A stretch of DNA of 64,000 nucleotides from Eubacteriales bacterium (GTDB lineage: Bacteria; Bacillota; Clostridia; Oscillospirales; CAG-272): contig JAZQXT010000007.1 of NCBI GenBank assembly GCA_045633005.1, positions 62,709 to 126,708 on the forward strand, given 5' to 3'. The translations under genes were made by a program, and so were the position numbers. Shown here piece after piece: positions 1-64,000 of this stretch (positions are counted from its first letter, which is position 1; the number at the start of each line of letters is the position of its first letter). The notes under the pieces are model-generated. The model was not told the origin of the DNA. It saw nothing but the letters and a program-made list of their open reading frames with translations, and did not search any database.

Positions 1-575
1 ACATTGAATATCCTGAAAAGGAAACGCTTCGTCTTGTAATTCTTGCCAAAGAAGGGGACGAGGCTTCTTTTGCGTTTCTTGCAGACAAATTCAAGCCGCT
101 TCTTGATGCGGCTGTGGCGCAGTACCGCGCAGAGCTTTTGCCGCAGGACGTTGAGGAGCTGTCGCAAGAGGCACTCGTTGCATTTCATTCCGCAGTAAAG
201 AGCTACGACCCATCGTATAAGAACGTCAGCTTCGGACTTTACGCAAAGATTTGCGTGAATAAAGCAATAATAAGTGCGCTTCGCGCGATATGGCGGCGCT
301 CGCAGGCGGACCTTGTTCCCCTTGACGGCGTTGAGGATGCGTTTGGAGACGCAGGGGATATCGACCCCGCATCCGAGCTTATTGAGCGCGAGAGTGCGGC
401 GGAGCTGAGCCGTAGGATAAGTGAACATCTTTCTGAGTATGAAAATAGAGTCTGGTGGCTTTATTTTTCGGGACTTTCTTCTGCACAAATAGCACGCGTG
501 GTGGGGCGCTCACCAAAATCGGTAGGGAACGCGCTCTGCCGAATCAGACAGAAATTAAGAGCCTTGCTCTCATAA
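1..575 (+). CDS. RNA polymerase sigma-70 family factor, 5' end cut by window edge
   Basis: The frame of ORF 114..575 stays open back to nt 3 (IEYPEKETLRLVILAKEGDEASFAFLADKFKPLL...), so the true start lies upstream of the window. C-terminal region-4 HTH is present (LSEYENRVWWLYFSGLSSAQIARVVGRSPKSVGNALCRIRQKL). The layout resembles SigH-type factors, but the subfamily cannot be resolved by eye. Confidence 0.8.
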   Translation, partial: IEYPEKETLRLVILAKEGDEASFAFLADKFKPLLDAAVAQYRAELLPQDVEELSQEALVAFHSAVKSYDPSYKNVSFGLYAKICVNKAIISALRAIWRRSQADLVPLDGVEDAFGDAGDIDPASELIERESAAELSRRISEHLSEYENRVWWLYFSGLSSAQIARVVGRSPKSVGNALCRIRQKLRALLS

Positions 576-682
576 GGCTTTTGATATATATGCCCGAATA
601 GCTTAAAGAAGAGCGTTGGGTCACCAAAGGTGGCGGTTGAAGTCCGCCGAGGGCGAATATACATAATTACAAGAGGTAAAAC

Positions 683-1024
683 ATGTACGAAGAAGAAGTT
701 GTGGTTGAAGCCACCGAAGTCGAAACCGAAGTAGCTGCCCCCGAGTATACGGACGAGACTCTCGTTTGCGTTGAGTGCGGTAACGAGTTCGTTTTCGCAG
801 CCGGCGAGCAGGCTTTCTATGCTGAGAAGGGTTACACCAACAAGCCCAAGAGATGCAAGGCGTGCCGCGATGCAAAGAAGAATGCCGGCAATCCTCCCAG
901 ACAGTATTTCTATGCTGTTTGCGATGAGTGCGGCGGTGAAGCCAAGCTTACCTTTGAGCCTTCAAAGGACAGACCTATTTACTGCAGCGCTTGCTTTGAG
1001 AAGAGAAGAAGCGCAAACAAGTAA
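683..1024 (+). CDS. Zinc-ribbon protein with two CxxC...CxxC units and an acidic N-terminus
   Basis: CVECG...CKAC and CDECG...CSAC pairs. SD-like agagg lies upstream. An intrinsic terminator follows. Confidence 0.7.
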   Translation: MYEEEVVVEATEVETEVAAPEYTDETLVCVECGNEFVFAAGEQAFYAEKGYTNKPKRCKACRDAKKNAGNPPRQYFYAVCDECGGEAKLTFEPSKDRPIYCSACFEKRRSANK

Positions 1025-1040
1025 TTCAGCGCTAAAAAAT

Positions 1041-1078
1041 AAATGCCTCGGCAGATGACGAGGCATTTATTTTTTTAT
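1041..1078 (+). terminator. Rho-independent terminator
   Basis: aaatgcctcg / cgaggcattt 10-bp stem with an 8-nt loop, followed by a T-run. Confidence 0.8.
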
Positions 1079-1115
1079 TCAATTTAGAGTATTGGTTGTT
1101 TCAACTAACGGTTTA

Positions 1116-1144
1116 TTGACTCCACCGAAAAAGCGTGATAAAAT
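1116..1144 (+). promoter_or_regulatory. Sigma-A-type promoter candidate for the ABC pair
   Basis: TTGACT-N17-TAAAAT. Confidence 0.4.
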
Positions 1145-1215
1145 TTTTAAAAAAGAGCAAACCGTTCTTACTTTTTTGACACTTAATAGATAAGACCAAA
1201 CGAAAGGATGATTTA

Positions 1216-3045
1216 ATGGGAAAGAAAGAAAGAAAGAAAAAGCTACCGCTTGGACGGACTTTATCGAATAATATCTTCGCTTTGCGGCAGGTGTGGGAGG
1301 GCTCGCGCTCCTACTTCTTTATGTATTATTTCGTTACCGTCCTTAACGCGCCGCTGAACTTTTTGCTCACGACGTATCTCGTCAGAGCTATAGTTGACAG
1401 CGTAAGCGGCACGGGCTGGAGCACTTCCGCCGTGTTCAGGTACATATTTATCGTTGGCGGTGCGGCGATAGTTATTTGGACGCTGTCAAATTACTATTGG
1501 AACGTCTCGTCCGTAAAGGCAAATCGGCGCATACAGCACCGCCTGAAGAAAAAGCTATACAAAAAGGCTACCGAGGTCGAGCTTGCCTGCTATGAGGACC
1601 CCGCCTTTTACGATAAGTACGTAAAGGCGATGGACGAGGTAACGAATAGGGTATACAACGTTATGAATACGCTTGATAACCTTATCTGGACGTTCACCTC
1701 GCTCTCGCTCAACTCACTTTTACTGTTCACTATCGACCCGCTGCTTATCATATTCGCCGTTTTGCCGCTTGTTATGGGCTTTGTGCGGCATTGGGGACAG
1801 GTCATTTATCACGGATGGCAGATGGCGGGTAAGCCGTCCGACCGAAAGTACAATTATGTGCGCCGCACGTTCTACCTTTCGGACTATGCAAAGGAGATGC
1901 GCCTTGGGCGCTTCTCCGAGCAACAGCTTTCGATGCTTGCCGACGTGCGTAACGAAAAGACCAAGCTCTGCGGCAAGCACGGAACCAAGTTTGCGCTGTC
2001 TTGCGTTTTATATGAGTACGGAATGCAGACCGTCACCGTGCTCGGCGCTATGGCGTACTCGCTGTGGCGCACGCTCGGAGAAGGTCAGGGCAGTATGACG
2101 GCGGGTGACTGCATCGTGGTGCTTACCTCGATAGGTAACGTATCGTATATGCTCTCGCGCGTGGTGCAGAACTTTGCGGAGTTTTCCGAGCATTCGCTCT
2201 ATATCGAGAACGTCCGCTACTTCCTTGATTATCAGCCCACGATAACGGAGGATGAGAGCGCACCCGAGGCGTGCGCGGGTGACGTGGAGATAAAGAATCT
2301 TCATTTCAAGTATAGGAACGCCGAAAAGGAGTCGCTTGCGGGTGTGAATATAACTATCCGCAAGGGCGAGAAGATCGCGCTCGTCGGCAGAAACGGCTCG
2401 GGTAAAACCACGCTTGTAAAGCTCCTTTTGCGTCTTTATGACCCCGACGAGGGCGAGGTGTTGCTTGACGGCAAGTCCGCAAAGGACTACCGCCTTTCAA
2501 GCTGGCGCGGACTTTTCGGATGCGTATTTCAGGACTTCAAGCTCTTTGCAATGACCGTAAAGGACAACGTGCTTTTGCGCCGCGAGGAGCAGGGCGACGA
2601 CGAGAGGGTGGATGCCGCGCTCAAGGCGAGCGGTGCGTACGAAAAGGTCGCAACGCTCAAAAACGGAGTCGACTCCATACTTACGCGCGAGTTTGACGAC
2701 GAGGGCGTTAACCTTTCGATTGGCGAACAGCAAAAGATAAGCCTTGCGCGTGTATTTGCCGCGGGCGCGCCCTTCGTGGTGCTTGACGAGCCGTCAAGTG
2801 CGCTTGACCCGATAGCGGAGCATAAGATGTTTGAAAATATGCTCAAGGCGACCGAGGGAAAGAGCGTTATCTTCATTTCCCACCGCCTTTCAAGCGCAGT
2901 TCTTGCCGACCGCGTTTATATGATGGAGGACGGTGTCGTTATCGAGGAGGGCACTCACACGTCACTAATGGAAAAGGGCGGCAAGTACGCCGAGATGTTC
3001 AGACTTCAGGCAGAGAACTACAAGGAGGGCGAGAAGGATGAGTAA
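1216..3045 (+). CDS. ABC exporter, fused permease/ATPase (half transporter), subunit 1
   Basis: N-terminal 6-TM region. Walker A GRNGSGKTT, signature LSIGEQQ, Walker B VVLDEPSSALD, H-loop FISHRL. Confidence 0.9.
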   Translation: MGKKERKKKLPLGRTLSNNIFALRQVWEGSRSYFFMYYFVTVLNAPLNFLLTTYLVRAIVDSVSGTGWSTSAVFRYIFIVGGAAIVIWTLSNYYWNVSSVKANRRIQHRLKKKLYKKATEVELACYEDPAFYDKYVKAMDEVTNRVYNVMNTLDNLIWTFTSLSLNSLLLFTIDPLLIIFAVLPLVMGFVRHWGQVIYHGWQMAGKPSDRKYNYVRRTFYLSDYAKEMRLGRFSEQQLSMLADVRNEKTKLCGKHGTKFALSCVLYEYGMQTVTVLGAMAYSLWRTLGEGQGSMTAGDCIVVLTSIGNVSYMLSRVVQNFAEFSEHSLYIENVRYFLDYQPTITEDESAPEACAGDVEIKNLHFKYRNAEKESLAGVNITIRKGEKIALVGRNGSGKTTLVKLLLRLYDPDEGEVLLDGKSAKDYRLSSWRGLFGCVFQDFKLFAMTVKDNVLLRREEQGDDERVDAALKASGAYEKVATLKNGVDSILTREFDDEGVNLSIGEQQKISLARVFAAGAPFVVLDEPSSALDPIAEHKMFENMLKATEGKSVIFISHRLSSAVLADRVYMMEDGVVIEEGTHTSLMEKGGKYAEMFRLQAENYKEGEKDE

Positions 3046-4909
3046 GAAAAACGAAAACCGCGCTCCCAAGCAATCCTTTGCTATGATAAACCGCAACTAT
3101 TGGCGGATGTTCTTTAAGGTGGTTCGCCTTTCCCCGACGTTTGCGATTGGCGGATTTTTGGTCGAGGGCGTGCTGTGGGGCATCAACCGTGTGGTCGATA
3201 TGTACTTTACGCTCCACCTTTTCAACGCCATTGACGATGGCAAGCCGCTTTCGGAGCTTCTTCGCATAATTCTCTACGTCGCGATATGGCAGATATGCTT
3301 CCAGATAGTAGATAAGATTTATTTTCAGATCATGCGCCCGATATTGCATTACCGTCTGAATTATAACATCCACAAGGAGCTTTTCGAGAAGGCGAAAACG
3401 CTTGATATCTCCTGCTACGACGACCCCGAATTCTATAACGATTTCGTCTGGTCGATGGAGGAGTCGAGCGAGCGTGCGATAAGAGTTATCGAGAACATAA
3501 ACAAGATGGCTCGCGCCGCCGTTGCATTCTTTGCCGCTATCGCGGCGCTTGCCACGGCAGACACGGATGCCGTAGTCATCGTGGTGCTTTGCGCTATGGG
3601 TGTGATAAGCTGTATAGTAAATCACGTCGGCAACAAGGTAAACTATATGGCACGCAAGGAGCGCACGCCGCTTTACCGCAAGCAAAGCTATATCAACCGC
3701 GCGTATCATCTGCCCGATTATGCAAAGGAGATAAGGCTCAGCCGTGCGGACGAGCTGCTCGTGCGCGAGGCTGATGAAAACAACGACGAGCTTGTGCGCG
3801 TGGGACAGAAGTACGGCAAGAAATACTTTTTGCTCTACGGACTTTTCAATAACGTGCTTATGGAGGCGACCTCTCTCGGAATAACCTTTTATATGTTCAT
3901 CTGCCTGCTTCGCGGTTCGATACAGCTTGGCACGTTTGCCGCAAGCGTCGGCATAGTATGGCAGGTCAGACACAGTATTTCCGAGTTTGTCGAGCGCCTT
4001 GCCAAGTTCCCCGAGCACAGCCTTTTCCTTGAAAAATACTACGGCTTCTTAAAATACGAGCCGAAGGTGGTGTCGGGTGAGCGCGAGGTCGGCTTTCTTC
4101 GCTCGCTGGAGCTTAAAAACGTCAGCTTCAGCTATGATTTTTCGGCAAACCCGAAGTATCGCTGGCATAAGGCAGACCACGTTGCGCGTACCGTAGAGGG
4201 CAGTAAGGATGCGCTTACGGGTGTAAACCTGAAGATAGAAAAGGGCGAAAAGATTGCTATCGTCGGCTACAACGGCGCGGGCAAGACTACGCTGATAAAG
4301 CTTCTTATGCGCCTTTACGATCCCACGGGCGGCACGGTCTTCTATAACGGCAGACCGCTCACCGAATACCGCCTTGACGAGTACAGAGATAAGATAGGCT
4401 GTGTATTTCAGGATTTCAAGCTCTTTGACGCGAGCATTGCCGAAAACGTTATGGGCGGCGATTACGACGCCGAGCGCGACGGCGAGCGCGTAAGAGAGGC
4501 ACTTTGCGCGGCGGGCTTTTCCGATAAGCTCTCTACGCTTTCCGCAGGGATAGACACGCACCTCGGCTGTGAGTTCAGCGAGGGCGGTATAAATCTGTCG
4601 AGCGGAGAGGGGCAGAAGGTCGCAATAGCGAGGGTGTTTGCACGCCCCTACGAGCTTTGGATAATGGACGAGCCTTCAAGTGCGCTTGATCCCGTTGCCG
4701 AGTACGAGCTTAATCAGTCCATTCTTGAGCACGCGAAGGATAAAACGGTCATATTCATCTCGCACCGTCTATCCACCACCCGAATGGCAGACAGAATTTA
4801 TATGTTCGATTCGGGACGGCTTATCGAGGCGGGCTCGCACGACGAGCTGATGAGGGCGGACGGCAAGTACGCCGAGATGTTCAATCTCCAAGCCGAAAAA
4901 TACAAATAA
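3038..4909 (+). CDS. ABC exporter, fused permease/ATPase, subunit 2
   Basis: Overlaps the upstream gene by 8 nt. Walker A GYNGAGKTT, signature LSSGEGQ, Walker B WIMDEPSSALD, FISHRL. Confidence 0.9.
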   Translation: MSKKNENRAPKQSFAMINRNYWRMFFKVVRLSPTFAIGGFLVEGVLWGINRVVDMYFTLHLFNAIDDGKPLSELLRIILYVAIWQICFQIVDKIYFQIMRPILHYRLNYNIHKELFEKAKTLDISCYDDPEFYNDFVWSMEESSERAIRVIENINKMARAAVAFFAAIAALATADTDAVVIVVLCAMGVISCIVNHVGNKVNYMARKERTPLYRKQSYINRAYHLPDYAKEIRLSRADELLVREADENNDELVRVGQKYGKKYFLLYGLFNNVLMEATSLGITFYMFICLLRGSIQLGTFAASVGIVWQVRHSISEFVERLAKFPEHSLFLEKYYGFLKYEPKVVSGEREVGFLRSLELKNVSFSYDFSANPKYRWHKADHVARTVEGSKDALTGVNLKIEKGEKIAIVGYNGAGKTTLIKLLMRLYDPTGGTVFYNGRPLTEYRLDEYRDKIGCVFQDFKLFDASIAENVMGGDYDAERDGERVREALCAAGFSDKLSTLSAGIDTHLGCEFSEGGINLSSGEGQKVAIARVFARPYELWIMDEPSSALDPVAEYELNQSILEHAKDKTVIFISHRLSTTRMADRIYMFDSGRLIEAGSHDELMRADGKYAEMFNLQAEKYK

Positions 4910-4910
4910 G

Positions 4911-6221
4911 CTATCCGAAATACTCCGCCGTCCGCCGCTTTACTTCCTCCAAAGCCAAAAGGACGGTGGGGAGATTTATCAGCGTCATAAGCCCTATGGC
5001 GAGGTCGGCAAGCCCCCACGTGAACGCGGGCGGTGCGACGGCACCGAGGTAGGCGCATAGCGCAAAGAATAGAATAAAAAGCCGCCGAGCCGCCAAGTGC
5101 GCCCTCGGCGGTAGCTTTTTTGTAAGGTATGAAAGTGCCTCAAGTGCGTAGAAGCTTTGGCATATCACCGCCGCAAGACCGAAAAGCACCACCGCCGCGC
5201 ACATGGCGTAGTCAGCCCACGCGCCAAGCACGGCGGAGTAGGCGGACAGCGTCATCATCACCGAGTTCTCGCCCCATACGGAGCATTCGCCGTAGCTTAT
5301 AAGTATCACCGCCGCCGTCATTCCGCAAAGAATAACGGTGTCGACGAGCACCTCGACGATGCCCATAAAGCCGCGCTCTGCCGAGGGCGCGTCGCTTACT
5401 GCGTGCGCCATCGGTGAAGTACCCGCCCCCGCCTCGTTGGTGATAAGTCCGCGCATTACGCCGTGGCGCACGGCACGCGAGGCGAGAAATCCTCCCACGC
5501 CGCCGCCCGCCGCCGAGAGGTCAAACGCCTCGCTCATAACGAGCCTGAAAACGGCGGGGAGCGCGTCGGCGCGGATAATGAGCACGGCGGCGGACATAAC
5601 GAAAAATCCAACGCTCATTACGGGAACGAGCGTTCCCGTGACGCGCGATATGCGCTTTATGCCGCCAAGCGCGGTGACGGCGGCAAGGAGGGCAAGCGCG
5701 ATGCCGCTAATGCGGCGGTCGATGCTCATAACGCCCTCAAGCGCACCTGCCACCGCGCCGACCTGAATAAGTCCGCCCATGCTTATCGAGTTCAGGATGC
5801 AAAGCACGACGAAAACGCACGCCGCCGCGCCGCCCACGCGCGAAAAGCCCTTTTTCGACAGTATGGCTTTGATATAATAGGGTGTCGCGCCGTGCTCGGA
5901 CAAAAGCGTCTCGGCGTATTTCAGCGTTGCGGCGGCAACGGCGGAGAGGAGCATCCAGAACACCGCCCCCGCGCCGCCCCACCATATTGCCGCCGAAACG
6001 CCGACTATGTTCCCAACGCCGAGAGTCCCCGCGAGTGCCACGGCGAGCGCACGGCGCGGAGATATGCTATCTTTGCACCCGCCCTTCAAAAGCGGCTTTA
6101 AGACGGCGACGGGATGGAGCATCCAGAAAAAGCGCAGACGCGCAAGCAGGTAAAATCCCGAACCGATGAGCAATACGGGTATGAGCGCGCCGATGAGGTA
6201 TTCGTTTACCGTTTCAAGCAT
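4911..6221 (-). CDS. Alanine/glycine:cation symporter (AGCS) family amino-acid carrier
   Basis: 436-aa polytopic membrane protein whose N-terminal and central segments are typical of AlsT-like carriers. Family call is from overall sequence pattern only. Confidence 0.75.
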   Translation of the reverse strand: MLETVNEYLIGALIPVLLIGSGFYLLARLRFFWMLHPVAVLKPLLKGGCKDSISPRRALAVALAGTLGVGNIVGVSAAIWWGGAGAVFWMLLSAVAAATLKYAETLLSEHGATPYYIKAILSKKGFSRVGGAAACVFVVLCILNSISMGGLIQVGAVAGALEGVMSIDRRISGIALALLAAVTALGGIKRISRVTGTLVPVMSVGFFVMSAAVLIIRADALPAVFRLVMSEAFDLSAAGGGVGGFLASRAVRHGVMRGLITNEAGAGTSPMAHAVSDAPSAERGFMGIVEVLVDTVILCGMTAAVILISYGECSVWGENSVMMTLSAYSAVLGAWADYAMCAAVVLFGLAAVICQSFYALEALSYLTKKLPPRAHLAARRLFILFFALCAYLGAVAPPAFTWGLADLAIGLMTLINLPTVLLALEEVKRRTAEYFG

Positions 6222-6322
6222 AAAAATCCCCCTTTCTTACTGATATTATCTTTATTCCGCATAGGTTTCCGAAATTACTTGGTGTAAATTGTGAACTAAA
6301 TGTTAATTCGTGCCAATACCCC

Positions 6323-6350
6323 TTGATTTTTTTTATTTATGTAGTACAAT
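6323..6350 (+). promoter_or_regulatory. groESL promoter candidate
   Basis: TTGATT-N16-TACAAT immediately upstream of CIRCE. Confidence 0.55.
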
Positions 6351-6361
6351 GTATCTGTAAG

Positions 6362-6388
6362 TTAGCACTCGGCACGAAAGAGTGCCAA
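6362..6388 (+). promoter_or_regulatory. CIRCE operator (HrcA binding site)
   Basis: TTAGCACTC-N9-GAGTGCCAA, against consensus TTAGCACTC-N9-GAGTGCTAA. Lies 40 nt upstream of groES. Confidence 0.9.
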
Positions 6389-6427
6389 AAATGCTGAAAA
6401 ATAAGTTTCCAAGGAGGAAAAAGTAAA

Positions 6428-6715
6428 ATGACTATCAAGCCTTTGGCAGACAGAGTTGTTATCAAGCTCGTTGAAGCAGAGGAAAAAACTAAAAGCGGCA
6501 TCATCCTTACTGCTACCGCGCAGGAAAAGCCCCAGATAGCTGAGGTCGTTGCAGTAGGCCCCGGCAAGACGGGTGACGACGGAGCTATCGTTCCCGTTGC
6601 TCTTAAGGTTGGCGATCGCGTTATCGCCGCTAAATACGCAGGCACCGAGGTAAAGCTCGACGGAGTTGAGTACACCATCATTTCCGAAAAAGACGTGCTT
6701 GCAGTTATCGAATAA
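6428..6715 (+). CDS. groES: Co-chaperonin GroES
   Basis: 95 aa, starting MTIKPLADRVVIK..., directly upstream of groEL. Confidence 0.97.
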   Translation: MTIKPLADRVVIKLVEAEEKTKSGIILTATAQEKPQIAEVVAVGPGKTGDDGAIVPVALKVGDRVIAAKYAGTEVKLDGVEYTIISEKDVLAVIE

Positions 6716-8374
<1,659 letters not shown>

Positions 8375-8382
8375 TTTGCCAA

Positions 8383-8423
8383 GGGGCTGACGGCATTTGC
8401 CGTCAGCCCCTGTTGACTTTTTT
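8383..8423 (+). terminator. Rho-independent terminator after groEL
   Basis: ggggctgacggc / gccgtcagcccc 12-bp stem, attt loop, downstream T-run. Confidence 0.85.
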
Positions 8424-8468
8424 GGCGGTGCGTGGTATAATCGTAATACGATTCAAACGCCGAAAGGA

Positions 8469-9488
8469 ATGGCTTTTATGAAAAAAAGAACGGTTTTTAG
8501 TATACTTATTTCGATTTTGCTTACATTTACGCTTGCGGGCTGCTCGGGCGAGAGGCTTGCAAGCTTTGAAAAGGGCTCGGCACGCTCGCACGTTATACCC
8601 GTGGGCGAGTATTGGTACTCCGTTATCGGAGAATACGGCAAGAGCGAAAAGCAGGTTTCGGTCAGCCGCGCCGTTGACGAAATAAACGTCGTACACACCG
8701 CAGAGGGCGGCGAGCTTTCCTCATTCGTTGCGAGCGACGGCGGCTGTGCTTGGGTGGAGAAGAATGACGATGGGTATTTTTATTATTGTTATTCGCTAAA
8801 AAACGATAAGGTTAAAAAAATATGCACGTCTGCCGCCGAGGATTGGCAGATGCAAAAGATAGGCATAAGCGGCGAGACCGTTTACTACGCCTACGTCGCC
8901 TACGCCGACTCGTCTGCGGCGATATATTCCTACGATATGGCAAGCGGCAAGACCGCAGAGCTTTGCGCTCTTACATATGAGGCAGAGGCGACGATAGACT
9001 GCCTTTCCGTAAGCGGCGGCTATCTTTCGGCGGTCACGCTGAAGGGAGACGGCAGCGTTTTGCTTTCCGTCGAGCTTGCGACGGGCAAAACGGAGGAGAT
9101 TTCGCTTGGCGACGGCGTTTCTCGCGTATTTGACGTTGCGTTTGACAGCGTAACGCAGAAACGGGCGCTTTATTTCAGCGATGAAAATCAGGAAAAGATA
9201 GGAGTGCTTGACGGCGGCGAGATAGTTACGCTTGCGGCGTTTTCGCCCATTCAGTTTGCCTACCGCGACGAGATAGACTTTCTTGACGGAAAGGTATATT
9301 GGGTGCGCGAGACCACCGACACCGAGCCGTCCGAGGCAAAGTACGTGCTGGTCTCTTATGATTACGCATCGGGAGACAGCAAGGAATACGAGAACGTATT
9401 TTTCTTCAACGTGAACTCAAACGGACTCATTACTCTCAATTATGACGGAAAAGAGAGCTTCGAGAAGGTCGATTTGTTTAATTATTAA
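8469..9488 (+). CDS. Putative lipoprotein of unknown function
   Basis: Signal peptide with lipobox LTFTLAGC. SD gaaagga lies upstream of ATG 8469 (ATG 8478 is also possible). Repetitive beta-rich sequence. The 5' extension to 8397 overlaps the groEL terminator and was rejected. Confidence 0.65.
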   Translation: MAFMKKRTVFSILISILLTFTLAGCSGERLASFEKGSARSHVIPVGEYWYSVIGEYGKSEKQVSVSRAVDEINVVHTAEGGELSSFVASDGGCAWVEKNDDGYFYYCYSLKNDKVKKICTSAAEDWQMQKIGISGETVYYAYVAYADSSAAIYSYDMASGKTAELCALTYEAEATIDCLSVSGGYLSAVTLKGDGSVLLSVELATGKTEEISLGDGVSRVFDVAFDSVTQKRALYFSDENQEKIGVLDGGEIVTLAAFSPIQFAYRDEIDFLDGKVYWVRETTDTEPSEAKYVLVSYDYASGDSKEYENVFFFNVNSNGLITLNYDGKESFEKVDLFNY

Positions 9489-9512
9489 ACTGAAATTTGT
9501 TTATATTGCACA

Positions 9513-9549
9513 AAAACGGAAACATCTTTTAGAATGTTTCCGTTTTTTC
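9513..9549 (+). terminator. Rho-independent terminator
   Basis: aaaacggaaacat / atgtttccgtttt stem followed by a T-run. Confidence 0.8.
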
Positions 9550-9578
9550 TTGACAAAAAATCTTTGCGGTGTTATAAT
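9550..9578 (+). promoter_or_regulatory. Sigma-A-type promoter
   Basis: TTGACA-N17-TATAAT. Confidence 0.6.
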
Positions 9579-9615
9579 AAGCTGTATTGAAGATCAAATT
9601 TAGGAGGGATCAATA

Positions 9616-11343
9616 ATGAAAAGAACAGTCTCATTGCTTCTAAGCATTATTACGGTGATTTCCCTTTTCGTAGGAACCGTTACCTTCGGTTCTGTCGGCG
9701 CATCTGCCGCTTATATGGTGGGTGACGTTGACGGCGACGGAAAAATAGGAAATAATGACTATCTCGCGCTCAAATCGGGTATTCAGACGAATGCGGAATA
9801 TTCGGGTACACAGCGCATTTTTGCCGACCTTAACGGCGACGGCGTGGTTACGAGCGTTGACGTTATGATGATGGTGGGCTACATCAATGGAACCGTTACC
9901 TCGCTTGCGACGGCTATAGACCCCGGATACGACGAAGTGTACGATTACGTTACTATAGTTAAGGACTCTAACCTTACTTACAACGCAGGACACGACTCTA
10001 CGGGCGGCACCGCTACCGTTACGGATTCGGGTGCAGGCGTTACTTTGGTTGCGGACTCCGATACGACCGACGAGTATTGGGAGCTGAGCCTCGGCGGCGA
10101 GGTTATTGACGCTAACAAGAAATACACGGTAATATTCAAGCTTCAGAACAGCGTTTCCAACGTTGGCGTAGGCTGCGTAAAGGATAAGCTTATCAAGGAC
10201 GAGGCGGGCAACACCCACCACGGCATCAATACCTTCTACGGCAACTACACCTACGATAGCAGTTCCAAGGCTAAAACCCTTAGATACAGACGCGGTCTTT
10301 ACGAGATAAGCGATACCCGCGACGGCGGCACTCGCAAGTCGTTCCCGTACTCCACCTCTTACGTTGACGACGGCTACGTTACGCTCAAGCTCACCGCAGA
10401 GTATAACGGCACTACGTTTATAAGCACTCTCTACGCTCTTAACACGAGCTATGAGTGGAAAAAGGTCACAAGCGAGCCCGTAGGCTTCTCCGCAGGCAAC
10501 ACCTTCGGACTTTACTTCCTCTTCGGAAGCGAGGCAGGCTCTGTCATTAAGCTCAAGGACGTTGCGTATACTATCGAGGATCTCGGCACGTCCGTAACTC
10601 CTGAATATCCCACTATTGATATTATTGATTTCAACGTTTGGACGAACCATTCAGGCTCTTACGGAACGTCGACTACTAACTGGATAAAGAGCGAATACAG
10701 CCCCGACCTTATGGGCTTCCAGGAGGTTGACTCAGGTTGGTATTCCAAGCTCAAGAGTGCCTTTAGTACAGACTACGGTTACACAGGCGAGTTCAGAACG
10801 TCCAGCGGCGGCGAGGCAGGTCCCGTATTCTACAAGAAGAGCGTATTTACTCTCCTTGATGACGGTACGTATTGGCTCACCAGCACGCCCAATACGGTAT
10901 CGAAGATATCTTCCTCGGCATATTACCGCATAATGACCTACACTCTCCTGTATCACAAGGAATCGGGCAACATTATCAAGTACACCAATACCCACCTTGA
11001 TAATGAATCAAGCTCTGCTCGTCAGCAACAGGCAAGCTACCTTAACACTTACATAAATGAGCTTCCGAGCTACGTTTCCATCGTAACGGGTGACTTTAAC
11101 GAGCAGCCCAGCGGCACCGTATTTTCAAAGATGACGAACACGTACGGCTATTCGAGCCTTGCAAAGATCGCCGAAACTACCGACGGTCAAAGCCATAAGA
11201 CGTACGAGGATGGTCAAATTTACGACTATATCTTCATCAAGGATAAGGCTCGCATCAAGGCGCTGGTCTACGATGTGCGCACGGCGATAGAGGCGAATTC
11301 CGACCACTATCCTCTCTACGGAAAGTTCCAGCTTATCAACTAA
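9616..11343 (+). CDS. Secreted protein: signal peptide, N-terminal dockerin module, C-terminal endonuclease/exonuclease/phosphatase (EEP) domain
   Basis: Dockerin Ca-binding repeats GDVDGDGKIGNNDY and ADLNGDGVVTSVDV. EEP motifs GFQEVD, THLDNES, VTGDFNEQP, SDHYPLYGKF. Confidence 0.8.
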   Translation: MKRTVSLLLSIITVISLFVGTVTFGSVGASAAYMVGDVDGDGKIGNNDYLALKSGIQTNAEYSGTQRIFADLNGDGVVTSVDVMMMVGYINGTVTSLATAIDPGYDEVYDYVTIVKDSNLTYNAGHDSTGGTATVTDSGAGVTLVADSDTTDEYWELSLGGEVIDANKKYTVIFKLQNSVSNVGVGCVKDKLIKDEAGNTHHGINTFYGNYTYDSSSKAKTLRYRRGLYEISDTRDGGTRKSFPYSTSYVDDGYVTLKLTAEYNGTTFISTLYALNTSYEWKKVTSEPVGFSAGNTFGLYFLFGSEAGSVIKLKDVAYTIEDLGTSVTPEYPTIDIIDFNVWTNHSGSYGTSTTNWIKSEYSPDLMGFQEVDSGWYSKLKSAFSTDYGYTGEFRTSSGGEAGPVFYKKSVFTLLDDGTYWLTSTPNTVSKISSSAYYRIMTYTLLYHKESGNIIKYTNTHLDNESSSARQQQASYLNTYINELPSYVSIVTGDFNEQPSGTVFSKMTNTYGYSSLAKIAETTDGQSHKTYEDGQIYDYIFIKDKARIKALVYDVRTAIEANSDHYPLYGKFQLIN

Positions 11344-11357
11344 AAATTGTACAAACA

Positions 11358-11391
11358 GACGGCGTTTTCTTTCGGAAGCGCCGTCGTTTTT
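11358..11391 (+). terminator. Rho-independent terminator
   Basis: gacggcgttttc / ggaagcgccgtc stem (two G-U pairs), tttc loop, T-run. Confidence 0.75.
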
Positions 11392-11411
11392 GGTAAATTT
11401 GACAAAAAATC

Positions 11412-11440
11412 TTGACAACTTCAAAAGTGCGTGATATAAT
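11412..11440 (+). promoter_or_regulatory. Sigma-A-type promoter
   Basis: TTGACA-N17-TATAAT. A second TTGACA sits 13 bp upstream. Confidence 0.55.
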
Positions 11441-11479
11441 AAAATGAATTTATATACAAATTTTATAAGGGGAATAAAG

Positions 11480-12973
11480 ATGAAAAGAATCATAGCTTTT
11501 GTGCTTACTATCGTTATGGCTCTGTCATGTATTGCCGTTTGCGCGTCAGCCGCCTCGGTGGGACTTGGCGACATCGACGGAAACGGCGCTCTTGACGGCG
11601 CGGATTACGTCGGGATAAAGGAAAGACTTATGAGCGGAGCGGAGCTTTCCGCGAACGAAAGGATACTTGCGGATGTTAACCGTGACGGCGTTGTTTCAAG
11701 CGCCGACGTCGTTACCGTCGTTGCCACCGTTCGCGGCGAGGTAAGGTTGCCCGTACACTCTTACGATAACGCGTGCGATAAGACCTGCAATACCTGCTCC
11801 TACGAGCGCACGGTTGGCGACCACGCTTATGATAGCGCGACAGACTACGTTTGCAATAATTGCGGAGCGTCAAGGGGACTTGTGGTCGGAATAAACGCGC
11901 GCCGCATCGGTGACGGATACGCGGAGCGCATCAAGTCCGAATTCGAGGAACATATGAAGGCTCGCGGTCTCTCCTGCACCGTAACGTACACCTCGCTCGG
12001 TGATAGCACGACGAGCGCCGCACAGCTCGGCACTCTCGTCACGGCGGCGGGCAATATCGACGTTCTGCTTGCCGCAGGTAATAACGTTGATTCCGCATCG
12101 GGAAGCGCTCTTACGATAAAGGAAAAGGCGTACCACGTCGTCAGATATAACGACGACGGTTCTCGCTACGCCGCAAGGCTTACGGATAATCCGCTTGCGG
12201 AAACGTTCTACGATTTCGTTACGGGTCAGTTCAAGCCCGAACCCATCCGCAGCAAGACCGATACGCTCGACATCCTCTTTATCGGTAACAGCTTTACCTA
12301 CTATAACGATATGCCTACCGCATATTTTGCACCAATATGCAAAGAGGGCGGCTACAAGGTAAACGTTACGTCTATTACAAACGGTGGACATTATCTTTAC
12401 GAGTTTGCCGATCCTAACGATACCTACGGCGCACAGGTAAAGACCGCGCTGACCAACAATAAATACGATATAGTTATCATTCAGGATCAGAGCAGAGGTC
12501 CTATCGTGTACCCGACGAAATTCTACAACGCAGCTCGCACCCTTGCGGCCATGGTCAAGGCTAACGGCGCTGAGCTCTACCTCTATTCGACTTGGGGCTA
12601 CAAGGAAGGCTATTCAAAGCTTTCGGAATGCGGCGGAACTACCGAGATAATGGAAATGAAGCTCCGCGCGGCTTACAGCGCAATAGCTGAGGAGATCGGC
12701 GCAAAGCTGGTTTATGCGGGCGTTGCAATGCTTGACATCCACCAGAACACCACGATAAACGTTTATCAGGACGACCTCTTCCATCCGCGTCCCGCGGGTT
12801 CGCTCACCGTTGCGTATACCTTCTACGCTACGCTGTTTGGCGAGGACCCCAGAGGCTTGACGTTTACTGGCGGTCTTACCGAGGCTAACGTTGCAAAGTT
12901 CAGACAAGCGGCGTTTGAGGCGGCGTTCTACCCCAATCCCGTAGATCCAAACTACGTTACCACGACAAAGTAA
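11480..12973 (+). CDS. Secreted protein: signal peptide, N-terminal dockerin module, Cys/His-rich repeat, C-terminal SGNH/DUF4886-like hydrolase domain
   Basis: MKRIIAFVLTIVMALSCIAVCASA signal peptide. Dockerin repeats GDIDGNGALDGADY and ADVNRDGVVSSADV. Hydrolase-like blocks LFIGNSFTYYNDMP, IVIIQDQS, DDLFHP. Start chosen at the internal Met because the promoter overlaps the upstream extension. Confidence 0.7.
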   Translation: MKRIIAFVLTIVMALSCIAVCASAASVGLGDIDGNGALDGADYVGIKERLMSGAELSANERILADVNRDGVVSSADVVTVVATVRGEVRLPVHSYDNACDKTCNTCSYERTVGDHAYDSATDYVCNNCGASRGLVVGINARRIGDGYAERIKSEFEEHMKARGLSCTVTYTSLGDSTTSAAQLGTLVTAAGNIDVLLAAGNNVDSASGSALTIKEKAYHVVRYNDDGSRYAARLTDNPLAETFYDFVTGQFKPEPIRSKTDTLDILFIGNSFTYYNDMPTAYFAPICKEGGYKVNVTSITNGGHYLYEFADPNDTYGAQVKTALTNNKYDIVIIQDQSRGPIVYPTKFYNAARTLAAMVKANGAELYLYSTWGYKEGYSKLSECGGTTEIMEMKLRAAYSAIAEEIGAKLVYAGVAMLDIHQNTTINVYQDDLFHPRPAGSLTVAYTFYATLFGEDPRGLTFTGGLTEANVAKFRQAAFEAAFYPNPVDPNYVTTTK

Positions 12974-12992
12974 CGGCAAATAAATAACCACG

Positions 12993-13024
12993 AAAGCGGC
13001 GTTCTTCGGAATGCCGCTTTTTTG
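12993..13024 (+). terminator. Rho-independent terminator
   Basis: aaagcggcgttc / gaatgccgcttt stem, ttcg loop, T-run. Confidence 0.8.
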
Positions 13025-13026
13025 TA

Positions 13027-13055
13027 GCATAAAATTCAACATCCGAGGAAAAATA
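13027..13055 (+). promoter_or_regulatory. Forespore-type (sigma-F/G-like) promoter candidate for spoVAD
   Basis: GCATA-N15-GGAAAAATA fits the B. subtilis sigma-F-type consensus GCATR-N15-GGHRARHTX as I recall it. About 30 nt upstream of spoVAD. Confidence 0.4.
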
Positions 13056-13082
13056 TAAACAGCAAATAAAATGGAGGCTCGG

Positions 13083-14090
13083 ATGGGCAGAAAAGCAATA
13101 AGCACGCGCGGAGCGTGCGTGTTAGCCGCCGCATCGGCGGTAGGAAAAAAAGAATTTGAAGGGCCGCTTGGGGATAAATTTGACGTGCACGACGTGACCG
13201 ACCGCTTTGGAGCGCCGACGTTTGAGCAGTCGGAAAGCGAGATGCAGCGCATAGCGCTCGGTCTGGCGCTCGGCAAGGCGGGGGTGAGTGCCAACGCGCT
13301 TGACGCGCTTTTTGCGGGAGACCTCTTAAATCAATGTGTCGGCTCGGCGTTTGGCTTGCTTGAATACGACGTGCCGTATTTCGGACTTTACGGCGCGTGC
13401 TCCACGGCGGCGGAGGGACTCTTACTGTCCTCGATGCTCGTTTCAAGCGGAGTGCTTGACCTCGCCGCCGCCGTCACATCGTCGCACAACGCGGCGGCGG
13501 AGCGGCAATACCGCAATCCGCTTGAATACGGCGGTCAGCGCACGCCCACGTCACAATGGACGGTCACGGGCGCGGCAGCTTTCGTAGTCGGAAGGGGCGG
13601 CACGCCTCTTGCAGAGATCACCGACGTGATGCCCGGCATTGTCGTGGAAAAGGGAATTGCGGACGCGAACAATATGGGCGCGGCTATGGCTCCCGCCGCG
13701 CTTGATACCTTGCTCGCGTATTTTGAAGCCACGGGCAAGGCTCCGTGCGATTTCGACGGAATATACACGGGTGACCTCGGCGCGGAGGGAAGCTCCATAC
13801 TTGGCGAGTTGCTTGAAGCGTCGGGCGTAAGCTGCGTGGATAAGCTCTTCGATTGCGGCGTGATGATATACGACCGCAAGCGGCAGGACGTTCACGCGGG
13901 CGGATCGGGTTGCGGTTGCTCTGCGGTAGTTGCCGCGGCGCATCTTCTGCCCGATCTTTGCGCGGGCAAGCAAAAAAGCATACTTTTCATCGGCACGGGC
14001 GCGATGATGAGCCCGTCAAGCTCAAAGCAGGGCAACGCGATACCCGCCGTCGCGCACCTCGTTCATCTTACTGGAAGGGGGAGGGAATAA
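13083..14090 (+). CDS. spoVAD: Stage V sporulation protein AD
   Basis: Thiolase-like SpoVAD pattern (KKEFEGPLGDKFD, AGDLLNQC, GLYGACST). GGAGG lies 5 nt upstream of ATG 13083. Confidence 0.9.
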   Translation: MGRKAISTRGACVLAAASAVGKKEFEGPLGDKFDVHDVTDRFGAPTFEQSESEMQRIALGLALGKAGVSANALDALFAGDLLNQCVGSAFGLLEYDVPYFGLYGACSTAAEGLLLSSMLVSSGVLDLAAAVTSSHNAAAERQYRNPLEYGGQRTPTSQWTVTGAAAFVVGRGGTPLAEITDVMPGIVVEKGIADANNMGAAMAPAALDTLLAYFEATGKAPCDFDGIYTGDLGAEGSSILGELLEASGVSCVDKLFDCGVMIYDRKRQDVHAGGSGCGCSAVVAAAHLLPDLCAGKQKSILFIGTGAMMSPSSSKQGNAIPAVAHLVHLTGRGRE

Positions 14091-14446
14091 TGGACTATAT
14101 ACGCGCTTTTTTGGTCGGCGGCGCGATATGCGTCATCGCGCAGATATTTATCGACCGCACGAAGCTAACACCCGCGCGAATACTCGTCGGCTACGTCGTC
14201 GCGGGCGTGATACTCGGCGCGCTCGGCATCTATCCGCACCTTATCGAATTTGCGGGCGCGGGCGCAAGCGTTCCGCTTTCGGGCTTTGGAAACGTGATAG
14301 CCGAGGGCATGCGCAAGGCGATTGCGGAGCGCGGCTTTCTCGGAATATTCACGGGAAGTCTCAGCGCCGCCGCGGGCGGCACAGCCGCGGCACTCGTCTT
14401 TGCCTTTGTTGCCGCTTGCTTTGCGCGAAGCAAGCCGAAATCGTAA
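14090..14446 (+). CDS. spoVAE: Stage V sporulation protein AE
   Basis: 118-aa, 3-4 TM protein starting MDYIRAFLVGGAICVIAQIFID. Its ATG overlaps the spoVAD stop (TAATG). The long upstream extension in the ORF track (13853) was rejected. Confidence 0.85.
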   Translation: MDYIRAFLVGGAICVIAQIFIDRTKLTPARILVGYVVAGVILGALGIYPHLIEFAGAGASVPLSGFGNVIAEGMRKAIAERGFLGIFTGSLSAAAGGTAAALVFAFVAACFARSKPKS

Positions 14447-14449
14447 AAG

Positions 14450-14486
14450 AAAAGCCGCAGAAGTCTGCGGCTTTTCTTGCTTTTTT
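14450..14486 (+). terminator. Rho-independent terminator
   Basis: aaaagccgcag / ctgcggctttt stem, aagt loop, T-rich tail. Confidence 0.8.
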
Positions 14487-14525
14487 CCGCGGAGCGTGGT
14501 AAAATAAAGAAAAGAGGTGTTGAGT

Positions 14526-15266
14526 ATGAAAAAAATTCGAAAAATATTGATAATAGCACTCGGCGGCATCGTTTTTATTAACGCCGTTGCCGTTTCGTTT
14601 TTGCAAAACGCCAACGCGGGACTTTTTGCAACCTACGCGCTCGGACTTTTCTTGATATTCGTGGGCGTGTTTTTTGATAAATTGCTTGAAAAAATTCCCA
14701 AATGGCTGAAAATATCGTTTTTGTCAGCCGTCGGCGTGGCGGTGGCGTTCATTTGCGTGCTGTTCATCTACGGAGACTGCGATAACGTTACTTACTCCGA
14801 GGATGCCGTTATAGTGCTTGGTGCGGGCATACGGGGCGAGGAGCCAACCGAAACGCTTGCCAAAAGACTTGACATGGCGATTGAGTATCATAAAAAGAAC
14901 CCCGACGCCGTGATAGTGGTGAGCGGCGGTCAGGGGCAAAACGAGGATATTACCGAGGCACTTGCTATGGAGCGATATCTCGTTGCCGCGGGCGTGGCGG
15001 CGGATAAAATAATAAAGGAGGAGCGCTCGACGAGTACGGCGGAGAATTTCACCTATTCCAAGGAGCTGCTCGACTCGCATTTTGACGGTGAGTACAGCGT
15101 GGCGTTTATAACCAACGATTTTCATATCATGCGCGCCGCCCTTGCCGCATCGCGCAGCGGCTACGCGGGCGCAACGCACGCCCACTCGTCCACGGCGTTT
15201 TATACCTTCCTCCCCAATACTCTGCGCGAATGCCTCGCATTCGTCAAATATCTCGTTTTTCCGTAA
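14526..15266 (+). CDS. DUF218 (YdcF/SanA/ElyC-like) membrane-anchored protein
   Basis: N-terminal TM helices, then the pattern AVIVLGAGIRG...VIVVSGGQG...EALAMERYL...STSTAENF. Confidence 0.8.
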   Translation: MKKIRKILIIALGGIVFINAVAVSFLQNANAGLFATYALGLFLIFVGVFFDKLLEKIPKWLKISFLSAVGVAVAFICVLFIYGDCDNVTYSEDAVIVLGAGIRGEEPTETLAKRLDMAIEYHKKNPDAVIVVSGGQGQNEDITEALAMERYLVAAGVAADKIIKEERSTSTAENFTYSKELLDSHFDGEYSVAFITNDFHIMRAALAASRSGYAGATHAHSSTAFYTFLPNTLRECLAFVKYLVFP

Positions 15267-15298
15267 AAGTAATGTATTAACAAAAATGCGATTTTAGG

Positions 15299-15327
15299 TT
15301 GACAATATCCTAAAATTTGTGTATAAT
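15299..15327 (+). promoter_or_regulatory. Promoter of the phd-doc operon with flanking inverted repeats
   Basis: TTGACA-N17-TATAAT. Inverted repeat ACAATAT (15302-15308) / ATATTGT (15326-15332) and palindrome TGATATCA (15335-15342) are candidate autoregulatory operators. Confidence 0.55.
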
Positions 15328-15359
15328 ATTGTTGTGATATCAATATGGAGGTAACTGTA

Positions 15360-15602
15360 ATGAATTTGAATACTAATCAGATAGTTTCGATTTCCGAGGC
15401 AAACCAGAACTTTTCCCGCGTGGCGAGAATGGCTGACAAGCACGGAGAGCTTTATATTTTCAAAAACAACAAACCAAAATACAAGCTGGTGGATATTGAG
15501 CACGATACCGCCATCGAAATGACCGACGACGAGAAAATAGATTTTGTTGCGGCGAGAATTTTGAGGATGTACCGCCCTGCATTCGAGGAGCTTGCTAAAT
15601 GA
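15360..15602 (+). CDS. phd: Phd/YefM-family type II antitoxin
   Basis: Sequence MNLNTNQIVSISEANQNFSRV...LYIFKNNKPKYKLV. GGAGG lies 8 nt upstream. Stop overlaps the toxin start (ATGA). Confidence 0.8.
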   Translation: MNLNTNQIVSISEANQNFSRVARMADKHGELYIFKNNKPKYKLVDIEHDTAIEMTDDEKIDFVAARILRMYRPAFEELAK

Positions 15603-15976
15603 TAAAATTCAGTCAGGAAAAGGTGCTTTTGTTGCACAAGCTTATCACCGAAGAAACGGGTGGAGATCCAAGCGTAAGAGACCTTGCGCTTCTGAACAGC
15701 GCGCTCGAATCGGCGTTTGCTATCTTTGACGGCAAAGAACTTTATCCAACCAAGCAAGAAAAGGGCGCGCGCATCGGCTTTTCGCTTATTTCAAACCACG
15801 CTTTCGTGGACGGAAATAAAAGAATAGGAATGTACGTGCTTTTGACTTTTCTTGAAACCAACGGAATCAAGCTGCGCCCCACTAACGCAGAGGTCGCGCG
15901 TGTCGGTCTTGCCGTTGCGGCGGGCGAGATGAAATATCAGGAGCTGCTTGAATGGATATTAGAAAATGAGGCGTGA
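15599..15976 (+). CDS. doc: Doc (death-on-curing) Fic-fold toxin
   Basis: Fic/Doc motif HAFVDGNKRIG. 125 aa. Confidence 0.9.
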   Translation: MIKFSQEKVLLLHKLITEETGGDPSVRDLALLNSALESAFAIFDGKELYPTKQEKGARIGFSLISNHAFVDGNKRIGMYVLLTFLETNGIKLRPTNAEVARVGLAVAAGEMKYQELLEWILENEA

Positions 15977-16025
15977 TATCGCAATAGCTTATTACTTTCA
16001 AATCAATTTTCACAGCAGAAATAAC

Positions 16026-16079
16026 ACTTGCCCCTTATCCGACTCACCGCTTGGTGCGTCGGATAAGGGGCAAGTTTTT
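16026..16079. terminator. Bidirectional terminator between doc and spoIVB
   Basis: Perfect 18-bp stem acttgccccttatccgac / gtcggataaggggcaagt, followed by TTTT. Confidence 0.8.
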
Positions 16080-16098
16080 ATTAACTTGCTCGTTGATT

Positions 16099-17148
16099 TT
16101 ATTCCCTCGCAAGCATATTTTCGATAAATATCCCGTAGCCTGCCGTGGGGTCGCTGACAAGGACGTGTGTGACCGCGCCGACGAGCTTGCCGTTCTGGAT
16201 TATGGGACTGCCGCTCATTCCCTGAACGATGCCGCCCGTTATTGCGAGAAGGTCCGCGTCCGTCACCTTTACCGAGAAGCACCGTCCGCCCGACGCGCTT
16301 CGGTCTATCGCATAAAGCTCTACGGAGTATTCGTGCATCTGCCCCGAATCAAGAGTGCAAAGGATCTTCGCCGCGCCCTCCTTGACCTCCTTCGCGCTTG
16401 CTATCGGCATCGCGCCGTAGGAGGTCTTTGGTATCTCGCTGTAAATTCCAAACACGCCGCAATCCGTGTTTTTTATCACCGCGCCGAGCTTTGAGGACTC
16501 AAAATATCCCTTTATCTCCCCGGGTGCGCCTACGCTTCCCTTCGTGATGCCGCTGATATTTACGCCAAGCACCACACCCCTGCCAAGCGGTAGGGGCTTG
16601 CCCGTGTCCGCATCGCAAATGCCGTGCCCGAGTCCGCCGAATGCGCCCGTCGCGGGATCGATATACGTCACCGTGCCGATGCCCGCGCCGCCGTCGCGCA
16701 CCCACATTCCCGCTTTATATTTGCCGTTTTCCTCGGCGCGTGGCGTGATCTTTACGGTAAAATCCGCTTTGTCGCGCCGACAGTAAAGCTCTACCGTGCG
16801 TCCGCCGCTCTTTTCGATAGCGTCGGTCAGGTCCTCCGCGCCGCGAAGCTCCTTGCCGTCCACCTTCAGCACCACGTCACCGATGCGAAGCCCCGCCGCG
16901 TACGCGGGGGAGCTGCCCTTTTCGGCAAAGCCCACTACAAGCACGCCGTCGGTGAAAAACCTGACGCCGAAGGTCATTCCCCCGGGTATGAGCATTTTCG
17001 GCTCGGCGGCGCAGAGTGCGGCGGAGCTTGCTTCGTCGGCGGAGGATAGTGCGGGCGAGCCCGAAATGAGAAGCGCAAGCGTCAGAGTTACAGCCGCCAA
17101 AAGCACTCCGAGTCGCCGTACGCCCTTTATTTTTGTTTTGAATCGCAT
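16099..17148 (-). CDS. spoIVB: SpoIVB signalling serine peptidase (S55)
   Basis: Signal/TM segment, PDZ (GLRIGDVVLKVDGKEL), S55 motifs GGLGHGI and GGIVQGMSGSPIIQNGKLVGAVTHV. Confidence 0.92.
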   Translation of the reverse strand: MRFKTKIKGVRRLGVLLAAVTLTLALLISGSPALSSADEASSAALCAAEPKMLIPGGMTFGVRFFTDGVLVVGFAEKGSSPAYAAGLRIGDVVLKVDGKELRGAEDLTDAIEKSGGRTVELYCRRDKADFTVKITPRAEENGKYKAGMWVRDGGAGIGTVTYIDPATGAFGGLGHGICDADTGKPLPLGRGVVLGVNISGITKGSVGAPGEIKGYFESSKLGAVIKNTDCGVFGIYSEIPKTSYGAMPIASAKEVKEGAAKILCTLDSGQMHEYSVELYAIDRSASGGRCFSVKVTDADLLAITGGIVQGMSGSPIIQNGKLVGAVTHVLVSDPTAGYGIFIENMLARE

Positions 17149-17368
17149 ATATCCACCATTTTGTCTCGTTTTGATTTTGCGGTTTTATCCGCACTAATAA
17201 TTTTCCCCCATCGGCGTTTTTAATGTGTAGTAAATTTCAATCGCCGTGCCAAATTTTCAATGTCACAAAATATGCTTTATTTTGTTAACAATCTATGATA
17301 TCTGTTGACTTTTGGTTAAAAAGGAATATAATTTATTTATAAACTAATTAATTTCGGAGGATTTTATT

Positions 17369-17836
17369 TTGAACAAAAAGATCATACACGATGATGAAAA
17401 TATAACTCCGCCTATGATAATAGGGCAGATATCCCGTATGCAGAGGAGCCGTATGCGCGAAAGCGAGCCTGAAAACTCAATAATGGCGCAAAATAGCTGT
17501 CGCGCGCTTTTTTGGAGCCTCGTCCACCGCGACGGCGTTACCCAACTTGAGCTTGCAGAGTCCACAAGGCTCAAGCCGCCTACGGTCAGCGTTGCACTAA
17601 AGCGTATGGAGGAGCAGGGCTACGTCAGGCGCGAGGCAGACCCCATGGATATGCGCGCGGTGCGCGTTTATCTGACGGACGAGGGCAGGGCGCTTGACGA
17701 AAGCCACCTTGACCGCATTCGCCGTATAGACGAGATAGCCATGCGCGGCATCAGCGAGGAGGAAACGAAGCTCCTTCGCGATCTGCTGATTAAAATGAGA
17801 AACAATCTCGCAAACGAGGAAGGCGAGGCGGAATGA
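17369..17836 (+). CDS. MarR-family transcriptional regulator
   Basis: Winged-HTH pattern (LELAESTRLKPPTVSVALKRMEEQGYVRRE...D.R). TTG start 8 nt after GGAGG. Stop overlaps the next start (ATGA). Confidence 0.85.
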   Translation: MNKKIIHDDENITPPMIIGQISRMQRSRMRESEPENSIMAQNSCRALFWSLVHRDGVTQLELAESTRLKPPTVSVALKRMEEQGYVRREADPMDMRAVRVYLTDEGRALDESHLDRIRRIDEIAMRGISEEETKLLRDLLIKMRNNLANEEGEAE

Positions 17837-19689
17837 AAAAGCTGTTTGAATACCTGAAGCCGTACAGGCTTCTTGCCGTGGTGTCGCCGCTTATGATGAT
17901 GGGCGAGGTAACGGCTGACCTTTGCCTTCCTTACCTTATGTCCTTCATCGTAAACTACGGCGTTGAGGGCATAAGCGTGACCGACCCGAATTTCGGCTCG
18001 CCGCTCGCGGCAACCATTCTTCGCGTGTTCACGGGCTCGACCGACGTCGGCAGAATGACTATGATAATAGTTTTCGGCGCGTTGATGCTCCTTATTACCA
18101 TTATCGGCGGATTTTTCGGCACGTTTTGCGCGTACACCGCCGCCCGCGCGTCGCAGGGCGTGGGACACGACCTGCGATGCGACGCATACCGCCGCGTGAT
18201 GTCGCTTTCCATCGAGCAGACGGACAAGTTCACCACGGGCTCGCTCGTCACGCGAATGACCAACGATATTACGCAAACGGTCGATTTCGTCGAGATGATA
18301 CTGCGAATGCTCGTGCGCTCGCCGATGTTCTTTATCGGCGGCACGTTTATGCTTTTGTCGCTCAATCTGAAATTCGGTACGGTGCTTCTTTGCGCTCTGC
18401 CCGTGATGGTCGCAATGCTTCTTTTCATCGTGGTGCGCTCCGTTCCGATATTTTCCGTGGTGCAAAAAAAGCTTGACAGGGTAAATTCCGTAGTTCAGGA
18501 AAACGTCAGCGGCGCGCGCGTCGTCAAGGCGTACGTCAGGGAGGACTACGAGTGCGAGCGTTTTGAGCGTGCCAACGGCGAGCTGCGCGACACCAACTTG
18601 CGCGTTATGCGCCTGCTTGCTATTATGCACCCCGTGCTTACGGTCATACTCGGATGCTCTATCACCGCCATCATTTATATCGGCGGCTGGCAGATAAATA
18701 TCGGCGCGGCGGGAATGACCACGGGCTCGGTCATGGCGGCTGTAACGTACTGCACGCAGGTCATCTTCTCGATGATGATGATAACCAATATGTTCCAATC
18801 CATCTCGCGTGCCGCCGCATCGACCAAGCGCATTTTCGAGGTGCTTGATACCGAGCCCGCCGTAGTCGGCGGCGAGGTAAAGGACGGCAAGGGCGGCGAG
18901 TACGCCGTGGAATTCAAAAACGTTTCCTTTTCTTACCCCGCCTCAACGGGCAGAGCGGTGCTTTCGGATATAAATCTTAAAATACGCCGCGGCGAAACGC
19001 TTGCCGTTATAGGCGCGACGGGCGTTGGAAAATCAAGCCTTGTGCAGATGATACCGCGCTTTTACGATGCGAGCGAGGGCGAGGTCATAGTCGACGGCGT
19101 TCCCGTAAAGGACTACGAGCTTTCCGCTCTGCGCAAAAAAATAGGCTTCGTTATGCAAAAAAGCGAGCTTTTCTCGGACACTATCGCGGGCAATATCCGC
19201 TGGGGCGACCCCGATGCGACGGACGAGGAGGTAAGGGCGGCGGCTGAAGCGGCGCAGGCATCGCCGTTCATCGACGGCTTTTCCGAGGGATATTCTACGT
19301 TTATTGCCGAAAAGGGCGCGTCCCTTTCGGGCGGACAAAAGCAAAGAACCTCTATCGCACGCGCGATGCTTCGCCGTCCCGAAATTCTCATTCTTGACGA
19401 CTCCACCTCAGCGCTTGACCTTGCGACCGAGGCAAAGCTGCGCCGCTCGATGCGCGCGCGCCTTGCCGACACCACGGTAATTATGATAGCGCAGAGAATA
19501 GCAAGCGTTCAGGATGCCGACAGAATCGCGGTCATAGAGTCGGACGGCACGATAGTTCACTGTGCGCCGCACGACGAACTTATGGAAATAAGCGAGACCT
19601 ACCGCGATATTTATTCCTCTCAGGTGCGCTCGGGTGCGCTGATAACTAAAAATGACGGCGAGGAGGTGGCTTCCGATGGCAGAGCGTGA
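17833..19689 (+). CDS. ABC multidrug-type exporter, permease/ATPase subunit A
   Basis: 6 TM, Walker A GATGVGKSS, signature LSGGQKQR, Walker B ILILDDSTSALD. Confidence 0.92.
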   Translation: MKKLFEYLKPYRLLAVVSPLMMMGEVTADLCLPYLMSFIVNYGVEGISVTDPNFGSPLAATILRVFTGSTDVGRMTMIIVFGALMLLITIIGGFFGTFCAYTAARASQGVGHDLRCDAYRRVMSLSIEQTDKFTTGSLVTRMTNDITQTVDFVEMILRMLVRSPMFFIGGTFMLLSLNLKFGTVLLCALPVMVAMLLFIVVRSVPIFSVVQKKLDRVNSVVQENVSGARVVKAYVREDYECERFERANGELRDTNLRVMRLLAIMHPVLTVILGCSITAIIYIGGWQINIGAAGMTTGSVMAAVTYCTQVIFSMMMITNMFQSISRAAASTKRIFEVLDTEPAVVGGEVKDGKGGEYAVEFKNVSFSYPASTGRAVLSDINLKIRRGETLAVIGATGVGKSSLVQMIPRFYDASEGEVIVDGVPVKDYELSALRKKIGFVMQKSELFSDTIAGNIRWGDPDATDEEVRAAAEAAQASPFIDGFSEGYSTFIAEKGASLSGGQKQRTSIARAMLRRPEILILDDSTSALDLATEAKLRRSMRARLADTTVIMIAQRIASVQDADRIAVIESDGTIVHCAPHDELMEISETYRDIYSSQVRSGALITKNDGEEVASDGRA

Positions 19690-21547
19690 TAACAAGAATA
19701 CCGCCCCGCAAAAGCCGCAGATAGATTTTCGCCCGGGTGGCGGCGGCCCTCGCAATATGAACGCGCGTATAAACGGCGAAAAGCCGAAGAATACGCTTAA
19801 GACTCTCGGCAGACTTTTCAAGTACATAGGCAAGAGCAAATACGTGCTTTACGCCCTTATCTGTATTACTCTCCTTATCACAGCGGCAGACCTGCTTTCG
19901 CCCGTGATGCAACAAAAGGCAATAGACACCATCAAGGTGGTGGACGGCAAACTCAGCGTTGATTTTTCAAAAATGACGTTTTTCCTTGCCGTAATGATAG
20001 TTATTTACGCCGTCAATTCCGCCTTTGCGCTGACGCAGGGGCGTATCTCGGCAAAGCTTTCGCAAAGCACCATATACGCTATGCGCCGCGAGCTTTTTGC
20101 CAAGATATCCCGACTGCCCATCAGCTATACCGACACGCACCGCCACGGCGATATAATGAGCCGAATGACAAACGACGTTGAAAACGTGTCCACCGCAATA
20201 TCGCAGGCATTGACCTCACTCTTGTCGGCAATACTTACTCTTGCGGGCGCACTTTCGATGATGCTTTATTACAGCCCGATAATGACGCTCGTTGCGCTCG
20301 TTACCATACCGCTTACGATATGCGTTTCCACGAATCTTGCGAAATTTATGCGCAAATACTTCGTTCGCCGCCAAAAGCTTCTCGGCAGACTTAACGGTCA
20401 GGTCGAGGAGACCGTAACGGGCTACAAAACGGTAGTTGCCTACGGCAAGGAGGACGATTCCGTAGCGGCGTTTGGCGAGATATCGGAGGAATTCCGCAAA
20501 TGCTCAATAAGCGCGCGCGTTTGGGGCTCGATAATGGGACCCGTAATGAACTTTATCGGTAATCTTCAATACGTGCTGATAGCCGCAACGGGCGGATATC
20601 TCGTAATAAACGGCATCGGCGGGCTCAGCGTCGGTAGCATTCAGGCGATGTTACAGTACTCCAAAAAATTCTCACAGCCGATAAATCAGATAGCAAATCA
20701 GTATTCCACCGTGCTTACCGCGCTTGCGGGTGCGGAACGCATTTTTGCGATGCTTGACAGCCCCGACGAGATAGACGATGGTAAGCTTGACGTGAAAAAC
20801 GAGGATATCAAGGGCGATATCGCGTTTGAAAATATTGATTTTTCCTACGTCGAGGGCGAGAGGGTGCTTCGCGGCTTTGACCTCAAGGTCAAGGCGGGGC
20901 AAATGATCGCACTCGTCGGCGCGACGGGTTCGGGAAAGACTACCGTAGTTAATCTGCTTACGCGCTTTTACGAGCTTGACGGCGGCAGAATAACCATCGA
21001 CGGCGTGGATATCAAGGATATCCCGAAGGAAAAGCTCCGCTCCGCTATCGGCATTGTGCTTCAGGACACGGTGCTGTTCTCCGACACGATAGCGAACAAT
21101 ATCCGCTACGGAAAGACGGATGCGACGGACGAGGAGCTTCGCCGCGCGGCGCATACCGCAAAGGCTGACGGCTTTATCGACCGCTTGCCCGACGGATACG
21201 AGACCGTGCTTGCCGAGGCGGGCAGTAATCTTTCGCAGGGACAGCGCCAGCTTCTTGCTATCGCCCGCGCCGTGCTTGCCGACCCGCGCATACTGATACT
21301 TGACGAGGCAACAAGCTCCGTTGATACGCGCACGGAAATGCAGATACAAAGCGCGATGGTCGCGCTTATGAAAAACCGCACCTCGCTTATCATAGCCCAC
21401 CGTCTGTCGACCATTCGCGGTGCGGACGTTATCGTGGTGCTCGATAAGGGCAGGATAGTCGAGGCGGGAAGCCACGACGAGCTTCTTGCCGCGGGCGGAG
21501 AATACTGCAAGCTGTATAAAAATCAGTTTGCGGGAATTGCAACGTGA
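19676..21547 (+). CDS. ABC multidrug-type exporter, permease/ATPase subunit B
   Basis: Walker A GATGSGKTT, signature LSQGQRQ, Walker B ILILDEATSSVD. Start taken at ATG 19676, which overlaps the upstream stop. Confidence 0.92.
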   Translation: MAERDNKNTAPQKPQIDFRPGGGGPRNMNARINGEKPKNTLKTLGRLFKYIGKSKYVLYALICITLLITAADLLSPVMQQKAIDTIKVVDGKLSVDFSKMTFFLAVMIVIYAVNSAFALTQGRISAKLSQSTIYAMRRELFAKISRLPISYTDTHRHGDIMSRMTNDVENVSTAISQALTSLLSAILTLAGALSMMLYYSPIMTLVALVTIPLTICVSTNLAKFMRKYFVRRQKLLGRLNGQVEETVTGYKTVVAYGKEDDSVAAFGEISEEFRKCSISARVWGSIMGPVMNFIGNLQYVLIAATGGYLVINGIGGLSVGSIQAMLQYSKKFSQPINQIANQYSTVLTALAGAERIFAMLDSPDEIDDGKLDVKNEDIKGDIAFENIDFSYVEGERVLRGFDLKVKAGQMIALVGATGSGKTTVVNLLTRFYELDGGRITIDGVDIKDIPKEKLRSAIGIVLQDTVLFSDTIANNIRYGKTDATDEELRRAAHTAKADGFIDRLPDGYETVLAEAGSNLSQGQRQLLAIARAVLADPRILILDEATSSVDTRTEMQIQSAMVALMKNRTSLIIAHRLSTIRGADVIVVLDKGRIVEAGSHDELLAAGGEYCKLYKNQFAGIAT

Positions 21548-22320
21548 TGCTGTGCCGCGACGATATTGAGCGCTTTGCGCGGGTGTGCCGCGAGGTAACG
21601 GCAACGCCCCTGCCAAGCGACAGAGCCTACGAGGGTGAGATAGGAACGTACAACGAAAAAAGAATGCATATGATCCTCAAACGCTTCGTGTGCGAGGACG
21701 AGTCCACCCACGAAATACCCGTCGGCAAAAGATATATCGCAGATATATTATGCGACGGCGAGATATACGAAATACAAACCGGCTCGCTCCTTCCGCTAAA
21801 GAAAAAGCTGGCGTATTATATCGAAAATACCGATTATCACGTCACCGTGGTGCATCCCGTCGCCGTCGAAAAGCGCAAGATATGGATAGATACCGAAAGC
21901 GGCGAGTCCCACCCAACGCGCAAGAGCCGCGGGTGCGTGCAGGACGAGACGGCAGAGCTTGTCTATATATCCGAGCTTATAGCGTCGGGGCGCGTTTCGG
22001 TGTGGCTTCTTCTCATCGGAGAGGAGGAATACCGCTTCCTTGACGGCTGGAGCCGCGACAAAAAGCGCGGCTCAAACCGCTACGAAAGACTGCCCACCGA
22101 GATATTTGACGAGATAGCGCTCAACGCTCCCGAGGATTACGCCGTGCTTTTGCCCGACGGACTTCCCGAGTGCTTTACCGCCGCCGAATACGCGCGGGCG
22201 GCAAAGCAGAGAATGGGCAGGCGAGTGTATATGGCACTTGCCGCGCTTACGAACGTCGGAGTGCTTGAAAACGCGCCAAAGCGCGGCAGAGCGTCCGTCT
22301 GGAAGCGACGGACGTATTGA
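21544..22320 (+). CDS. Hypothetical protein with a possible PD-(D/E)xK / CoiA-like nuclease core
   Basis: Start codons GTG/ATG overlap the ABC stop (GTGATG). Segment YIADILCDGEIYEIQTGSLLPLKKKL resembles a D...E-x-Q...K nuclease motif. No family confidently recognised. Confidence 0.45.
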   Translation: MMLCRDDIERFARVCREVTATPLPSDRAYEGEIGTYNEKRMHMILKRFVCEDESTHEIPVGKRYIADILCDGEIYEIQTGSLLPLKKKLAYYIENTDYHVTVVHPVAVEKRKIWIDTESGESHPTRKSRGCVQDETAELVYISELIASGRVSVWLLLIGEEEYRFLDGWSRDKKRGSNRYERLPTEIFDEIALNAPEDYAVLLPDGLPECFTAAEYARAAKQRMGRRVYMALAALTNVGVLENAPKRGRASVWKRRTY

Positions 22321-22345
22321 CAAAAGCGCGGATACAAGGTATAAT
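22317..22345 (+). promoter_or_regulatory. Sigma-A-type promoter for the PFK gene
   Basis: TTGACA-N17-TATAAT. Confidence 0.6.
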
Positions 22346-22376
22346 AGAATAAAATCATTTTGATAAGGGGATAAAT

Positions 22377-23615
22377 ATGAAAAAGCTTTACGGAAATGCA
22401 ATAGTAGGACAGTCGGGCGGCCCTACCGCCGCGATAAACGCAACCCTTGCGGGTGTCGTCAGGGGCGCGCTTGCGTCCGACGCGATAAAGACTCTTTACG
22501 GTATGAGAAACGGAGTCGAGGGACTTCTTAAGGAAAATATCGTAAACCTTTCCGAAATATTTGCAGACGAAGGAAAAATAGATATTCTTGAGCATACGCC
22601 CGCGGCGGCTCTCGGCTCTTGCCGCAAAAAGCTCCCCACCGTCGGTGCCGACGGGGCAGAGCAGACCTACGCCGCGCTTCTTGAAATTTTCAAAAAATAC
22701 GATATCAGATATTTCTTCTATATCGGCGGCAACGATTCTATGGACACCGTTGCCAAGCTTTCCGAATACACGAAGGGTCACGACTACGAGATGTGCATTA
22801 TGGGCGTGCCCAAGACCATAGACAACGACCTCGTTCTGACCGACCACACCCCTGGCTTTGGCTCTGCCGCAAAGTATATCGCGGTAACTATGCAGGAGAT
22901 AATCCGCGATTGCGCGGTATACACCACGAAGGCGGTCACTATCGTTGAGATCATGGGACGTGACGCAGGCTGGCTCACCGCCGCCTCCGCAATCGGCAGA
23001 GTGGTAAACGGCGTCGCTCCCGATTACGTTTACCTTCCCGAAAGAAATTTCGATATGGACGCATTCTTTGAGGACGTAAATGCGGCGCTTGAGCGCCACC
23101 CCAACGTCGTTATCGCCGTTTCCGAGGGCGTGCGCTTTGCCGACGGCAGATACGTCTGCGAGGGCGTTGACGTTGGTACTACCGACGTTTTCGGTCACAA
23201 GCAGCTTTCGGGTACGGGCAAGGCACTTGAGCTTGCAGTAAGAGAAAAGCTCGGCTGTAAAGTTCGCTCCGTGGAGCTTAATATCTCACAGCGTTGCGCC
23301 GCGCACATCGCCTCGGCGCAGGATATTACCGAGTCGGTTGCCGTAGGTAAGGCGGCAGTTGCCGCCGCTACCGAGGGAGTTACGCGCGAGATGATGACTA
23401 TCGTAAGGGAAAATAAGGGCGGCGAGTACGCATTCAGCGTAGGTCACGCCGACGTTTCCGAGATAGCAAACAAGATAAAGCACGTTTACCCCGAATTCAT
23501 TAACGAGCGTGGCAACGACGTTACCGACGAGTGCTGTCGTTATCTGCTTCCGCTCATCAAGGGCGAGGCAACGCCGAGCTACACCGACGGTATCCCGAAC
23601 TTTTTCGTTATTTAA
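22377..23615 (+). CDS. pfp: Phosphofructokinase, predicted pyrophosphate-dependent (PPi-PFK)
   Basis: PFK motifs GQSGGPTAAINA, YIGGNDSMDT, GVPKTIDND, MGRDAGWL. Asp in GGNDS and Lys in PKTIDND are the residues associated with PPi rather than ATP use. Confidence 0.8.
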   Translation: MKKLYGNAIVGQSGGPTAAINATLAGVVRGALASDAIKTLYGMRNGVEGLLKENIVNLSEIFADEGKIDILEHTPAAALGSCRKKLPTVGADGAEQTYAALLEIFKKYDIRYFFYIGGNDSMDTVAKLSEYTKGHDYEMCIMGVPKTIDNDLVLTDHTPGFGSAAKYIAVTMQEIIRDCAVYTTKAVTIVEIMGRDAGWLTAASAIGRVVNGVAPDYVYLPERNFDMDAFFEDVNAALERHPNVVIAVSEGVRFADGRYVCEGVDVGTTDVFGHKQLSGTGKALELAVREKLGCKVRSVELNISQRCAAHIASAQDITESVAVGKAAVAAATEGVTREMMTIVRENKGGEYAFSVGHADVSEIANKIKHVYPEFINERGNDVTDECCRYLLPLIKGEATPSYTDGIPNFFVI

Positions 23616-23624
23616 GGAGTAGAT

Positions 23625-24392
23625 ATGAAAATTGCCGTTTTCACGGGCGCGTCGTCGGGTATGGGGCGCGAGTTCGTCCGCAGAATATGCGCCGACGAGC
23701 ATTTTGACGAGGTTTGGCTCATCGCGCGCCGCCTCGAAAGGCTTGATTCTCTTGCGGGTGAGCTTAACGGAGTCAAGGCGAGGCTTTTGTCACTTGACCT
23801 TATGAAGAAAGAAGCGCTTGACGAGTACAAGTCGCTTCTTGAAGCAGAAAAGCCCGACGTTGCCGTGCTTGTCAACGCGGCGGGCTTTGGACTTTTCGGC
23901 GGATTTCGTGAAATGGAGCTTGAGCGTCAGCTCGATATGATAGAGCTTAACAGCCGTGCGCTCACGGCGATGACGTATCTCACCCTGCCGTATATGAACG
24001 ACGGCGGCAGGATATATCAGCTCGGCTCGCTTTCCGCATTTCAGCCCGTTCCCTTTATCGGAGTTTACGCCGCGTCAAAGGCGTACGTGCTCAGCTTCAC
24101 GCGCGCCGTCAACCGCGAGCTTAAGTCACAGCGCCGCGGCATTCGTATGATGGCGGTGTGCCCCGGTTGGGTAAAGACCGAGTTTTTCGACCACGCCGTC
24201 CACGACGATACCGTGACGTATTATAACCGCATTTATACCGCAGAGCAGGTGGTAAGCCGCGCTATGCGCGATATGAAAAAGGGCAAGGACGTGTCCATTT
24301 GCGGTAAACAGATAAGAGCGCAGGTGCGCCTTACCAAGCTTTTGCCGCATAAGCTGGTTATGAATATCTGGTGCAAGCAGCAGAAGAAATAA
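23625..24392 (+). CDS. Short-chain dehydrogenase/reductase (SDR)
   Basis: TGASSGMG cofactor motif and YAASKAYV catalytic motif. Confidence 0.9.
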   Translation: MKIAVFTGASSGMGREFVRRICADEHFDEVWLIARRLERLDSLAGELNGVKARLLSLDLMKKEALDEYKSLLEAEKPDVAVLVNAAGFGLFGGFREMELERQLDMIELNSRALTAMTYLTLPYMNDGGRIYQLGSLSAFQPVPFIGVYAASKAYVLSFTRAVNRELKSQRRGIRMMAVCPGWVKTEFFDHAVHDDTVTYYNRIYTAEQVVSRAMRDMKKGKDVSICGKQIRAQVRLTKLLPHKLVMNIWCKQQKK

Positions 24393-24418
24393 GCGTAGTG
24401 TCCGTGCGGACACTACGC
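24393..24418 (+). terminator. Hairpin directly after the SDR stop (no U-tract)
   Basis: gcgtagtgtccg / cggacactacgc 12-nt perfect arms. Not followed by a T-run, so terminator function is uncertain. Confidence 0.4.
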
Positions 24419-24450
24419 ATCGATATAAATCCGCTAACGCGGATTTATAT

Positions 24451-24534
24451 CATATCGAGTTTGAGCGAAGCGAAAACATATCGAATTTGCCGTAAGGCAA
24501 ATATATCGAGCCGAGCGAGAGCGAGGCATATCGA
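24451..24534. repeat. Degenerate ~26-bp tandem repeat, about 3.3 copies, each starting (C/T)ATATCGA
   Basis: CATATCGA at 24451, 24477 and 24527, and TATATCGA at 24502. Spacers are related (tttgagcgaagcgaaaa / ccgagcgagagcgagg) or self-complementary (atttgcc gtaa ggcaaat). Confidence 0.7.
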
Positions 24535-24709
24535 CATAACAAGCACCGCTTCCGCGTACGTGGATGCGGTGCTTGTTAATAAAGGGGCTGTCTCAGTTAG
24601 ATGCAGAAGTCGCGATTTTGCCGTCGTCGGCGTACGAGGGTACGCCAGATGGCAAAAGCGCGGCTAAAAAATACGTATAAAAAATCGAAATCCGTGAGGA
24701 TTTCTACCT

Positions 24710-24757
24710 AAAAGACCGCTTTCTTCATCCTTTTGGACGAAAAAAACGGTCTTTTTT
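24710..24757. terminator. Bidirectional terminator-like hairpin downstream of addA
   Basis: aaaagaccg / cggtctttt stem flanked by A- and T-runs, with a long 28-nt loop. Confidence 0.5.
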
Positions 24758-24880
24758 CTTTACTTATTTTTGTATTTTTGTTCTGCGCTAAATGAGGCAG
24801 CCCCTTTTATATCGTCAGCGAACGTGTTTTTGGTTTTACCTAACTTATCCTTTAGAGTGCGCTCTATCGAAATCAGCTTT

Positions 24881-27800
24881 TTATATAACGTCAAATGCGC
24901 AACCCGCGTGGAGCGAGAAGATGCACACTCTGTCGGGGCGGCGGCCCATAATGCGCTCAAGCGCGAGCGAGTAGTAGCCAAGCTGCTCGCCGTGTCGCTC
25001 CGTAAGCGTTTTCCTTGCAAGCTCGCCGTCCTTTAGCTCCTCGCGCGTAAGGCGGTCGGTCTTGTAATCGCAAAGGACTAGCCTTCCGTCCGCATCTATG
25101 AAGAACAAGTCGATAACACCCTGAACGAGCAAGCGCTCACCGTCTATCTCGCGCGAAAATTCGGGTGATGAGGTGAAATCCTTTGCATCGAGAAATACGT
25201 TGAATCTCTGCTCGCGGTATACACGTTGCGCCGCGAGAAGCTCACTCATAAGAGTGCTTCGTGCAAACGCCGCGACCTCGTCTATGCGGATAATATCAGC
25301 CGCGCTCTGCGGTATGAAGCCCTCGGCAAGCAGTCGGTCAGCCTCGCGGCGCACCGACTCCTCGCTTTTGTCAAGGCGCGAGAAATCGCAGAACTGCATA
25401 AATAGGTGCGTTGCCGTGCCACGCTCGGCGGCATCGTTCCCGCCGCCCATAAATCGCGGCGTTCTCGGCTCGCTCTCCTCGACCTTGCGAAGCAGCTCGG
25501 CGGTGTCGTCCGTCTGGTCAAGCGCTTCGGGATAAAGGCGCGAAACGGAGAGCTTTGCGGGTATCTGCGATATCGCGGTGTGCGGATATGCGTATTCAAG
25601 TCGGCGGCAAAGCTCTTGTCTTATAGGCTCTATCTCCGCGTCGCTTATCTCGCGGGGGATAGCGGCTTCGGGGGCGGCGTCTTCCGTTTGCTCGTTCTGA
25701 ATCTGCTTGATGGTATAGCTTCCAAGCCCGCGTCCCGCTTCAAGCGCAAGCATTATCCACGCAAAGAGCGAGCGTTTTTCCGTGATAGCGGTCCTGCCGC
25801 CGAGTGCGGCGCGGCGCTTTGCAGCCGAGCGGGTGGATTCCAAAAAGTCCTTGCCGCCCGATGCCGTGATATACAGCATATCTCTTGCGCGTGTAAGCGC
25901 GACGTAAAGGATGCGAATCGCCTCGTCAACGCCGCGAGAGTCTATTTTTTCAGCCGCCGCAAGCCTTGTCGGCGTGTCAAACGTGCCAAAGCCCGATACG
26001 TCACCGAGCTTGGTCGCAATGCCCACGTCATCGTCTGCGGTAAAGAGTATTGACGGCGTGCTGTCGCGCCGCGACAGCGTGCTTGCCGTGTTTATAAAGA
26101 ACACGATGGGGAATTCAAGTCCCTTCGACTTATGCACCGACATAATGTTTACCGTGTTTTCGTCGCTTATATCCTCGGTCTTTACCTCGGTGTCGTTTTC
26201 GATAATGCCGTAGACGTAGTCAACGAAATCGTGCAGGCTTTTGTACGCCGAAGCCTCGTATTTTCTTGCGTACTCGTAGAGCTGTTGCAGATTTTTACGT
26301 CTTTCTGCGGGTGTGCGCTTGCGCGATTCGGGTGACGAGCCTGCGTATATCAACGCCCCCGTGTCCTGCCAGAGATATTTGATAAATCTGTGTACGGGCA
26401 TCGACTCGGCACTAAGGCGATAGCCCTCAAGCCTTTGGCTTGCCGCAAGGCAACGAGCCGTCAGCTCGCCGTCGGGGTTATCCGCGGCGTATTCGAGCAT
26501 CGCGTCGTAAAGCGAGGTGTCATTTCTGCCAAGGCGTATTTTTACAAGGTCGGAAAGGGAAAAATTGAATATAGGCGAGCGAAGCGCCCCCGCAAGCGCA
26601 AGGTCGCGCCTCGGGTTATCGCAAGCGGAGAGAAGCGAGAGCATCAAAAGCACCTCGGCGTTTTCAAAAAGTCCGCTTCCTACGCTGTTGGCGTAGCGTA
26701 TGCCCTCGCGTGCGAGTGCCTCCGCCATTTTCGTGCAGGTGGAGTTGGAGCGCGCAAGCACCGCGATGTCGCAGGGTCTTATTTTTTTGCCGTCGGGCAG
26801 ATATCCGTGCGCCACGAGCTGTTTTATCTCGGAAATAACGAAGGCTATCTCCGCCTCAAGTCCCGTACTGCTTTCCTCATCGGCGGCTTCGGCGTCCTCA
26901 GCGCTGTCATCTGTTTTTTTCTTTTCGCGCTCCGCCACGGCAATGCACACGGGCAGGTCGCCGCCCGCGCCGCGCGAGAAGCGCAGGTCGTCCTCGGACA
27001 GATAGCCGATACCCGCATCTGACACGCCCTTTTCGGATTCGCAAAACAGGTACGAGCAAACGCCGTTGGTAAAGTCTATTACGTTTTTGGAGCAACGGAA
27101 GTTCTCCGACATAAAGAGCGAGCAGGGCGCGCCGCCGTCGGATTTTTCGTCGTACATAGGAAAGCTCGTTCTGTATGCGGCAAACACCGCGGGCTCAGCC
27201 TGACGGAACGAGTAAATACTCTGCTTGATATCACCGACGAGGAAGAGATTGTTGCGGCTTATCGCGCGGAATATCTCGTCCTGAATAACGTCGGTGTCCT
27301 GATATTCATCGACGAAAACATGCGAAAACTTCTTGCTTTCCTCAACGGCAAGGCGCGTCGGCTTGCCGTCCTCGCCTATGAAAAGGCTTCTGACAAATCG
27401 GCGCAGGTCGGAAAACTCGCACACCGAAAGCGCAAGCTTTTCCTCGCGGTAGGCGGCGCTGAAATTGCCCATAAGCTCGGCGAGCATACGGCAGACCCAC
27501 GCGCTTTTTTTCATTATCCACGGCAGGTCATCCTCGTTGAATGCGAAAAATCCGCTCTTTAGCTTAAGTATATAGTCCTTTAGTGCGTCTCTTTCTTCCT
27601 TTACAGCCTCGGTTATATCGTTTTTTCCCTTAACCGAGCCTATTTTCATAGGCTTGTAATCAAGCAGTCGGCAATGCGCGGCGGTGTAGTTCTTGCTTTG
27701 AAGATGCGTAAGTATCTCCTTTAAGCACTCGCAGTCGTCGTTTATTGCGGCGCGGCGCGGCTCTGCTTCGGAGTTTGCGTCAATGAGGCGCAGGGCGGCT

Positions 27801-28495
27801 TCTCCGCGTGCGATATAAGCCGTAACGGCTTCCGTGCAGGTCTTTAGCATCGAGCGTCCCGCGCGGCTTTCGAAAAACGGCAGCTCTGCTTCCTTTTCGT
27901 AAAGCTCGGCGCAATTTTCAAGATATTTTACGCCGTCTGGAACTGCTCCAAGCTTTTCGTAAACGTCAAGGAGCGTTTGGGCAAGCCTTGCGTCGCTTCG
28001 GGCGGTGGTCAGCTCGTCGCAAAACGCGCCGAAGTCCTCGTGCGTGGAGTACGCCCTGTCGATAACGGCGTTCATCAGCGAAAGGCGCATCGGCGCAAGC
28101 TCGCTCTCATCTGCAAGGCGGAAGGATGAGGATATTCCGAGGCGTTGGAAATTCGCGTCAACTATGCTCTTGTAATAGGAGTCGATGGTGCATATCTTCG
28201 CACTTCCCACGGACGTAAGCTGGCGGGAAAGGTGGCGGTTTGAGCGGTCTTGTGCAAGTGCCTCGGTCAGCGCTTTGGTTATCCTTGCTTTAAGCTCGCC
28301 CGCCGCCTTGCGCGTAAAGGTAACTATCAGCATATCGGAAACGTCGGCGGGGGCGTTCTCCTCGGTAAGCAGGGAGATTATTCTTTTTGTCAGCGTGGCA
28401 GTTTTGCCCGAGCCCGCGGCGGCAGAAACGAGAATGCTTCTGTCGCGCAGGTCAACGGCAAGCCGTTGCGCTTTCGTCAGCTTTATTTCACTCAT
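24881..28495 (-). CDS. addA: ATP-dependent helicase/nuclease AddA
   Basis: UvrD-type helicase motifs (AAAGSGKT, FVDEYQDT) and a C-terminal RecB-type nuclease (GVIDLFF...CDYKTD). 1204 aa. Confidence 0.95.
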   Translation of the reverse strand: MSEIKLTKAQRLAVDLRDRSILVSAAAGSGKTATLTKRIISLLTEENAPADVSDMLIVTFTRKAAGELKARITKALTEALAQDRSNRHLSRQLTSVGSAKICTIDSYYKSIVDANFQRLGISSSFRLADESELAPMRLSLMNAVIDRAYSTHEDFGAFCDELTTARSDARLAQTLLDVYEKLGAVPDGVKYLENCAELYEKEAELPFFESRAGRSMLKTCTEAVTAYIARGEAALRLIDANSEAEPRRAAINDDCECLKEILTHLQSKNYTAAHCRLLDYKPMKIGSVKGKNDITEAVKEERDALKDYILKLKSGFFAFNEDDLPWIMKKSAWVCRMLAELMGNFSAAYREEKLALSVCEFSDLRRFVRSLFIGEDGKPTRLAVEESKKFSHVFVDEYQDTDVIQDEIFRAISRNNLFLVGDIKQSIYSFRQAEPAVFAAYRTSFPMYDEKSDGGAPCSLFMSENFRCSKNVIDFTNGVCSYLFCESEKGVSDAGIGYLSEDDLRFSRGAGGDLPVCIAVAEREKKKTDDSAEDAEAADEESSTGLEAEIAFVISEIKQLVAHGYLPDGKKIRPCDIAVLARSNSTCTKMAEALAREGIRYANSVGSGLFENAEVLLMLSLLSACDNPRRDLALAGALRSPIFNFSLSDLVKIRLGRNDTSLYDAMLEYAADNPDGELTARCLAASQRLEGYRLSAESMPVHRFIKYLWQDTGALIYAGSSPESRKRTPAERRKNLQQLYEYARKYEASAYKSLHDFVDYVYGIIENDTEVKTEDISDENTVNIMSVHKSKGLEFPIVFFINTASTLSRRDSTPSILFTADDDVGIATKLGDVSGFGTFDTPTRLAAAEKIDSRGVDEAIRILYVALTRARDMLYITASGGKDFLESTRSAAKRRAALGGRTAITEKRSLFAWIMLALEAGRGLGSYTIKQIQNEQTEDAAPEAAIPREISDAEIEPIRQELCRRLEYAYPHTAISQIPAKLSVSRLYPEALDQTDDTAELLRKVEESEPRTPRFMGGGNDAAERGTATHLFMQFCDFSRLDKSEESVRREADRLLAEGFIPQSAADIIRIDEVAAFARSTLMSELLAAQRVYREQRFNVFLDAKDFTSSPEFSREIDGERLLVQGVIDLFFIDADGRLVLCDYKTDRLTREELKDGELARKTLTERHGEQLGYYSLALERIMGRRPDRVCIFSLHAGCAFDVI

Positions 28496-28507
28496 TTTCT
28501 GCCTCCT

Positions 28508-31500
28508 TTAATAGCTTTGGTCTTTGCTTTTTTTAGCCGCGCGGCATATCATATTGTATTCGCAGTATTTGCAATCGCCCTTTTCGGCAGGGCGGGCTTG
28601 CGCTTTGCCGCCGCGCATATCCTCCGCCACTTCTTTAAGTATATTTTTGATTTTTTCGTTAAGGTAATTAAACGCATCCTCGGTAAGCGTCGTCGGCTTT
28701 TGCGCTCTGCCCGTAGCCATAAGATAGCGTTTGTTTTCAGAGCGGCTAACAGCCGCGAGCACGTCGGGCTCGTCAAGTATCAGTCCGCTCCGCTTGAATT
28801 CGCGGAATACGTTTGCCTTCACCGCATCGGCGCTCGTGCTACCGCTTACCTCCGTGCGCTCGGAGCTTGCGCTGAGATACGATATTACGGCGGGAACGCT
28901 GTTTCCGCCGTAGGATGCGTCGGTCAGCGCGTAAATGTACAGCAGGAGCTGTAGATTTTTCTTTTTGTCGATGTCGTTTATTGAAAATACCTTTTTGCCC
29001 GTTTTGTAGTCGACGGCTCGCAGATAGACCTTGTCGCCGTGGCGGAAGACGTCAACTCGGTCGATCTTACCGTTCAGCACTACGCTTCCGCCATCCGAAA
29101 GGGGAATTTTGGGCGAGGGAATGCCGTGACCGATGGAAAGCTCAAACGCCTCGGGGCGAAAATCGCTGTCGGAAAGCTCGCCCTCGATGTCCTCTATGAT
29201 GAGAGAGGCGAGACGGCACAGGCGGTGGGTCATATATTTTACCCTGTGTCCCATATCGCTTGGTAGGTTCTCGGCGGCAAATTCTGCGGTGTGCTTTTCG
29301 ATAATTGCCGCTTTTTCCTCGGCGCTTGGAAACTTACCGCCGCGGCGAAGAAATACTTCCATAAGATATTTTTCAAGGATGAAGTGAACGAACGTGCCTA
29401 TTATGTCCGAGCTGAATTCCGCCTTTTTGCCGCTGTCGAGGGCGAGCAGATATTTACAGCAATAGGCAAAATGGCATTTTGCAAAGCTTTCAAGCTTTGT
29501 TTGGCTCAGGACGACGTCCTTGCCGTATATAAGCCTTGAAACGTCGGGGTTGATGCCGTCGCTTTCCGCGCTTATCGGAACGCCGCGCTCCGTTTCGCCG
29601 CCAAGTGCGCGCTTTATAGCCTCGCCCTCGGCAGTTCCGTCAAGCAGAGTGGCGTATTCGGCGGCGGCTTCGGTGGTGCGGATGCGGTCGAAGAGATGCT
29701 CCGTCGTGTTTTTTATTTCGGCGTGTTGGCACACGTCGCAAAGCCGCACGAATGCGACCGATGGGGTACTGCCCGCGCGTGTGTACGCTATCAGCTTGTC
29801 CGAGGCAGAGCCGACGGCGCGGCGGAAGAAGAAAAGCTCCTCGGCGCTGTCCTGCTCGCGCCCACCCGAAATGGGGAGCGAGAGAGCGATAAGCTCCTCG
29901 CGCTCGGCGGCTGAAAGCAGACCGCCGCCCGTAGCCGCGGCGGGAAATTCGCCGTCGCAAGCTCCGAGGATGATAACTGCCTTTACGCCCGAGGCGCGTA
30001 TCATATTTGCGCTTCCCACGCTTACCTCGTCGCTTGAGGTGGGGATGCTTCCCATCTGCGTTTGCTCAAGCAGGGTACTAAGCGCAAAGGAAAACTCGGC
30101 GATATCGGGCTTTTTGCCGTCGCCAAAGCAATCGCAAAGCTCGTCAAGCACCGTAAGGAATGCGTCGTAGCTTCGCGCGGTCTCGGCGGATTCTCTGGCG
30201 CGGTCGGAGGAAAGCTCGCGCACGGCAAGCTCCTTTAGCTTTTTGGGTGCGCCCGACGCTTCGATATAGCCGACGGTCGCGCGGCAAAGCTCGGCACAGC
30301 TCGTTGCGGCGTTGATCTCCGCAAAATATTTTTTCAAGCCTTCAAGCAAAAACGTATGTACCTTATTTGCGGCGGCAAGCTTTTCCTCGCCGCGCGGGGT
30401 AAGTACGGCTTTATAGCCGTCGGGGTTCATAGTCCATTCGCCCTCGGCGGCAAGCTTTTTGCCGCTTATGCTCCATTTTGCGGTATATTCTTCAAACAGG
30501 TCGGCATCCTTCGTTGAAATATCAAGCATTCCCGTTTTCAGATGAGCGATAACGTCCTCGCGCTTCCAGCCGAATTGCTTGATGCGCAAGGCGGAGAGTA
30601 TGAGGCGCGACAGCGGGCTTGTGGAAAGGTCGCGCTTTTCGGAAAAATAGTACGGCACGCCCATCGTTTCAAGCGCGGTGTCGAGTATTCCGCGATATTT
30701 CGTTGCGTCACGCGCGATAACGGCGATATCCTTACAGCGGTATCCGTCCTCAAGGAGCGCGCGTATGCGTGCCGCCGCGGCTTCCGCCTCGTCGTAGATA
30801 TCGACCGCTTGCCAAAGCTCAACGCTTCCGTCGTCCTCGCCGTTAGGGAGAGCGATATCCTCGTCCATTTGCCACAGCTTTTCGGTAAGGAGCTTTAGCG
30901 TTTGCGAGCTTGCACGGTGATTTTCGCCAAGCGTCAGCGTTTCCACCTCGCCGCCAAAGCCTGCGGCATCGGCGCGAAGCTTGTCCGAGTAGCTTTTTAT
31001 CGACGCGGTATCTATGCCACGGTAGGTGGGGTGGGGCAGAGGAACGGTTGCGGTAAAGCACTCCGCCTCGCTCATAATGCGGCGGAGCACGGCGTGCTCC
31101 TGCCCCGTAAGGCTGTAAAAGGAGTCGAGATAAACGTGCATTCCCGAAAAATATCCGCGTGCGGAGGTGTCAAGCATTTCGCAAAGGCGGTCAAGGTCGC
31201 TCGTGGGGTCGGCATGGCTTTGCGAGAGCAAAAGTCGGTACGCCGCGCTGACGGTGGCTATGTCCGACAGCTTACGGCGAAGCGTGGAGTCGGGCATATC
31301 CTTGCAAAAGCGCTCAAGCTCCTCGGGCGAGATGCCCGACGAGGAAAGCTCCTTCGATATGGAAAGCATCGTTGCGGGCAGGGAGCGGTCGCTCGCCGCG
31401 CGGTCGTGATATTCCGAAAGCATTGGGGCGCATTGACACAGCGCACGCCACATCATAAGGGTGCGCTGACCTGCGCTTGCGTAGTTGTATATAAGTCCGC

Positions 31501-31726
31501 CCGTCCTTCTAAATACGCGGTTGGCAAGACGGGAAAAGTTCAGTACCTCGATATTTAACTGCGCCGAGGCGGGCAGGCGTTCAAGAAGCTCGCGTTCCGC
31601 GGCAACCGTTTGCTGTTCGGGAACGATGAGTATTGCCGACACGCCCTCGCGGGCGTCTTTTTCAAGGCAGGAAAGGATATATTCGCTTTTTCCGCTTCCG
31701 ATATCGCCGTAGATAAGCTTGACCAT
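28508..31726 (-). CDS. addB: ATP-dependent helicase/nuclease AddB
   Basis: N-terminal GDIGSGKSEY, C-terminal nuclease VDYKTGKK, and an Fe-S Cys cluster (CKYCEYNMIC). ATG 31726 is preceded by GGGAG and preferred over TTG 31744. Confidence 0.93.
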   Translation of the reverse strand: MVKLIYGDIGSGKSEYILSCLEKDAREGVSAILIVPEQQTVAAERELLERLPASAQLNIEVLNFSRLANRVFRRTGGLIYNYASAGQRTLMMWRALCQCAPMLSEYHDRAASDRSLPATMLSISKELSSSGISPEELERFCKDMPDSTLRRKLSDIATVSAAYRLLLSQSHADPTSDLDRLCEMLDTSARGYFSGMHVYLDSFYSLTGQEHAVLRRIMSEAECFTATVPLPHPTYRGIDTASIKSYSDKLRADAAGFGGEVETLTLGENHRASSQTLKLLTEKLWQMDEDIALPNGEDDGSVELWQAVDIYDEAEAAAARIRALLEDGYRCKDIAVIARDATKYRGILDTALETMGVPYYFSEKRDLSTSPLSRLILSALRIKQFGWKREDVIAHLKTGMLDISTKDADLFEEYTAKWSISGKKLAAEGEWTMNPDGYKAVLTPRGEEKLAAANKVHTFLLEGLKKYFAEINAATSCAELCRATVGYIEASGAPKKLKELAVRELSSDRARESAETARSYDAFLTVLDELCDCFGDGKKPDIAEFSFALSTLLEQTQMGSIPTSSDEVSVGSANMIRASGVKAVIILGACDGEFPAAATGGGLLSAAEREELIALSLPISGGREQDSAEELFFFRRAVGSASDKLIAYTRAGSTPSVAFVRLCDVCQHAEIKNTTEHLFDRIRTTEAAAEYATLLDGTAEGEAIKRALGGETERGVPISAESDGINPDVSRLIYGKDVVLSQTKLESFAKCHFAYCCKYLLALDSGKKAEFSSDIIGTFVHFILEKYLMEVFLRRGGKFPSAEEKAAIIEKHTAEFAAENLPSDMGHRVKYMTHRLCRLASLIIEDIEGELSDSDFRPEAFELSIGHGIPSPKIPLSDGGSVVLNGKIDRVDVFRHGDKVYLRAVDYKTGKKVFSINDIDKKKNLQLLLYIYALTDASYGGNSVPAVISYLSASSERTEVSGSTSADAVKANVFREFKRSGLILDEPDVLAAVSRSENKRYLMATGRAQKPTTLTEDAFNYLNEKIKNILKEVAEDMRGGKAQARPAEKGDCKYCEYNMICRAAKKSKDQSY

Positions 31727-31740
31727 TTTGTTCTCCCAAA

Positions 31741-32421
31741 TCAAAGATAGATATTGATTCTGTCCTTCGAGTTTTTGAAATATTTTTTGTTAAGAATGAA
31801 ATAAAGTCCGCGCCCGACGAATAAAACGGAGTCGGACCTTGTTTTTTGCTTATGCACCGTTGGGGTTACGGCAAGCACCGTGTAGCCCTCCGCCGCAAGA
31901 TATTCCGCCGTCGATATGGCAGAGGTACAGCCCGTGCACAGATTTAGGGGCAGAAATATCACGGCAACGCGCTCGTTGTACTCACGCTTCAGCCGCGCAC
32001 CGATGCGCCGCAGTTGCAGGGCTCCGCGTATCGCGGCAACGATGCCGACGATAATGATAACGGGCAGAGCGATCACGGCAAGCGCGGCAAAAACGATGAA
32101 AGTGGTTCCCGTTTGCACTACCGCAAATATCCACCCGATGATCTGAAAAATGACGGATATCAGGCGAAAACGGCGAAAGACTATGAGAAATCTTTCCCAA
32201 AGTCCGTATACCGTGGTGTCCTTTATTACCGTTAGTAAAAAGGAGAAATAATTATTTTTCGCATATCGGCGCGGGGAAGCCGCCGCTTCGGCGGCGCGCC
32301 ATTGCGCCGACTTGCGCCCTGCGTGGCGCAAAGACGCAAGCTGATGCTCCTTGCGCTCTATCTCGGCGCGTAATCGCTTCTCCTCGCGTTCCAAAAAGGT
32401 ATCTCTTGAAAGCTTTGACAT
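31741..32421 (-). CDS. Hypothetical membrane protein (N-terminal charged coiled-coil-like segment, central TM hairpins, C-terminal alpha/beta-like domain)
   Basis: ORF with SD aagga before ATG 32421. Hydrophobic stretches IIGWIFAVVQTGTTFIVFAALAVIALPVIIIVGIVAAI. Stop lies 15 nt before the addB ATG. No family recognised. Confidence 0.55.
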   Translation of the reverse strand: MSKLSRDTFLEREEKRLRAEIERKEHQLASLRHAGRKSAQWRAAEAAASPRRYAKNNYFSFLLTVIKDTTVYGLWERFLIVFRRFRLISVIFQIIGWIFAVVQTGTTFIVFAALAVIALPVIIIVGIVAAIRGALQLRRIGARLKREYNERVAVIFLPLNLCTGCTSAISTAEYLAAEGYTVLAVTPTVHKQKTRSDSVLFVGRGLYFILNKKYFKNSKDRINIYL

Positions 32422-32443
32422 TTGTTTCCTTAAAGCTGTTGCG

Positions 32444-33256
32444 TTAATTTTTTGAGTTTTTCTCAAAAAGAGTCAAATTCCGTGAAAACACGTCCTTGCC
32501 ACGCCACGAATACGCTCTGTCGGCAAAGCCGTCGCTATCGACTACGCTCTTGTCGGGTATGGGTATCGCGCGCGAGTTGAACCACGCGCTGTCCGTGTAA
32601 AGCGTGCCTTCCTTTTTGGCTTTCAGGGTGTGCGGGCATACGTTCTGGCAGATATCACAGCCCCAAGCCGTGCCGTGCTTTAGCATCAAGGCTTGCTCCT
32701 CGTCGGTGAGCGCACCCTTCTTTTGAGTTACGGCGGACAGGCATTCGCCGCCGTTTTTCAGCCTCGTCGGGCAGGCGCGCACGCACGCGCCGCACCCCTC
32801 GCAGTACATCACCTCGCGGCGCGTTGGCTCAACGGGCATATCTGAAAAAACGCCGAAAATGAATACGAATGACGAATATTTCGGCGTTATCAGGAGTCCG
32901 TGCTTGCCAATAACGCCAAGCCCCGCGCGTGCGGCGGCATCGACCTCGGCTATGGGCGAGTGGTCGCCGTAAAGCGCAAAGCGGCGGTGGGGATATAGCT
33001 TCCTCGCTTCGGTAAGGAATTTTTCAGCCAGCTTTTTTTGCGCAAGATGATAGTCGGGAGCTACCGCGTAGGCGGACACGATGCGCTCGCCGTCGCAATG
33101 CGCGGTGTAGTACGGCATAGTCGCCATAATAACGCTTTGCGGCTCGAAATCAAACCGCGACAGAAGACGGGGATTTATTATCTTGCACTCCGAAATGCTC
33201 AAGGCGGCGGCATCCGCCGCGCCGACGGAGAGTAGAAGTCTTATCAAATTTTCCAC
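32444..33256 (-). CDS. QueG-like epoxyqueuosine reductase (DUF1730 + 2x[4Fe-4S]) protein, short form
   Basis: CEGCGACVRACP and CDICQNVCPH ferredoxin motifs. Pattern YAVAPDYH...GVIGKHGLLITPKYSSFVFI is typical of QueG. Confidence 0.6.
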   Translation of the reverse strand: MENLIRLLLSVGAADAAALSISECKIINPRLLSRFDFEPQSVIMATMPYYTAHCDGERIVSAYAVAPDYHLAQKKLAEKFLTEARKLYPHRRFALYGDHSPIAEVDAAARAGLGVIGKHGLLITPKYSSFVFIFGVFSDMPVEPTRREVMYCEGCGACVRACPTRLKNGGECLSAVTQKKGALTDEEQALMLKHGTAWGCDICQNVCPHTLKAKKEGTLYTDSAWFNSRAIPIPDKSVVDSDGFADRAYSWRGKDVFSRNLTLFEKNSKN

Positions 33257-33428
33257 GGTGCGCTCCTTTCTACGGTCGTTTTAATATATTATATCATATT
33301 TTCTTTTATTATACAACTAAAAAACGAGGCGCGAAAAAAGTATATTTTATAGACTTTTTTTCACTTCGTCAAGAAATCTTCACAAAAGTGATGTATAATA
33401 AGTGCAGAATACCCGAAGGAGGCAGAAA

Positions 33429-34775
33429 ATGAGCTATTTTGATGAAGAAAAATACGAAAATAACGAAGAAAATAAAGATAATACCGAGGGCGTAACTCCA
33501 AGTGCCGATACGGAAGCGCACGGCGTTGCGTACTCTCCCGCGGAGGACGGAAGCTACAGACTTACGTCCTACGTTCCTACCGAGGAGGTTTCAGCGCCGA
33601 AGAAAAAGGGCGGCAAGGGCAAGATAGCGCTTGCGATAGTGGCTATCGTGCTTTGCGTTGCGCTGTCGGGCGTTGCGGGCTTTGCGGGCTCTTATATAGC
33701 CGACCGCTTTTTCACCTCGTCGGGCGATGACGCCGCAGCTCCCAACAATCCGCCCGTTTCGTCGGGAAGCAGTGCGGGCATAGTTGTAAGCGTCCCCGAT
33801 GAGAACGGCGAAAAAACGCCCGTAAGCGTTCCGCGCGGTGAGCTGATGAACTACGCCGACGCCGCCGCAACGGTCAAGGATTCCGTGGTGGAGATAACCA
33901 CCGAGGCTACAGTTGGCGGTGGATATTTCCAACAGTACGTTACCGAGGGCGCGGGAAGCGGCGTTATCATCACCGCCGAGGGCTATATCGTTACGAACAA
34001 CCACGTTATCGAGGACGCGGAGAAGATAACCGTGCGCCTTACGGACGGCACGCAGTACCCCGCAACCCTTATCGGCACGGATTCGCGCACGGATATTGCC
34101 GTTATAAAGATAGACCCTAAGGACAGAGCGCTCTCCGTTGCCGCATTTATAGAGGACAGCAAAAAGCTCGTCGTAGGCACGGAGGTGCTGGCTATAGGTA
34201 ATCCCCTTGGCGAGCTTGGCGGCACCGTGACCAACGGCATAATAAGCGCCCTTGAGCGTGAGCTGAAGATATCGGGCAGCGGCACTATGACGCTTTTGCA
34301 GACCAACGCCGCAGTAAACCCGGGTAACTCGGGCGGCGGACTTTTCAATCTCTACGGCGAGCTTGTCGGCGTCGTAAACGCAAAATCGGCGGGCAATAAT
34401 ATCGAGGGACTCGGCTTTGCCATTCCCGCAAACACCGTCCGCACCATCGTCGCACAGCTTATGGAGTTCGGATACGTCAAGGGCAGACCCACCATAGCCG
34501 TTACCGTTCTTGGACTTGATGCGTACAGCGCATATTATTATTTCCGCTCAAGTCAGGCGGGCGTATATATCGTGGAAAGCAATGAGGAAGCGCTTAAATA
34601 CGGCGACCGCATTCTTGCTATCGACGGTACGGCGATAACTAATGCGGACGACGTATCCGCAACGATAGAAAAGCACGAGATAGGCGAGACGATAGAGATA
34701 ATGGTCGTGCGTGACCACAAGACCGTTACCGTTAGCGTTACGCTTAGCGAGTACGTTCCCGCGCCTTCAAAATAA
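33429..34775 (+). CDS. htrA: HtrA/DegP-family serine protease with PDZ domain, membrane anchored
   Basis: GAAGGAGG SD before ATG 33429. TM helix. Catalytic triad contexts TNNHVI, DIAVIKI, GNSGGGLFN. C-terminal PDZ. Confidence 0.9.
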   Translation: MSYFDEEKYENNEENKDNTEGVTPSADTEAHGVAYSPAEDGSYRLTSYVPTEEVSAPKKKGGKGKIALAIVAIVLCVALSGVAGFAGSYIADRFFTSSGDDAAAPNNPPVSSGSSAGIVVSVPDENGEKTPVSVPRGELMNYADAAATVKDSVVEITTEATVGGGYFQQYVTEGAGSGVIITAEGYIVTNNHVIEDAEKITVRLTDGTQYPATLIGTDSRTDIAVIKIDPKDRALSVAAFIEDSKKLVVGTEVLAIGNPLGELGGTVTNGIISALERELKISGSGTMTLLQTNAAVNPGNSGGGLFNLYGELVGVVNAKSAGNNIEGLGFAIPANTVRTIVAQLMEFGYVKGRPTIAVTVLGLDAYSAYYYFRSSQAGVYIVESNEEALKYGDRILAIDGTAITNADDVSATIEKHEIGETIEIMVVRDHKTVTVSVTLSEYVPAPSK

Positions 34776-34794
34776 AGCATTACGGAGAGCAAAG

Positions 34795-35481
34795 ATGTAT
34801 AACATCCTCGTAGTTGACGACGAAGTAAGGATAAGGTCTATAGTCAGAAAATACGCAGAGTTTGAAGGTCATACCGTTACGGAGGCGGCGGACGGAATGG
34901 CGGCGCTGAGCCTTTGCAAAACGAATGATTTCGATATAGTCATAATGGATATTATGATGCCCGAGCTTGACGGCTTTTCCGCCTGTCGCGAGATACGCAA
35001 GTTTTCGCAAGTGCCGATAATAATGCTGTCGGCGCGCGCGGATGAATACGATAAGATAAACGGTTTTAGCATAGGCGTGGACGATTACGTCGTCAAGCCC
35101 TTCTCGCCCAAGGAGCTTATGATGCGCGTTGAGGCTGTGATGAAGCGTACCTCGCGCACTCCGAAGGTGAGCGAGGAGCATAATATCGTCGAGCTTGACG
35201 GCGGCGGACTTCGCGCCGATATAAGCGCGAGAATAGTTTATATCGACGGCGAGCGCGTGGAAATGTCGCCAAAGGAATACGAGCTGTTGTTTTATATGTT
35301 AAGGAACCACGATATCGCGCTCAGCCGCGAAAAGCTGATATGCGACGTGTGGGGATACGATTTTTACGGCGATGCGCGAACGCTCGATACCCATATCAAG
35401 CTTTTGCGAAAATCCCTCGGCAAATACGCGGAGCACATCGTTACGCTACGCGGCATAGGCTACCGCTTTGAGAAAAGATGA
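34795..35481 (+). CDS. OmpR-family response regulator
   Basis: Receiver ILVVDDE...DIVIMDIMMPELDG and winged helix SPKEYELLFYML...LRGIGYRF. The upstream ORF extension was rejected. Confidence 0.93.
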   Translation: MYNILVVDDEVRIRSIVRKYAEFEGHTVTEAADGMAALSLCKTNDFDIVIMDIMMPELDGFSACREIRKFSQVPIIMLSARADEYDKINGFSIGVDDYVVKPFSPKELMMRVEAVMKRTSRTPKVSEEHNIVELDGGGLRADISARIVYIDGERVEMSPKEYELLFYMLRNHDIALSREKLICDVWGYDFYGDARTLDTHIKLLRKSLGKYAEHIVTLRGIGYRFEKR

Positions 35482-36989
35482 AAAAAGAAAAAAGAGCCAA
35501 AAGGCGAATGGGAATAAGGGGCAAGCTTATAATCTGCTTCGTCGCGTTTGCCATTTTGATGCTTACGATAACGTGGGTTTTTCAAATAGGGCTTCTCAAT
35601 AAGTTCTATGAAAGAACCAAGAATGGCGAGCTTGAGTACGCCAAGGCTTCTATGGCGGAAGCCGTAAGCCTTGGAAATCACAAGGAGACAGCCGCATTGC
35701 TCGCGGGCGAGTACGGTATCTGTATACGCGTTTTTCGCGTTGTCGGCTCCGCTCTTGCCGACGAGGAGGTCAGCGTTCAGGCGGCACCGCCGTGCGTACT
35801 GCACCATATGCCGCGCGAAAAGCTGACGGAGTACTATCAAAACGCGCTTGAAAACGGCGGAGAATGGAATACCGCGTTCAGTATGGAGCGCGGCGAGGAC
35901 TTCGACGCGGGCGGAGAGGGTGAGCCGCCAAGAGCGCCCGACAAAGCCCCCGACGGCAAGCCGCGAAAAGAGAAGGATAAGGCAAGCAGCCTTACGCTAT
36001 CCGTAACGCTTGCAAGGGGCGAGGGCGGCGAGAGCTTTGCTATATTTCTGAACAGTAAATTCACCCCTATGCCAACGACCGTGGACACCCTCGGCTCGCA
36101 GTTTTTGTGGATAGCGGCGGCGGGGATAATTTTTGCCGCGATATTTGCGCTGATAGTGTCAAAGAGCATTTCCTCCCCCATCGTTAGAATGAACGAGTCT
36201 GCCAAAAAGCTGGCAGAGGGCAATTACGGCGCTGACTTTGCCGAGGCGGGCTATCGTGAAACGCGCGAGCTTGCGCGTACGCTGAGCTTCGCCGCCGAGG
36301 AGATATCAAAGTCGGATGCACAACGGCGCGAGCTTATCGCAAACGTGTCGCACGACCTGCGCACGCCTCTTACGATGATAACGGGATACGCCGAGATGAT
36401 GCGCGATATCCCCGACGAAAACACGCCCGAAAATCTTCAGGTGATCATCGACGAGGCAAGCCGCCTGAGTTCGCTTGTGAGCGATATGCTTGACCTGTCA
36501 AAGGTAGATAGCGACGGAGTTTTGCCTAAAAAGAGCCGTATTTCGCTTACCGCGACCGTCAGAAGCGTGCTTGAAAGATATTCCGCGCTCGTCGCGCGTG
36601 ACGGCTACGTCATAAGCTTTGATGCCGACGTGAACGCATACGTTCTTGCCGACGAAACGATGATGATGCAGGTGCTTTATAATCTTATCAACAACGCCGT
36701 AAACTACACGGGAGACGACAAGAGAGTCGTTATCCGTCAGCGCGTTGAGAACGGCAGGGTGCGCGTAAGCGTGGCGGACAGCGGAGAGGGAATTGCCCCC
36801 GAGCATATTCCGCACATCTGGGACAGATACTATAAGCTTGATAAGGTACACCGCAGGGCGGCGGTCGGAAGCGGACTCGGACTTTCGATAGTCAAGAGCG
36901 TGCTTTGCCGACACGGTGCGTCCTTCGGCGTGGAAAGCAAGCTTGGCGCAGGCTCGGTATTTTGGTTCGAGCTTAACGCAGTTGAATAG
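35478..36989 (+). CDS. Sensor histidine kinase (two TM, HAMP, HisKA, HATPase_c)
   Basis: H-box ANVSHDLRTPLT, N-box NLINNAVNYT, G-boxes DSGEGI and GSGLGLSIV. Overlaps the RR stop. Confidence 0.92.
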   Translation: MKKEKRAKRRMGIRGKLIICFVAFAILMLTITWVFQIGLLNKFYERTKNGELEYAKASMAEAVSLGNHKETAALLAGEYGICIRVFRVVGSALADEEVSVQAAPPCVLHHMPREKLTEYYQNALENGGEWNTAFSMERGEDFDAGGEGEPPRAPDKAPDGKPRKEKDKASSLTLSVTLARGEGGESFAIFLNSKFTPMPTTVDTLGSQFLWIAAAGIIFAAIFALIVSKSISSPIVRMNESAKKLAEGNYGADFAEAGYRETRELARTLSFAAEEISKSDAQRRELIANVSHDLRTPLTMITGYAEMMRDIPDENTPENLQVIIDEASRLSSLVSDMLDLSKVDSDGVLPKKSRISLTATVRSVLERYSALVARDGYVISFDADVNAYVLADETMMMQVLYNLINNAVNYTGDDKRVVIRQRVENGRVRVSVADSGEGIAPEHIPHIWDRYYKLDKVHRRAAVGSGLGLSIVKSVLCRHGASFGVESKLGAGSVFWFELNAVE

Positions 36990-37027
36990 ATGCGAAAAAA
37001 GCGGCAATTTGCCGCTTTTTTCGCATC
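36988..37027 (+). terminator. Rho-independent terminator
   Basis: Perfect palindrome agatgcgaaaaaagcggcaa / ttgccgcttttttcgcatct. Confidence 0.8.
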
Positions 37028-37084
37028 TATCGGATCATATAGTGAACTTTTTTTGAACAATGAGTCAATAAAATAATTTTGCAC

Positions 37085-37113
37085 TTGTAATTTCTCTTAA
37101 AATATTATATAAT
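37085..37113 (+). promoter_or_regulatory. Sigma-A-type promoter candidate for the sortase gene
   Basis: TTGTAA-N17-TATAAT. Its position argues against ATG 37117 as the start. Confidence 0.45.
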
Positions 37114-37155
37114 ATTATGACTAATAATGCTGAAAAAACGGAAAGGGGTACGCCT

Positions 37156-38181
37156 ATGGAAAATAACGAACTTAACAAGCTTACGTCCAACGATATGCCT
37201 GACGGCGTGTCTCTTGGTGAGTCAAGCGCACAAAACGCATTTATTTCATCCCTTGACGGCATTACCGCAGGGGAGATAGCACCCGACCGCCCCGCAAAAA
37301 AGAAGAGCAAGAATTACGCGGGATCGATGTTTCGCCTTTTCACGGTCGCTTTGTGCCTTAGCGTTTTCTTTTACTGCGTTTACGAGCTTGTGCTGATAAT
37401 GAAGCAGTATAAGATGTCGGACGAAGCGTATTCCGATATCGCAAGCGGCTTTGAACAGGCTATGGTCGGCGACAGATACGGCAAGGTAGGCGTCCTTTCG
37501 TCTCTCGGCGGTGACGTCCCGATGCAGAATTACGCCGATATCAGCCAAAACGGTGTTATAAAGCCACCCGTGGTAACACCCGACGCGCCGATAACGAGCC
37601 TTAAATTCCAACGTGTTAAGGTATATCTTGAATCGTTACAAAATCAGAACAGCGACCTTATAGGATACATTACGGTAAAGGGAACGGTCATAAGCTATCC
37701 CGTAGTGCAGACCACGAATAACGACTATTACCTTGACCACGGCTTTGACCATCAGGTGCTTGCCGCGGGCGCGGTATTTGCGGATTGCACGAATCACCCA
37801 AAGGTCACGGAGAACCAAAATCTCGTGCTTTACGGACATAACGTCAAAAACGGCGCGATGTTCCATCAGCTTAACAAGTTCCTTCAAGAGGATTTCTTTA
37901 TGAATACCACCGTAGAGCTTGCGACTTTTGACGGAATATACACCTTCGAGGTGTTTGCGGCGTATAGAACTCACATCAAATACCGATACTACGCAACGAA
38001 CTTTCCTACGGACGAAGCTTTCGTGGAGTTCTGCTACGAAGCAGAGAGAAAATCTCTATACCACAAGGAAGGTATTGAGTTTGATGCCGACGATACTATC
38101 CTCACGCTTTCCACCTGCGTGAACGGCGAGAAAAATTACAGATACGCCATTCAGGCGAAGCTTGTGAGTATAGAGAGATGA
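37156..38181 (+). CDS. srtB: Class B sortase
   Basis: TM anchor, motifs LVLYGHNVKNGAMFHQL and TLSTC, conserved Arg near the C-terminus. SD aaagggg lies 7 nt before ATG 37156. Confidence 0.85.
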   Translation: MENNELNKLTSNDMPDGVSLGESSAQNAFISSLDGITAGEIAPDRPAKKKSKNYAGSMFRLFTVALCLSVFFYCVYELVLIMKQYKMSDEAYSDIASGFEQAMVGDRYGKVGVLSSLGGDVPMQNYADISQNGVIKPPVVTPDAPITSLKFQRVKVYLESLQNQNSDLIGYITVKGTVISYPVVQTTNNDYYLDHGFDHQVLAAGAVFADCTNHPKVTENQNLVLYGHNVKNGAMFHQLNKFLQEDFFMNTTVELATFDGIYTFEVFAAYRTHIKYRYYATNFPTDEAFVEFCYEAERKSLYHKEGIEFDADDTILTLSTCVNGEKNYRYAIQAKLVSIER

Positions 38182-39011
38182 TGGAGCTTGATTTTTTGGC
38201 TTGCCCGCTTTGCGGCGCGGCAATAGAGCGCGAGGGCGGCAGTCTTTTTTGCCGCGGAGATAAAAAAAGACATTGCTTTGACCTGTCAGCGTCGGGCTAT
38301 GCCGACCTGTCGGGCAGGCGGCAGGGCGGAGGCGGCGACCCCAAGGATGCGGTGGCTGACCGCACCGCGTGGCTTGACGCGGGATATTACGCGCCGCTTG
38401 CCGACGAAATATGTGAAATATTTAAAAAACACCTTCCCACACCTTCCTTCGTGATAGACGCGGGATGCGGCGAGGGATATTATTCCGAGCGCATTGCCGC
38501 CGACGTGGACGGCGCGTGCGTTTTCGGCGCAGACCTCTCAAAGCTGGCTGTTGACCGAGCATCAAAGCGCCGTAAGGCGCGCGGCGGCGACAATTCCTTT
38601 TACTCCGTCGCATCCGTTTTCGAGCTTCCCGTAAGGGACGGCGTAGCCGACGGAATGCTTTCAATGTTTGCGCCCGTCAGCGAGAGCGAGGCAAAAAGAA
38701 CGCTCAAGGACGGCGGAATATTTCTTATCGGCGGGGCGGCACCCGAGCACCTTTTGGGGCTCAAGCGCGCCGTTTACGGCACGGTATATCTGAACGATAT
38801 TCGCGCCGATCTGCCCACGGATATGGAGCTGCTTGAAAAGCGGCGAGTCAGATACGATATAAGCGTCGATGGCAACCGCGATATAATGCGACTTTTCGGA
38901 ATGACGCCGTACCGCTTCCGCACGTCTGCCGAGGCGTTTGCCCGCCTTGAAGCCTTGGAGACTCTCACCACCGAGGTGGACGTGGAGTTTTACGTTTACA
39001 GAAAAAACTGA
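38178..39011 (+). CDS. RlmA-like SAM-dependent methyltransferase with N-terminal zinc ribbon
   Basis: CPLCG...C..D zinc motif, SAM motif I VIDAGCGEGYY. Start overlaps the sortase stop. Confidence 0.75.
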   Translation: MMELDFLACPLCGAAIEREGGSLFCRGDKKRHCFDLSASGYADLSGRRQGGGGDPKDAVADRTAWLDAGYYAPLADEICEIFKKHLPTPSFVIDAGCGEGYYSERIAADVDGACVFGADLSKLAVDRASKRRKARGGDNSFYSVASVFELPVRDGVADGMLSMFAPVSESEAKRTLKDGGIFLIGGAAPEHLLGLKRAVYGTVYLNDIRADLPTDMELLEKRRVRYDISVDGNRDIMRLFGMTPYRFRTSAEAFARLEALETLTTEVDVEFYVYRKN

Positions 39012-39029
39012 TATTATAAGGAAAAAGAT

Positions 39030-39761
39030 ATGAAAATTTCGGTATGTATACCAATGTATAACGAGTCGGCGGTAATTGCCGAGAATGCCAAAAAGCTCAG
39101 CGATTATATGGAATCCGTGTTCGTTTCCCCCGACGGTGAAAGGGAATACGAGATAATATACGCGGACGACGGAAGCACCGACGGCTGCGGAGATATCGTC
39201 CGCTCGCTCGGACTTCCCGCTATGCGCGTCGTCGGCTACCCCGACAACCGCGGCAAGGGCTGTGCCGTTCGCACCGCGCTTCTTGCTTCGCAGGGTGACT
39301 TTGCTATGTTCACGGACGCTGACCTTGCCTACGGCACCGAGGTCATTGAGCGTATGTGGAAGGAATTTTCCGCACACGACGATGCCGCGCTCGTTATAGG
39401 CTCGCGCAATCTTTCAAAGGACGGATATTCCGAATATACCTTCTTGCGCCGCGTGATGTCAAAGGTGTATATCAAGCTTCTTTGCATCGTTGGCGGCTTT
39501 AAGCTCAGCGACTCGCAATGCGGCTGTAAGGGCTTTTCGCACGATGCCATCGCGGCGATATTCCCAAGGTGCGAGGTCAACCGCTTCGCCTTTGATTTCG
39601 AGGCGATACTTTGGGCGGAAAAGCTCGGACTTAAAATATACGAAATGCCCGTAAAGGTGCTCGTACACGGCGAATCCAAGGTCAATATAATCAAGGATAC
39701 GCTGAGGATGCTGTCCGACCTTCGCCGTATGCGCAAGAGGATAAAGAAAGCAAAAATCTGA
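39030..39761 (+). CDS. Family 2 glycosyltransferase (polyprenyl-phosphate sugar transferase-like)
   Basis: ISVCIPMYNES, YADDGSTDG, DADL (DxD). Confidence 0.85.
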   Translation: MKISVCIPMYNESAVIAENAKKLSDYMESVFVSPDGEREYEIIYADDGSTDGCGDIVRSLGLPAMRVVGYPDNRGKGCAVRTALLASQGDFAMFTDADLAYGTEVIERMWKEFSAHDDAALVIGSRNLSKDGYSEYTFLRRVMSKVYIKLLCIVGGFKLSDSQCGCKGFSHDAIAAIFPRCEVNRFAFDFEAILWAEKLGLKIYEMPVKVLVHGESKVNIIKDTLRMLSDLRRMRKRIKKAKI

Positions 39762-39796
39762 AAATAAAGGATGCCGCAAGGCAAAATTAAGGATAA

Positions 39797-41335
39797 ATGA
39801 GTTTTAAAAAGCCATTGATAAAAAGAGCGTTAGCGGTGCTTGTTGCCGTTTTGCTCTCGTTACCGATAGTGTTTACCGTTTCCGCGGGCAACACGAGCGA
39901 GCCTATGGGGACGGCATCGGAGACAGCCGTTATGGGCGAGCTTGCGGATGGAGTATACAGAATAAAAAATCTTGAAACGGGGCTGTATCTTGAAACCTAC
40001 AAATACAGCGCCAAGGGCAAAGAAAAGCTGTGCGCTTCTGAGCTTGACGTAAAGAACGAGGGTCAGTGCTTCTACGTCAGACGCGCCGAAAACGGTGCTT
40101 GGATACTGTCTGCGCAAAACGAGAACGGTGAATATTCTCTTTCGTGGCAAGACGGCACGGCTGTTGGCGATCATATCGTGAAAACGCAAAAGGCGGCAGA
40201 CGCCGAATATACATATTTTGATATTTCAAGGCTTGACGGCGGAGCGTTTACGATAGCACCCGCGGGCGGCGACAATTACACGGCTGTTCTCGCTACCGTG
40301 GACGAAAAGACCTATTATTCCGACAAGTGCGTGCGTATTGCGGATCTTTCTCAAGGCGACAAGGCGCAAACGTGGATGTTCGAGCGCGTTCCTACCGACT
40401 ATCTTACCACCGCGTACGAAAAGACCACGGTCAAGCTCTATTCCACGGGTAAGTTTTATGCGCGAAAATATCCGTACAGTATGGTTACCTCAGACATCGT
40501 GTGGACCTCGTCCGACGAGGATATTATTATGATGGGCGCGGACGGCGTGTGGTGCGCACTCGGAAAGGGCGTGGCTACCGTTACCGCATCGGTGGACGCG
40601 GCTGTCGTTTCATTTCAGGTTACCGTAGAGGATAAGGCGGCGTTTACTTGGTATAGCCAGACTAATATGTATACGAGCGATTGGTCTGCGCGTGAGCTTG
40701 AAAGTCTCTATTTCGTTGCTGACGGAAGCAAAAAGCGCTTCGCGTGGGACGTGAAGAGAAGTCCGAGCCACAGCAGTTGGATGGAAAGCGGATGCGCTCT
40801 GGCATCGAGCGCGATGGTGCTTAACAATATGGGCGCCGTAAAGACCACGGGCTACGATCTTCGCACGGGGCAAGAGGGCTCGCTTATTGCCGACCCATAC
40901 ACCGTGGCGCTTGCCAATAGCGGAAACCACGGAGTGAATAATACGTCAAAGGCGATGTACGGCAACCCGATATATATGTATTGGTCAAGAGTGGCGTCCA
41001 AATTCAACGTTGACGGCGAAAATATCGAATATCGCAGACATTACGTTTCGTCAAAGAAAAAGATAAAGGATCTTTTGACAAAGTATCCGCAAGGAGTCAT
41101 AGTTCTTTTCAAGCGTTCAAACAGAACGCACTATATCGTTTTTGCCGAGTGCCTGAATCCCGAGGAGACCGTTGCCTCAAAGATCGAGTTTCTCGTCTAC
41201 GACCCCGCGGCGTATAAACCCGAAAACGGAGACGGCGTACCGTTCCAAAAAACCGTATCGTATTTGTACGAGGGATTCAGATATTCCTCGATAGCAAACG
41301 TAACGGTCTACGACGTGGAAAGCAAGTTGAATTGA
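39797..41335 (+). CDS. Secreted multidomain protein: ricin-type lectin-like, Ig-like (Big_2-like), and C39/papain-like cysteine peptidase-like C-terminus
   Basis: Signal peptide. GVYRIKNLETGLYLE and QTWMFE (QxW) motifs. VATVTASVDAAVVSFQVTV Ig-like strand pattern. Putative Cys nucleophile WMESGCALASSAMVL with downstream HYIVF and YDPA. Confidence 0.55.
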   Translation: MSFKKPLIKRALAVLVAVLLSLPIVFTVSAGNTSEPMGTASETAVMGELADGVYRIKNLETGLYLETYKYSAKGKEKLCASELDVKNEGQCFYVRRAENGAWILSAQNENGEYSLSWQDGTAVGDHIVKTQKAADAEYTYFDISRLDGGAFTIAPAGGDNYTAVLATVDEKTYYSDKCVRIADLSQGDKAQTWMFERVPTDYLTTAYEKTTVKLYSTGKFYARKYPYSMVTSDIVWTSSDEDIIMMGADGVWCALGKGVATVTASVDAAVVSFQVTVEDKAAFTWYSQTNMYTSDWSARELESLYFVADGSKKRFAWDVKRSPSHSSWMESGCALASSAMVLNNMGAVKTTGYDLRTGQEGSLIADPYTVALANSGNHGVNNTSKAMYGNPIYMYWSRVASKFNVDGENIEYRRHYVSSKKKIKDLLTKYPQGVIVLFKRSNRTHYIVFAECLNPEETVASKIEFLVYDPAAYKPENGDGVPFQKTVSYLYEGFRYSSIANVTVYDVESKLN

Positions 41336-41417
41336 TCGCGCTTGGCGAAAAGCGCTCACAAGGCTATAAAAAGGCGTTGCCGCGGCAACGCCTTTAAGAC
41401 ATTAAGCAGAGGTCAAA

Positions 41418-42800
41418 ATGAGATTTAATGAAGAAGATATAAAATATCTCGCCTGCGAGCTGCCCGACGAGATAAAATATCATAAATACAGCGGCGATTT
41501 TGTCGCAGAGCAAAGGGCGGTCGAGGAATATCTGAAAAGAGAGTCTCTCACCACCGCACTGCGCCGCAGACTTGAGATAGAATACGTCATATCGGGGCAG
41601 ATGCAAAGGGATTACCGAATGAGCGAGGAGGACCTTCTTTGCCGCATCAGGGAAAAATATCCGCTTTGCAGCGCGGAAATGCTTCGCGGCTTTATCGACG
41701 AGGGATATGCCGATTACGTGCTTCGCGGCGGTGAAAAATACTTTCAGCGCTCGGCGGTAAGGAACGTTACCACGCGCAAGTGGCGACAGCTTGCCGCGCT
41801 TTCGGGCGGAGACGTGCCCGCGTACACGCGCGACAAATGGCGCGCCGAGTGCATTCCGATAATGAAAAAGCACGGCTTTCGCGCCGTGCGCTATACCGTG
41901 CGCGAGTGGATAGCCCCCGCCGAGCGCGAGGTGCGCGAGGGCGCACTTTTGCGCGTGCATCTGCCGTATCCGTGCGAATGCGCAGAGCAGAGCGATATCA
42001 CGCTCAACTATTCCTCGCACCCCGTATATATTTCCTCGTCGGCGCACCGCACCGCCTTTATCGAGACGGAGTGCCGCGCGGGTGAAAAATACGAGATAGA
42101 GTTTTCATATACCTTCAAGGTGAATTACGTCAAGGCGCACGCGGATGCCGTCAGCGCGGAGCAACCGAGCTTCTACACGGGCGAGCAGTATCCGCACATC
42201 CGCTTCACGCCGTATATCAGAGAGCTTGCCGACGAGCTTCGCGGAAACGAGAAAAATCCGCTCGTCCTCGCGCGCAGAGCGTACGATTACGTGACGACCC
42301 AAACCGTATATTCACTTTTGCGCCCGTATCTCTGCATTGAGAATATTCCCGAATTCGTTCTGCTCAACCGCCGCGGCGATTGCGGTGCTATGTCGCTTGC
42401 GTTTATCACGCTTTGCCGCGCGATGGGTGTTCCCGCGCGTTGGCAGTCGGGAAGCAACGTGCGCCCCGACGCTATATCCTCGCACGATTGGGCGCAGTTC
42501 TATATTGCGCCGTACGGCTGGCTCTACGCCGACCTTTCGGCGGGCGAGGGCGCGTACCGCAACGGCGACTTTGAGCTGTGGGAGCATTATTTCGGCAATA
42601 TCGACACGATGCGCGAGGTCAACTGCACCGAATTTCAGGCGGCGTTTGACCCGCCCAAGCGCTTTATGCGCGCCGACCCGTACGACAATCAATCGGGCGA
42701 GCTTGAGTACGCCGACCGCGGACTCATACTCGACAGCGTAAACGCGGGCAGAAGCGTTGTGGATTTCAAGGATTTAACGGACGGATACAAAAATGAGTAA
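41418..42800 (+). CDS. Transglutaminase-like (Cys-His-Asp core) protein, cytoplasmic
   Basis: RRGDCGAMSLAFITLCRAMGVPARW, SHDWAQFY, WLYADLS. No signal peptide. Confidence 0.8.
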   Translation: MRFNEEDIKYLACELPDEIKYHKYSGDFVAEQRAVEEYLKRESLTTALRRRLEIEYVISGQMQRDYRMSEEDLLCRIREKYPLCSAEMLRGFIDEGYADYVLRGGEKYFQRSAVRNVTTRKWRQLAALSGGDVPAYTRDKWRAECIPIMKKHGFRAVRYTVREWIAPAEREVREGALLRVHLPYPCECAEQSDITLNYSSHPVYISSSAHRTAFIETECRAGEKYEIEFSYTFKVNYVKAHADAVSAEQPSFYTGEQYPHIRFTPYIRELADELRGNEKNPLVLARRAYDYVTTQTVYSLLRPYLCIENIPEFVLLNRRGDCGAMSLAFITLCRAMGVPARWQSGSNVRPDAISSHDWAQFYIAPYGWLYADLSAGEGAYRNGDFELWEHYFGNIDTMREVNCTEFQAAFDPPKRFMRADPYDNQSGELEYADRGLILDSVNAGRSVVDFKDLTDGYKNE

Positions 42801-43728
42801 GATCTTTATTGCCATAGACGGCGGCGGAACGTCAACCGTGGGCGTTGCGCTTGCTCGCGGCGGCGTGCTTGCGCATAAAAGAAGTACGGCGTCAAATCCC
42901 CACGATATCGGGGAGGACGCGGCGATATCCCTCGTTTGCAAAATGGCGTCGGAGCTTGTAAGCGAGGCGCGCGAAAAGACCGATACGGACGAGGTATGTC
43001 TGTTCGCGGGAATTTCGGGCGTGATAGGCAGGGAGGAACGCTTTGAAGCCGCACTTCGCGCGGCTGTGGGCGGCACGGTGAGCGTAAAGAGTGACATTTA
43101 CAACCTCTTTGGGCTTGTGGAGCGCGAGAATTGCGCCGCGCTCATTTGCGGCACGGGAAGCGTTTGCTTTATAAAAAAAGGCGGAGAGCTTTACCGCGTA
43201 GGCGGCTGGGGATATCTGCTTGACGGCGCGGAGGGCGGCGGATTTGCCATCGGACGCGCGGGACTTCTCGCCGCGCTTCGCTCGCGCGACGGCAGGATAG
43301 GCAAGACAGAGCTTGTTGGCGCGGCTCGCAGATATCTTGATTGCGACGTTACCGAGGCGATAGCCAAGATATACGAGGGCGGCAAGACCTACGTTGCGGG
43401 CTTTGCGCCCTACGTTATGGAGGAGGCGGAGAAGGGGGATTCTGAGGCTCAGACCGTGCTTTCCGAAACGGTGCTTGGGCTGTCCGAAATGCTTTCGTGC
43501 GCCGCCGAGGGGCTCGGCGACGGCTTTGATTGCATATTGAGCGGCGGACTTATCCGCCACAATGGACTTGGCGATATGATAGCCGCGGCGACGGCGCACC
43601 TTCGAGTAAATTTTATCACGCCGAGACTGCCACAGATAGCGGGCGGCATCCGACTCGCCTTCGCCCTCGGCGGCGAGAGCGTCACCCAAACGGAGCTTGA
43701 GGGTTATATAAATAATATAAGGAAATAA
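42793..43728 (+). CDS. BadF/BadG/BcrA/BcrD-type ATPase (N-acetylglucosamine kinase-like)
   Basis: IAIDGGGTST phosphate-1 motif, ALICGTGS, GGWGYLLD. Overlaps the upstream gene by 8 nt. Confidence 0.8.
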   Translation: MSKIFIAIDGGGTSTVGVALARGGVLAHKRSTASNPHDIGEDAAISLVCKMASELVSEAREKTDTDEVCLFAGISGVIGREERFEAALRAAVGGTVSVKSDIYNLFGLVERENCAALICGTGSVCFIKKGGELYRVGGWGYLLDGAEGGGFAIGRAGLLAALRSRDGRIGKTELVGAARRYLDCDVTEAIAKIYEGGKTYVAGFAPYVMEEAEKGDSEAQTVLSETVLGLSEMLSCAAEGLGDGFDCILSGGLIRHNGLGDMIAAATAHLRVNFITPRLPQIAGGIRLAFALGGESVTQTELEGYINNIRK

Positions 43729-43757
43729 AAAAGTGGCTGAAAACAGCCACTTTTTTA
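43727..43757. terminator. Bidirectional rho-independent terminator
   Basis: aaaaagtggctg / cagccacttttt stem with flanking A- and T-runs, between convergent genes. Confidence 0.85.
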
Positions 43758-43758
43758 T

Positions 43759-44559
43759 TTATTTTTTCTTCAGCTTTCCTCTGACCTTGCCGATGCAGGA
43801 GACCTCGGAAAAGTCCTTGAGCATTATCTTGCCGTAATCGGGGTTGAGGGAGATAAGGCAATCGCCGCCGTATATCTTGAAATATCCGTCGCCGTCAAGA
43901 ATGAATATTCCAAGCTCGCCGACCTCAACGGAGTCCGCCGTTTCAACGAGAAGGATGTCGCCGTTATGATATTTCGGCTCCATACTGTTGCCGCTGATGC
44001 GGAGCGCATAGTCCGCCCCCTCGGTCACGGGGTTGCGGTTAACGCTTATCTTTTCGGCGTTCGCGCTGTCAAGATACTCGCCCGTTCCCGCGGATACGGG
44101 CAGATCGTAAAGGGCTATATCCAGCTTGCCGCCATACGCGCCCGAATCGCGATAGCGGCGCGTGATGGGAGCGGTGATGATAGCACTTTCGCGGCGCGCG
44201 GCGGGGGCGGGGGAGTACTCCACGCGCGAAACGCGCTCGCGCTCCTTGCCCGCGACCATCATAACAAGCTCTTTGCCGTGAGAGTCAAGGCGGCGGTATT
44301 CCTCAACGAGACGTATCTCGTCGCCCTCAAGAGTGAAATTGTTCGTGTTTTCGGGAATGCCGCTGACGATGTAGTCGAGCGAGCAATCAAGCGCGTCGCA
44401 GATGGCAACGATGTTCGACAGCTTTACCGAGTCGGATATTCCCGCAAGGAGCTTGCTGAGCGTTCCGAGCGGAATCCCGCTCAAATTTGAAAGCGCCTCG
44501 TTGGTCATCTTTCTTTCACTTTTTATTTCTTTTATGCGTTCTACGTAATCGGGGCCCAT
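43759..44559 (-). CDS. XRE-family HTH + S24 (LexA/CI-like self-cleaving) repressor, HdiR-like
   Basis: HTH NEALSNLSGIPLGTLSKLLAG. Ala-Gly cleavage context VSAGTG, Ser motif ISGNSMEP, downstream Lys in GYFKIY. Confidence 0.85.
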   Translation of the reverse strand: MGPDYVERIKEIKSERKMTNEALSNLSGIPLGTLSKLLAGISDSVKLSNIVAICDALDCSLDYIVSGIPENTNNFTLEGDEIRLVEEYRRLDSHGKELVMMVAGKERERVSRVEYSPAPAARRESAIITAPITRRYRDSGAYGGKLDIALYDLPVSAGTGEYLDSANAEKISVNRNPVTEGADYALRISGNSMEPKYHNGDILLVETADSVEVGELGIFILDGDGYFKIYGGDCLISLNPDYGKIMLKDFSEVSCIGKVRGKLKKK

Positions 44560-44589
44560 ACCGATACCTCACTTTCATTTTCTGAAATG

Positions 44590-44618
44590 ATTATAGCACA
44601 CTTTTTCCGATTTGTAAA
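44590..44618 (-). promoter_or_regulatory. Promoter of the repressor gene
   Basis: On the minus strand, TTTACA-N17-TATAAT. Overlapped by a TTCCG-containing repeat. Confidence 0.5.
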
Positions 44619-44657
44619 TAGGAAAATAAAAATTTTTCCGAAATTTGAAAAAATATA

Positions 44658-44686
44658 TTGACAAACGCTTGCGGATGTGGTATTAT
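44658..44686 (+). promoter_or_regulatory. Promoter of the small membrane-protein gene
   Basis: TTGACA-N17-TATTAT (TATAAT 3 nt further downstream). Confidence 0.55.
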
Positions 44687-44729
44687 AATGTCAGAAAGTT
44701 TCCAAAAACGGAATTCAAGGAGGTTCGCT

Positions 44730-45041
44730 ATGAACAATTGCTTAAATAACTACAATATATATAATCGCGCCGAGTACGGCAGAAAAGAGAAGAAGGTAAG
44801 CCGCCTTGCTCTCGTCGTTGAGTTTCTTCTTGCGCTTTTCGAGGCTGTCGTTGAGCTGCTCGAAAGACCGACGGTAAGAAGGATAGCTCGCGCCGTTATC
44901 GGCGTGGGACTTGCGGTTGCTTGCTACTTTTTCGTAGGCGCGGTCATCGGCGGCACGATAGGCGCGCTCCGCGCAATATGCACTGCTGTCGGTATCGTCA
45001 GCGTCGGCATCCGCGTTTTCGGAGTCAGAGCGTCCGAGTGA
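44730..45041 (+). CDS. Small (103 aa) membrane protein of unknown function
   Basis: AAGGAGG lies 6 nt before ATG 44730. Basic N-terminus, then two Gly/Ala/Val-rich hydrophobic helices. Upstream in-frame starts fall inside the promoter. The 3' end overlaps the convergent transporter gene by 17 nt. Confidence 0.6.
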   Translation: MNNCLNNYNIYNRAEYGRKEKKVSRLALVVEFLLALFEAVVELLERPTVRRIARAVIGVGLAVACYFFVGAVIGGTIGALRAICTAVGIVSVGIRVFGVRASE

Positions 45042-46137
45042 TATCCTCGTCCGTGACGACTCCCGCCAAAAGCGTGCGCACCCCCGCTACTACGGCGGGC
45101 GCGAGCAAAAGCCCGATAACGCCGAAAAGGCGAAGCCCCGCGTACATTGAGAACAGAGATACCAAAGGGTGAATGCCAAGGCTCTTGCCTATTATTTTCG
45201 GCTCGATGAATTGCCGCAGTACCACGACGGCGACGTACAGTATGAGTAAGCCTATGCCACTTTTGAGGTCGGCGGTGATGAATGAGATCACCGACCACGG
45301 AACGAGCACCGTTCCCACGCCGAGCACGGGCAAGATATCAACGAGCGCGGTAACGGCGGCAAGGAGCAGGGCGTATTCCGTTCCGATAAGGGTAAGACCA
45401 AAAAATACTACGGAAAACGTGATAAGAAGTATAAGAGAATACGCGCGCAGATAGCGTCCCGCCGTCTGCGCGGCTTCTTTTTTTATCTTGGGCATAAACG
45501 CCTTTACTCCTTCGGGGAGAAGGGCGTTTACGCTTGCCGTGAGCTTTTCCTTATCGAGTGCGAAGTAAAACGATGAAATGACCGTTACGGCGATGGCTAA
45601 AAGCAGCTTGGGAAGGGAGGATGCCACGGAGGACAGCGTTTTGGACAGAAACGCGCTTATCGCATCCGCCGCGCTTGATGCGATTCCCGATAGAAAAGCG
45701 TCTACGCTGTCGGGCGATATGCGGTGCGCCGTGTCCTTGTGCAGTGCGGCGGATATCTTTTCGCTTATTCCGTTTATAAGGTCCGTTGCGCTTCCGATAA
45801 GCTCGCTTATCGGGTCGCCGTCCTGACCGATTCCCGCGGCAAGCTCGCCAAGCTCGGTGACGAGCCGCTTTGCCGCGAGCCAAAGTGCAAGCGAGACCGC
45901 GACGAGCAACAAAAACACGAGCACCGCCGCCGCCACGCGCTTGGGTACTCTGCTGTGCTCGGATATCTTTTGAGCGATAGGATAGACCGCCGCCGCGATG
46001 AGCGCGGCTATCGCAAACGGGAGAAGGATGGGGAGCAGGTGCTTAAAAAACAAATATACCGCCGCCGCGCCGAATGCAAGGCATATAAGGATCGCCGCCG
46101 TGCGCTTTGAGTCGAAGCCGTTTTTCTCGTCGTTCAT
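45025..46137 (-). CDS. AI-2E family transporter (PerM/YtvI-like)
   Basis: 370 aa, about 8 TM. Overall pattern typical of PF01594-type permeases. Family call by eye. Confidence 0.7.
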   Translation of the reverse strand: MNDEKNGFDSKRTAAILICLAFGAAAVYLFFKHLLPILLPFAIAALIAAAVYPIAQKISEHSRVPKRVAAAVLVFLLLVAVSLALWLAAKRLVTELGELAAGIGQDGDPISELIGSATDLINGISEKISAALHKDTAHRISPDSVDAFLSGIASSAADAISAFLSKTLSSVASSLPKLLLAIAVTVISSFYFALDKEKLTASVNALLPEGVKAFMPKIKKEAAQTAGRYLRAYSLILLITFSVVFFGLTLIGTEYALLLAAVTALVDILPVLGVGTVLVPWSVISFITADLKSGIGLLILYVAVVVLRQFIEPKIIGKSLGIHPLVSLFSMYAGLRLFGVIGLLLAPAVVAGVRTLLAGVVTDEDITRTL

Positions 46138-46233
46138 TTCTTACCTCTAATAAATAAATACGATTGATTTTATGCTTTTTGCTGTCGCTCCTATACGCCG
46201 AAAAAATAAAAAATAAAAAATTTTAAAAAAGTA

Positions 46234-46262
46234 TTGACAATTTAAGGGACGTGTGATACAAT
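46234..46262 (+). promoter_or_regulatory. rpoB promoter with A/T-rich UP-like region
   Basis: TTGACA-N17-TACAAT, preceded by about 40 nt of A/T (46195-46230). Confidence 0.6.
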
Positions 46263-46431
46263 ATTACACTGAATTATAATCCCTCAATATGCCTAAAAAC
46301 TAAATTTTGCTGAAAAAAAGTCGTCGAAAAAGTTTAGAAAAAGCTTCAAAAACGAACGAATTTACAGAAAGTTTACAAAAAATTTAAGCATTTTTGAAGT
46401 GGAAAAATACTTGAATGGAGTGATTGTATCA

Positions 46432-49400
46432 ATGGTGAAAGTTACAGATCAGATGCTCGGAAAGAATCTGCGAAAGAGCTTTTCCAAAACTCGCACCACA
46501 CTGGAGATCCCCAACCTTATCGAGATCCAGACGAAGTCCTTCAAATGGTTCCTTGAGGAAGGTCTTGCGGAGGTCCTCCGCGACGTATCTCCCATCGTGG
46601 ATTTTTCGGGTAACCTTTCTATCGAGTTCATTTCCTTCTCGATAGACTCGAAGCCCAAGTATCCCGTAGAGGAGTGCAAGGAGAGAGACGTTAACTACGC
46701 CGCGCCTCTTAAGGTCAACGTCCGCCTTACCAACAAGCTGACGGGCGAGGTCAAGCAGACCGACATCTACATGGGTGACTTCCCGATCATGACGGAGAAG
46801 GGTACTTTCGTTATCAACGGTGCTGAGCGCGTTATCGTTTCCCAGCTCATCCGTTCCCCCGGAATGTACTACGCCTCCGATATAGACAAGGCGGGGAAGA
46901 AGACCTTTACCGCCACCATCATCCCCTATCGCGGTGCATGGCTTGAGTACGAGGTCGACAGCAATAACGTTATCTGGGTACGCATTGATAAGAACCGTAA
47001 GCTTCCCCTTACTATGTTCATCCGTGCGCTCGGCATTTCCGTAAATCCCGAAACGGGACTTATGGAGTCTGCTATCAATACCGCAGACGATATGGTAGAG
47101 ATGTTCGGCGACAGCGTATATCTGCGCGCAACTCTTGAAAAGGACGAGTCCGAAAATCTTGCGCTTGGCAAGAGCTCGGGCGCGGCTATCGAGTCTCTGC
47201 GTGAGATCTACCGCAAGCTCCGCCCCGGCGAGCCCGTTCAGACCGACGCCGCTCTCACTCTCGTCAACAACTTCTTCTTTGACGCCAAGAGATACGATAT
47301 CGCTCCCGTTGGACGCTATAAGTACGACAAGAAGCTCTCTATCGCCGCAAGAATCAAGAACCATCGCATAGCAAGCGACATCGTAAGCCCCGTTACGGGT
47401 GAGCTTCTCTTTGAGGCAGGTCACGTTCTCAGCCCCGAGGACGCTATGCAGGTAGAGTACGCCGCCGTTAACGAGGTAGTTATCACTCTTGACAACGGCG
47501 AAAACATCAAGGTATTCTCCAACAACACTTGCTGGCCCGAAAAGATCATCGGTGACGATCTTTCCGACTGCGGCGTGCGCGAGAAGGTCCGCACCTCCGT
47601 TCTTCTTTCCATTATGGAGGAGTGCGGCGGCGATATGGACGCCGTCAAGGCGGCTGTTAAGAGCCGTATGGCAGAGCTTTGCCCCAAGCACATCACCCGC
47701 GACGATATATTTGCAACCATCAACTATCTCTTCACTCTCACTAATGACGTGGGCAGCGTTGACGATATAGACCACCTCGGTAACCGTCGTATCCGTTCCG
47801 TAGGCGAGCAGCTTCAGAACCAGATGCGCATCGGCTTCTCCCGTATGGATAAGATAATCCGCGAGCGTATGACCACTCAGGACAGCGAAAAGCTCACTCC
47901 TCAGGCGCTTATCAACATCCGCCCCGTAGCTACCGTTATCCGCGAGTTCTTCGGCTCGTCCCAGCTCTCTCAGTTCATGGATCAGTCCAACCCTCTGGCA
48001 GAGCTTACCCACAAGCGCCGTCTGTCCGCGCTCGGTCCCGGCGGTCTTTCCCGTGAGCGTGCATCCTTCGACGTTCGTGACGTACACTATACCCACTACG
48101 GCAGAATGTGTCCCATCGAGACTCCCGAAGGTCCTAACATCGGTCTTATTTCCTATCTTGCGACCTACGCGCGTATCAGCGATTACGGCTTCATCGAGGC
48201 TCCCTACCGCAAGGTCGATCGCGCAACGGGCAAGGTAACGGACGAGGTCGTTTATATGACCGCGGACGAGGAGGATAGCTACATCATCGCTCAGGCTAAC
48301 GAGGCGCTGGACGAGGAGGGAAGATTTATAAACGCCAAGGTAACGGCAAGAGATAAGAACGAGTTTATCGAGGTCGACTCCTCCGTTATCGATTATATGG
48401 ACGTATCTCCTAAGATGGTAGTTTCCGCCGCCACCGCAATGATCCCCTTCCTTGAGAACGACGATAACTCCCGTGCACTCATGGGCTCGAACATGCAGAA
48501 GCAGGCAGTTCCGCTTATGGTAACGGATTCCCCCATCGTCGGTACGGGTATGGAATATAAGGTAGCTAAGGACTCGGGCGTCGTCGTTCTTGCAAGGAAC
48601 GCGGGCGTCGTTGAGCACGTAGAGACCGCAAAGATAGTCGTTCGCTGCGAGGATGGCAGACACGACGTTTACGAGCTTATCAAGTTTAAGCGTACCAACC
48701 AGGGAACGTGCTGCAACCAGCGCCCCATCGTAAAGGTTGGCGAGAAGGTAGAAAAGGGACAGGTTATTGCCGACGGCCCCGCAACCTCCAACGGCGAGAT
48801 AGCTCTCGGTAAGAACGCTCTCATCGGATTTATGACCTGGGAGGGTTATAACTACGAGGACGCAGTTCTTCTTAATGAAAACCTCGTCAGAAATGACGTT
48901 TACACTTCACTTCATATCGAAGTATATTCTCACGAGGCGCGCGACACCAAGCTCGGCTCTGAGGAGATCACCCGCGAGATCCAGAACGTAGGCGAGGATG
49001 CGCTCCGCAACCTCGATGCTAACGGTATCGTAAAGAAGGGTACCGAGGTACACGCAGGAGATATCCTCGTAGGTAAGATCACTCCTAAGGGAGAGACCGA
49101 CCTTACCGCAGAGGAAAGACTGCTCCGTGCTATCTTCGGTGAAAAGACTCGCGAGACCAGAGATACCTCTCTGCGTCTGCCCCACGGCGAGTCGGGAATC
49201 GTCGTTGACGTTCGCGTGTTCTCACACGAGCAGGGCGACGAGCTTCCTACGGGCGTAAATAAGGTAGTTCACGTTTACATCGCGCAGAAGAGAAAGATAT
49301 CCGTCGGAGATAAGATGGCAGGACGTCACGGTAACAAGGGTGTCGTTTCCCGCATTCTTCCCCCCGAGGATATGCCCTTCCTTCCCGACGGAACTCCCCT

Positions 49401-50307
49401 TGACATCGTTCTTAACCCGCTGGGCGTTCCTTCCCGTATGAACATCGGTCAGGTTCTTGAGGTCCACCTCGGTATCGCTGCCCGCAAGCTCGGCTGGAAG
49501 ATCATGACCCCCGTTTTCGACGGCGCAAACGAGCGCGACATTATCGAGTGCATGAAGCAGGCGAATATGTGGCGTGAGGTATTCCCCGGCGAGAACGTTG
49601 ACGGCAAGGAGACCCGCGAGGTCACCGATCCCGTAACGGGCGAAACGAAGCGTCAGGTAATTGACGGTAAGACCGTTCTTTATGACGGACGTACGGGCGA
49701 GCCCTTCGACAACCCCGTAACCGTAGGTATAATGTATTACCTTAAGCTCCACCACCTCGTTGACGATAAGATTCACGCACGTTCCAACGGTCCTTACTCT
49801 CTCGTAACTCAGCAGCCTCTCGGCGGTAAAGCGCAGTTCGGTGGTCAGCGTTTCGGAGAGATGGAGGTTTGGGCACTTGAGGCGTACGGCGCAGCCTACA
49901 CGCTTCAGGAGATCCTTACCGTCAAGTCCGACGATATCAACGGACGCCGTAAGGCATACGAGGCTATCATTCAGGGACAGAATATTCCTACTCCCGGTGT
50001 TCCCGAGTCCTTTAAGGTTCTCGTTAAGGAGCTTCAGTCGCTCTGTCTTGACATCAAGGTGCTCAATGACGACGGCGAGGAGATCCAGCTCTCAAGCCTT
50101 TGCAACGACGATGCTCCTCAGTATCTCAGCCGCACTGATGCGGAGGCTGTAGACGCTATCGTTGGCAACACCGAGATCCCCGACGACATCCACAAGGCGT
50201 TCCTCTTTGAAGAAGACGAGGACGAGGACGGCGAGGATAACGAGGAATACGAATACAGCGAAGACGAGAGCTACGACGATAGCTTCGATTCGGACGATTA
50301 TAATTAA
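46432..50307 (+). CDS. rpoB: DNA-directed RNA polymerase subunit beta
   Basis: [20 protein letters not shown]-terminus with spacing like B. subtilis RpoB when started at ATG 46432. Conserved blocks throughout. Unusual acidic C-terminal tail. Confidence 0.98.
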
Positions 50308-50324
50308 TTATAAGGAGAACAGCT

Positions 50325-53300
50325 ATGGCAAATAATGAATTCGCTTCCATAAAGATTGGACTGGCATCTCCGGACAAGATAAGAGAATGGTCTTACGGCG
50401 AGGTAACGAAGCCCGAGACTATAAACTACCGCACGCTCAAGGCAGAGGTCGGAGGACTTTTCTGCGAGCGCATCTTTGGCCCGACCAAGGACGGCGCTTG
50501 TATGTGCGGCAAATACAAGAACTCGCACAACATCCGCGAAAAGATCATCTGCGATAAGTGCGGCGTTGAGGTAACCACGAAGAAGGTCCGCCGTGAGAGA
50601 ATGGGACACATCGAGCTTGCTACTCCCGTGTCGCACATCTGGTATTTCAAGGCGTCGCCCTCCCGTATGGCTCTCGTGCTTGACATTTCTTCAAAGCAGC
50701 TTGAGCAGGTACTTTACTTTGCCGAGAACATCGTTCTTGATCCCGGAAACACTCCTCTTGAAAGAGGAATGGTTCTCAACGAAAAGCAGTACACCGAGTA
50801 CCGCGAGATGTATGAGAACGAGTTCCGCGTAGGTATGGGTGCAGAGGCTATCAGAGAGCTTCTTGCAAGCATCAACGTTGATGAGCTTGCGGTTTCTCTC
50901 AAGGAGGAGCTCAAGACCACCACGAGCCAGAAGAAGGCGCGTATCATCAAGCGTCTTGAGGTAATTGAGTCCTTCCGTCGCTCGGGCAACAAGCTTGAGT
51001 GGATGGTGCTCGACGTAGTACCCGTGCTCCCCCCCGACATCAGACCTATGGTACAGCTCGACGGCGGAAGATTTGCATCCTCCGACCTTAACGAGCTCTA
51101 CCGCCGAGTTATCAGCCGTAACAACCGTCTGAAAAAGCTCATAGAGATCCACACCCCCGAGATAGTTATCCGCAACGAGAAGCGTATGCTTCAGGAGGCG
51201 GTAGACGCTCTCATTGATAACGGCCGCCGCGGCAAGCCCGTTACGGGCCCCTCCAACCGCGCTCTGAAATCTCTCTCCGAGATGCTCCGCGGTAAGCAGG
51301 GACGCTTCCGTCAGAACCTGCTCGGTAAGCGTGTTGACTATTCGGGACGTTCCGTTATCGTCGTAGGACCTTCGCTCAAGATCTATCAGTGCGGTCTGCC
51401 TAAGGAGATGGCACTTGAGCTCTTCAAGCCATTCGTCGTTAAGAGACTTGTCGAAATGGGCAAGGCTACCAACGTCAAGGAGGCACAGAAGAAGATCGAT
51501 CGCGCTCAGGTCAGCAACGACGAGGTCTGGGATGCACTCGAAAACGTTATCAAGGAGCATCCCGTGCTTCTTAACCGCGCACCTACGCTCCACCGTCTGT
51601 CCATTCAGGCGTTTGAGCCCGTGCTCGTAGAGGGTAGAGCAATAAAGCTCCACCCGCTGGTATGTACCGCATTCAACGCCGACTTCGACGGCGACCAGAT
51701 GCCCGTACACGTTCCGCTTTCCGCAGAGGCGCAGGCGGAGGCACGCTTCCTTATGCTTTCCGCAAACAACCTTCTGAAGCCTGCCGACGGTAGAGCAGTT
51801 ACCGTTCCTACGCAGGATATGATACTTGGTTCTTACTACCTTTCTATCGTAAGGACCGACGAGCCCGGCTGCGGAAGAATTTTCCGCGACGTTGACGAGG
51901 CTACCATGGCTTACGCCAACGGTCAGATCGGTCTGCACGCTCCTATCGCCGTTCGTATGAAGAAGGACGGTGAAACGAGAATAATCGGTCTTATCCGTCC
52001 CGATATGACCGACGATAAGGAGCAGATCGGCAGAGTCAATACCGGCAAGGACGCCGTTACGCTCGGAAGAATCATCTTCAACAGCAACATCCCGCAGGAC
52101 CTCGGCTTCGTTGACAGAAGCCGCGATGAGAACAAGTTCGACCTTGAGATCGCTTCGATCATCACCAAGAAGGAGCTTGGTCAGATCATCAACGCCTGCA
52201 TTGCAAGACACACCTCCGCTACCACCGCAGAGATGCTTGACGCCATCAAGGAGATGGGCTACAAGTACTCCACTCGCGCTTCCTTCTCCATCTCGGTATA
52301 CGATATGACTATACCTAAGGAAAAGAAGGATCTCGTAAGCGAGGCAGAGGCAGAGGTCGTCAAGATCGGCAAGTATTACGCAAGAGGTCTGCTCTCCGAG
52401 GAGGAGAGATACGACAAGGTCATCGCGCTGTGGAACAAGACCACCGCAGACGTTACCGCGGCTCTCCAGAAGGGCTTCTCCACCTATAACCCGATCAAGA
52501 TAATGTCTGATTCGGGAGCCCGTGGATCTATCACCCAGATGCGTCAGCTCGCAGGTATGCGCGGACCTATGTTCGCTACCAACGGTAAGACGATGGAGAT
52601 CCCGATCAAGTCGAACTTCCGTGAGGGAATGAAGATCTTCGAGTACTTTATGGGTGCTCGTTCCTCCCGTAAGTCCCTTTCCGATACCGCACTTCGTACC
52701 GCAGACTCGGGTTACCTTACCCGCCGTCTCGTTGACGTATCTCAGGACGTTATCGTTCGTGAGGAAAAGTGCGATACCCAGACCGGCGCGTACGTACGCG
52801 CTATCACCGAGCCCGGTGCTGACAAGCCTATCGAGCCTCTGGCAGACAGACTTGTGGGCAGATATACCCTCGGTGACGTAGTAGACCCCAAGACGGGCGA
52901 GGTCATCGTTCCCGACGACACTCTCGTAGATGAGAAGATGGCAAAGAAGATCGTTGCCGCAGGTGTTGAGGAGGTCTGCATCAGAACCGTTATCCAGTGT
53001 CACGCAAGACACGGCGTATGCGCTCATTGCTACGGAGCTGACCTTGCCAGCGGCAAGAAGGTAAACGTAGGTGAAGCAGTAGGTATCCTTGCAGCTCAGT
53101 CCATCGGTGAGCCCGGTACTCAGCTTACGATGAGAACCTTCCACACGGGTGGTGTTGCAGGCTCGGATATTACGCAGGGTCTTCCCCGCGTTGAGGAGCT
53201 CTTTGAGGCAAGAACGCCCAAGAAGCCCGCTATACTCTCCGCAGTTGACGGCGTGGCTCACATTCAGCCCGACGAGGCTAACCCCAACATTCAGGACGTT

Positions 53301-54002
53301 ATCATCAAGTCCGAGGAAACCGGTGAGACCTCTAAGTATCAGATTCCCTACGGTCGCCGTATAATCGTTGAGAACGGCTCCGTCGTTAAGCGCGGTGACG
53401 CTATCACCGAGGGCTCTAAGGCTCCCGCCGACATTATGGCGTATATGGGCGCTGACGCAGTATACGACTATATCATCAGCGAGATCCAGAAGGCTTACCG
53501 TGCGCAGTCGGTTAACATCAACGACAAGCATATCGAGGTCATCGCCCGTCAGATGACGCGCAAGCGTCGCATCGAGGACAGCGGCGACACCAACCTTCTC
53601 CTTGGCTCTCTCGTTTCCATCAACGAGTTTGAGGACGAGAACGCTCAGGTCCGCGCAAGGATCGCCGCAGGCGAGGAGGGACTTAAGGAGGCTGTTGGAA
53701 TTCCCGTGCTTCTCGGTATATCCAAGGCTGCACTCCAGACCGATTCCTTCCTGTCCGCCGCATCCTTCCAGGAGACCACCAAGGTTCTTACCGAGGCGGC
53801 TATCAAGGGTAAGGTAGACAACCTGCTCGGTCTTAAGGAGAACGTTATTATCGGTAAGCTCATCCCCGCAGGTACGGGTATGGCTTGCTACAACACCGTT
53901 GACATCGTGGGAACTGCCGCAGAGGAGGCTTCCGACGAGGTCGATGAAGCAGAGCAGGCAGAACTTAGCGCAGATGCCGAGGAGATCGGCGTAGAGGCGT
54001 AA
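50325..54002 (+). CDS. rpoC: DNA-directed RNA polymerase subunit beta'
   Basis: Zn-binding CMCGKY...CDKCG and catalytic NADFDGDQM. 1225 aa. Confidence 0.99.
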
Positions 54003-54018
54003 ATCTGCCAAAAATATA

Positions 54019-54050
54019 GGGGTGCGCCGCATTTTTACGCGGCGCACCCC
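54019..54050 (+). terminator. Hairpin after rpoC (no clear U-tract)
   Basis: ggggtgcgccgc / gcggcgcacccc 12-bp stem with an 8-nt loop. Confidence 0.5.
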
Positions 54051-54150
54051 GATGCTTCGTAAACGATATGTGCAAAATTGACACAAACGCCAAAAACGCG
54101 AGCGTGATTTTGTGCAAAAAGTAGATTTTTTATCTCGAAGTTTGTGATTA

Positions 54151-54179
54151 TTGACAAATTGACGGGAAAATGATATAAT
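54151..54179 (+). promoter_or_regulatory. Promoter of the rpsL-rpsG-fusA-tuf operon
   Basis: TTGACA-N17-TATAAT, about 125 nt upstream of rpsL. Confidence 0.6.
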
Positions 54180-54305
54180 AGTATGAAATTTGCCGCGAAT
54201 ACGTTGCTCGGGTTCGAGGTAAATAGCCAAAAACAGCATCACGGCGCGCCAAGTGCTGTGTTCTGTATATAAGCAAATACGAAAAGAAGGAGGATAAGAA
54301 GAGGA

Positions 54306-54728
54306 ATGCCAACCTTTAACCAGCTTGTCAGACAGGGCCGTAGCGATAAGGTTTACAAGTCGAAGTCTCCCGTACTTCAGAAGGGCTTTAACACCATCAG
54401 CAACGTAGCCACCGATCTGCCTTCACCCCAGAAGCGCGGCGTTTGCACCAAGGTAACTACTACCAGCCCTAAGAAGCCTAACTCTGCACTTCGTAAGATC
54501 GCAAGAGTTCGTCTTACCAACGGTCTTGAGGCAACGACCTACATTCCCGGTGAGGGACACAATTTGCAGGAACACTCCGTAGTTCTCATCAGAGGCGGAA
54601 GAGTGCGCGATCTGCCTGGTGTACGTTACCACATCATCCGTGGTACGCTTGACGCTCAGGGAGTTGCAGCCCGCAAGCAAGCCCGTTCCAAGTATGGAAC
54701 AAAAGTTCCGAAGGCTTCTAAGAAGTAA
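54306..54728 (+). CDS. rpsL: 30S ribosomal protein S12
   Basis: [12 protein letters not shown]...[10 protein letters not shown]. Confidence 0.99.
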
Positions 54729-54875
54729 TTTCGGAAAAAGGTATGCAGCATGTTTTTAGCTTGTCACGGATTTCCGTTTTGTTTATATACAGGGGAAAAC
54801 GCGGCTCGCGCCAACAGGAGATATGCTTTTGAGTACCTATGATTTCATTCAAAATTAATGAAGGAGGGAAGTACA

Positions 54876-55346
54876 GTGCCGAGAAGAGGTCGTATATCCA
54901 AGAGAGATGTTCTGCCGGATCCGCTTTACAAGTCTAAGCTTGTTACCAAGCTTATCAACAACGTAATGCTTGACGGCAAGAAGGGAGTCGCCCAGAAGAT
55001 CGTTTACGACGCATTTGCAAGCGTTGAGGCGAAGACTGGTAAGAATGGACTCGAAGCTTTTGTTGAAGCTCTTGAAAACGTAATGCCCGTACTTGAGGTT
55101 AAGGCTCGCCGTGTAGGTGGATCTACCTATCAGGTACCGCTGGAGGTAAGAGCAGAAAGACGTCAGACTCTGGGTCTTCGCTGGGTGGTAATGTTTGCCA
55201 GAAAGCGCGGCGAGCGTACCATGGCAGATCGTCTTGCAGCCGAGATAATCGATGCAACGAACAATGCCGGTGGAGCGTTCAAGAAGAAAGAAGAGACTCA
55301 CCGTATGGCAGAGGCAAACAAGGCGTTTGCACATTACAGATATTAA
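54876..55346 (+). CDS. rpsG: 30S ribosomal protein S7
   Basis: GTG start gives the canonical (M)[16 protein letters not shown]-terminus and 156 aa. GGAGGG lies 7 nt upstream, inside the ATG 54858 extension. Confidence 0.97.
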
Positions 55347-55405
55347 TTTGCTAATAGCAAATATATCTTTTTTAAGTAGAAAAAAGTTAAGGAGACCTGA
55401 AGTTT

Positions 55406-57490
55406 ATGCCAAGAGAATATTCGCTTGAGTGTACTCGAAATATCGGTATCATGGCTCACATCGATGCCGGAAAGACCACCACCAGCGAAAGAATTTTGTT
55501 CTATACAGGTGTCAACCACAAGCTTGGTGAGACACACGATGGCGATGCTACGATGGACTGGATGGAGCAGGAGAAGGAGAGGGGAATAACCATCACCTCC
55601 GCCGCTACCACTTGCCATTGGAGAGGCAATCGCATAAACATCATTGATACCCCCGGTCACGTTGACTTCACCGTGGAGGTAGAGCGTTCGCTCAGAGTTC
55701 TTGACGGTGCAGTTGCGGTATTTTGCGCAAAGGGCGGCGTTGAGCCCCAGTCTGAAACCGTTTGGAGACAGGCTACCAAGTACAGCGTGCCTCGTCTTGC
55801 CTATGTCAATAAGATGGATATAACCGGCGCAGATTTCTACCGTGTTGTAGATATGATGAAGGAGCGCTTGGGCGCAAATGCGGTTCCGATCCAGCTTCCT
55901 ATTGGCAAAGAGGACGGTTTCCGTGGTATCATTGACCTTATGAACATGGAGGCTACCGTTTACTACAACGATAACGGTACCGATATGAGAATTGAGCCTA
56001 TCCCCGAGGATATGCTCGACGAGGCTAAGCTCTACCGTGAAGCTATGGTAGAGGCAGCCGCAGAGGTAGACGACGTCCTTATGGACAAGTACCTCGAGGG
56101 TGAGGAGATCACTAACGATGAATTGAGAGTAGCTATGCGTAAGGCAACTATCCAGAACCACATGGTTCCCGTAGTTTGCGGAACGTCCTTCAAGAACAAG
56201 GGCGTACAGAAGCTGCTTGATGCTATCGTTGATTACCTGCCTTCCCCCGTTGATGTTCCTAGCATCACGGGTATTGACCCCGACACAGGCGACGAGGACA
56301 GCCGTCCTTCCAGCGACGAAGCTCCGTTTGCAGCTCTTGCATTCAAGATCGCAACCGACCCCTTCGTTGGAAAGCTCTGCTTCTTCCGCGTATATTCGGG
56401 ATCTATCCATGCAGGCGATACCGTTTGGAACGCCAGCAAGGGTAAAAAGGAAAGAATGGGAAGAATCGTTCAGATGCACGCAAACTCCCGTAAGGATATC
56501 GACGTCGTTTACGCGGGCGATATCGCAGCGGTCGTTTCCGTAAAGAACACCGGTACCGGTGACTCTCTCTGCGACGAGAAGAACCCCATCATTCTTGAAT
56601 CTATGGAATTCCCCGAGCCCGTTATCAGAGTTGCTATCGAGCCCAAGACCCGTGCGGGACTTGAGAAGATGGGCGTTGCTCTGTCCAAGCTGGCTGAGGA
56701 GGATCCTACCTTCCGTACCTACACCGACGACGATACGGGTCAGACCATTATCGCAGGTATGGGTGAGCTTCACCTTGAGATCATCGTTGACAGACTTCTG
56801 CGCGAGTTCAAGGTAGAGGCTAACATCGGTGCACCTCAGGTTGCTTACAAGGAGACTATCCGTCAGAGAGTTGAGCACGAGTGCAAGTACAAGAAGCAGT
56901 CCGGTGGTTCCGGTCAGTACGCTCACGTTAAGATCATACTTGAGCCTAACGAGTCCGGCGCGGGCTACGAATTTGTAAACTCCGTTACCGGTGGCGCAAT
57001 TCCCAAGGAATTCATCGAGCCTGTAAATCAGGGCATCCAGAGCGCAATGCAGTGCGGTGTTCTTGCAGGCTACAACGTAGTTGACGTAAAGGCAACCCTT
57101 TACGATGGCTCTTATCACGAGGTCGACTCCTCTGAAATGGCGTTCAAGATCGCCGGTTCTATGGCGTTCAAGGAGGCTATGAGAAAGGCAGAGCCCGTAC
57201 TCACCGAGCCTATCATGAAGGTTACCACCATTACGCCCAACGATTACCTCGGAGACGTTATTGGTGACTTTAACTCTCGCCGCGGCGCAATTCAGTCGAT
57301 GACCGACGACGGCAAGGGTACTACCGAGATCATCGCAGACGTTCCGCTGTCCGAAATGTTCGGATACGCAACCGACCTGCGTTCCAAGTCTCAGGGACGT
57401 GCGCTCTATTCTATGGAGCCGCACAACTTTGCTCAGGTTCCCAAGAGCATTCAGGAGGGCATCGTTACCTCCCGTTCAAAGGCAAACTAA
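55406..57490 (+). CDS. fusA: Elongation factor G
   Basis: [22 protein letters not shown]. 694 aa. Confidence 0.99.
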
Positions 57491-57543
57491 TCGTTTGTTA
57501 AATTAAAAATTAAAAAATAAAACTTATATGGAGGAAATTCCAA

Positions 57544-58749
57544 ATGGCAAAGGCTACGTTTGAACGCACCAAACCCCACGTAAACATTGGTACCATCGGT
57601 CACGTTGACCATGGTAAGACCACTCTTACTGCAGCTATCACCAAGTATCTCTCCCTTACCGCAGGTAGTGTTGAGTTCATGGCATACGACCAGATCGACA
57701 ACGCTCCCGAGGAGAGAGCAAGAGGTATCACAATCAACACCCGTCACGTTGAGTACGAGACTGAGAACCGTCACTACGCTCACGTTGACTGCCCCGGCCA
57801 CGCCGACTACGTTAAGAACATGATCACCGGTGCTGCACAGATGGATGGCGCTATCCTCGTTGTTGCAGGTACCGACGGTCCTCTCCAGCAGACCCGCGAG
57901 CACGTTCTGCTCGCTCGTCAGGTTGGCGTTCCCGCAATCTGCGTATTTATGAACAAGACCGACCTCGTTGATGATGATGAGCTTCTCGACCTCGTTGAGA
58001 TGGAAGTTCGTGATCTTCTTTCCGAGTATGACTTCCCCGGCGACGATATTCCGATCGTTCGCGGTTCTGCTCGTGAGGCTCTTACCTCTGAAAACACCGA
58101 TCCCAACGCTCCCGAGTACGCTCCCATCAAGGAGCTCATGGCTCAGGTTGACAGCTATATTCCTACCCCTGAGCGTAAGGCAGACCTTGACTTCCTTATG
58201 CCCGTCGAGGACGTATTCTCCATCTCCGGCCGTGGTACCGTTGCTACCGGTCGTGTAGAGCGTGGTACCGTTAAGGTTGGCGACACCGTTGAGATCGTTG
58301 GTCTCAGCGATGAGAACCGCAACTGCGTTGTTACCGGTGTTGAGATGTTCCACAAGCTCCTTCCTCAGGCAGAGGCCGGCGATAACATCGGTTGCCTCCT
58401 CCGTGGCGTAGCTAAGGACGAGATCGAGCGCGGACAGGTTCTCTGCAAGCCCGGCTCTGTAAAGCCCCACACCAAGTTCTCCGGTCAGGTTTACGTTCTT
58501 ACCGAGAAGGAAGGCGGCCGTAAGAAGCCCTTCGTAACCGGTTACAGACCTCAGTTCTACTTCAGAACCACCGACGTTACCGGTAGCATCGAGCTTCCCG
58601 CTGACGTTGAGATGTGCCGTCCCGGCGATAACGTAACCTTCAACGTTGAGCTCATCACCCCCATCGCTTGCGAGAAGGGTCTCCGTTTTGCTATCCGTGA
58701 GGGTGGTAGAACCGTTGGTTCGGGCGTTGTTTCCGAGATCGTTGAGTAA
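57544..58749 (+). CDS. tuf: Elongation factor Tu
   Basis: [21 protein letters not shown]. 401 aa. Confidence 0.99.
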
Positions 58750-58771
58750 TTTATATTACTTTTAACACTAT

Positions 58772-58803
58772 AAATCGGACGCGCTTCGGCGCGTCCGATT
58801 TTA
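58772..58803 (+). terminator. Rho-independent terminator after tuf
   Basis: aaatcggacgcgc / gcgcgtccgattt stem, ttcg loop, T-run. Confidence 0.85.
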
Positions 58804-58811
58804 CATTTAAT

Positions 58812-58956
58812 ATCTTTGGGGATCGGTGAAATTCCGTACCGGCGGTGTTGCTAAAATGCTGAGTCCGCGAGCTGATAAGGTCAGCCGAGCAGGTGAGAAT
58901 CCTGCACCGACCGTAAAAAACGGCATATCTTGCTATAAAGTCGGGATGGGAGAAGA
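58812..58956 (+). promoter_or_regulatory. FMN riboswitch (RFN element)
   Basis: Conserved RFN blocks GGGGATCGGTGAAATTCCGTACCGGCGGT, AGTCCGCGAGC, CAGGTGAGAATCCTGCACCGACCGT and AGTCGGGATGGGAGAAG. P1 is atctt / aagat. Downstream gggagaa/ttctccc and tctcccc/gggga alternative pairings involve the SD. Confidence 0.9.
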
Positions 58957-58986
58957 TGTTTCTCCCCCGTAGAAATGGGGAAAATT

Positions 58987-59673
58987 ATGACTAAAAATAA
59001 CAGAAATCATCTGCGGCTTCTTGCCGCGCTCGCGCTTTTTTGCGCTTTGGCTTACGCCGTCACCTTGATCTTTCATATCAAGGTATCGTTTTTGACCTTT
59101 GATGCCAAGGATGCCGTTGTTTGTATAGCGGCGATGATATTTGGCGTTCTGCCGTCCACGGTGATCGCGCTTGTGGTCTCCACTATCGAGGCTATCTCGA
59201 TAAGCGATACTGCCTTTTGGGGATGGCTTATGAATTTTATCTCCACGGCGGTCTTTGCCGCGGTGGCTGGTATCGTTTACCGCCGAGTCAGAAAAATGTG
59301 GGGAGCGATCCTCGGACTCGGACTTGCGGTGGTGATCTTTACGGGAGTTATGATGGCGATGAATCTCATCATAACGCCTATTTATATGAAAACTTCGGTC
59401 GAGGTGGTCAAGGGGCTTATCCCTACGCTGCTTTTGCCCTTTAATCTTATAAAAGCGCTACTTAACGCGGCGCTCGTGCTGGCTTTTTATAAGCCCATCG
59501 TTACCGCGTTGCGCAAGGCGAGGGTGCTTCCCGCTCGCGAGCTTGCCGTGGATACGGCGGGATACCGCATGAACGCCAAGAGCGTTGCGGTGCTGTGCGT
59601 TGCCGCCGCCGTTGCGGTAGGTTGCGTGCTTGCGATGGTGTACCTTATGAACGGTAGCTTTAGTTTTATTTAA
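58987..59673 (+). CDS. ribU: ECF-type S component, riboflavin transporter RibU-like
   Basis: Polytopic small membrane protein directly behind the FMN riboswitch. ATG 58987 sits 6 nt after the GGGGA SD; ATG 58975 is also possible. Confidence 0.75.
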   Translation: MTKNNRNHLRLLAALALFCALAYAVTLIFHIKVSFLTFDAKDAVVCIAAMIFGVLPSTVIALVVSTIEAISISDTAFWGWLMNFISTAVFAAVAGIVYRRVRKMWGAILGLGLAVVIFTGVMMAMNLIITPIYMKTSVEVVKGLIPTLLLPFNLIKALLNAALVLAFYKPIVTALRKARVLPARELAVDTAGYRMNAKSVAVLCVAAAVAVGCVLAMVYLMNGSFSFI

Positions 59674-59686
59674 TTCGGAGCTTGAA

Positions 59687-60190
59687 ATGGTTGAAGCAAT
59701 AAAAACGTTTTTTCTTGAAACCGTGGGCGAGGAGCTTTGCGTGCTTTTCTGCTCAATGATACCGATAATAGAGCTTCGCGGTGCGATACCGCTCGGAGCG
59801 GGACTTGGACTTCCGTGGTGGCAGAGCTTTGGACTCGCCGTCATCGGAAATATGATACCCGTGCCGTTCATTCTCCTCTTCATCCGCAAGATACTTGATT
59901 GGATGGCGGGGTGCAAGATATCCCTTTTCAACAAGGTGGCAAATTGGCTCTATCGCAAGGCGGAGAAAAATAGAGAAAAGATAGAAAAATACGCCTTTTG
60001 GGGAATTTGCTTTTTCGTTGCGATCCCCCTGCCCGTAACGGGGGCGTGGACGGGCTCGCTCGTTTGCGCGACCATCAGGCAAAGGTTCTGGCACGCGATG
60101 CTTTCTGCCTTCCTCGGCGTGCTTATTGCCGCAACGATAATGACTCTTGCTTCGTACGGAGTCGTCGCGGCGTTCAGTATTTTCGCGTAA
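59687..60190 (+). CDS. Small multidrug-export-like membrane protein (COG2426/PF06695-like)
   Basis: Patterns IPIIELRGAIPLGAGLG, IGNMIPVPF, AIPLPVTGAWTGSL. Only 13 nt after ribU, with its own GGAG and no intervening terminator. Confidence 0.65.
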   Translation: MVEAIKTFFLETVGEELCVLFCSMIPIIELRGAIPLGAGLGLPWWQSFGLAVIGNMIPVPFILLFIRKILDWMAGCKISLFNKVANWLYRKAEKNREKIEKYAFWGICFFVAIPLPVTGAWTGSLVCATIRQRFWHAMLSAFLGVLIAATIMTLASYGVVAAFSIFA

Positions 60191-60194
60191 GGTG

Positions 60195-60223
60195 TTGACA
60201 AATGCCGAAATATGTGTTATCAT
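60195..60223 (+). promoter_or_regulatory. metK promoter
   Basis: TTGACA-N17-TATCAT. Confidence 0.6.
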
Positions 60224-60246
60224 ATCCTCGGTAAAACGAATATAAT

Positions 60247-60331
60247 ATCTTATCAAGAGCAACGGAGGGACAGGCCCTGTGATGTTGCAGCAACCTGCCG
60301 CGGCAAGGTGCTAAATCCCGACAGATGAGAG
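60247..60331 (+). promoter_or_regulatory. SAM-I riboswitch (S-box) aptamer
   Basis: TCTTATCAAGAGCAACGGAGGGACAGGCCCTGTGATGTTGCAGCAACC...GGTGCTAAATCCCGACAGATGAGA matches the S-box core. Confidence 0.9.
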
Positions 60332-60336
60332 AAAAG

Positions 60337-60366
60337 AGCCTCGTCGGGAAGACGAGGCTTTTGCTT
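60337..60366 (+). terminator. Riboswitch expression-platform terminator
   Basis: agcctcgtc / gacgaggct stem followed by TTTTGCTTT. Confidence 0.8.
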
Positions 60367-60381
60367 TGAAAGGAAAGAAAA

Positions 60382-61575
60382 ATGGAAAACAAGAAAATGC
60401 GCACTCTTTTTACCTCCGAGTCTGTAACGGAGGGACATCCCGATAAGATCTGCGACAAGATCTCCGACGCCGTGCTTGACAATCTGCTTGCGCAGGACCC
60501 CGAGTCCCGCGTCGCCTGCGAGGTCTGCTGCACCACGGGACTTATTCAGATAATGGGCGAGATCACGACCAAGGGCTATGCTGATTTTCAGACTATCGCG
60601 CGTGAGACCGTCCGTGAGATAGGATACGATAGAGCAAAATTCGGCTTTGACTGCGACAGCTGTGCGGTAATATCCACCGTTCACGAGCAGTCGCCCGATA
60701 TAGCGCTCGGCGTTGACCGCTCCCTTGAAGCCAAGGCGGGCGATATTACCGACGAGTACGATACGGGCGCGGGAGATCAGGGCATTATGTTCGGCTACGC
60801 TTGTAACGAAACGCCCGAGCTTATGCCTCTGCCTATTTCTCTTGCACACAAGCTTGCGAAGAGACTTACCGACGTTCGCAAAAACGGCACTCTTGCATAC
60901 CTTCGCCCCGACGGAAAAACTCAGGTTACCGTTGAGTACGAGGGCGATACCCCCGTGCGCGTTGATACGGTAGTAGTATCATCCCAGCACAGCGACAGCG
61001 TTACCCTTGAGCAGATACGCGAGGATATTATTCGCGAGGTAGTGCTTCCCATCATTCCCGCCGAGCTTATCGACGCGGATACCAAATATTACGTTAATCC
61101 CACGGGCAGATTCGTTATCGGCGGTCCTATGGGTGATAGCGGACTTACGGGTAGAAAGATAATCGTTGATACATACGGCGGATACGCCCGTCACGGCGGC
61201 GGTGCTTTTTCGGGCAAGGACCCGACAAAGGTTGACCGTTCTGCCGCATACGCCGCAAGATATCTTGCAAAGAACGTAGTAGCCGCAGGACTTGCCGCAA
61301 AGTGCGAGATACAGCTTGCATACGCTATCGGCGTTGCTCGCCCCGTGTCCGTGCTGGTTGACACGTTTGGTACTGCTAAGGTTTCGGAGGACGCTATTGC
61401 CAATGCGCTTGACGAGCTGTTCGATCTGCGCCCCGCGGCAATTATCGCGCGTTTTGCGCTTCGCCGTCCCATCTACTGCGACCTTGCCGCTTACGGTCAT
61501 ATGGGCAGAGAGGATCTTGACATCCCGTGGGAAAAGACCGATCTTGCTGACGCTCTGCGTGCAAAAGTGCTTTAA
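60382..61575 (+). CDS. metK: S-adenosylmethionine synthase
   Basis: [44 protein letters not shown]. Confidence 0.99.
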
Positions 61576-61627
61576 TTTTTGACCTGCTTCGCGCTCCCGT
61601 GCATATAATGTTACGGGAGGGCGTGAG

Positions 61628-61966
61628 ATGGTTTTTGTTGAAATATTGGTTTCGGTGCTTGCCGCCTTTGGTGTGTTCTGTCTTTTCAAGCTGATAGCGG
61701 AGGAATGGCTTATTCCCGACGATCAGCTTCCGCCGCAATGTATTTGCCTTAAGGGCGACGAGAGTGACGAGGAGATAAGAGCGCTTTTTGATGCCGCCCT
61801 CGCATCGTGGACTCGCCGCGCACACGGCGAGGTCATCGTGTATTGCGAGCGTGACGGTGCGCCAAAAAAGGAAAGGATCGAAGCTATCCTGCAAGGGCGG
61901 GCGGTGCTCGTTTCTTGCATTGAAAATACCGCGCGAGAGGAGGGACGCGAGGATGAACAACGATAA
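61628..61966 (+). CDS. Small membrane-anchored hypothetical protein
   Basis: GGGAGGG SD, N-terminal TM helix (VEILVSVLAAFGVFCLFKLI), acidic soluble tail. 3' end overlaps the recD2 start by 14 nt. Confidence 0.5.
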   Translation: MVFVEILVSVLAAFGVFCLFKLIAEEWLIPDDQLPPQCICLKGDESDEEIRALFDAALASWTRRAHGEVIVYCERDGAPKKERIEAILQGRAVLVSCIENTAREEGREDEQR

Positions 61967-64000
61967 AAAGCTTTTTTCGGATAAAACGGCTTCGCGCCCC
62001 GCTTCAAGCGGGGCTCGACCTCTATCGGAGCAAAAAGCGTCCGACCGCGAGCTGTGCGGTCAGGTGGAAACGGTGCTTTACCGTAACGACGATAACGGTT
62101 ACATAGTTTGCATAGTCGTTACCGAGGACGGAAGCCTTGTGAACACCGTGGGCATAATGCCCGATATAAACGACGGGGACAAGCTCTCCGCCTTTGGAAA
62201 ATGGGAAAACAACGCACGCTACGGAAAGCAGTTCCGCGTGCTTGAATATACGCTGGAGCTTCCCACCGAAAACGCGGATATCGAAAGGTATCTTTCGTCG
62301 GGTGCTATAAAGGGAATAGGAGTAAAAACGGCGCGAAAGATCGTCGCGGAGTTTGGCGACGATACGGTAGACGTTATCGAAAACCACCCCGATTGGCTTG
62401 CGCAGATACCGGGGATAACTCACAAAAGAGCGCAGGAAATATCCGAGGAGTTCAAGTCGAAGTCCGACCTTCGCGCGACCGTCACGTTCTTCAGGGAATA
62501 TTTTGGTCCTGCGCTGACGATGAAGATATATAAAGAGTTCGGCAAGCGCTCAATACAGGTCGCAAGGGATAATCCGTATAGGCTTTGCGAGGACGTTGAG
62601 GGCATCGGCTTTGAAAAGGCGGACAGTATGGCGCAAAAGCTGGGGCTTCCGCACGATAGCGAGGAAAGGCTAACGGCGGGCATTTTGCACGTTCTTACGT
62701 CCGACGCGGCGCAAAACGGTCATACCTGCTTGCCCGAGGATGCGCTGATAAGCGCGGCGGCAGAGGCTCTCGGAGTTGAAAAAGAAGCCGTCACCGAGGC
62801 GATAAAGGATCTGATATCGCGCCGCAGACTCGTTGCGGAAAAGACCGACGAAACGAGGCTTATATATAATAAGGAAAGCTATGACGACGAAAAATACGTT
62901 GCCGAAAAGCTTGCGCTGTTGCGCCGCGGCAGTATACAGCTCTCCTTTTCAGATATCGAGGCGTTTATCCGCAAGGAGGAAGCGTCAAACGGAATAAAAT
63001 ACGCCGACGAGCAGAAAAAGGCTATTTTCGAGGCACTTAGCGGCGGCGTGCTTTTGCTTACGGGCGGTCCTGGAACGGGTAAGACCACGGTAGTCACCGC
63101 GCTTATAGCAATATTTGAAAGTATGGATTTAAAGGTCGCGCTTGCCGCGCCCACGGGACGCGCCGCTAAGCGTATGACCGAGGCAACGGGGCGCGAGGCA
63201 AAGACCGTGCATCGACTTCTTGAGGTGGATTTCGGCGGAGATGACGGCGAGATACGCGACAGAGGGCGATCCTCGCGCATAAAATTCCGCAGATGCGCCG
63301 ATTATCTGCTCGACGAGCACGTTATCATAGTCGACGAGGCTTCAATGCTCGATCTTTCGCTTACGGCGTCGCTCTTGCGTGCCGTAAAGCCCGGAGCGCG
63401 GCTGATATTCATCGGAGACTCCGATCAGCTTCCGTCCGTGGGTGCGGGCAACGTGCTTCACGATATGCTTGCATCGGGCAGACTTCCCACGGTACGTCTT
63501 GACAGAATTTTCCGTCAGGCGGAGATGTCGCTGATAGTCACCAACGCCCACGCCATCAACCGCGGCGAGATGCCCGTGCTTGACGTAAAGGACAAGGATT
63601 TCTTCTTTATGCCGCGCCAGCTTGACGAGGACGTGGCGTATACTGTGGGCGAGCTTTGCGCCGCAAGGCTTCCGCGCGCGTACGGCGAGGACGAGGTGAT
63701 ACAGGTCATCTCCCCGACAAAGCGAGGCGTTTCGGGTACGGAAGCGCTTAACGCAAGGCTTCAGGCGCTTATCAATCCCCCCGCGCGCGAGAAAAAAGAG
63801 CACCGCCACCACGATAGGCTCTTCCGCGAGGGAGATAAGGTCATGCAGATACGCAATAATTACGAGCTTGAGTGGATTCGCGGCTCAAAAAGCGGACTTG
63901 GCGTATTTAACGGCGATATCGGTAGGATAACCGAGATAAATACCGTCGAGAAATATATGGAAATTGACTTTGACGGCAGAGAGGTAGTGTACGAGTTTTC
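61953..64000 (+). CDS. recD2: RecD2-like SF1B DNA helicase, 3' end beyond window (not in the ORF track)
   Basis: Own translation from ATG 61953 stays open to the window end. Motifs: HhH segment AIKGIGVKTARKIV, Walker A LTGGPGTGKTT, IIVDEASMLD, FIGDSDQLPSVGAGNVL, RQA...I. Confidence 0.9.
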   Translation, partial: MNNDKKLFSDKTASRPASSGARPLSEQKASDRELCGQVETVLYRNDDNGYIVCIVVTEDGSLVNTVGIMPDINDGDKLSAFGKWENNARYGKQFRVLEYTLELPTENADIERYLSSGAIKGIGVKTARKIVAEFGDDTVDVIENHPDWLAQIPGITHKRAQEISEEFKSKSDLRATVTFFREYFGPALTMKIYKEFGKRSIQVARDNPYRLCEDVEGIGFEKADSMAQKLGLPHDSEERLTAGILHVLTSDAAQNGHTCLPEDALISAAAEALGVEKEAVTEAIKDLISRRRLVAEKTDETRLIYNKESYDDEKYVAEKLALLRRGSIQLSFSDIEAFIRKEEASNGIKYADEQKKAIFEALSGGVLLLTGGPGTGKTTVVTALIAIFESMDLKVALAAPTGRAAKRMTEATGREAKTVHRLLEVDFGGDDGEIRDRGRSSRIKFRRCADYLLDEHVIIVDEASMLDLSLTASLLRAVKPGARLIFIGDSDQLPSVGAGNVLHDMLASGRLPTVRLDRIFRQAEMSLIVTNAHAINRGEMPVLDVKDKDFFFMPRQLDEDVAYTVGELCAARLPRAYGEDEVIQVISPTKRGVSGTEALNARLQALINPPAREKKEHRHHDRLFREGDKVMQIRNNYELEWIRGSKSGLGVFNGDIGRITEINTVEKYMEIDFDGREVVYEF

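Follow-up and report, generated by a model that had tools for sequence, protein, structure and literature searches.

A conserved divergent pair of a predicted self-cleaving repressor and a small membrane protein in uncultured gut Clostridia: probably a stress-triggered switch

In the 64-kb stretch of DNA analysed here (the window), the gene of a repressor with a self-cleavage domain and a divergently transcribed gene for a small membrane protein make up a self-contained chromosomal two-gene unit, which is conserved in many uncultured gut Clostridia. The unit is probably a stress-triggered switch, built like the known DNA-damage checkpoints from parts that have not been described. The design itself, an S24 repressor with a divergent damage-induced gene, is established; what is new here is the effector, which belongs to an undescribed family. 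As to function, we infer that cleavage would be triggered either by DNA damage through RecA or by a RecA-independent stress, and that the small protein would act by division arrest or by membrane damage. The features on which the argument depends are collected in table 1.

Table 1. Features of the repressor and small membrane protein unit (nucleotide positions in the window unless repressor residues are given).
Feature	Position	Strand	Description
Bidirectional intrinsic terminator	43723..43760		17-pair stem, T runs on both strands; common to the repressor gene and the upstream BadF-type ATPase gene
Repressor gene	43759..44559	-	266 aa; from ORF list
XRE/Cro-CI-type HTH	repressor residues 8-64		Pfam HTH_26/HTH_3
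Conserved helix pair	repressor residues 79-114		precedes variable linker
S24 self-cleavage domain	repressor residues 154-259		Pfam Peptidase_S24
Lys228 codon (GYFK)	43876-43878	-	partner of Ser192; read base by base
Ser192 codon (GNSMEP)	43984..43986	-	predicted nucleophile; read base by base
Ala157-Gly158 codons (in LPVSAG)	44086..44091	-	predicted self-cleavage bond; read base by base
Site 1, TTCA-TTTTCT-GAAA	44574..44587		degenerate 14-bp site over predicted repressor transcription start
Repressor promoter	44590..44618	-	-35 TTTACA 44613-44618, 17-nt spacer, TG-extended -10 TATAAT 44590-44595
Site 2, TTCC-GATTTG-TAAA	44605..44618		overlaps repressor -35
Site 3, TTCC-GAAATTT-GAAA	44636..44650		between promoters, just upstream of small-gene -35
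Small-gene promoter	44658..44686	+	-35 TTGACA 44658-44663, 17-nt spacer, TG-extended -10 TATTAT 44681-44686
Site 4, TTCC-AAAAAC-GGAA	44700..44713		perfect palindrome; about +7..+20 of small-gene transcript
Shine-Dalgarno AAGGAGG	44717..44723	+	6 nt upstream of ATG
Small membrane protein gene	44730..45041	+	103 aa; from ORF list

The repressor carries a Peptidase_S24 domain (PF00717; E=2.1e-19, 69.8 bits against a cut-off of 23.3) with the Ala-Gly bond and the Ser-Lys dyad of the S24 superfamily in LexA-like spacing: the distance from the cleavage site to the Ser is 35 residues, the same as in E. coli LexA, where the site lies at 84 and the Ser at 119. Among 31 homologues there is no variation at V155, S156, A157, G158, S192 or K228, and the initial annotation of this protein as a 266-aa XRE-HTH and S24 repressor with all three self-cleavage elements is borne out. 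In a profile search against solved structures the protein matched the C-terminal domain of lambda CI, LexA and UmuD, with S192 and K228 aligned to the GNSM and FK motifs of lambda CI. Its match among phage families is the PHROG_4 repressor (3e-33). The AlphaFold model is of moderate quality (mean pLDDT 63.8, the C-terminal domain poorly resolved), and its N-terminal domain superposes on the DNA-binding domains of P22 c2 and 434 Cro with a TM of 0.82. The NCBIfam model of canonical LexA (TIGR00498) reached 20.9 bits against a cut-off of 110.95, and with the S24 part only; the winged-helix DNA-binding domain of LexA was not found in the protein, the N-terminus of which is of the HTH_3/HTH_26 type.

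The divergent gene had been described as encoding a 103-aa protein with an AAGGAGG Shine-Dalgarno sequence, a basic N-terminus and hydrophobic helices, all of which stands; only its start, given as 44731, had to be moved to 44730. GGAG/GAGG-type sites are found upstream of the small-gene start codon at 61 loci. A longer reading of 127 aa from a TTG at 44658 was rejected, because this TTG begins with the first base of the -35 hexamer. The initial annotation had allowed that the small ORF might not be conserved. It is conserved, fast-evolving and under purifying selection (dN/dS 0.10-0.30), and therefore represents a real protein. Its start is invariably MN, and the basic N-terminal region is rich in Asn, Tyr, Lys and Arg. 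The AlphaFold model (mean pLDDT 74.6) has helices at residues 3-45, 47-74 and 79-97, of which the latter two are predicted to form a membrane hairpin with a turn of about four residues and a C-terminal tail of six. An amphipathic helix precedes the hairpin, and both termini are predicted to be cytoplasmic, the C-terminus short and basic, the N-terminal cytoplasmic region, at about 45 aa, unusually long.

Pfam, NCBIfam, PHROG and PADLOC contain no family for the small protein, and in 37 members neither LysM nor another Pfam domain nor a holin or toxin family was matched, in agreement with the earlier view that the effector lacks LysM and has no recognisable similarity to YneA, SosA, ChiZ or DivS. 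A fold search with the model gave no match at E<=0.001, as is expected for a helical hairpin. Sequence searches returned five close homologues, and 11 clusters with a narrow or 76 with a broad profile; the family was recovered mainly by synteny with the repressor gene.

The two genes are divided by a conserved control region. A promoter scan finds exactly the two back-to-back promoters, about 40 bp apart, that had been proposed initially: their -35 hexamers are separated by 39 bp, and each promoter agrees with the consensus in 11 of 12 positions and has a TG extension. In the repressor promoter, TTGTAAA and ATTATA are invariant in an alignment of 15 loci and TTGTAAA is present in all 81 upstream regions scanned; in the small-gene promoter, TTGACAA and TGnTATAAT are near-invariant across 62 loci. 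Between the window and one related locus (L008) the 124-nt regulatory core is 97% identical, and in the same pair the synonymous sites of the adjacent gene are 78% different. No Rfam family reached threshold in 43400-45400, where weak matches fell on the terminator hairpin only.

Within this core there are four 14-bp sites of the TTCC-N6-GGAA type, fixed in position. Site 4 is predicted to be the strongest operator: its weight-matrix score of 22.6, compared with at most 12.7 elsewhere, is the sole high score in 64 kb, and in 47 of 56 loci its TTCC follows the start of TTGACA at a distance of 42 nt. Site 3, with a conserved TTTTCc, scores 10-11 on the same matrix. In predicted affinity, site 4 would be followed by sites 2 and 3, and these by site 1. 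For sites 1 and 2 the consensus over 81 upstream regions is TTccttTt.tGgaatt, which directly adjoins the -10, and TTcCg.TTTGTAAA, respectively. Site 1, degenerate in the window, is TTCC-N6-GGAA in most relatives and was absent from the initial annotation, which had described three copies of TTT(C/A)-N5/6-CGGAA. These three were found where it had placed them (44605 and 44636 on the minus strand, 44699 on the plus strand; 12 matches in total in 64 kb), and three such matches within 120 nt occurred in none of 200 Markov-randomised windows and none of 5000 randomisations of the intergenic region. That the TTCC-type repeats are conserved in related genomes was likewise confirmed, since they are kept in sequence and position in dozens of species (56-81 loci).

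The palindrome of site 4 lies in the 5' UTR, and an RNA hairpin was considered and rejected. In 56 loci the left half is fixed, and the right half drifts (GGAA in 36, AGAA in 11, GGAT in four, others in five); because these changes lack compensation in the left half, site 4 is a DNA site rather than an RNA stem. The same half-site is also present in non-transcribed DNA upstream of both promoters. DNA-binding domains of the P22 c2/434 type bind operators of 14-18 bp with short outer half-sites, and the 4+6+4 geometry found here matches the operators of these domains, whose fold is shared by the repressor N-terminal domain. The repressor is predicted to bind the TTCC-N6-GGAA-type sites. It keeps the sites in its own promoter at loci where the small gene is lost, which fits autoregulation. 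In general, the regulatory wiring of the unit is well supported.

Calling the repressor an orphan, as the initial annotation did, is misleading. It is a member of a large family, for which at least 3144 matches at E<=1e-10 were found in databases and which occurs among uncultured gut Clostridia in 395 species-level genomes; relatives that are 60-75% identical over 100% of the length occur in well over 100 clusters. All family members come from uncultured organisms; metagenome-assembled genomes with the unit include GCA_017522125.1, the JAZPZM01 assembly, GCA_045580585.1 and GCA_045542075.1. The repressor is paired with the divergent small gene in 61 of 80 species-level loci, the small gene being missing in the other 19. 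The flanks in the window are, as had been stated, housekeeping genes without phage genes; according to Pfam they encode a BadF-type ATPase, a transglutaminase-like protein, an AI-2E transporter and RpoB. Across lineages the neighbours of the pair are housekeeping genes that differ: rpoB/AI-2E, gpr/spoIIP, sepF/mfd/polC or leuS.

Further targets of the repressor were sought in the same material. In the 64-kb window, which includes addAB, neither an SOS gene nor a second operator was found, and there was no strong operator upstream of addAB, elsewhere in 64 kb or in the regions flanking the unit at 91 loci. Related loci totalling 814 kb yielded nothing more than chance-level matches in coding sequence. 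Perfect TTCC-N6-GGAA sequences outside the module number 27 in 668 kb, compared with about 10 expected; five recurrent ones lie at about +1070-1180 from the repressor start, inside a conserved downstream gene, where they encode ...LSDFGNE.... The strict Firmicutes SOS box (CGAAC-N4-GTTCG) occurs neither in the 814 kb nor in the control region, and no canonical lexA was detected in the window or in the related loci scanned. As no SOS gene or second operator is located near the unit, its link to DNA damage comes from the S24 domain only.

On balance, and with modest confidence, we favour the following mechanism: an autoregulated self-cleaving repressor would shut a very strong membrane-effector promoter until stress-triggered cleavage, probably through RecA, whereupon the effector would pause growth or division. 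In the divergent control region of 170 bp, the 14-bp operators would be occupied by a repressor dimer of the CI/434 type. The perfect operator, which covers +7..+20 of a TG-extended sigma-A promoter close to consensus, would keep the small gene off, and the three weaker sites, at the repressor start, at its -35 and between the promoters, would provide negative autoregulation. The trigger would be a stress signal, most likely RecA filaments on damaged DNA, upon which Ser192 and Lys228 would catalyse cleavage of Ala157-Gly158 and the DNA-binding half would be parted from the dimerising half; the new VSA-COOH end probably makes the N-terminal fragment a substrate for Clp. Transcription from the strong promoter would then begin and the 103-aa protein would enter the membrane as a hairpin with both ends in the cytoplasm, where it would most likely pause growth or division until the repressor is remade from its own derepressed promoter.

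The same wiring could answer to a different signal. We consider it possible, though doubtful, that the repressor is a sensor of the IrvR/PrlP type, which cleaves itself independently of RecA on envelope, acid, oxidative or heat stress, and that the small protein is an effector of a general stress response or of the envelope rather than part of a DNA-damage checkpoint. IrvR of S. mutans is cleaved independently of RecA via an internal dimerisation region (81-122), and the conserved helix pair of our repressor maps to the same place (PMC7101444); PrlP of S. suis, which responds to acid, oxidative, osmotic and heat stress, is equal in length (266 aa) and is cut at the nearly equal position Ala155-Gly156 (PMC12273997). 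Like the repressor described here, IrvR and PrlP are chromosomal XRE and S24 'LexA-like' proteins of about 266 aa with Ala-Gly near 155-157; in both, the HTH and the peptidase domain are separated by a functional region, and IrvR is also paired divergently with its target, irvA (PMC7101444, PMC12273997). No DNA-repair gene with a linked operator was found in the window or in related loci, which points in the same direction. However, the likeness is architectural only, even the best relatives from phages and streptococci share only about 29% identity, the targets of IrvR and PrlP are soluble regulators or broad regulons whereas here the target is a two-TM protein, and most characterised S24 repressors need RecA (PMC8565304). 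The repressor could also govern the SOS response of these lineages as a whole, in place of canonical LexA or as its duplicate, with the small gene merely its nearest target; its retention, together with the autoregulatory sites, in the 19 loci without the small gene suggests other targets, its sequence is very highly conserved, one source labels it 'repressor LexA', and there is a precedent in Bacteroidetes (PMC8565304). Nevertheless, the absence of a strong operator outside the unit in the window and in the flanks of 91 loci, and the score far below the lexA cut-off, make such a role quite improbable.

A further question is whether the effector halts the cell or harms it. Small size, two membrane helices, predicted cytoplasmic ends and a short basic C-terminus would also be compatible with a membrane-damaging protein (class-II-holin-like, pinholin-like or a TisB-like depolariser), the induction of which would lead to dormancy, lysis or content release instead of a reversible division block; the C-terminus is very short, however, and the cytoplasmic N-terminal region unusually long. 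The unusually tight repression, a perfect operator on a near-consensus promoter, suits a toxic product. There are precedents as well: in Pseudomonas, a holin-like lysis pathway is under the control of AlpR, an XRE and S24 protein, tisB belongs to the genes controlled by LexA in E. coli, and the S24 repressors of the AlpR-alpA-alpBCDE, PrtR and LexA-tisB systems restrain membrane-active lysis or depolarisation until DNA damage. We nonetheless regard this reading as unlikely, considering that none of 37 members matches a holin or toxin family, that PHROGs gave no match, that the protein has no sequence or family relation to AlpB or TisB, and that neither a lysis cassette nor an endolysin or antitoxin RNA is evident in the vicinity; long-term vertical inheritance at core positions of the chromosome under purifying selection is compatible with it and gives it no specific support. 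Least probable of all, and largely refuted, is a decaying prophage immunity region, in which a CI-like repressor and a lytic-side or exclusion gene would persist without host function. The closest annotated relatives of the repressor are indeed phage repressors (PHROG_4), and the back-to-back promoters are laid out as in a lambdoid immunity region, yet phage, viral and plasmid collections hold only relatives of at most 31% identity: a single distant one (28%) in 2.9 million viral contigs, and none above 29% in plasmids. The small protein is not found in the phage or plasmid collections, no integrase or phage gene is present in any context examined, and in 61 species strong purifying selection acts on the pair and on its non-coding core of 124 nt. 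The prophage remnant that the initial annotation had named as a possible refutation is therefore opposed both by housekeeping contexts and by near absence from mobile elements.

The stress-triggered switch that we favour has its nearest counterparts among the lexA genes that are divergently paired with yneA in Bacillus and Listeria, sosA in Staphylococcus, chiZ in Mycobacterium and divS in Corynebacterium (PMC6851548, PMC13396833). There, as here, a small, fast-evolving, membrane-anchored protein is encoded adjacent and divergent to the gene of an S24 repressor, with an operator in its promoter; the repressor here is, however, not lexA, has an XRE/CI-type HTH instead of a winged helix, and has TTCC-N6-GGAA instead of GAAC-N4-GTTC as its predicted operator. 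In inhibitors of the YneA/SosA type a single TM helix is combined with an extracellular C-terminus and, in most cases, LysM (PMC6851548), whereas the protein described here is predicted to be a two-helix hairpin with almost nothing extracellular, a cytoplasmic N-terminal region of about 45 aa and no LysM.

Another parallel is FddR of Francisella, a co-opted lambdoid-type S24 repressor that is conserved across its clade and paired with a divergent, damage-induced gene (PMC13148647). As in units of this type, the divergent pair is found clade-wide and the shared promoter region contains a palindromic motif. The phylum, the operator (GTG-N11-CAC in FddR) and the partner gene differ; moreover, ciprofloxacin induction and DNA binding of FddR are experimental results, whereas the present unit is known from sequence (PMC13148647). 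A phage-like HTH joined to S24 is also found in HdiR of Lactococcus and Streptococcus and in the non-canonical LexA of Bacteroidetes, which are host DNA-damage regulators; HdiR targets umuC-type cassettes and the Bacteroidetes proteins a full SOS regulon, while the small membrane protein is the sole putative target identified here (PMC8565304). With the repressors of phages 434 and P22 the unit shares the N-terminal fold, the 14-bp operator with 4-bp outer half-sites and a 6-bp spacer, and several graded operators between divergent promoters, but it is not located in a phage, has no Cro-like partner, and its divergent gene encodes a membrane protein.

What could such a unit do in these organisms? 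It may be, although we put this forward only tentatively, that uncultured spore-forming gut Clostridia of a whole order-level group possess a checkpoint for stress or DNA damage that is built from a domesticated CI-type repressor and an unrecognised family of two-helix membrane proteins. The cytoplasmic N-terminus conserved in this family (MN-x-x-Y/I-N...) would touch the machinery of division or sporulation from inside, and in lineages without the small gene the repressor may have a wider, LexA-like regulon. If so, the action of the small protein from inside would be unlike that of any known Gram-positive SOS inhibitor. If the repressor is instead independent of RecA, the single-protein stress sensor of the IrvR/PrlP type would extend beyond streptococci. 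The system, which comprises a single repressor, a single operator motif and a 103-aa product, is compact and testable, and its set of four graded operators is unusually clear, the core remaining near constant while synonymous sites saturate. A self-cleaving S24 repressor with a divergent small membrane protein is a recurring way to couple stress to cell-cycle control, in which the effectors of different lineages have no relationship to each other and are mostly recognised from synteny. To these cases the unit contributes one that is well delimited, is conserved widely and comes from Clostridia that are abundant in gut and rumen but uncultured, and a further data point for the view that SOS-like networks are rebuilt from self-contained units of a repressor and its divergent gene (PMC13148647).

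Every feature listed in the initial annotation was confirmed. The repressor was described there as an XRE-HTH + S24 protein with an Ala-Gly site, Ser and Lys, and this description stands: Pfam places a Cro/CI-type HTH at residues 8-64 and Peptidase_S24 at residues 154-259 (E=2e-19), and the codons concerned can be read from the sequence. It falls into phrog_4, a large phage-repressor family (PHROGs, 3e-33), and a profile built from its family hits solved structures of the lambda CI, LexA and UmuD C-terminal domains. An AlphaFold model of moderate quality (pLDDT 63.8) has an N-terminal domain that superposes on the DNA-binding domains of P22 c2 and 434 Cro (TM 0.82), and the NCBIfam lexA model matches weakly (20.9 bits, cut-off 110.95), in the peptidase part only. 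On these results the repressor belongs to the CI type within the S24 repressor superfamily, and it is not a canonical LexA.

Coordinates of the gene pair, the repressor motifs and the TTCC-type sites in the window
Feature	Position	Strand	Remark
Repressor ORF, 266 aa	43759-44559	minus	ORF reading
GYFK, Lys228 codon	43876-43878	minus	read from sequence
GNSMEP, Ser192 codon	43984-43986	minus	read from sequence
VSAG, Ala157-Gly158 codons	44086-44091	minus	read from sequence
Site 1	44574-44587		TTCA-N6-GAAA, degenerate; absent from the initial annotation
Site 2	44605-44618
Site 3	44636-44650
Site 4	44700-44713		perfect palindrome
Small gene, 103 aa	44730-45041	plus	AAGGAGG 5' of start

A protein search gave at least 3144 matches at E<=1e-10, the best 120 of which are all full-length (251-288 aa, 59-100% identity). 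Scanning a genome collection with one genome per species identified 395 stretches with repressor relatives; the best 80 are all from uncultured Eubacteriales, Clostridia or Oscillospiraceae MAGs of ruminant, horse and human guts, and named family members are labelled only 'S24 family peptidase' or 'uncharacterized protein [Anaerotruncus sp. CAG:390]'. No relative above 31% identity was found in phage genomes or above 29% on plasmids, and 2.9 million viral contigs contained one only, at 28%. The family is large, tight and non-phage. In an alignment of 31 homologues the HTH, GIPENTNN(F/Y)TL, a helix pair at about 79-114, LPVSAG, GNSMEP and (Y/F)FK show no variation or almost none, and the sole variable part is the linker (residues ~115-145). 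The helix pair (window 44218-44325), which lies between HTH and linker and is preceded by GIPENTNNFTL, is covered by no Pfam domain; N71, N73, N74, T76, L77, E81, E86, R89, L91 and D92 are invariant in and just before it.

Direct sequence searches for the small membrane protein gave few relatives. Inspection of the DNA upstream of the repressor nevertheless reveals, in 61 of the best 80 of the 395 loci, a divergent ORF (85-147 aa, median 103) with a TTGACA promoter and a Shine-Dalgarno sequence in front of it. Beyond the genus-level relatives of the window protein, identity to it is 8-32%, yet there is one common plan: a Met-Asn start (57/62 proteins), 30 first residues rich in Asn, Tyr, Lys and Arg, an amphipathic helix, a conserved Arg/Lys, and two hydrophobic helices separated by a short G-x-(I/L)-(G/E)-x-G turn and followed by a short basic tail. 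AlphaFold with a 39-sequence alignment predicts helices at 3-45, 47-74 and 79-97 (mean pLDDT 74.6). The dN/dS of 0.10-0.30 (Nei-Gojobori, 13 pairs of close relatives) indicates that the ORF is translated and constrained. The last 17 bp of the gene (45025-45041) are shared with the 3' end of the AI-2E transporter gene, which converges on it (45025-46137, minus), an overlap also kept in the related loci L001-L005; no intrinsic terminator was found 3' of the small gene, and an induced transcript would therefore continue as antisense RNA into the transporter gene.

The back-to-back promoters of the initial annotation are the only two that a promoter scan detects, each with 11/12 positions and a TG extension, with -35 hexamers 39 bp apart. 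Its three TTT[CA]-N5/6-CGGAA copies were recovered at 44605, 44636 and 44699, and such a cluster, three matches within 120 nt, appeared neither in any of 200 randomised windows nor when the intergenic region was randomised 5000 times. When 66 upstream regions were anchored on the small-gene -35 and compared through a position-specific consensus and a 15-locus alignment, the layout proved strikingly constant, and the repeats are conserved in relatives. It consists of the repressor start codon with its Shine-Dalgarno site; a TTCC-N6-GGAA site adjoining the repressor -10; the -10 itself; TTCCG(A/T)TTTGTAAA, with the repressor -35 within; an AT-rich stretch with a further TTTTCC site; the small-gene promoter (TTGACAA, ~17 nt, TGnTATAAT); and a TTCC-N6-GGAA site at ~+7 to +20 of the small-gene transcript, whose TTCC starts 42 nt after the TTGACA start in 47/56 loci. 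Over a 124-nt core the window is 97% identical to locus L008, a pair in which the adjacent gene has differences at 78% of its synonymous sites, and 81% identical to L041, where the repressor is ~60% identical and the chromosomal context different. Constraint on the control region is strong.

The left half of site 4, TTCC, is fixed, and its right half drifts (GGAA 36, AGAA 11, GGAT 4, CGAA 2, GGTA 2, GAAA 1). As this drift is not compensated and the half-site recurs in untranscribed DNA, an RNA structure was rejected, and the evidence argues for putative protein-binding DNA sites. Operators of the phage 434 type have the same 4+6+4 geometry, in agreement with the fold match of the repressor N-terminus. 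We infer that these sites are bound by the adjacent repressor, considering that the two co-occur, that both recognition region and half-site are invariant, and that repressor-side sites are retained where the small gene has been lost. In L043, L057 and L065 the small-gene -35/-10 spacer reads TGTCGAA, the consensus Spo0A box (TTGCGGA in the window, 44668-44674). These distant loci belong to spore-formers; the match may point to sporulation control or be coincidental. Long 5' UTR variants, with ~100-180 nt before the small gene, occur in L045, L046, L064, L076, L068, L081, L049, L069 and L079, several with a second TTCC-N6-GGAA-like site within the UTR.

On the proposed mechanism, a repressor dimer on the perfect site 4, downstream of a near-consensus promoter, would keep the small gene off, and the weaker sites on the repressor's own promoter would provide negative autoregulation, as is classical for LexA and CI. 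Upon a signal, Ser192/Lys228 would attack Ala157-Gly158; cleavage would leave a VSA-COOH end similar to VAA-COOH, a Clp degron of LexA-like proteins (PMC12273997), and the N-terminal fragment would thus presumably be cleared. The small protein would then be made in quantity and inserted into the membrane with both ends cytoplasmic. Reversible growth or division arrest is the favoured action, by analogy with lexA-yneA, sosA, chiZ and divS (PMC6851548, PMC13396833) and because sequence drift is fast, as is typical of such inhibitors, and vertical retention long-term. A membrane-damaging role, to which tight repression and a holin-like topology point, is a serious alternative.

The effector, which the initial annotation could match to none of the yneA, sosA, chiZ and divS families, belongs to no family in the databases searched (no Pfam family for 37 members; no NCBIfam, PHROG or PADLOC match for the window protein; no relative in phage or plasmid collections; no structural neighbour in a fold search). 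Several findings weaken the damage-checkpoint reading of the initial annotation. The protein lacks the structural hallmarks of known Gram-positive inhibitors, its topology being unlike any characterised SOS division inhibitor. Nor is a repair gene or second strong operator linked to the module in the 64-kb window (best score outside it 12.7, against 22.6 for site 4; no strong operator at addAB) or in the flanks of 91 loci. Likeness to the streptococcal repressors IrvR and PrlP points the same way: they share the architecture (PrlP also the length, 266 aa, with cleavage at Ala155-Gly156; PMC12273997) and cleave RecA-independently or upon acid, oxidative, osmotic or heat stress (PMC7101444, PMC12273997). 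IrvR cleavage works via an internal dimerisation region, residues 81-122 (PMC7101444), just where the repressor described here has its conserved helix pair. Finally, the small gene is absent in 19/80 loci where the repressor persists. The AddA/AddB-type helicase-nuclease pair (1204 + 1078 aa, 24881-31744, minus) and a QueG-like Fe-S protein appear to share an operon, with neither a TTCC-N6-GGAA site nor an SOS box upstream. A perfect TTCC-GATT(T/A)(C/T)-GGAA recurs ~1.1 kb downstream of the repressor start (L038 ~5075, L047 5183, L048 2402, L050 1557, L052 1155), inside a conserved gene (MGENRFPNLPRETVCIETNRVLDSCRDRDCFENV...). There it encodes LSDFGNE, and it is probably no operator but a coincidence of the coding sequence.

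A prophage remnant, the alternative named in the initial annotation, was rejected, since no integrase or phage structural gene occurs in any context examined. The housekeeping flanks noted initially are confirmed by Pfam (transglutaminase-like protein, BadF-type ATPase, AI-2E transporter, rpoB/rpoC), with addAB-like genes, spoVAD, spoIVB, groEL and dockerin proteins farther out. Genus- to family-level relatives (rpoB 82-99% identical) keep the pair at the same place, between BadF-type ATPase and AI-2E/rpoB; in more distant genomes it is flanked by spoIIP/gpr and a cupin gene, by a dehydrogenase/miaA/sepF block and mfd-pth-polC, or by tRNA synthetase genes. The window rpoB (46399-50307) has a long acidic C-terminal tail of ~30 residues, and its listed ORF starts at GTG, with a more typical start ~12 codons farther in. 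Two dockerin-bearing secreted proteins together with spoVAD and spoIVB (9616-12973; 13071-14090; 16099-17148) mark the source as a spore-forming, cellulosome-type member of Oscillospirales-like gut Clostridia.

Among the 19 loci in which the small gene was not detected, L050 and L052 have too little upstream DNA to judge; in the other 17 (L038, L040, L042, L047, L048, L054, L055, L058, L063, L066, L067, L072, L073, L078, L080, L082, L083) gene and promoter are gone, and the repressor promoter and TTCC-type sites are kept. This persistence suggests that the repressor has a role beyond control of the small gene, possibly with other targets. All members of the two-gene unit come from uncultured organisms. 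In its logic, the unit comes nearest to FddR of Francisella among described systems, a lambdoid S24 repressor that has been co-opted, is found genus-wide and controls itself and a divergent function-unknown gene through a palindrome (PMC13148647); HdiR and the Bacteroidetes non-canonical LexA proteins are related cases (PMC8565304). Compared with FddR, the unit described here is the same kind of thing, in another phylum, with another operator and a new effector family.
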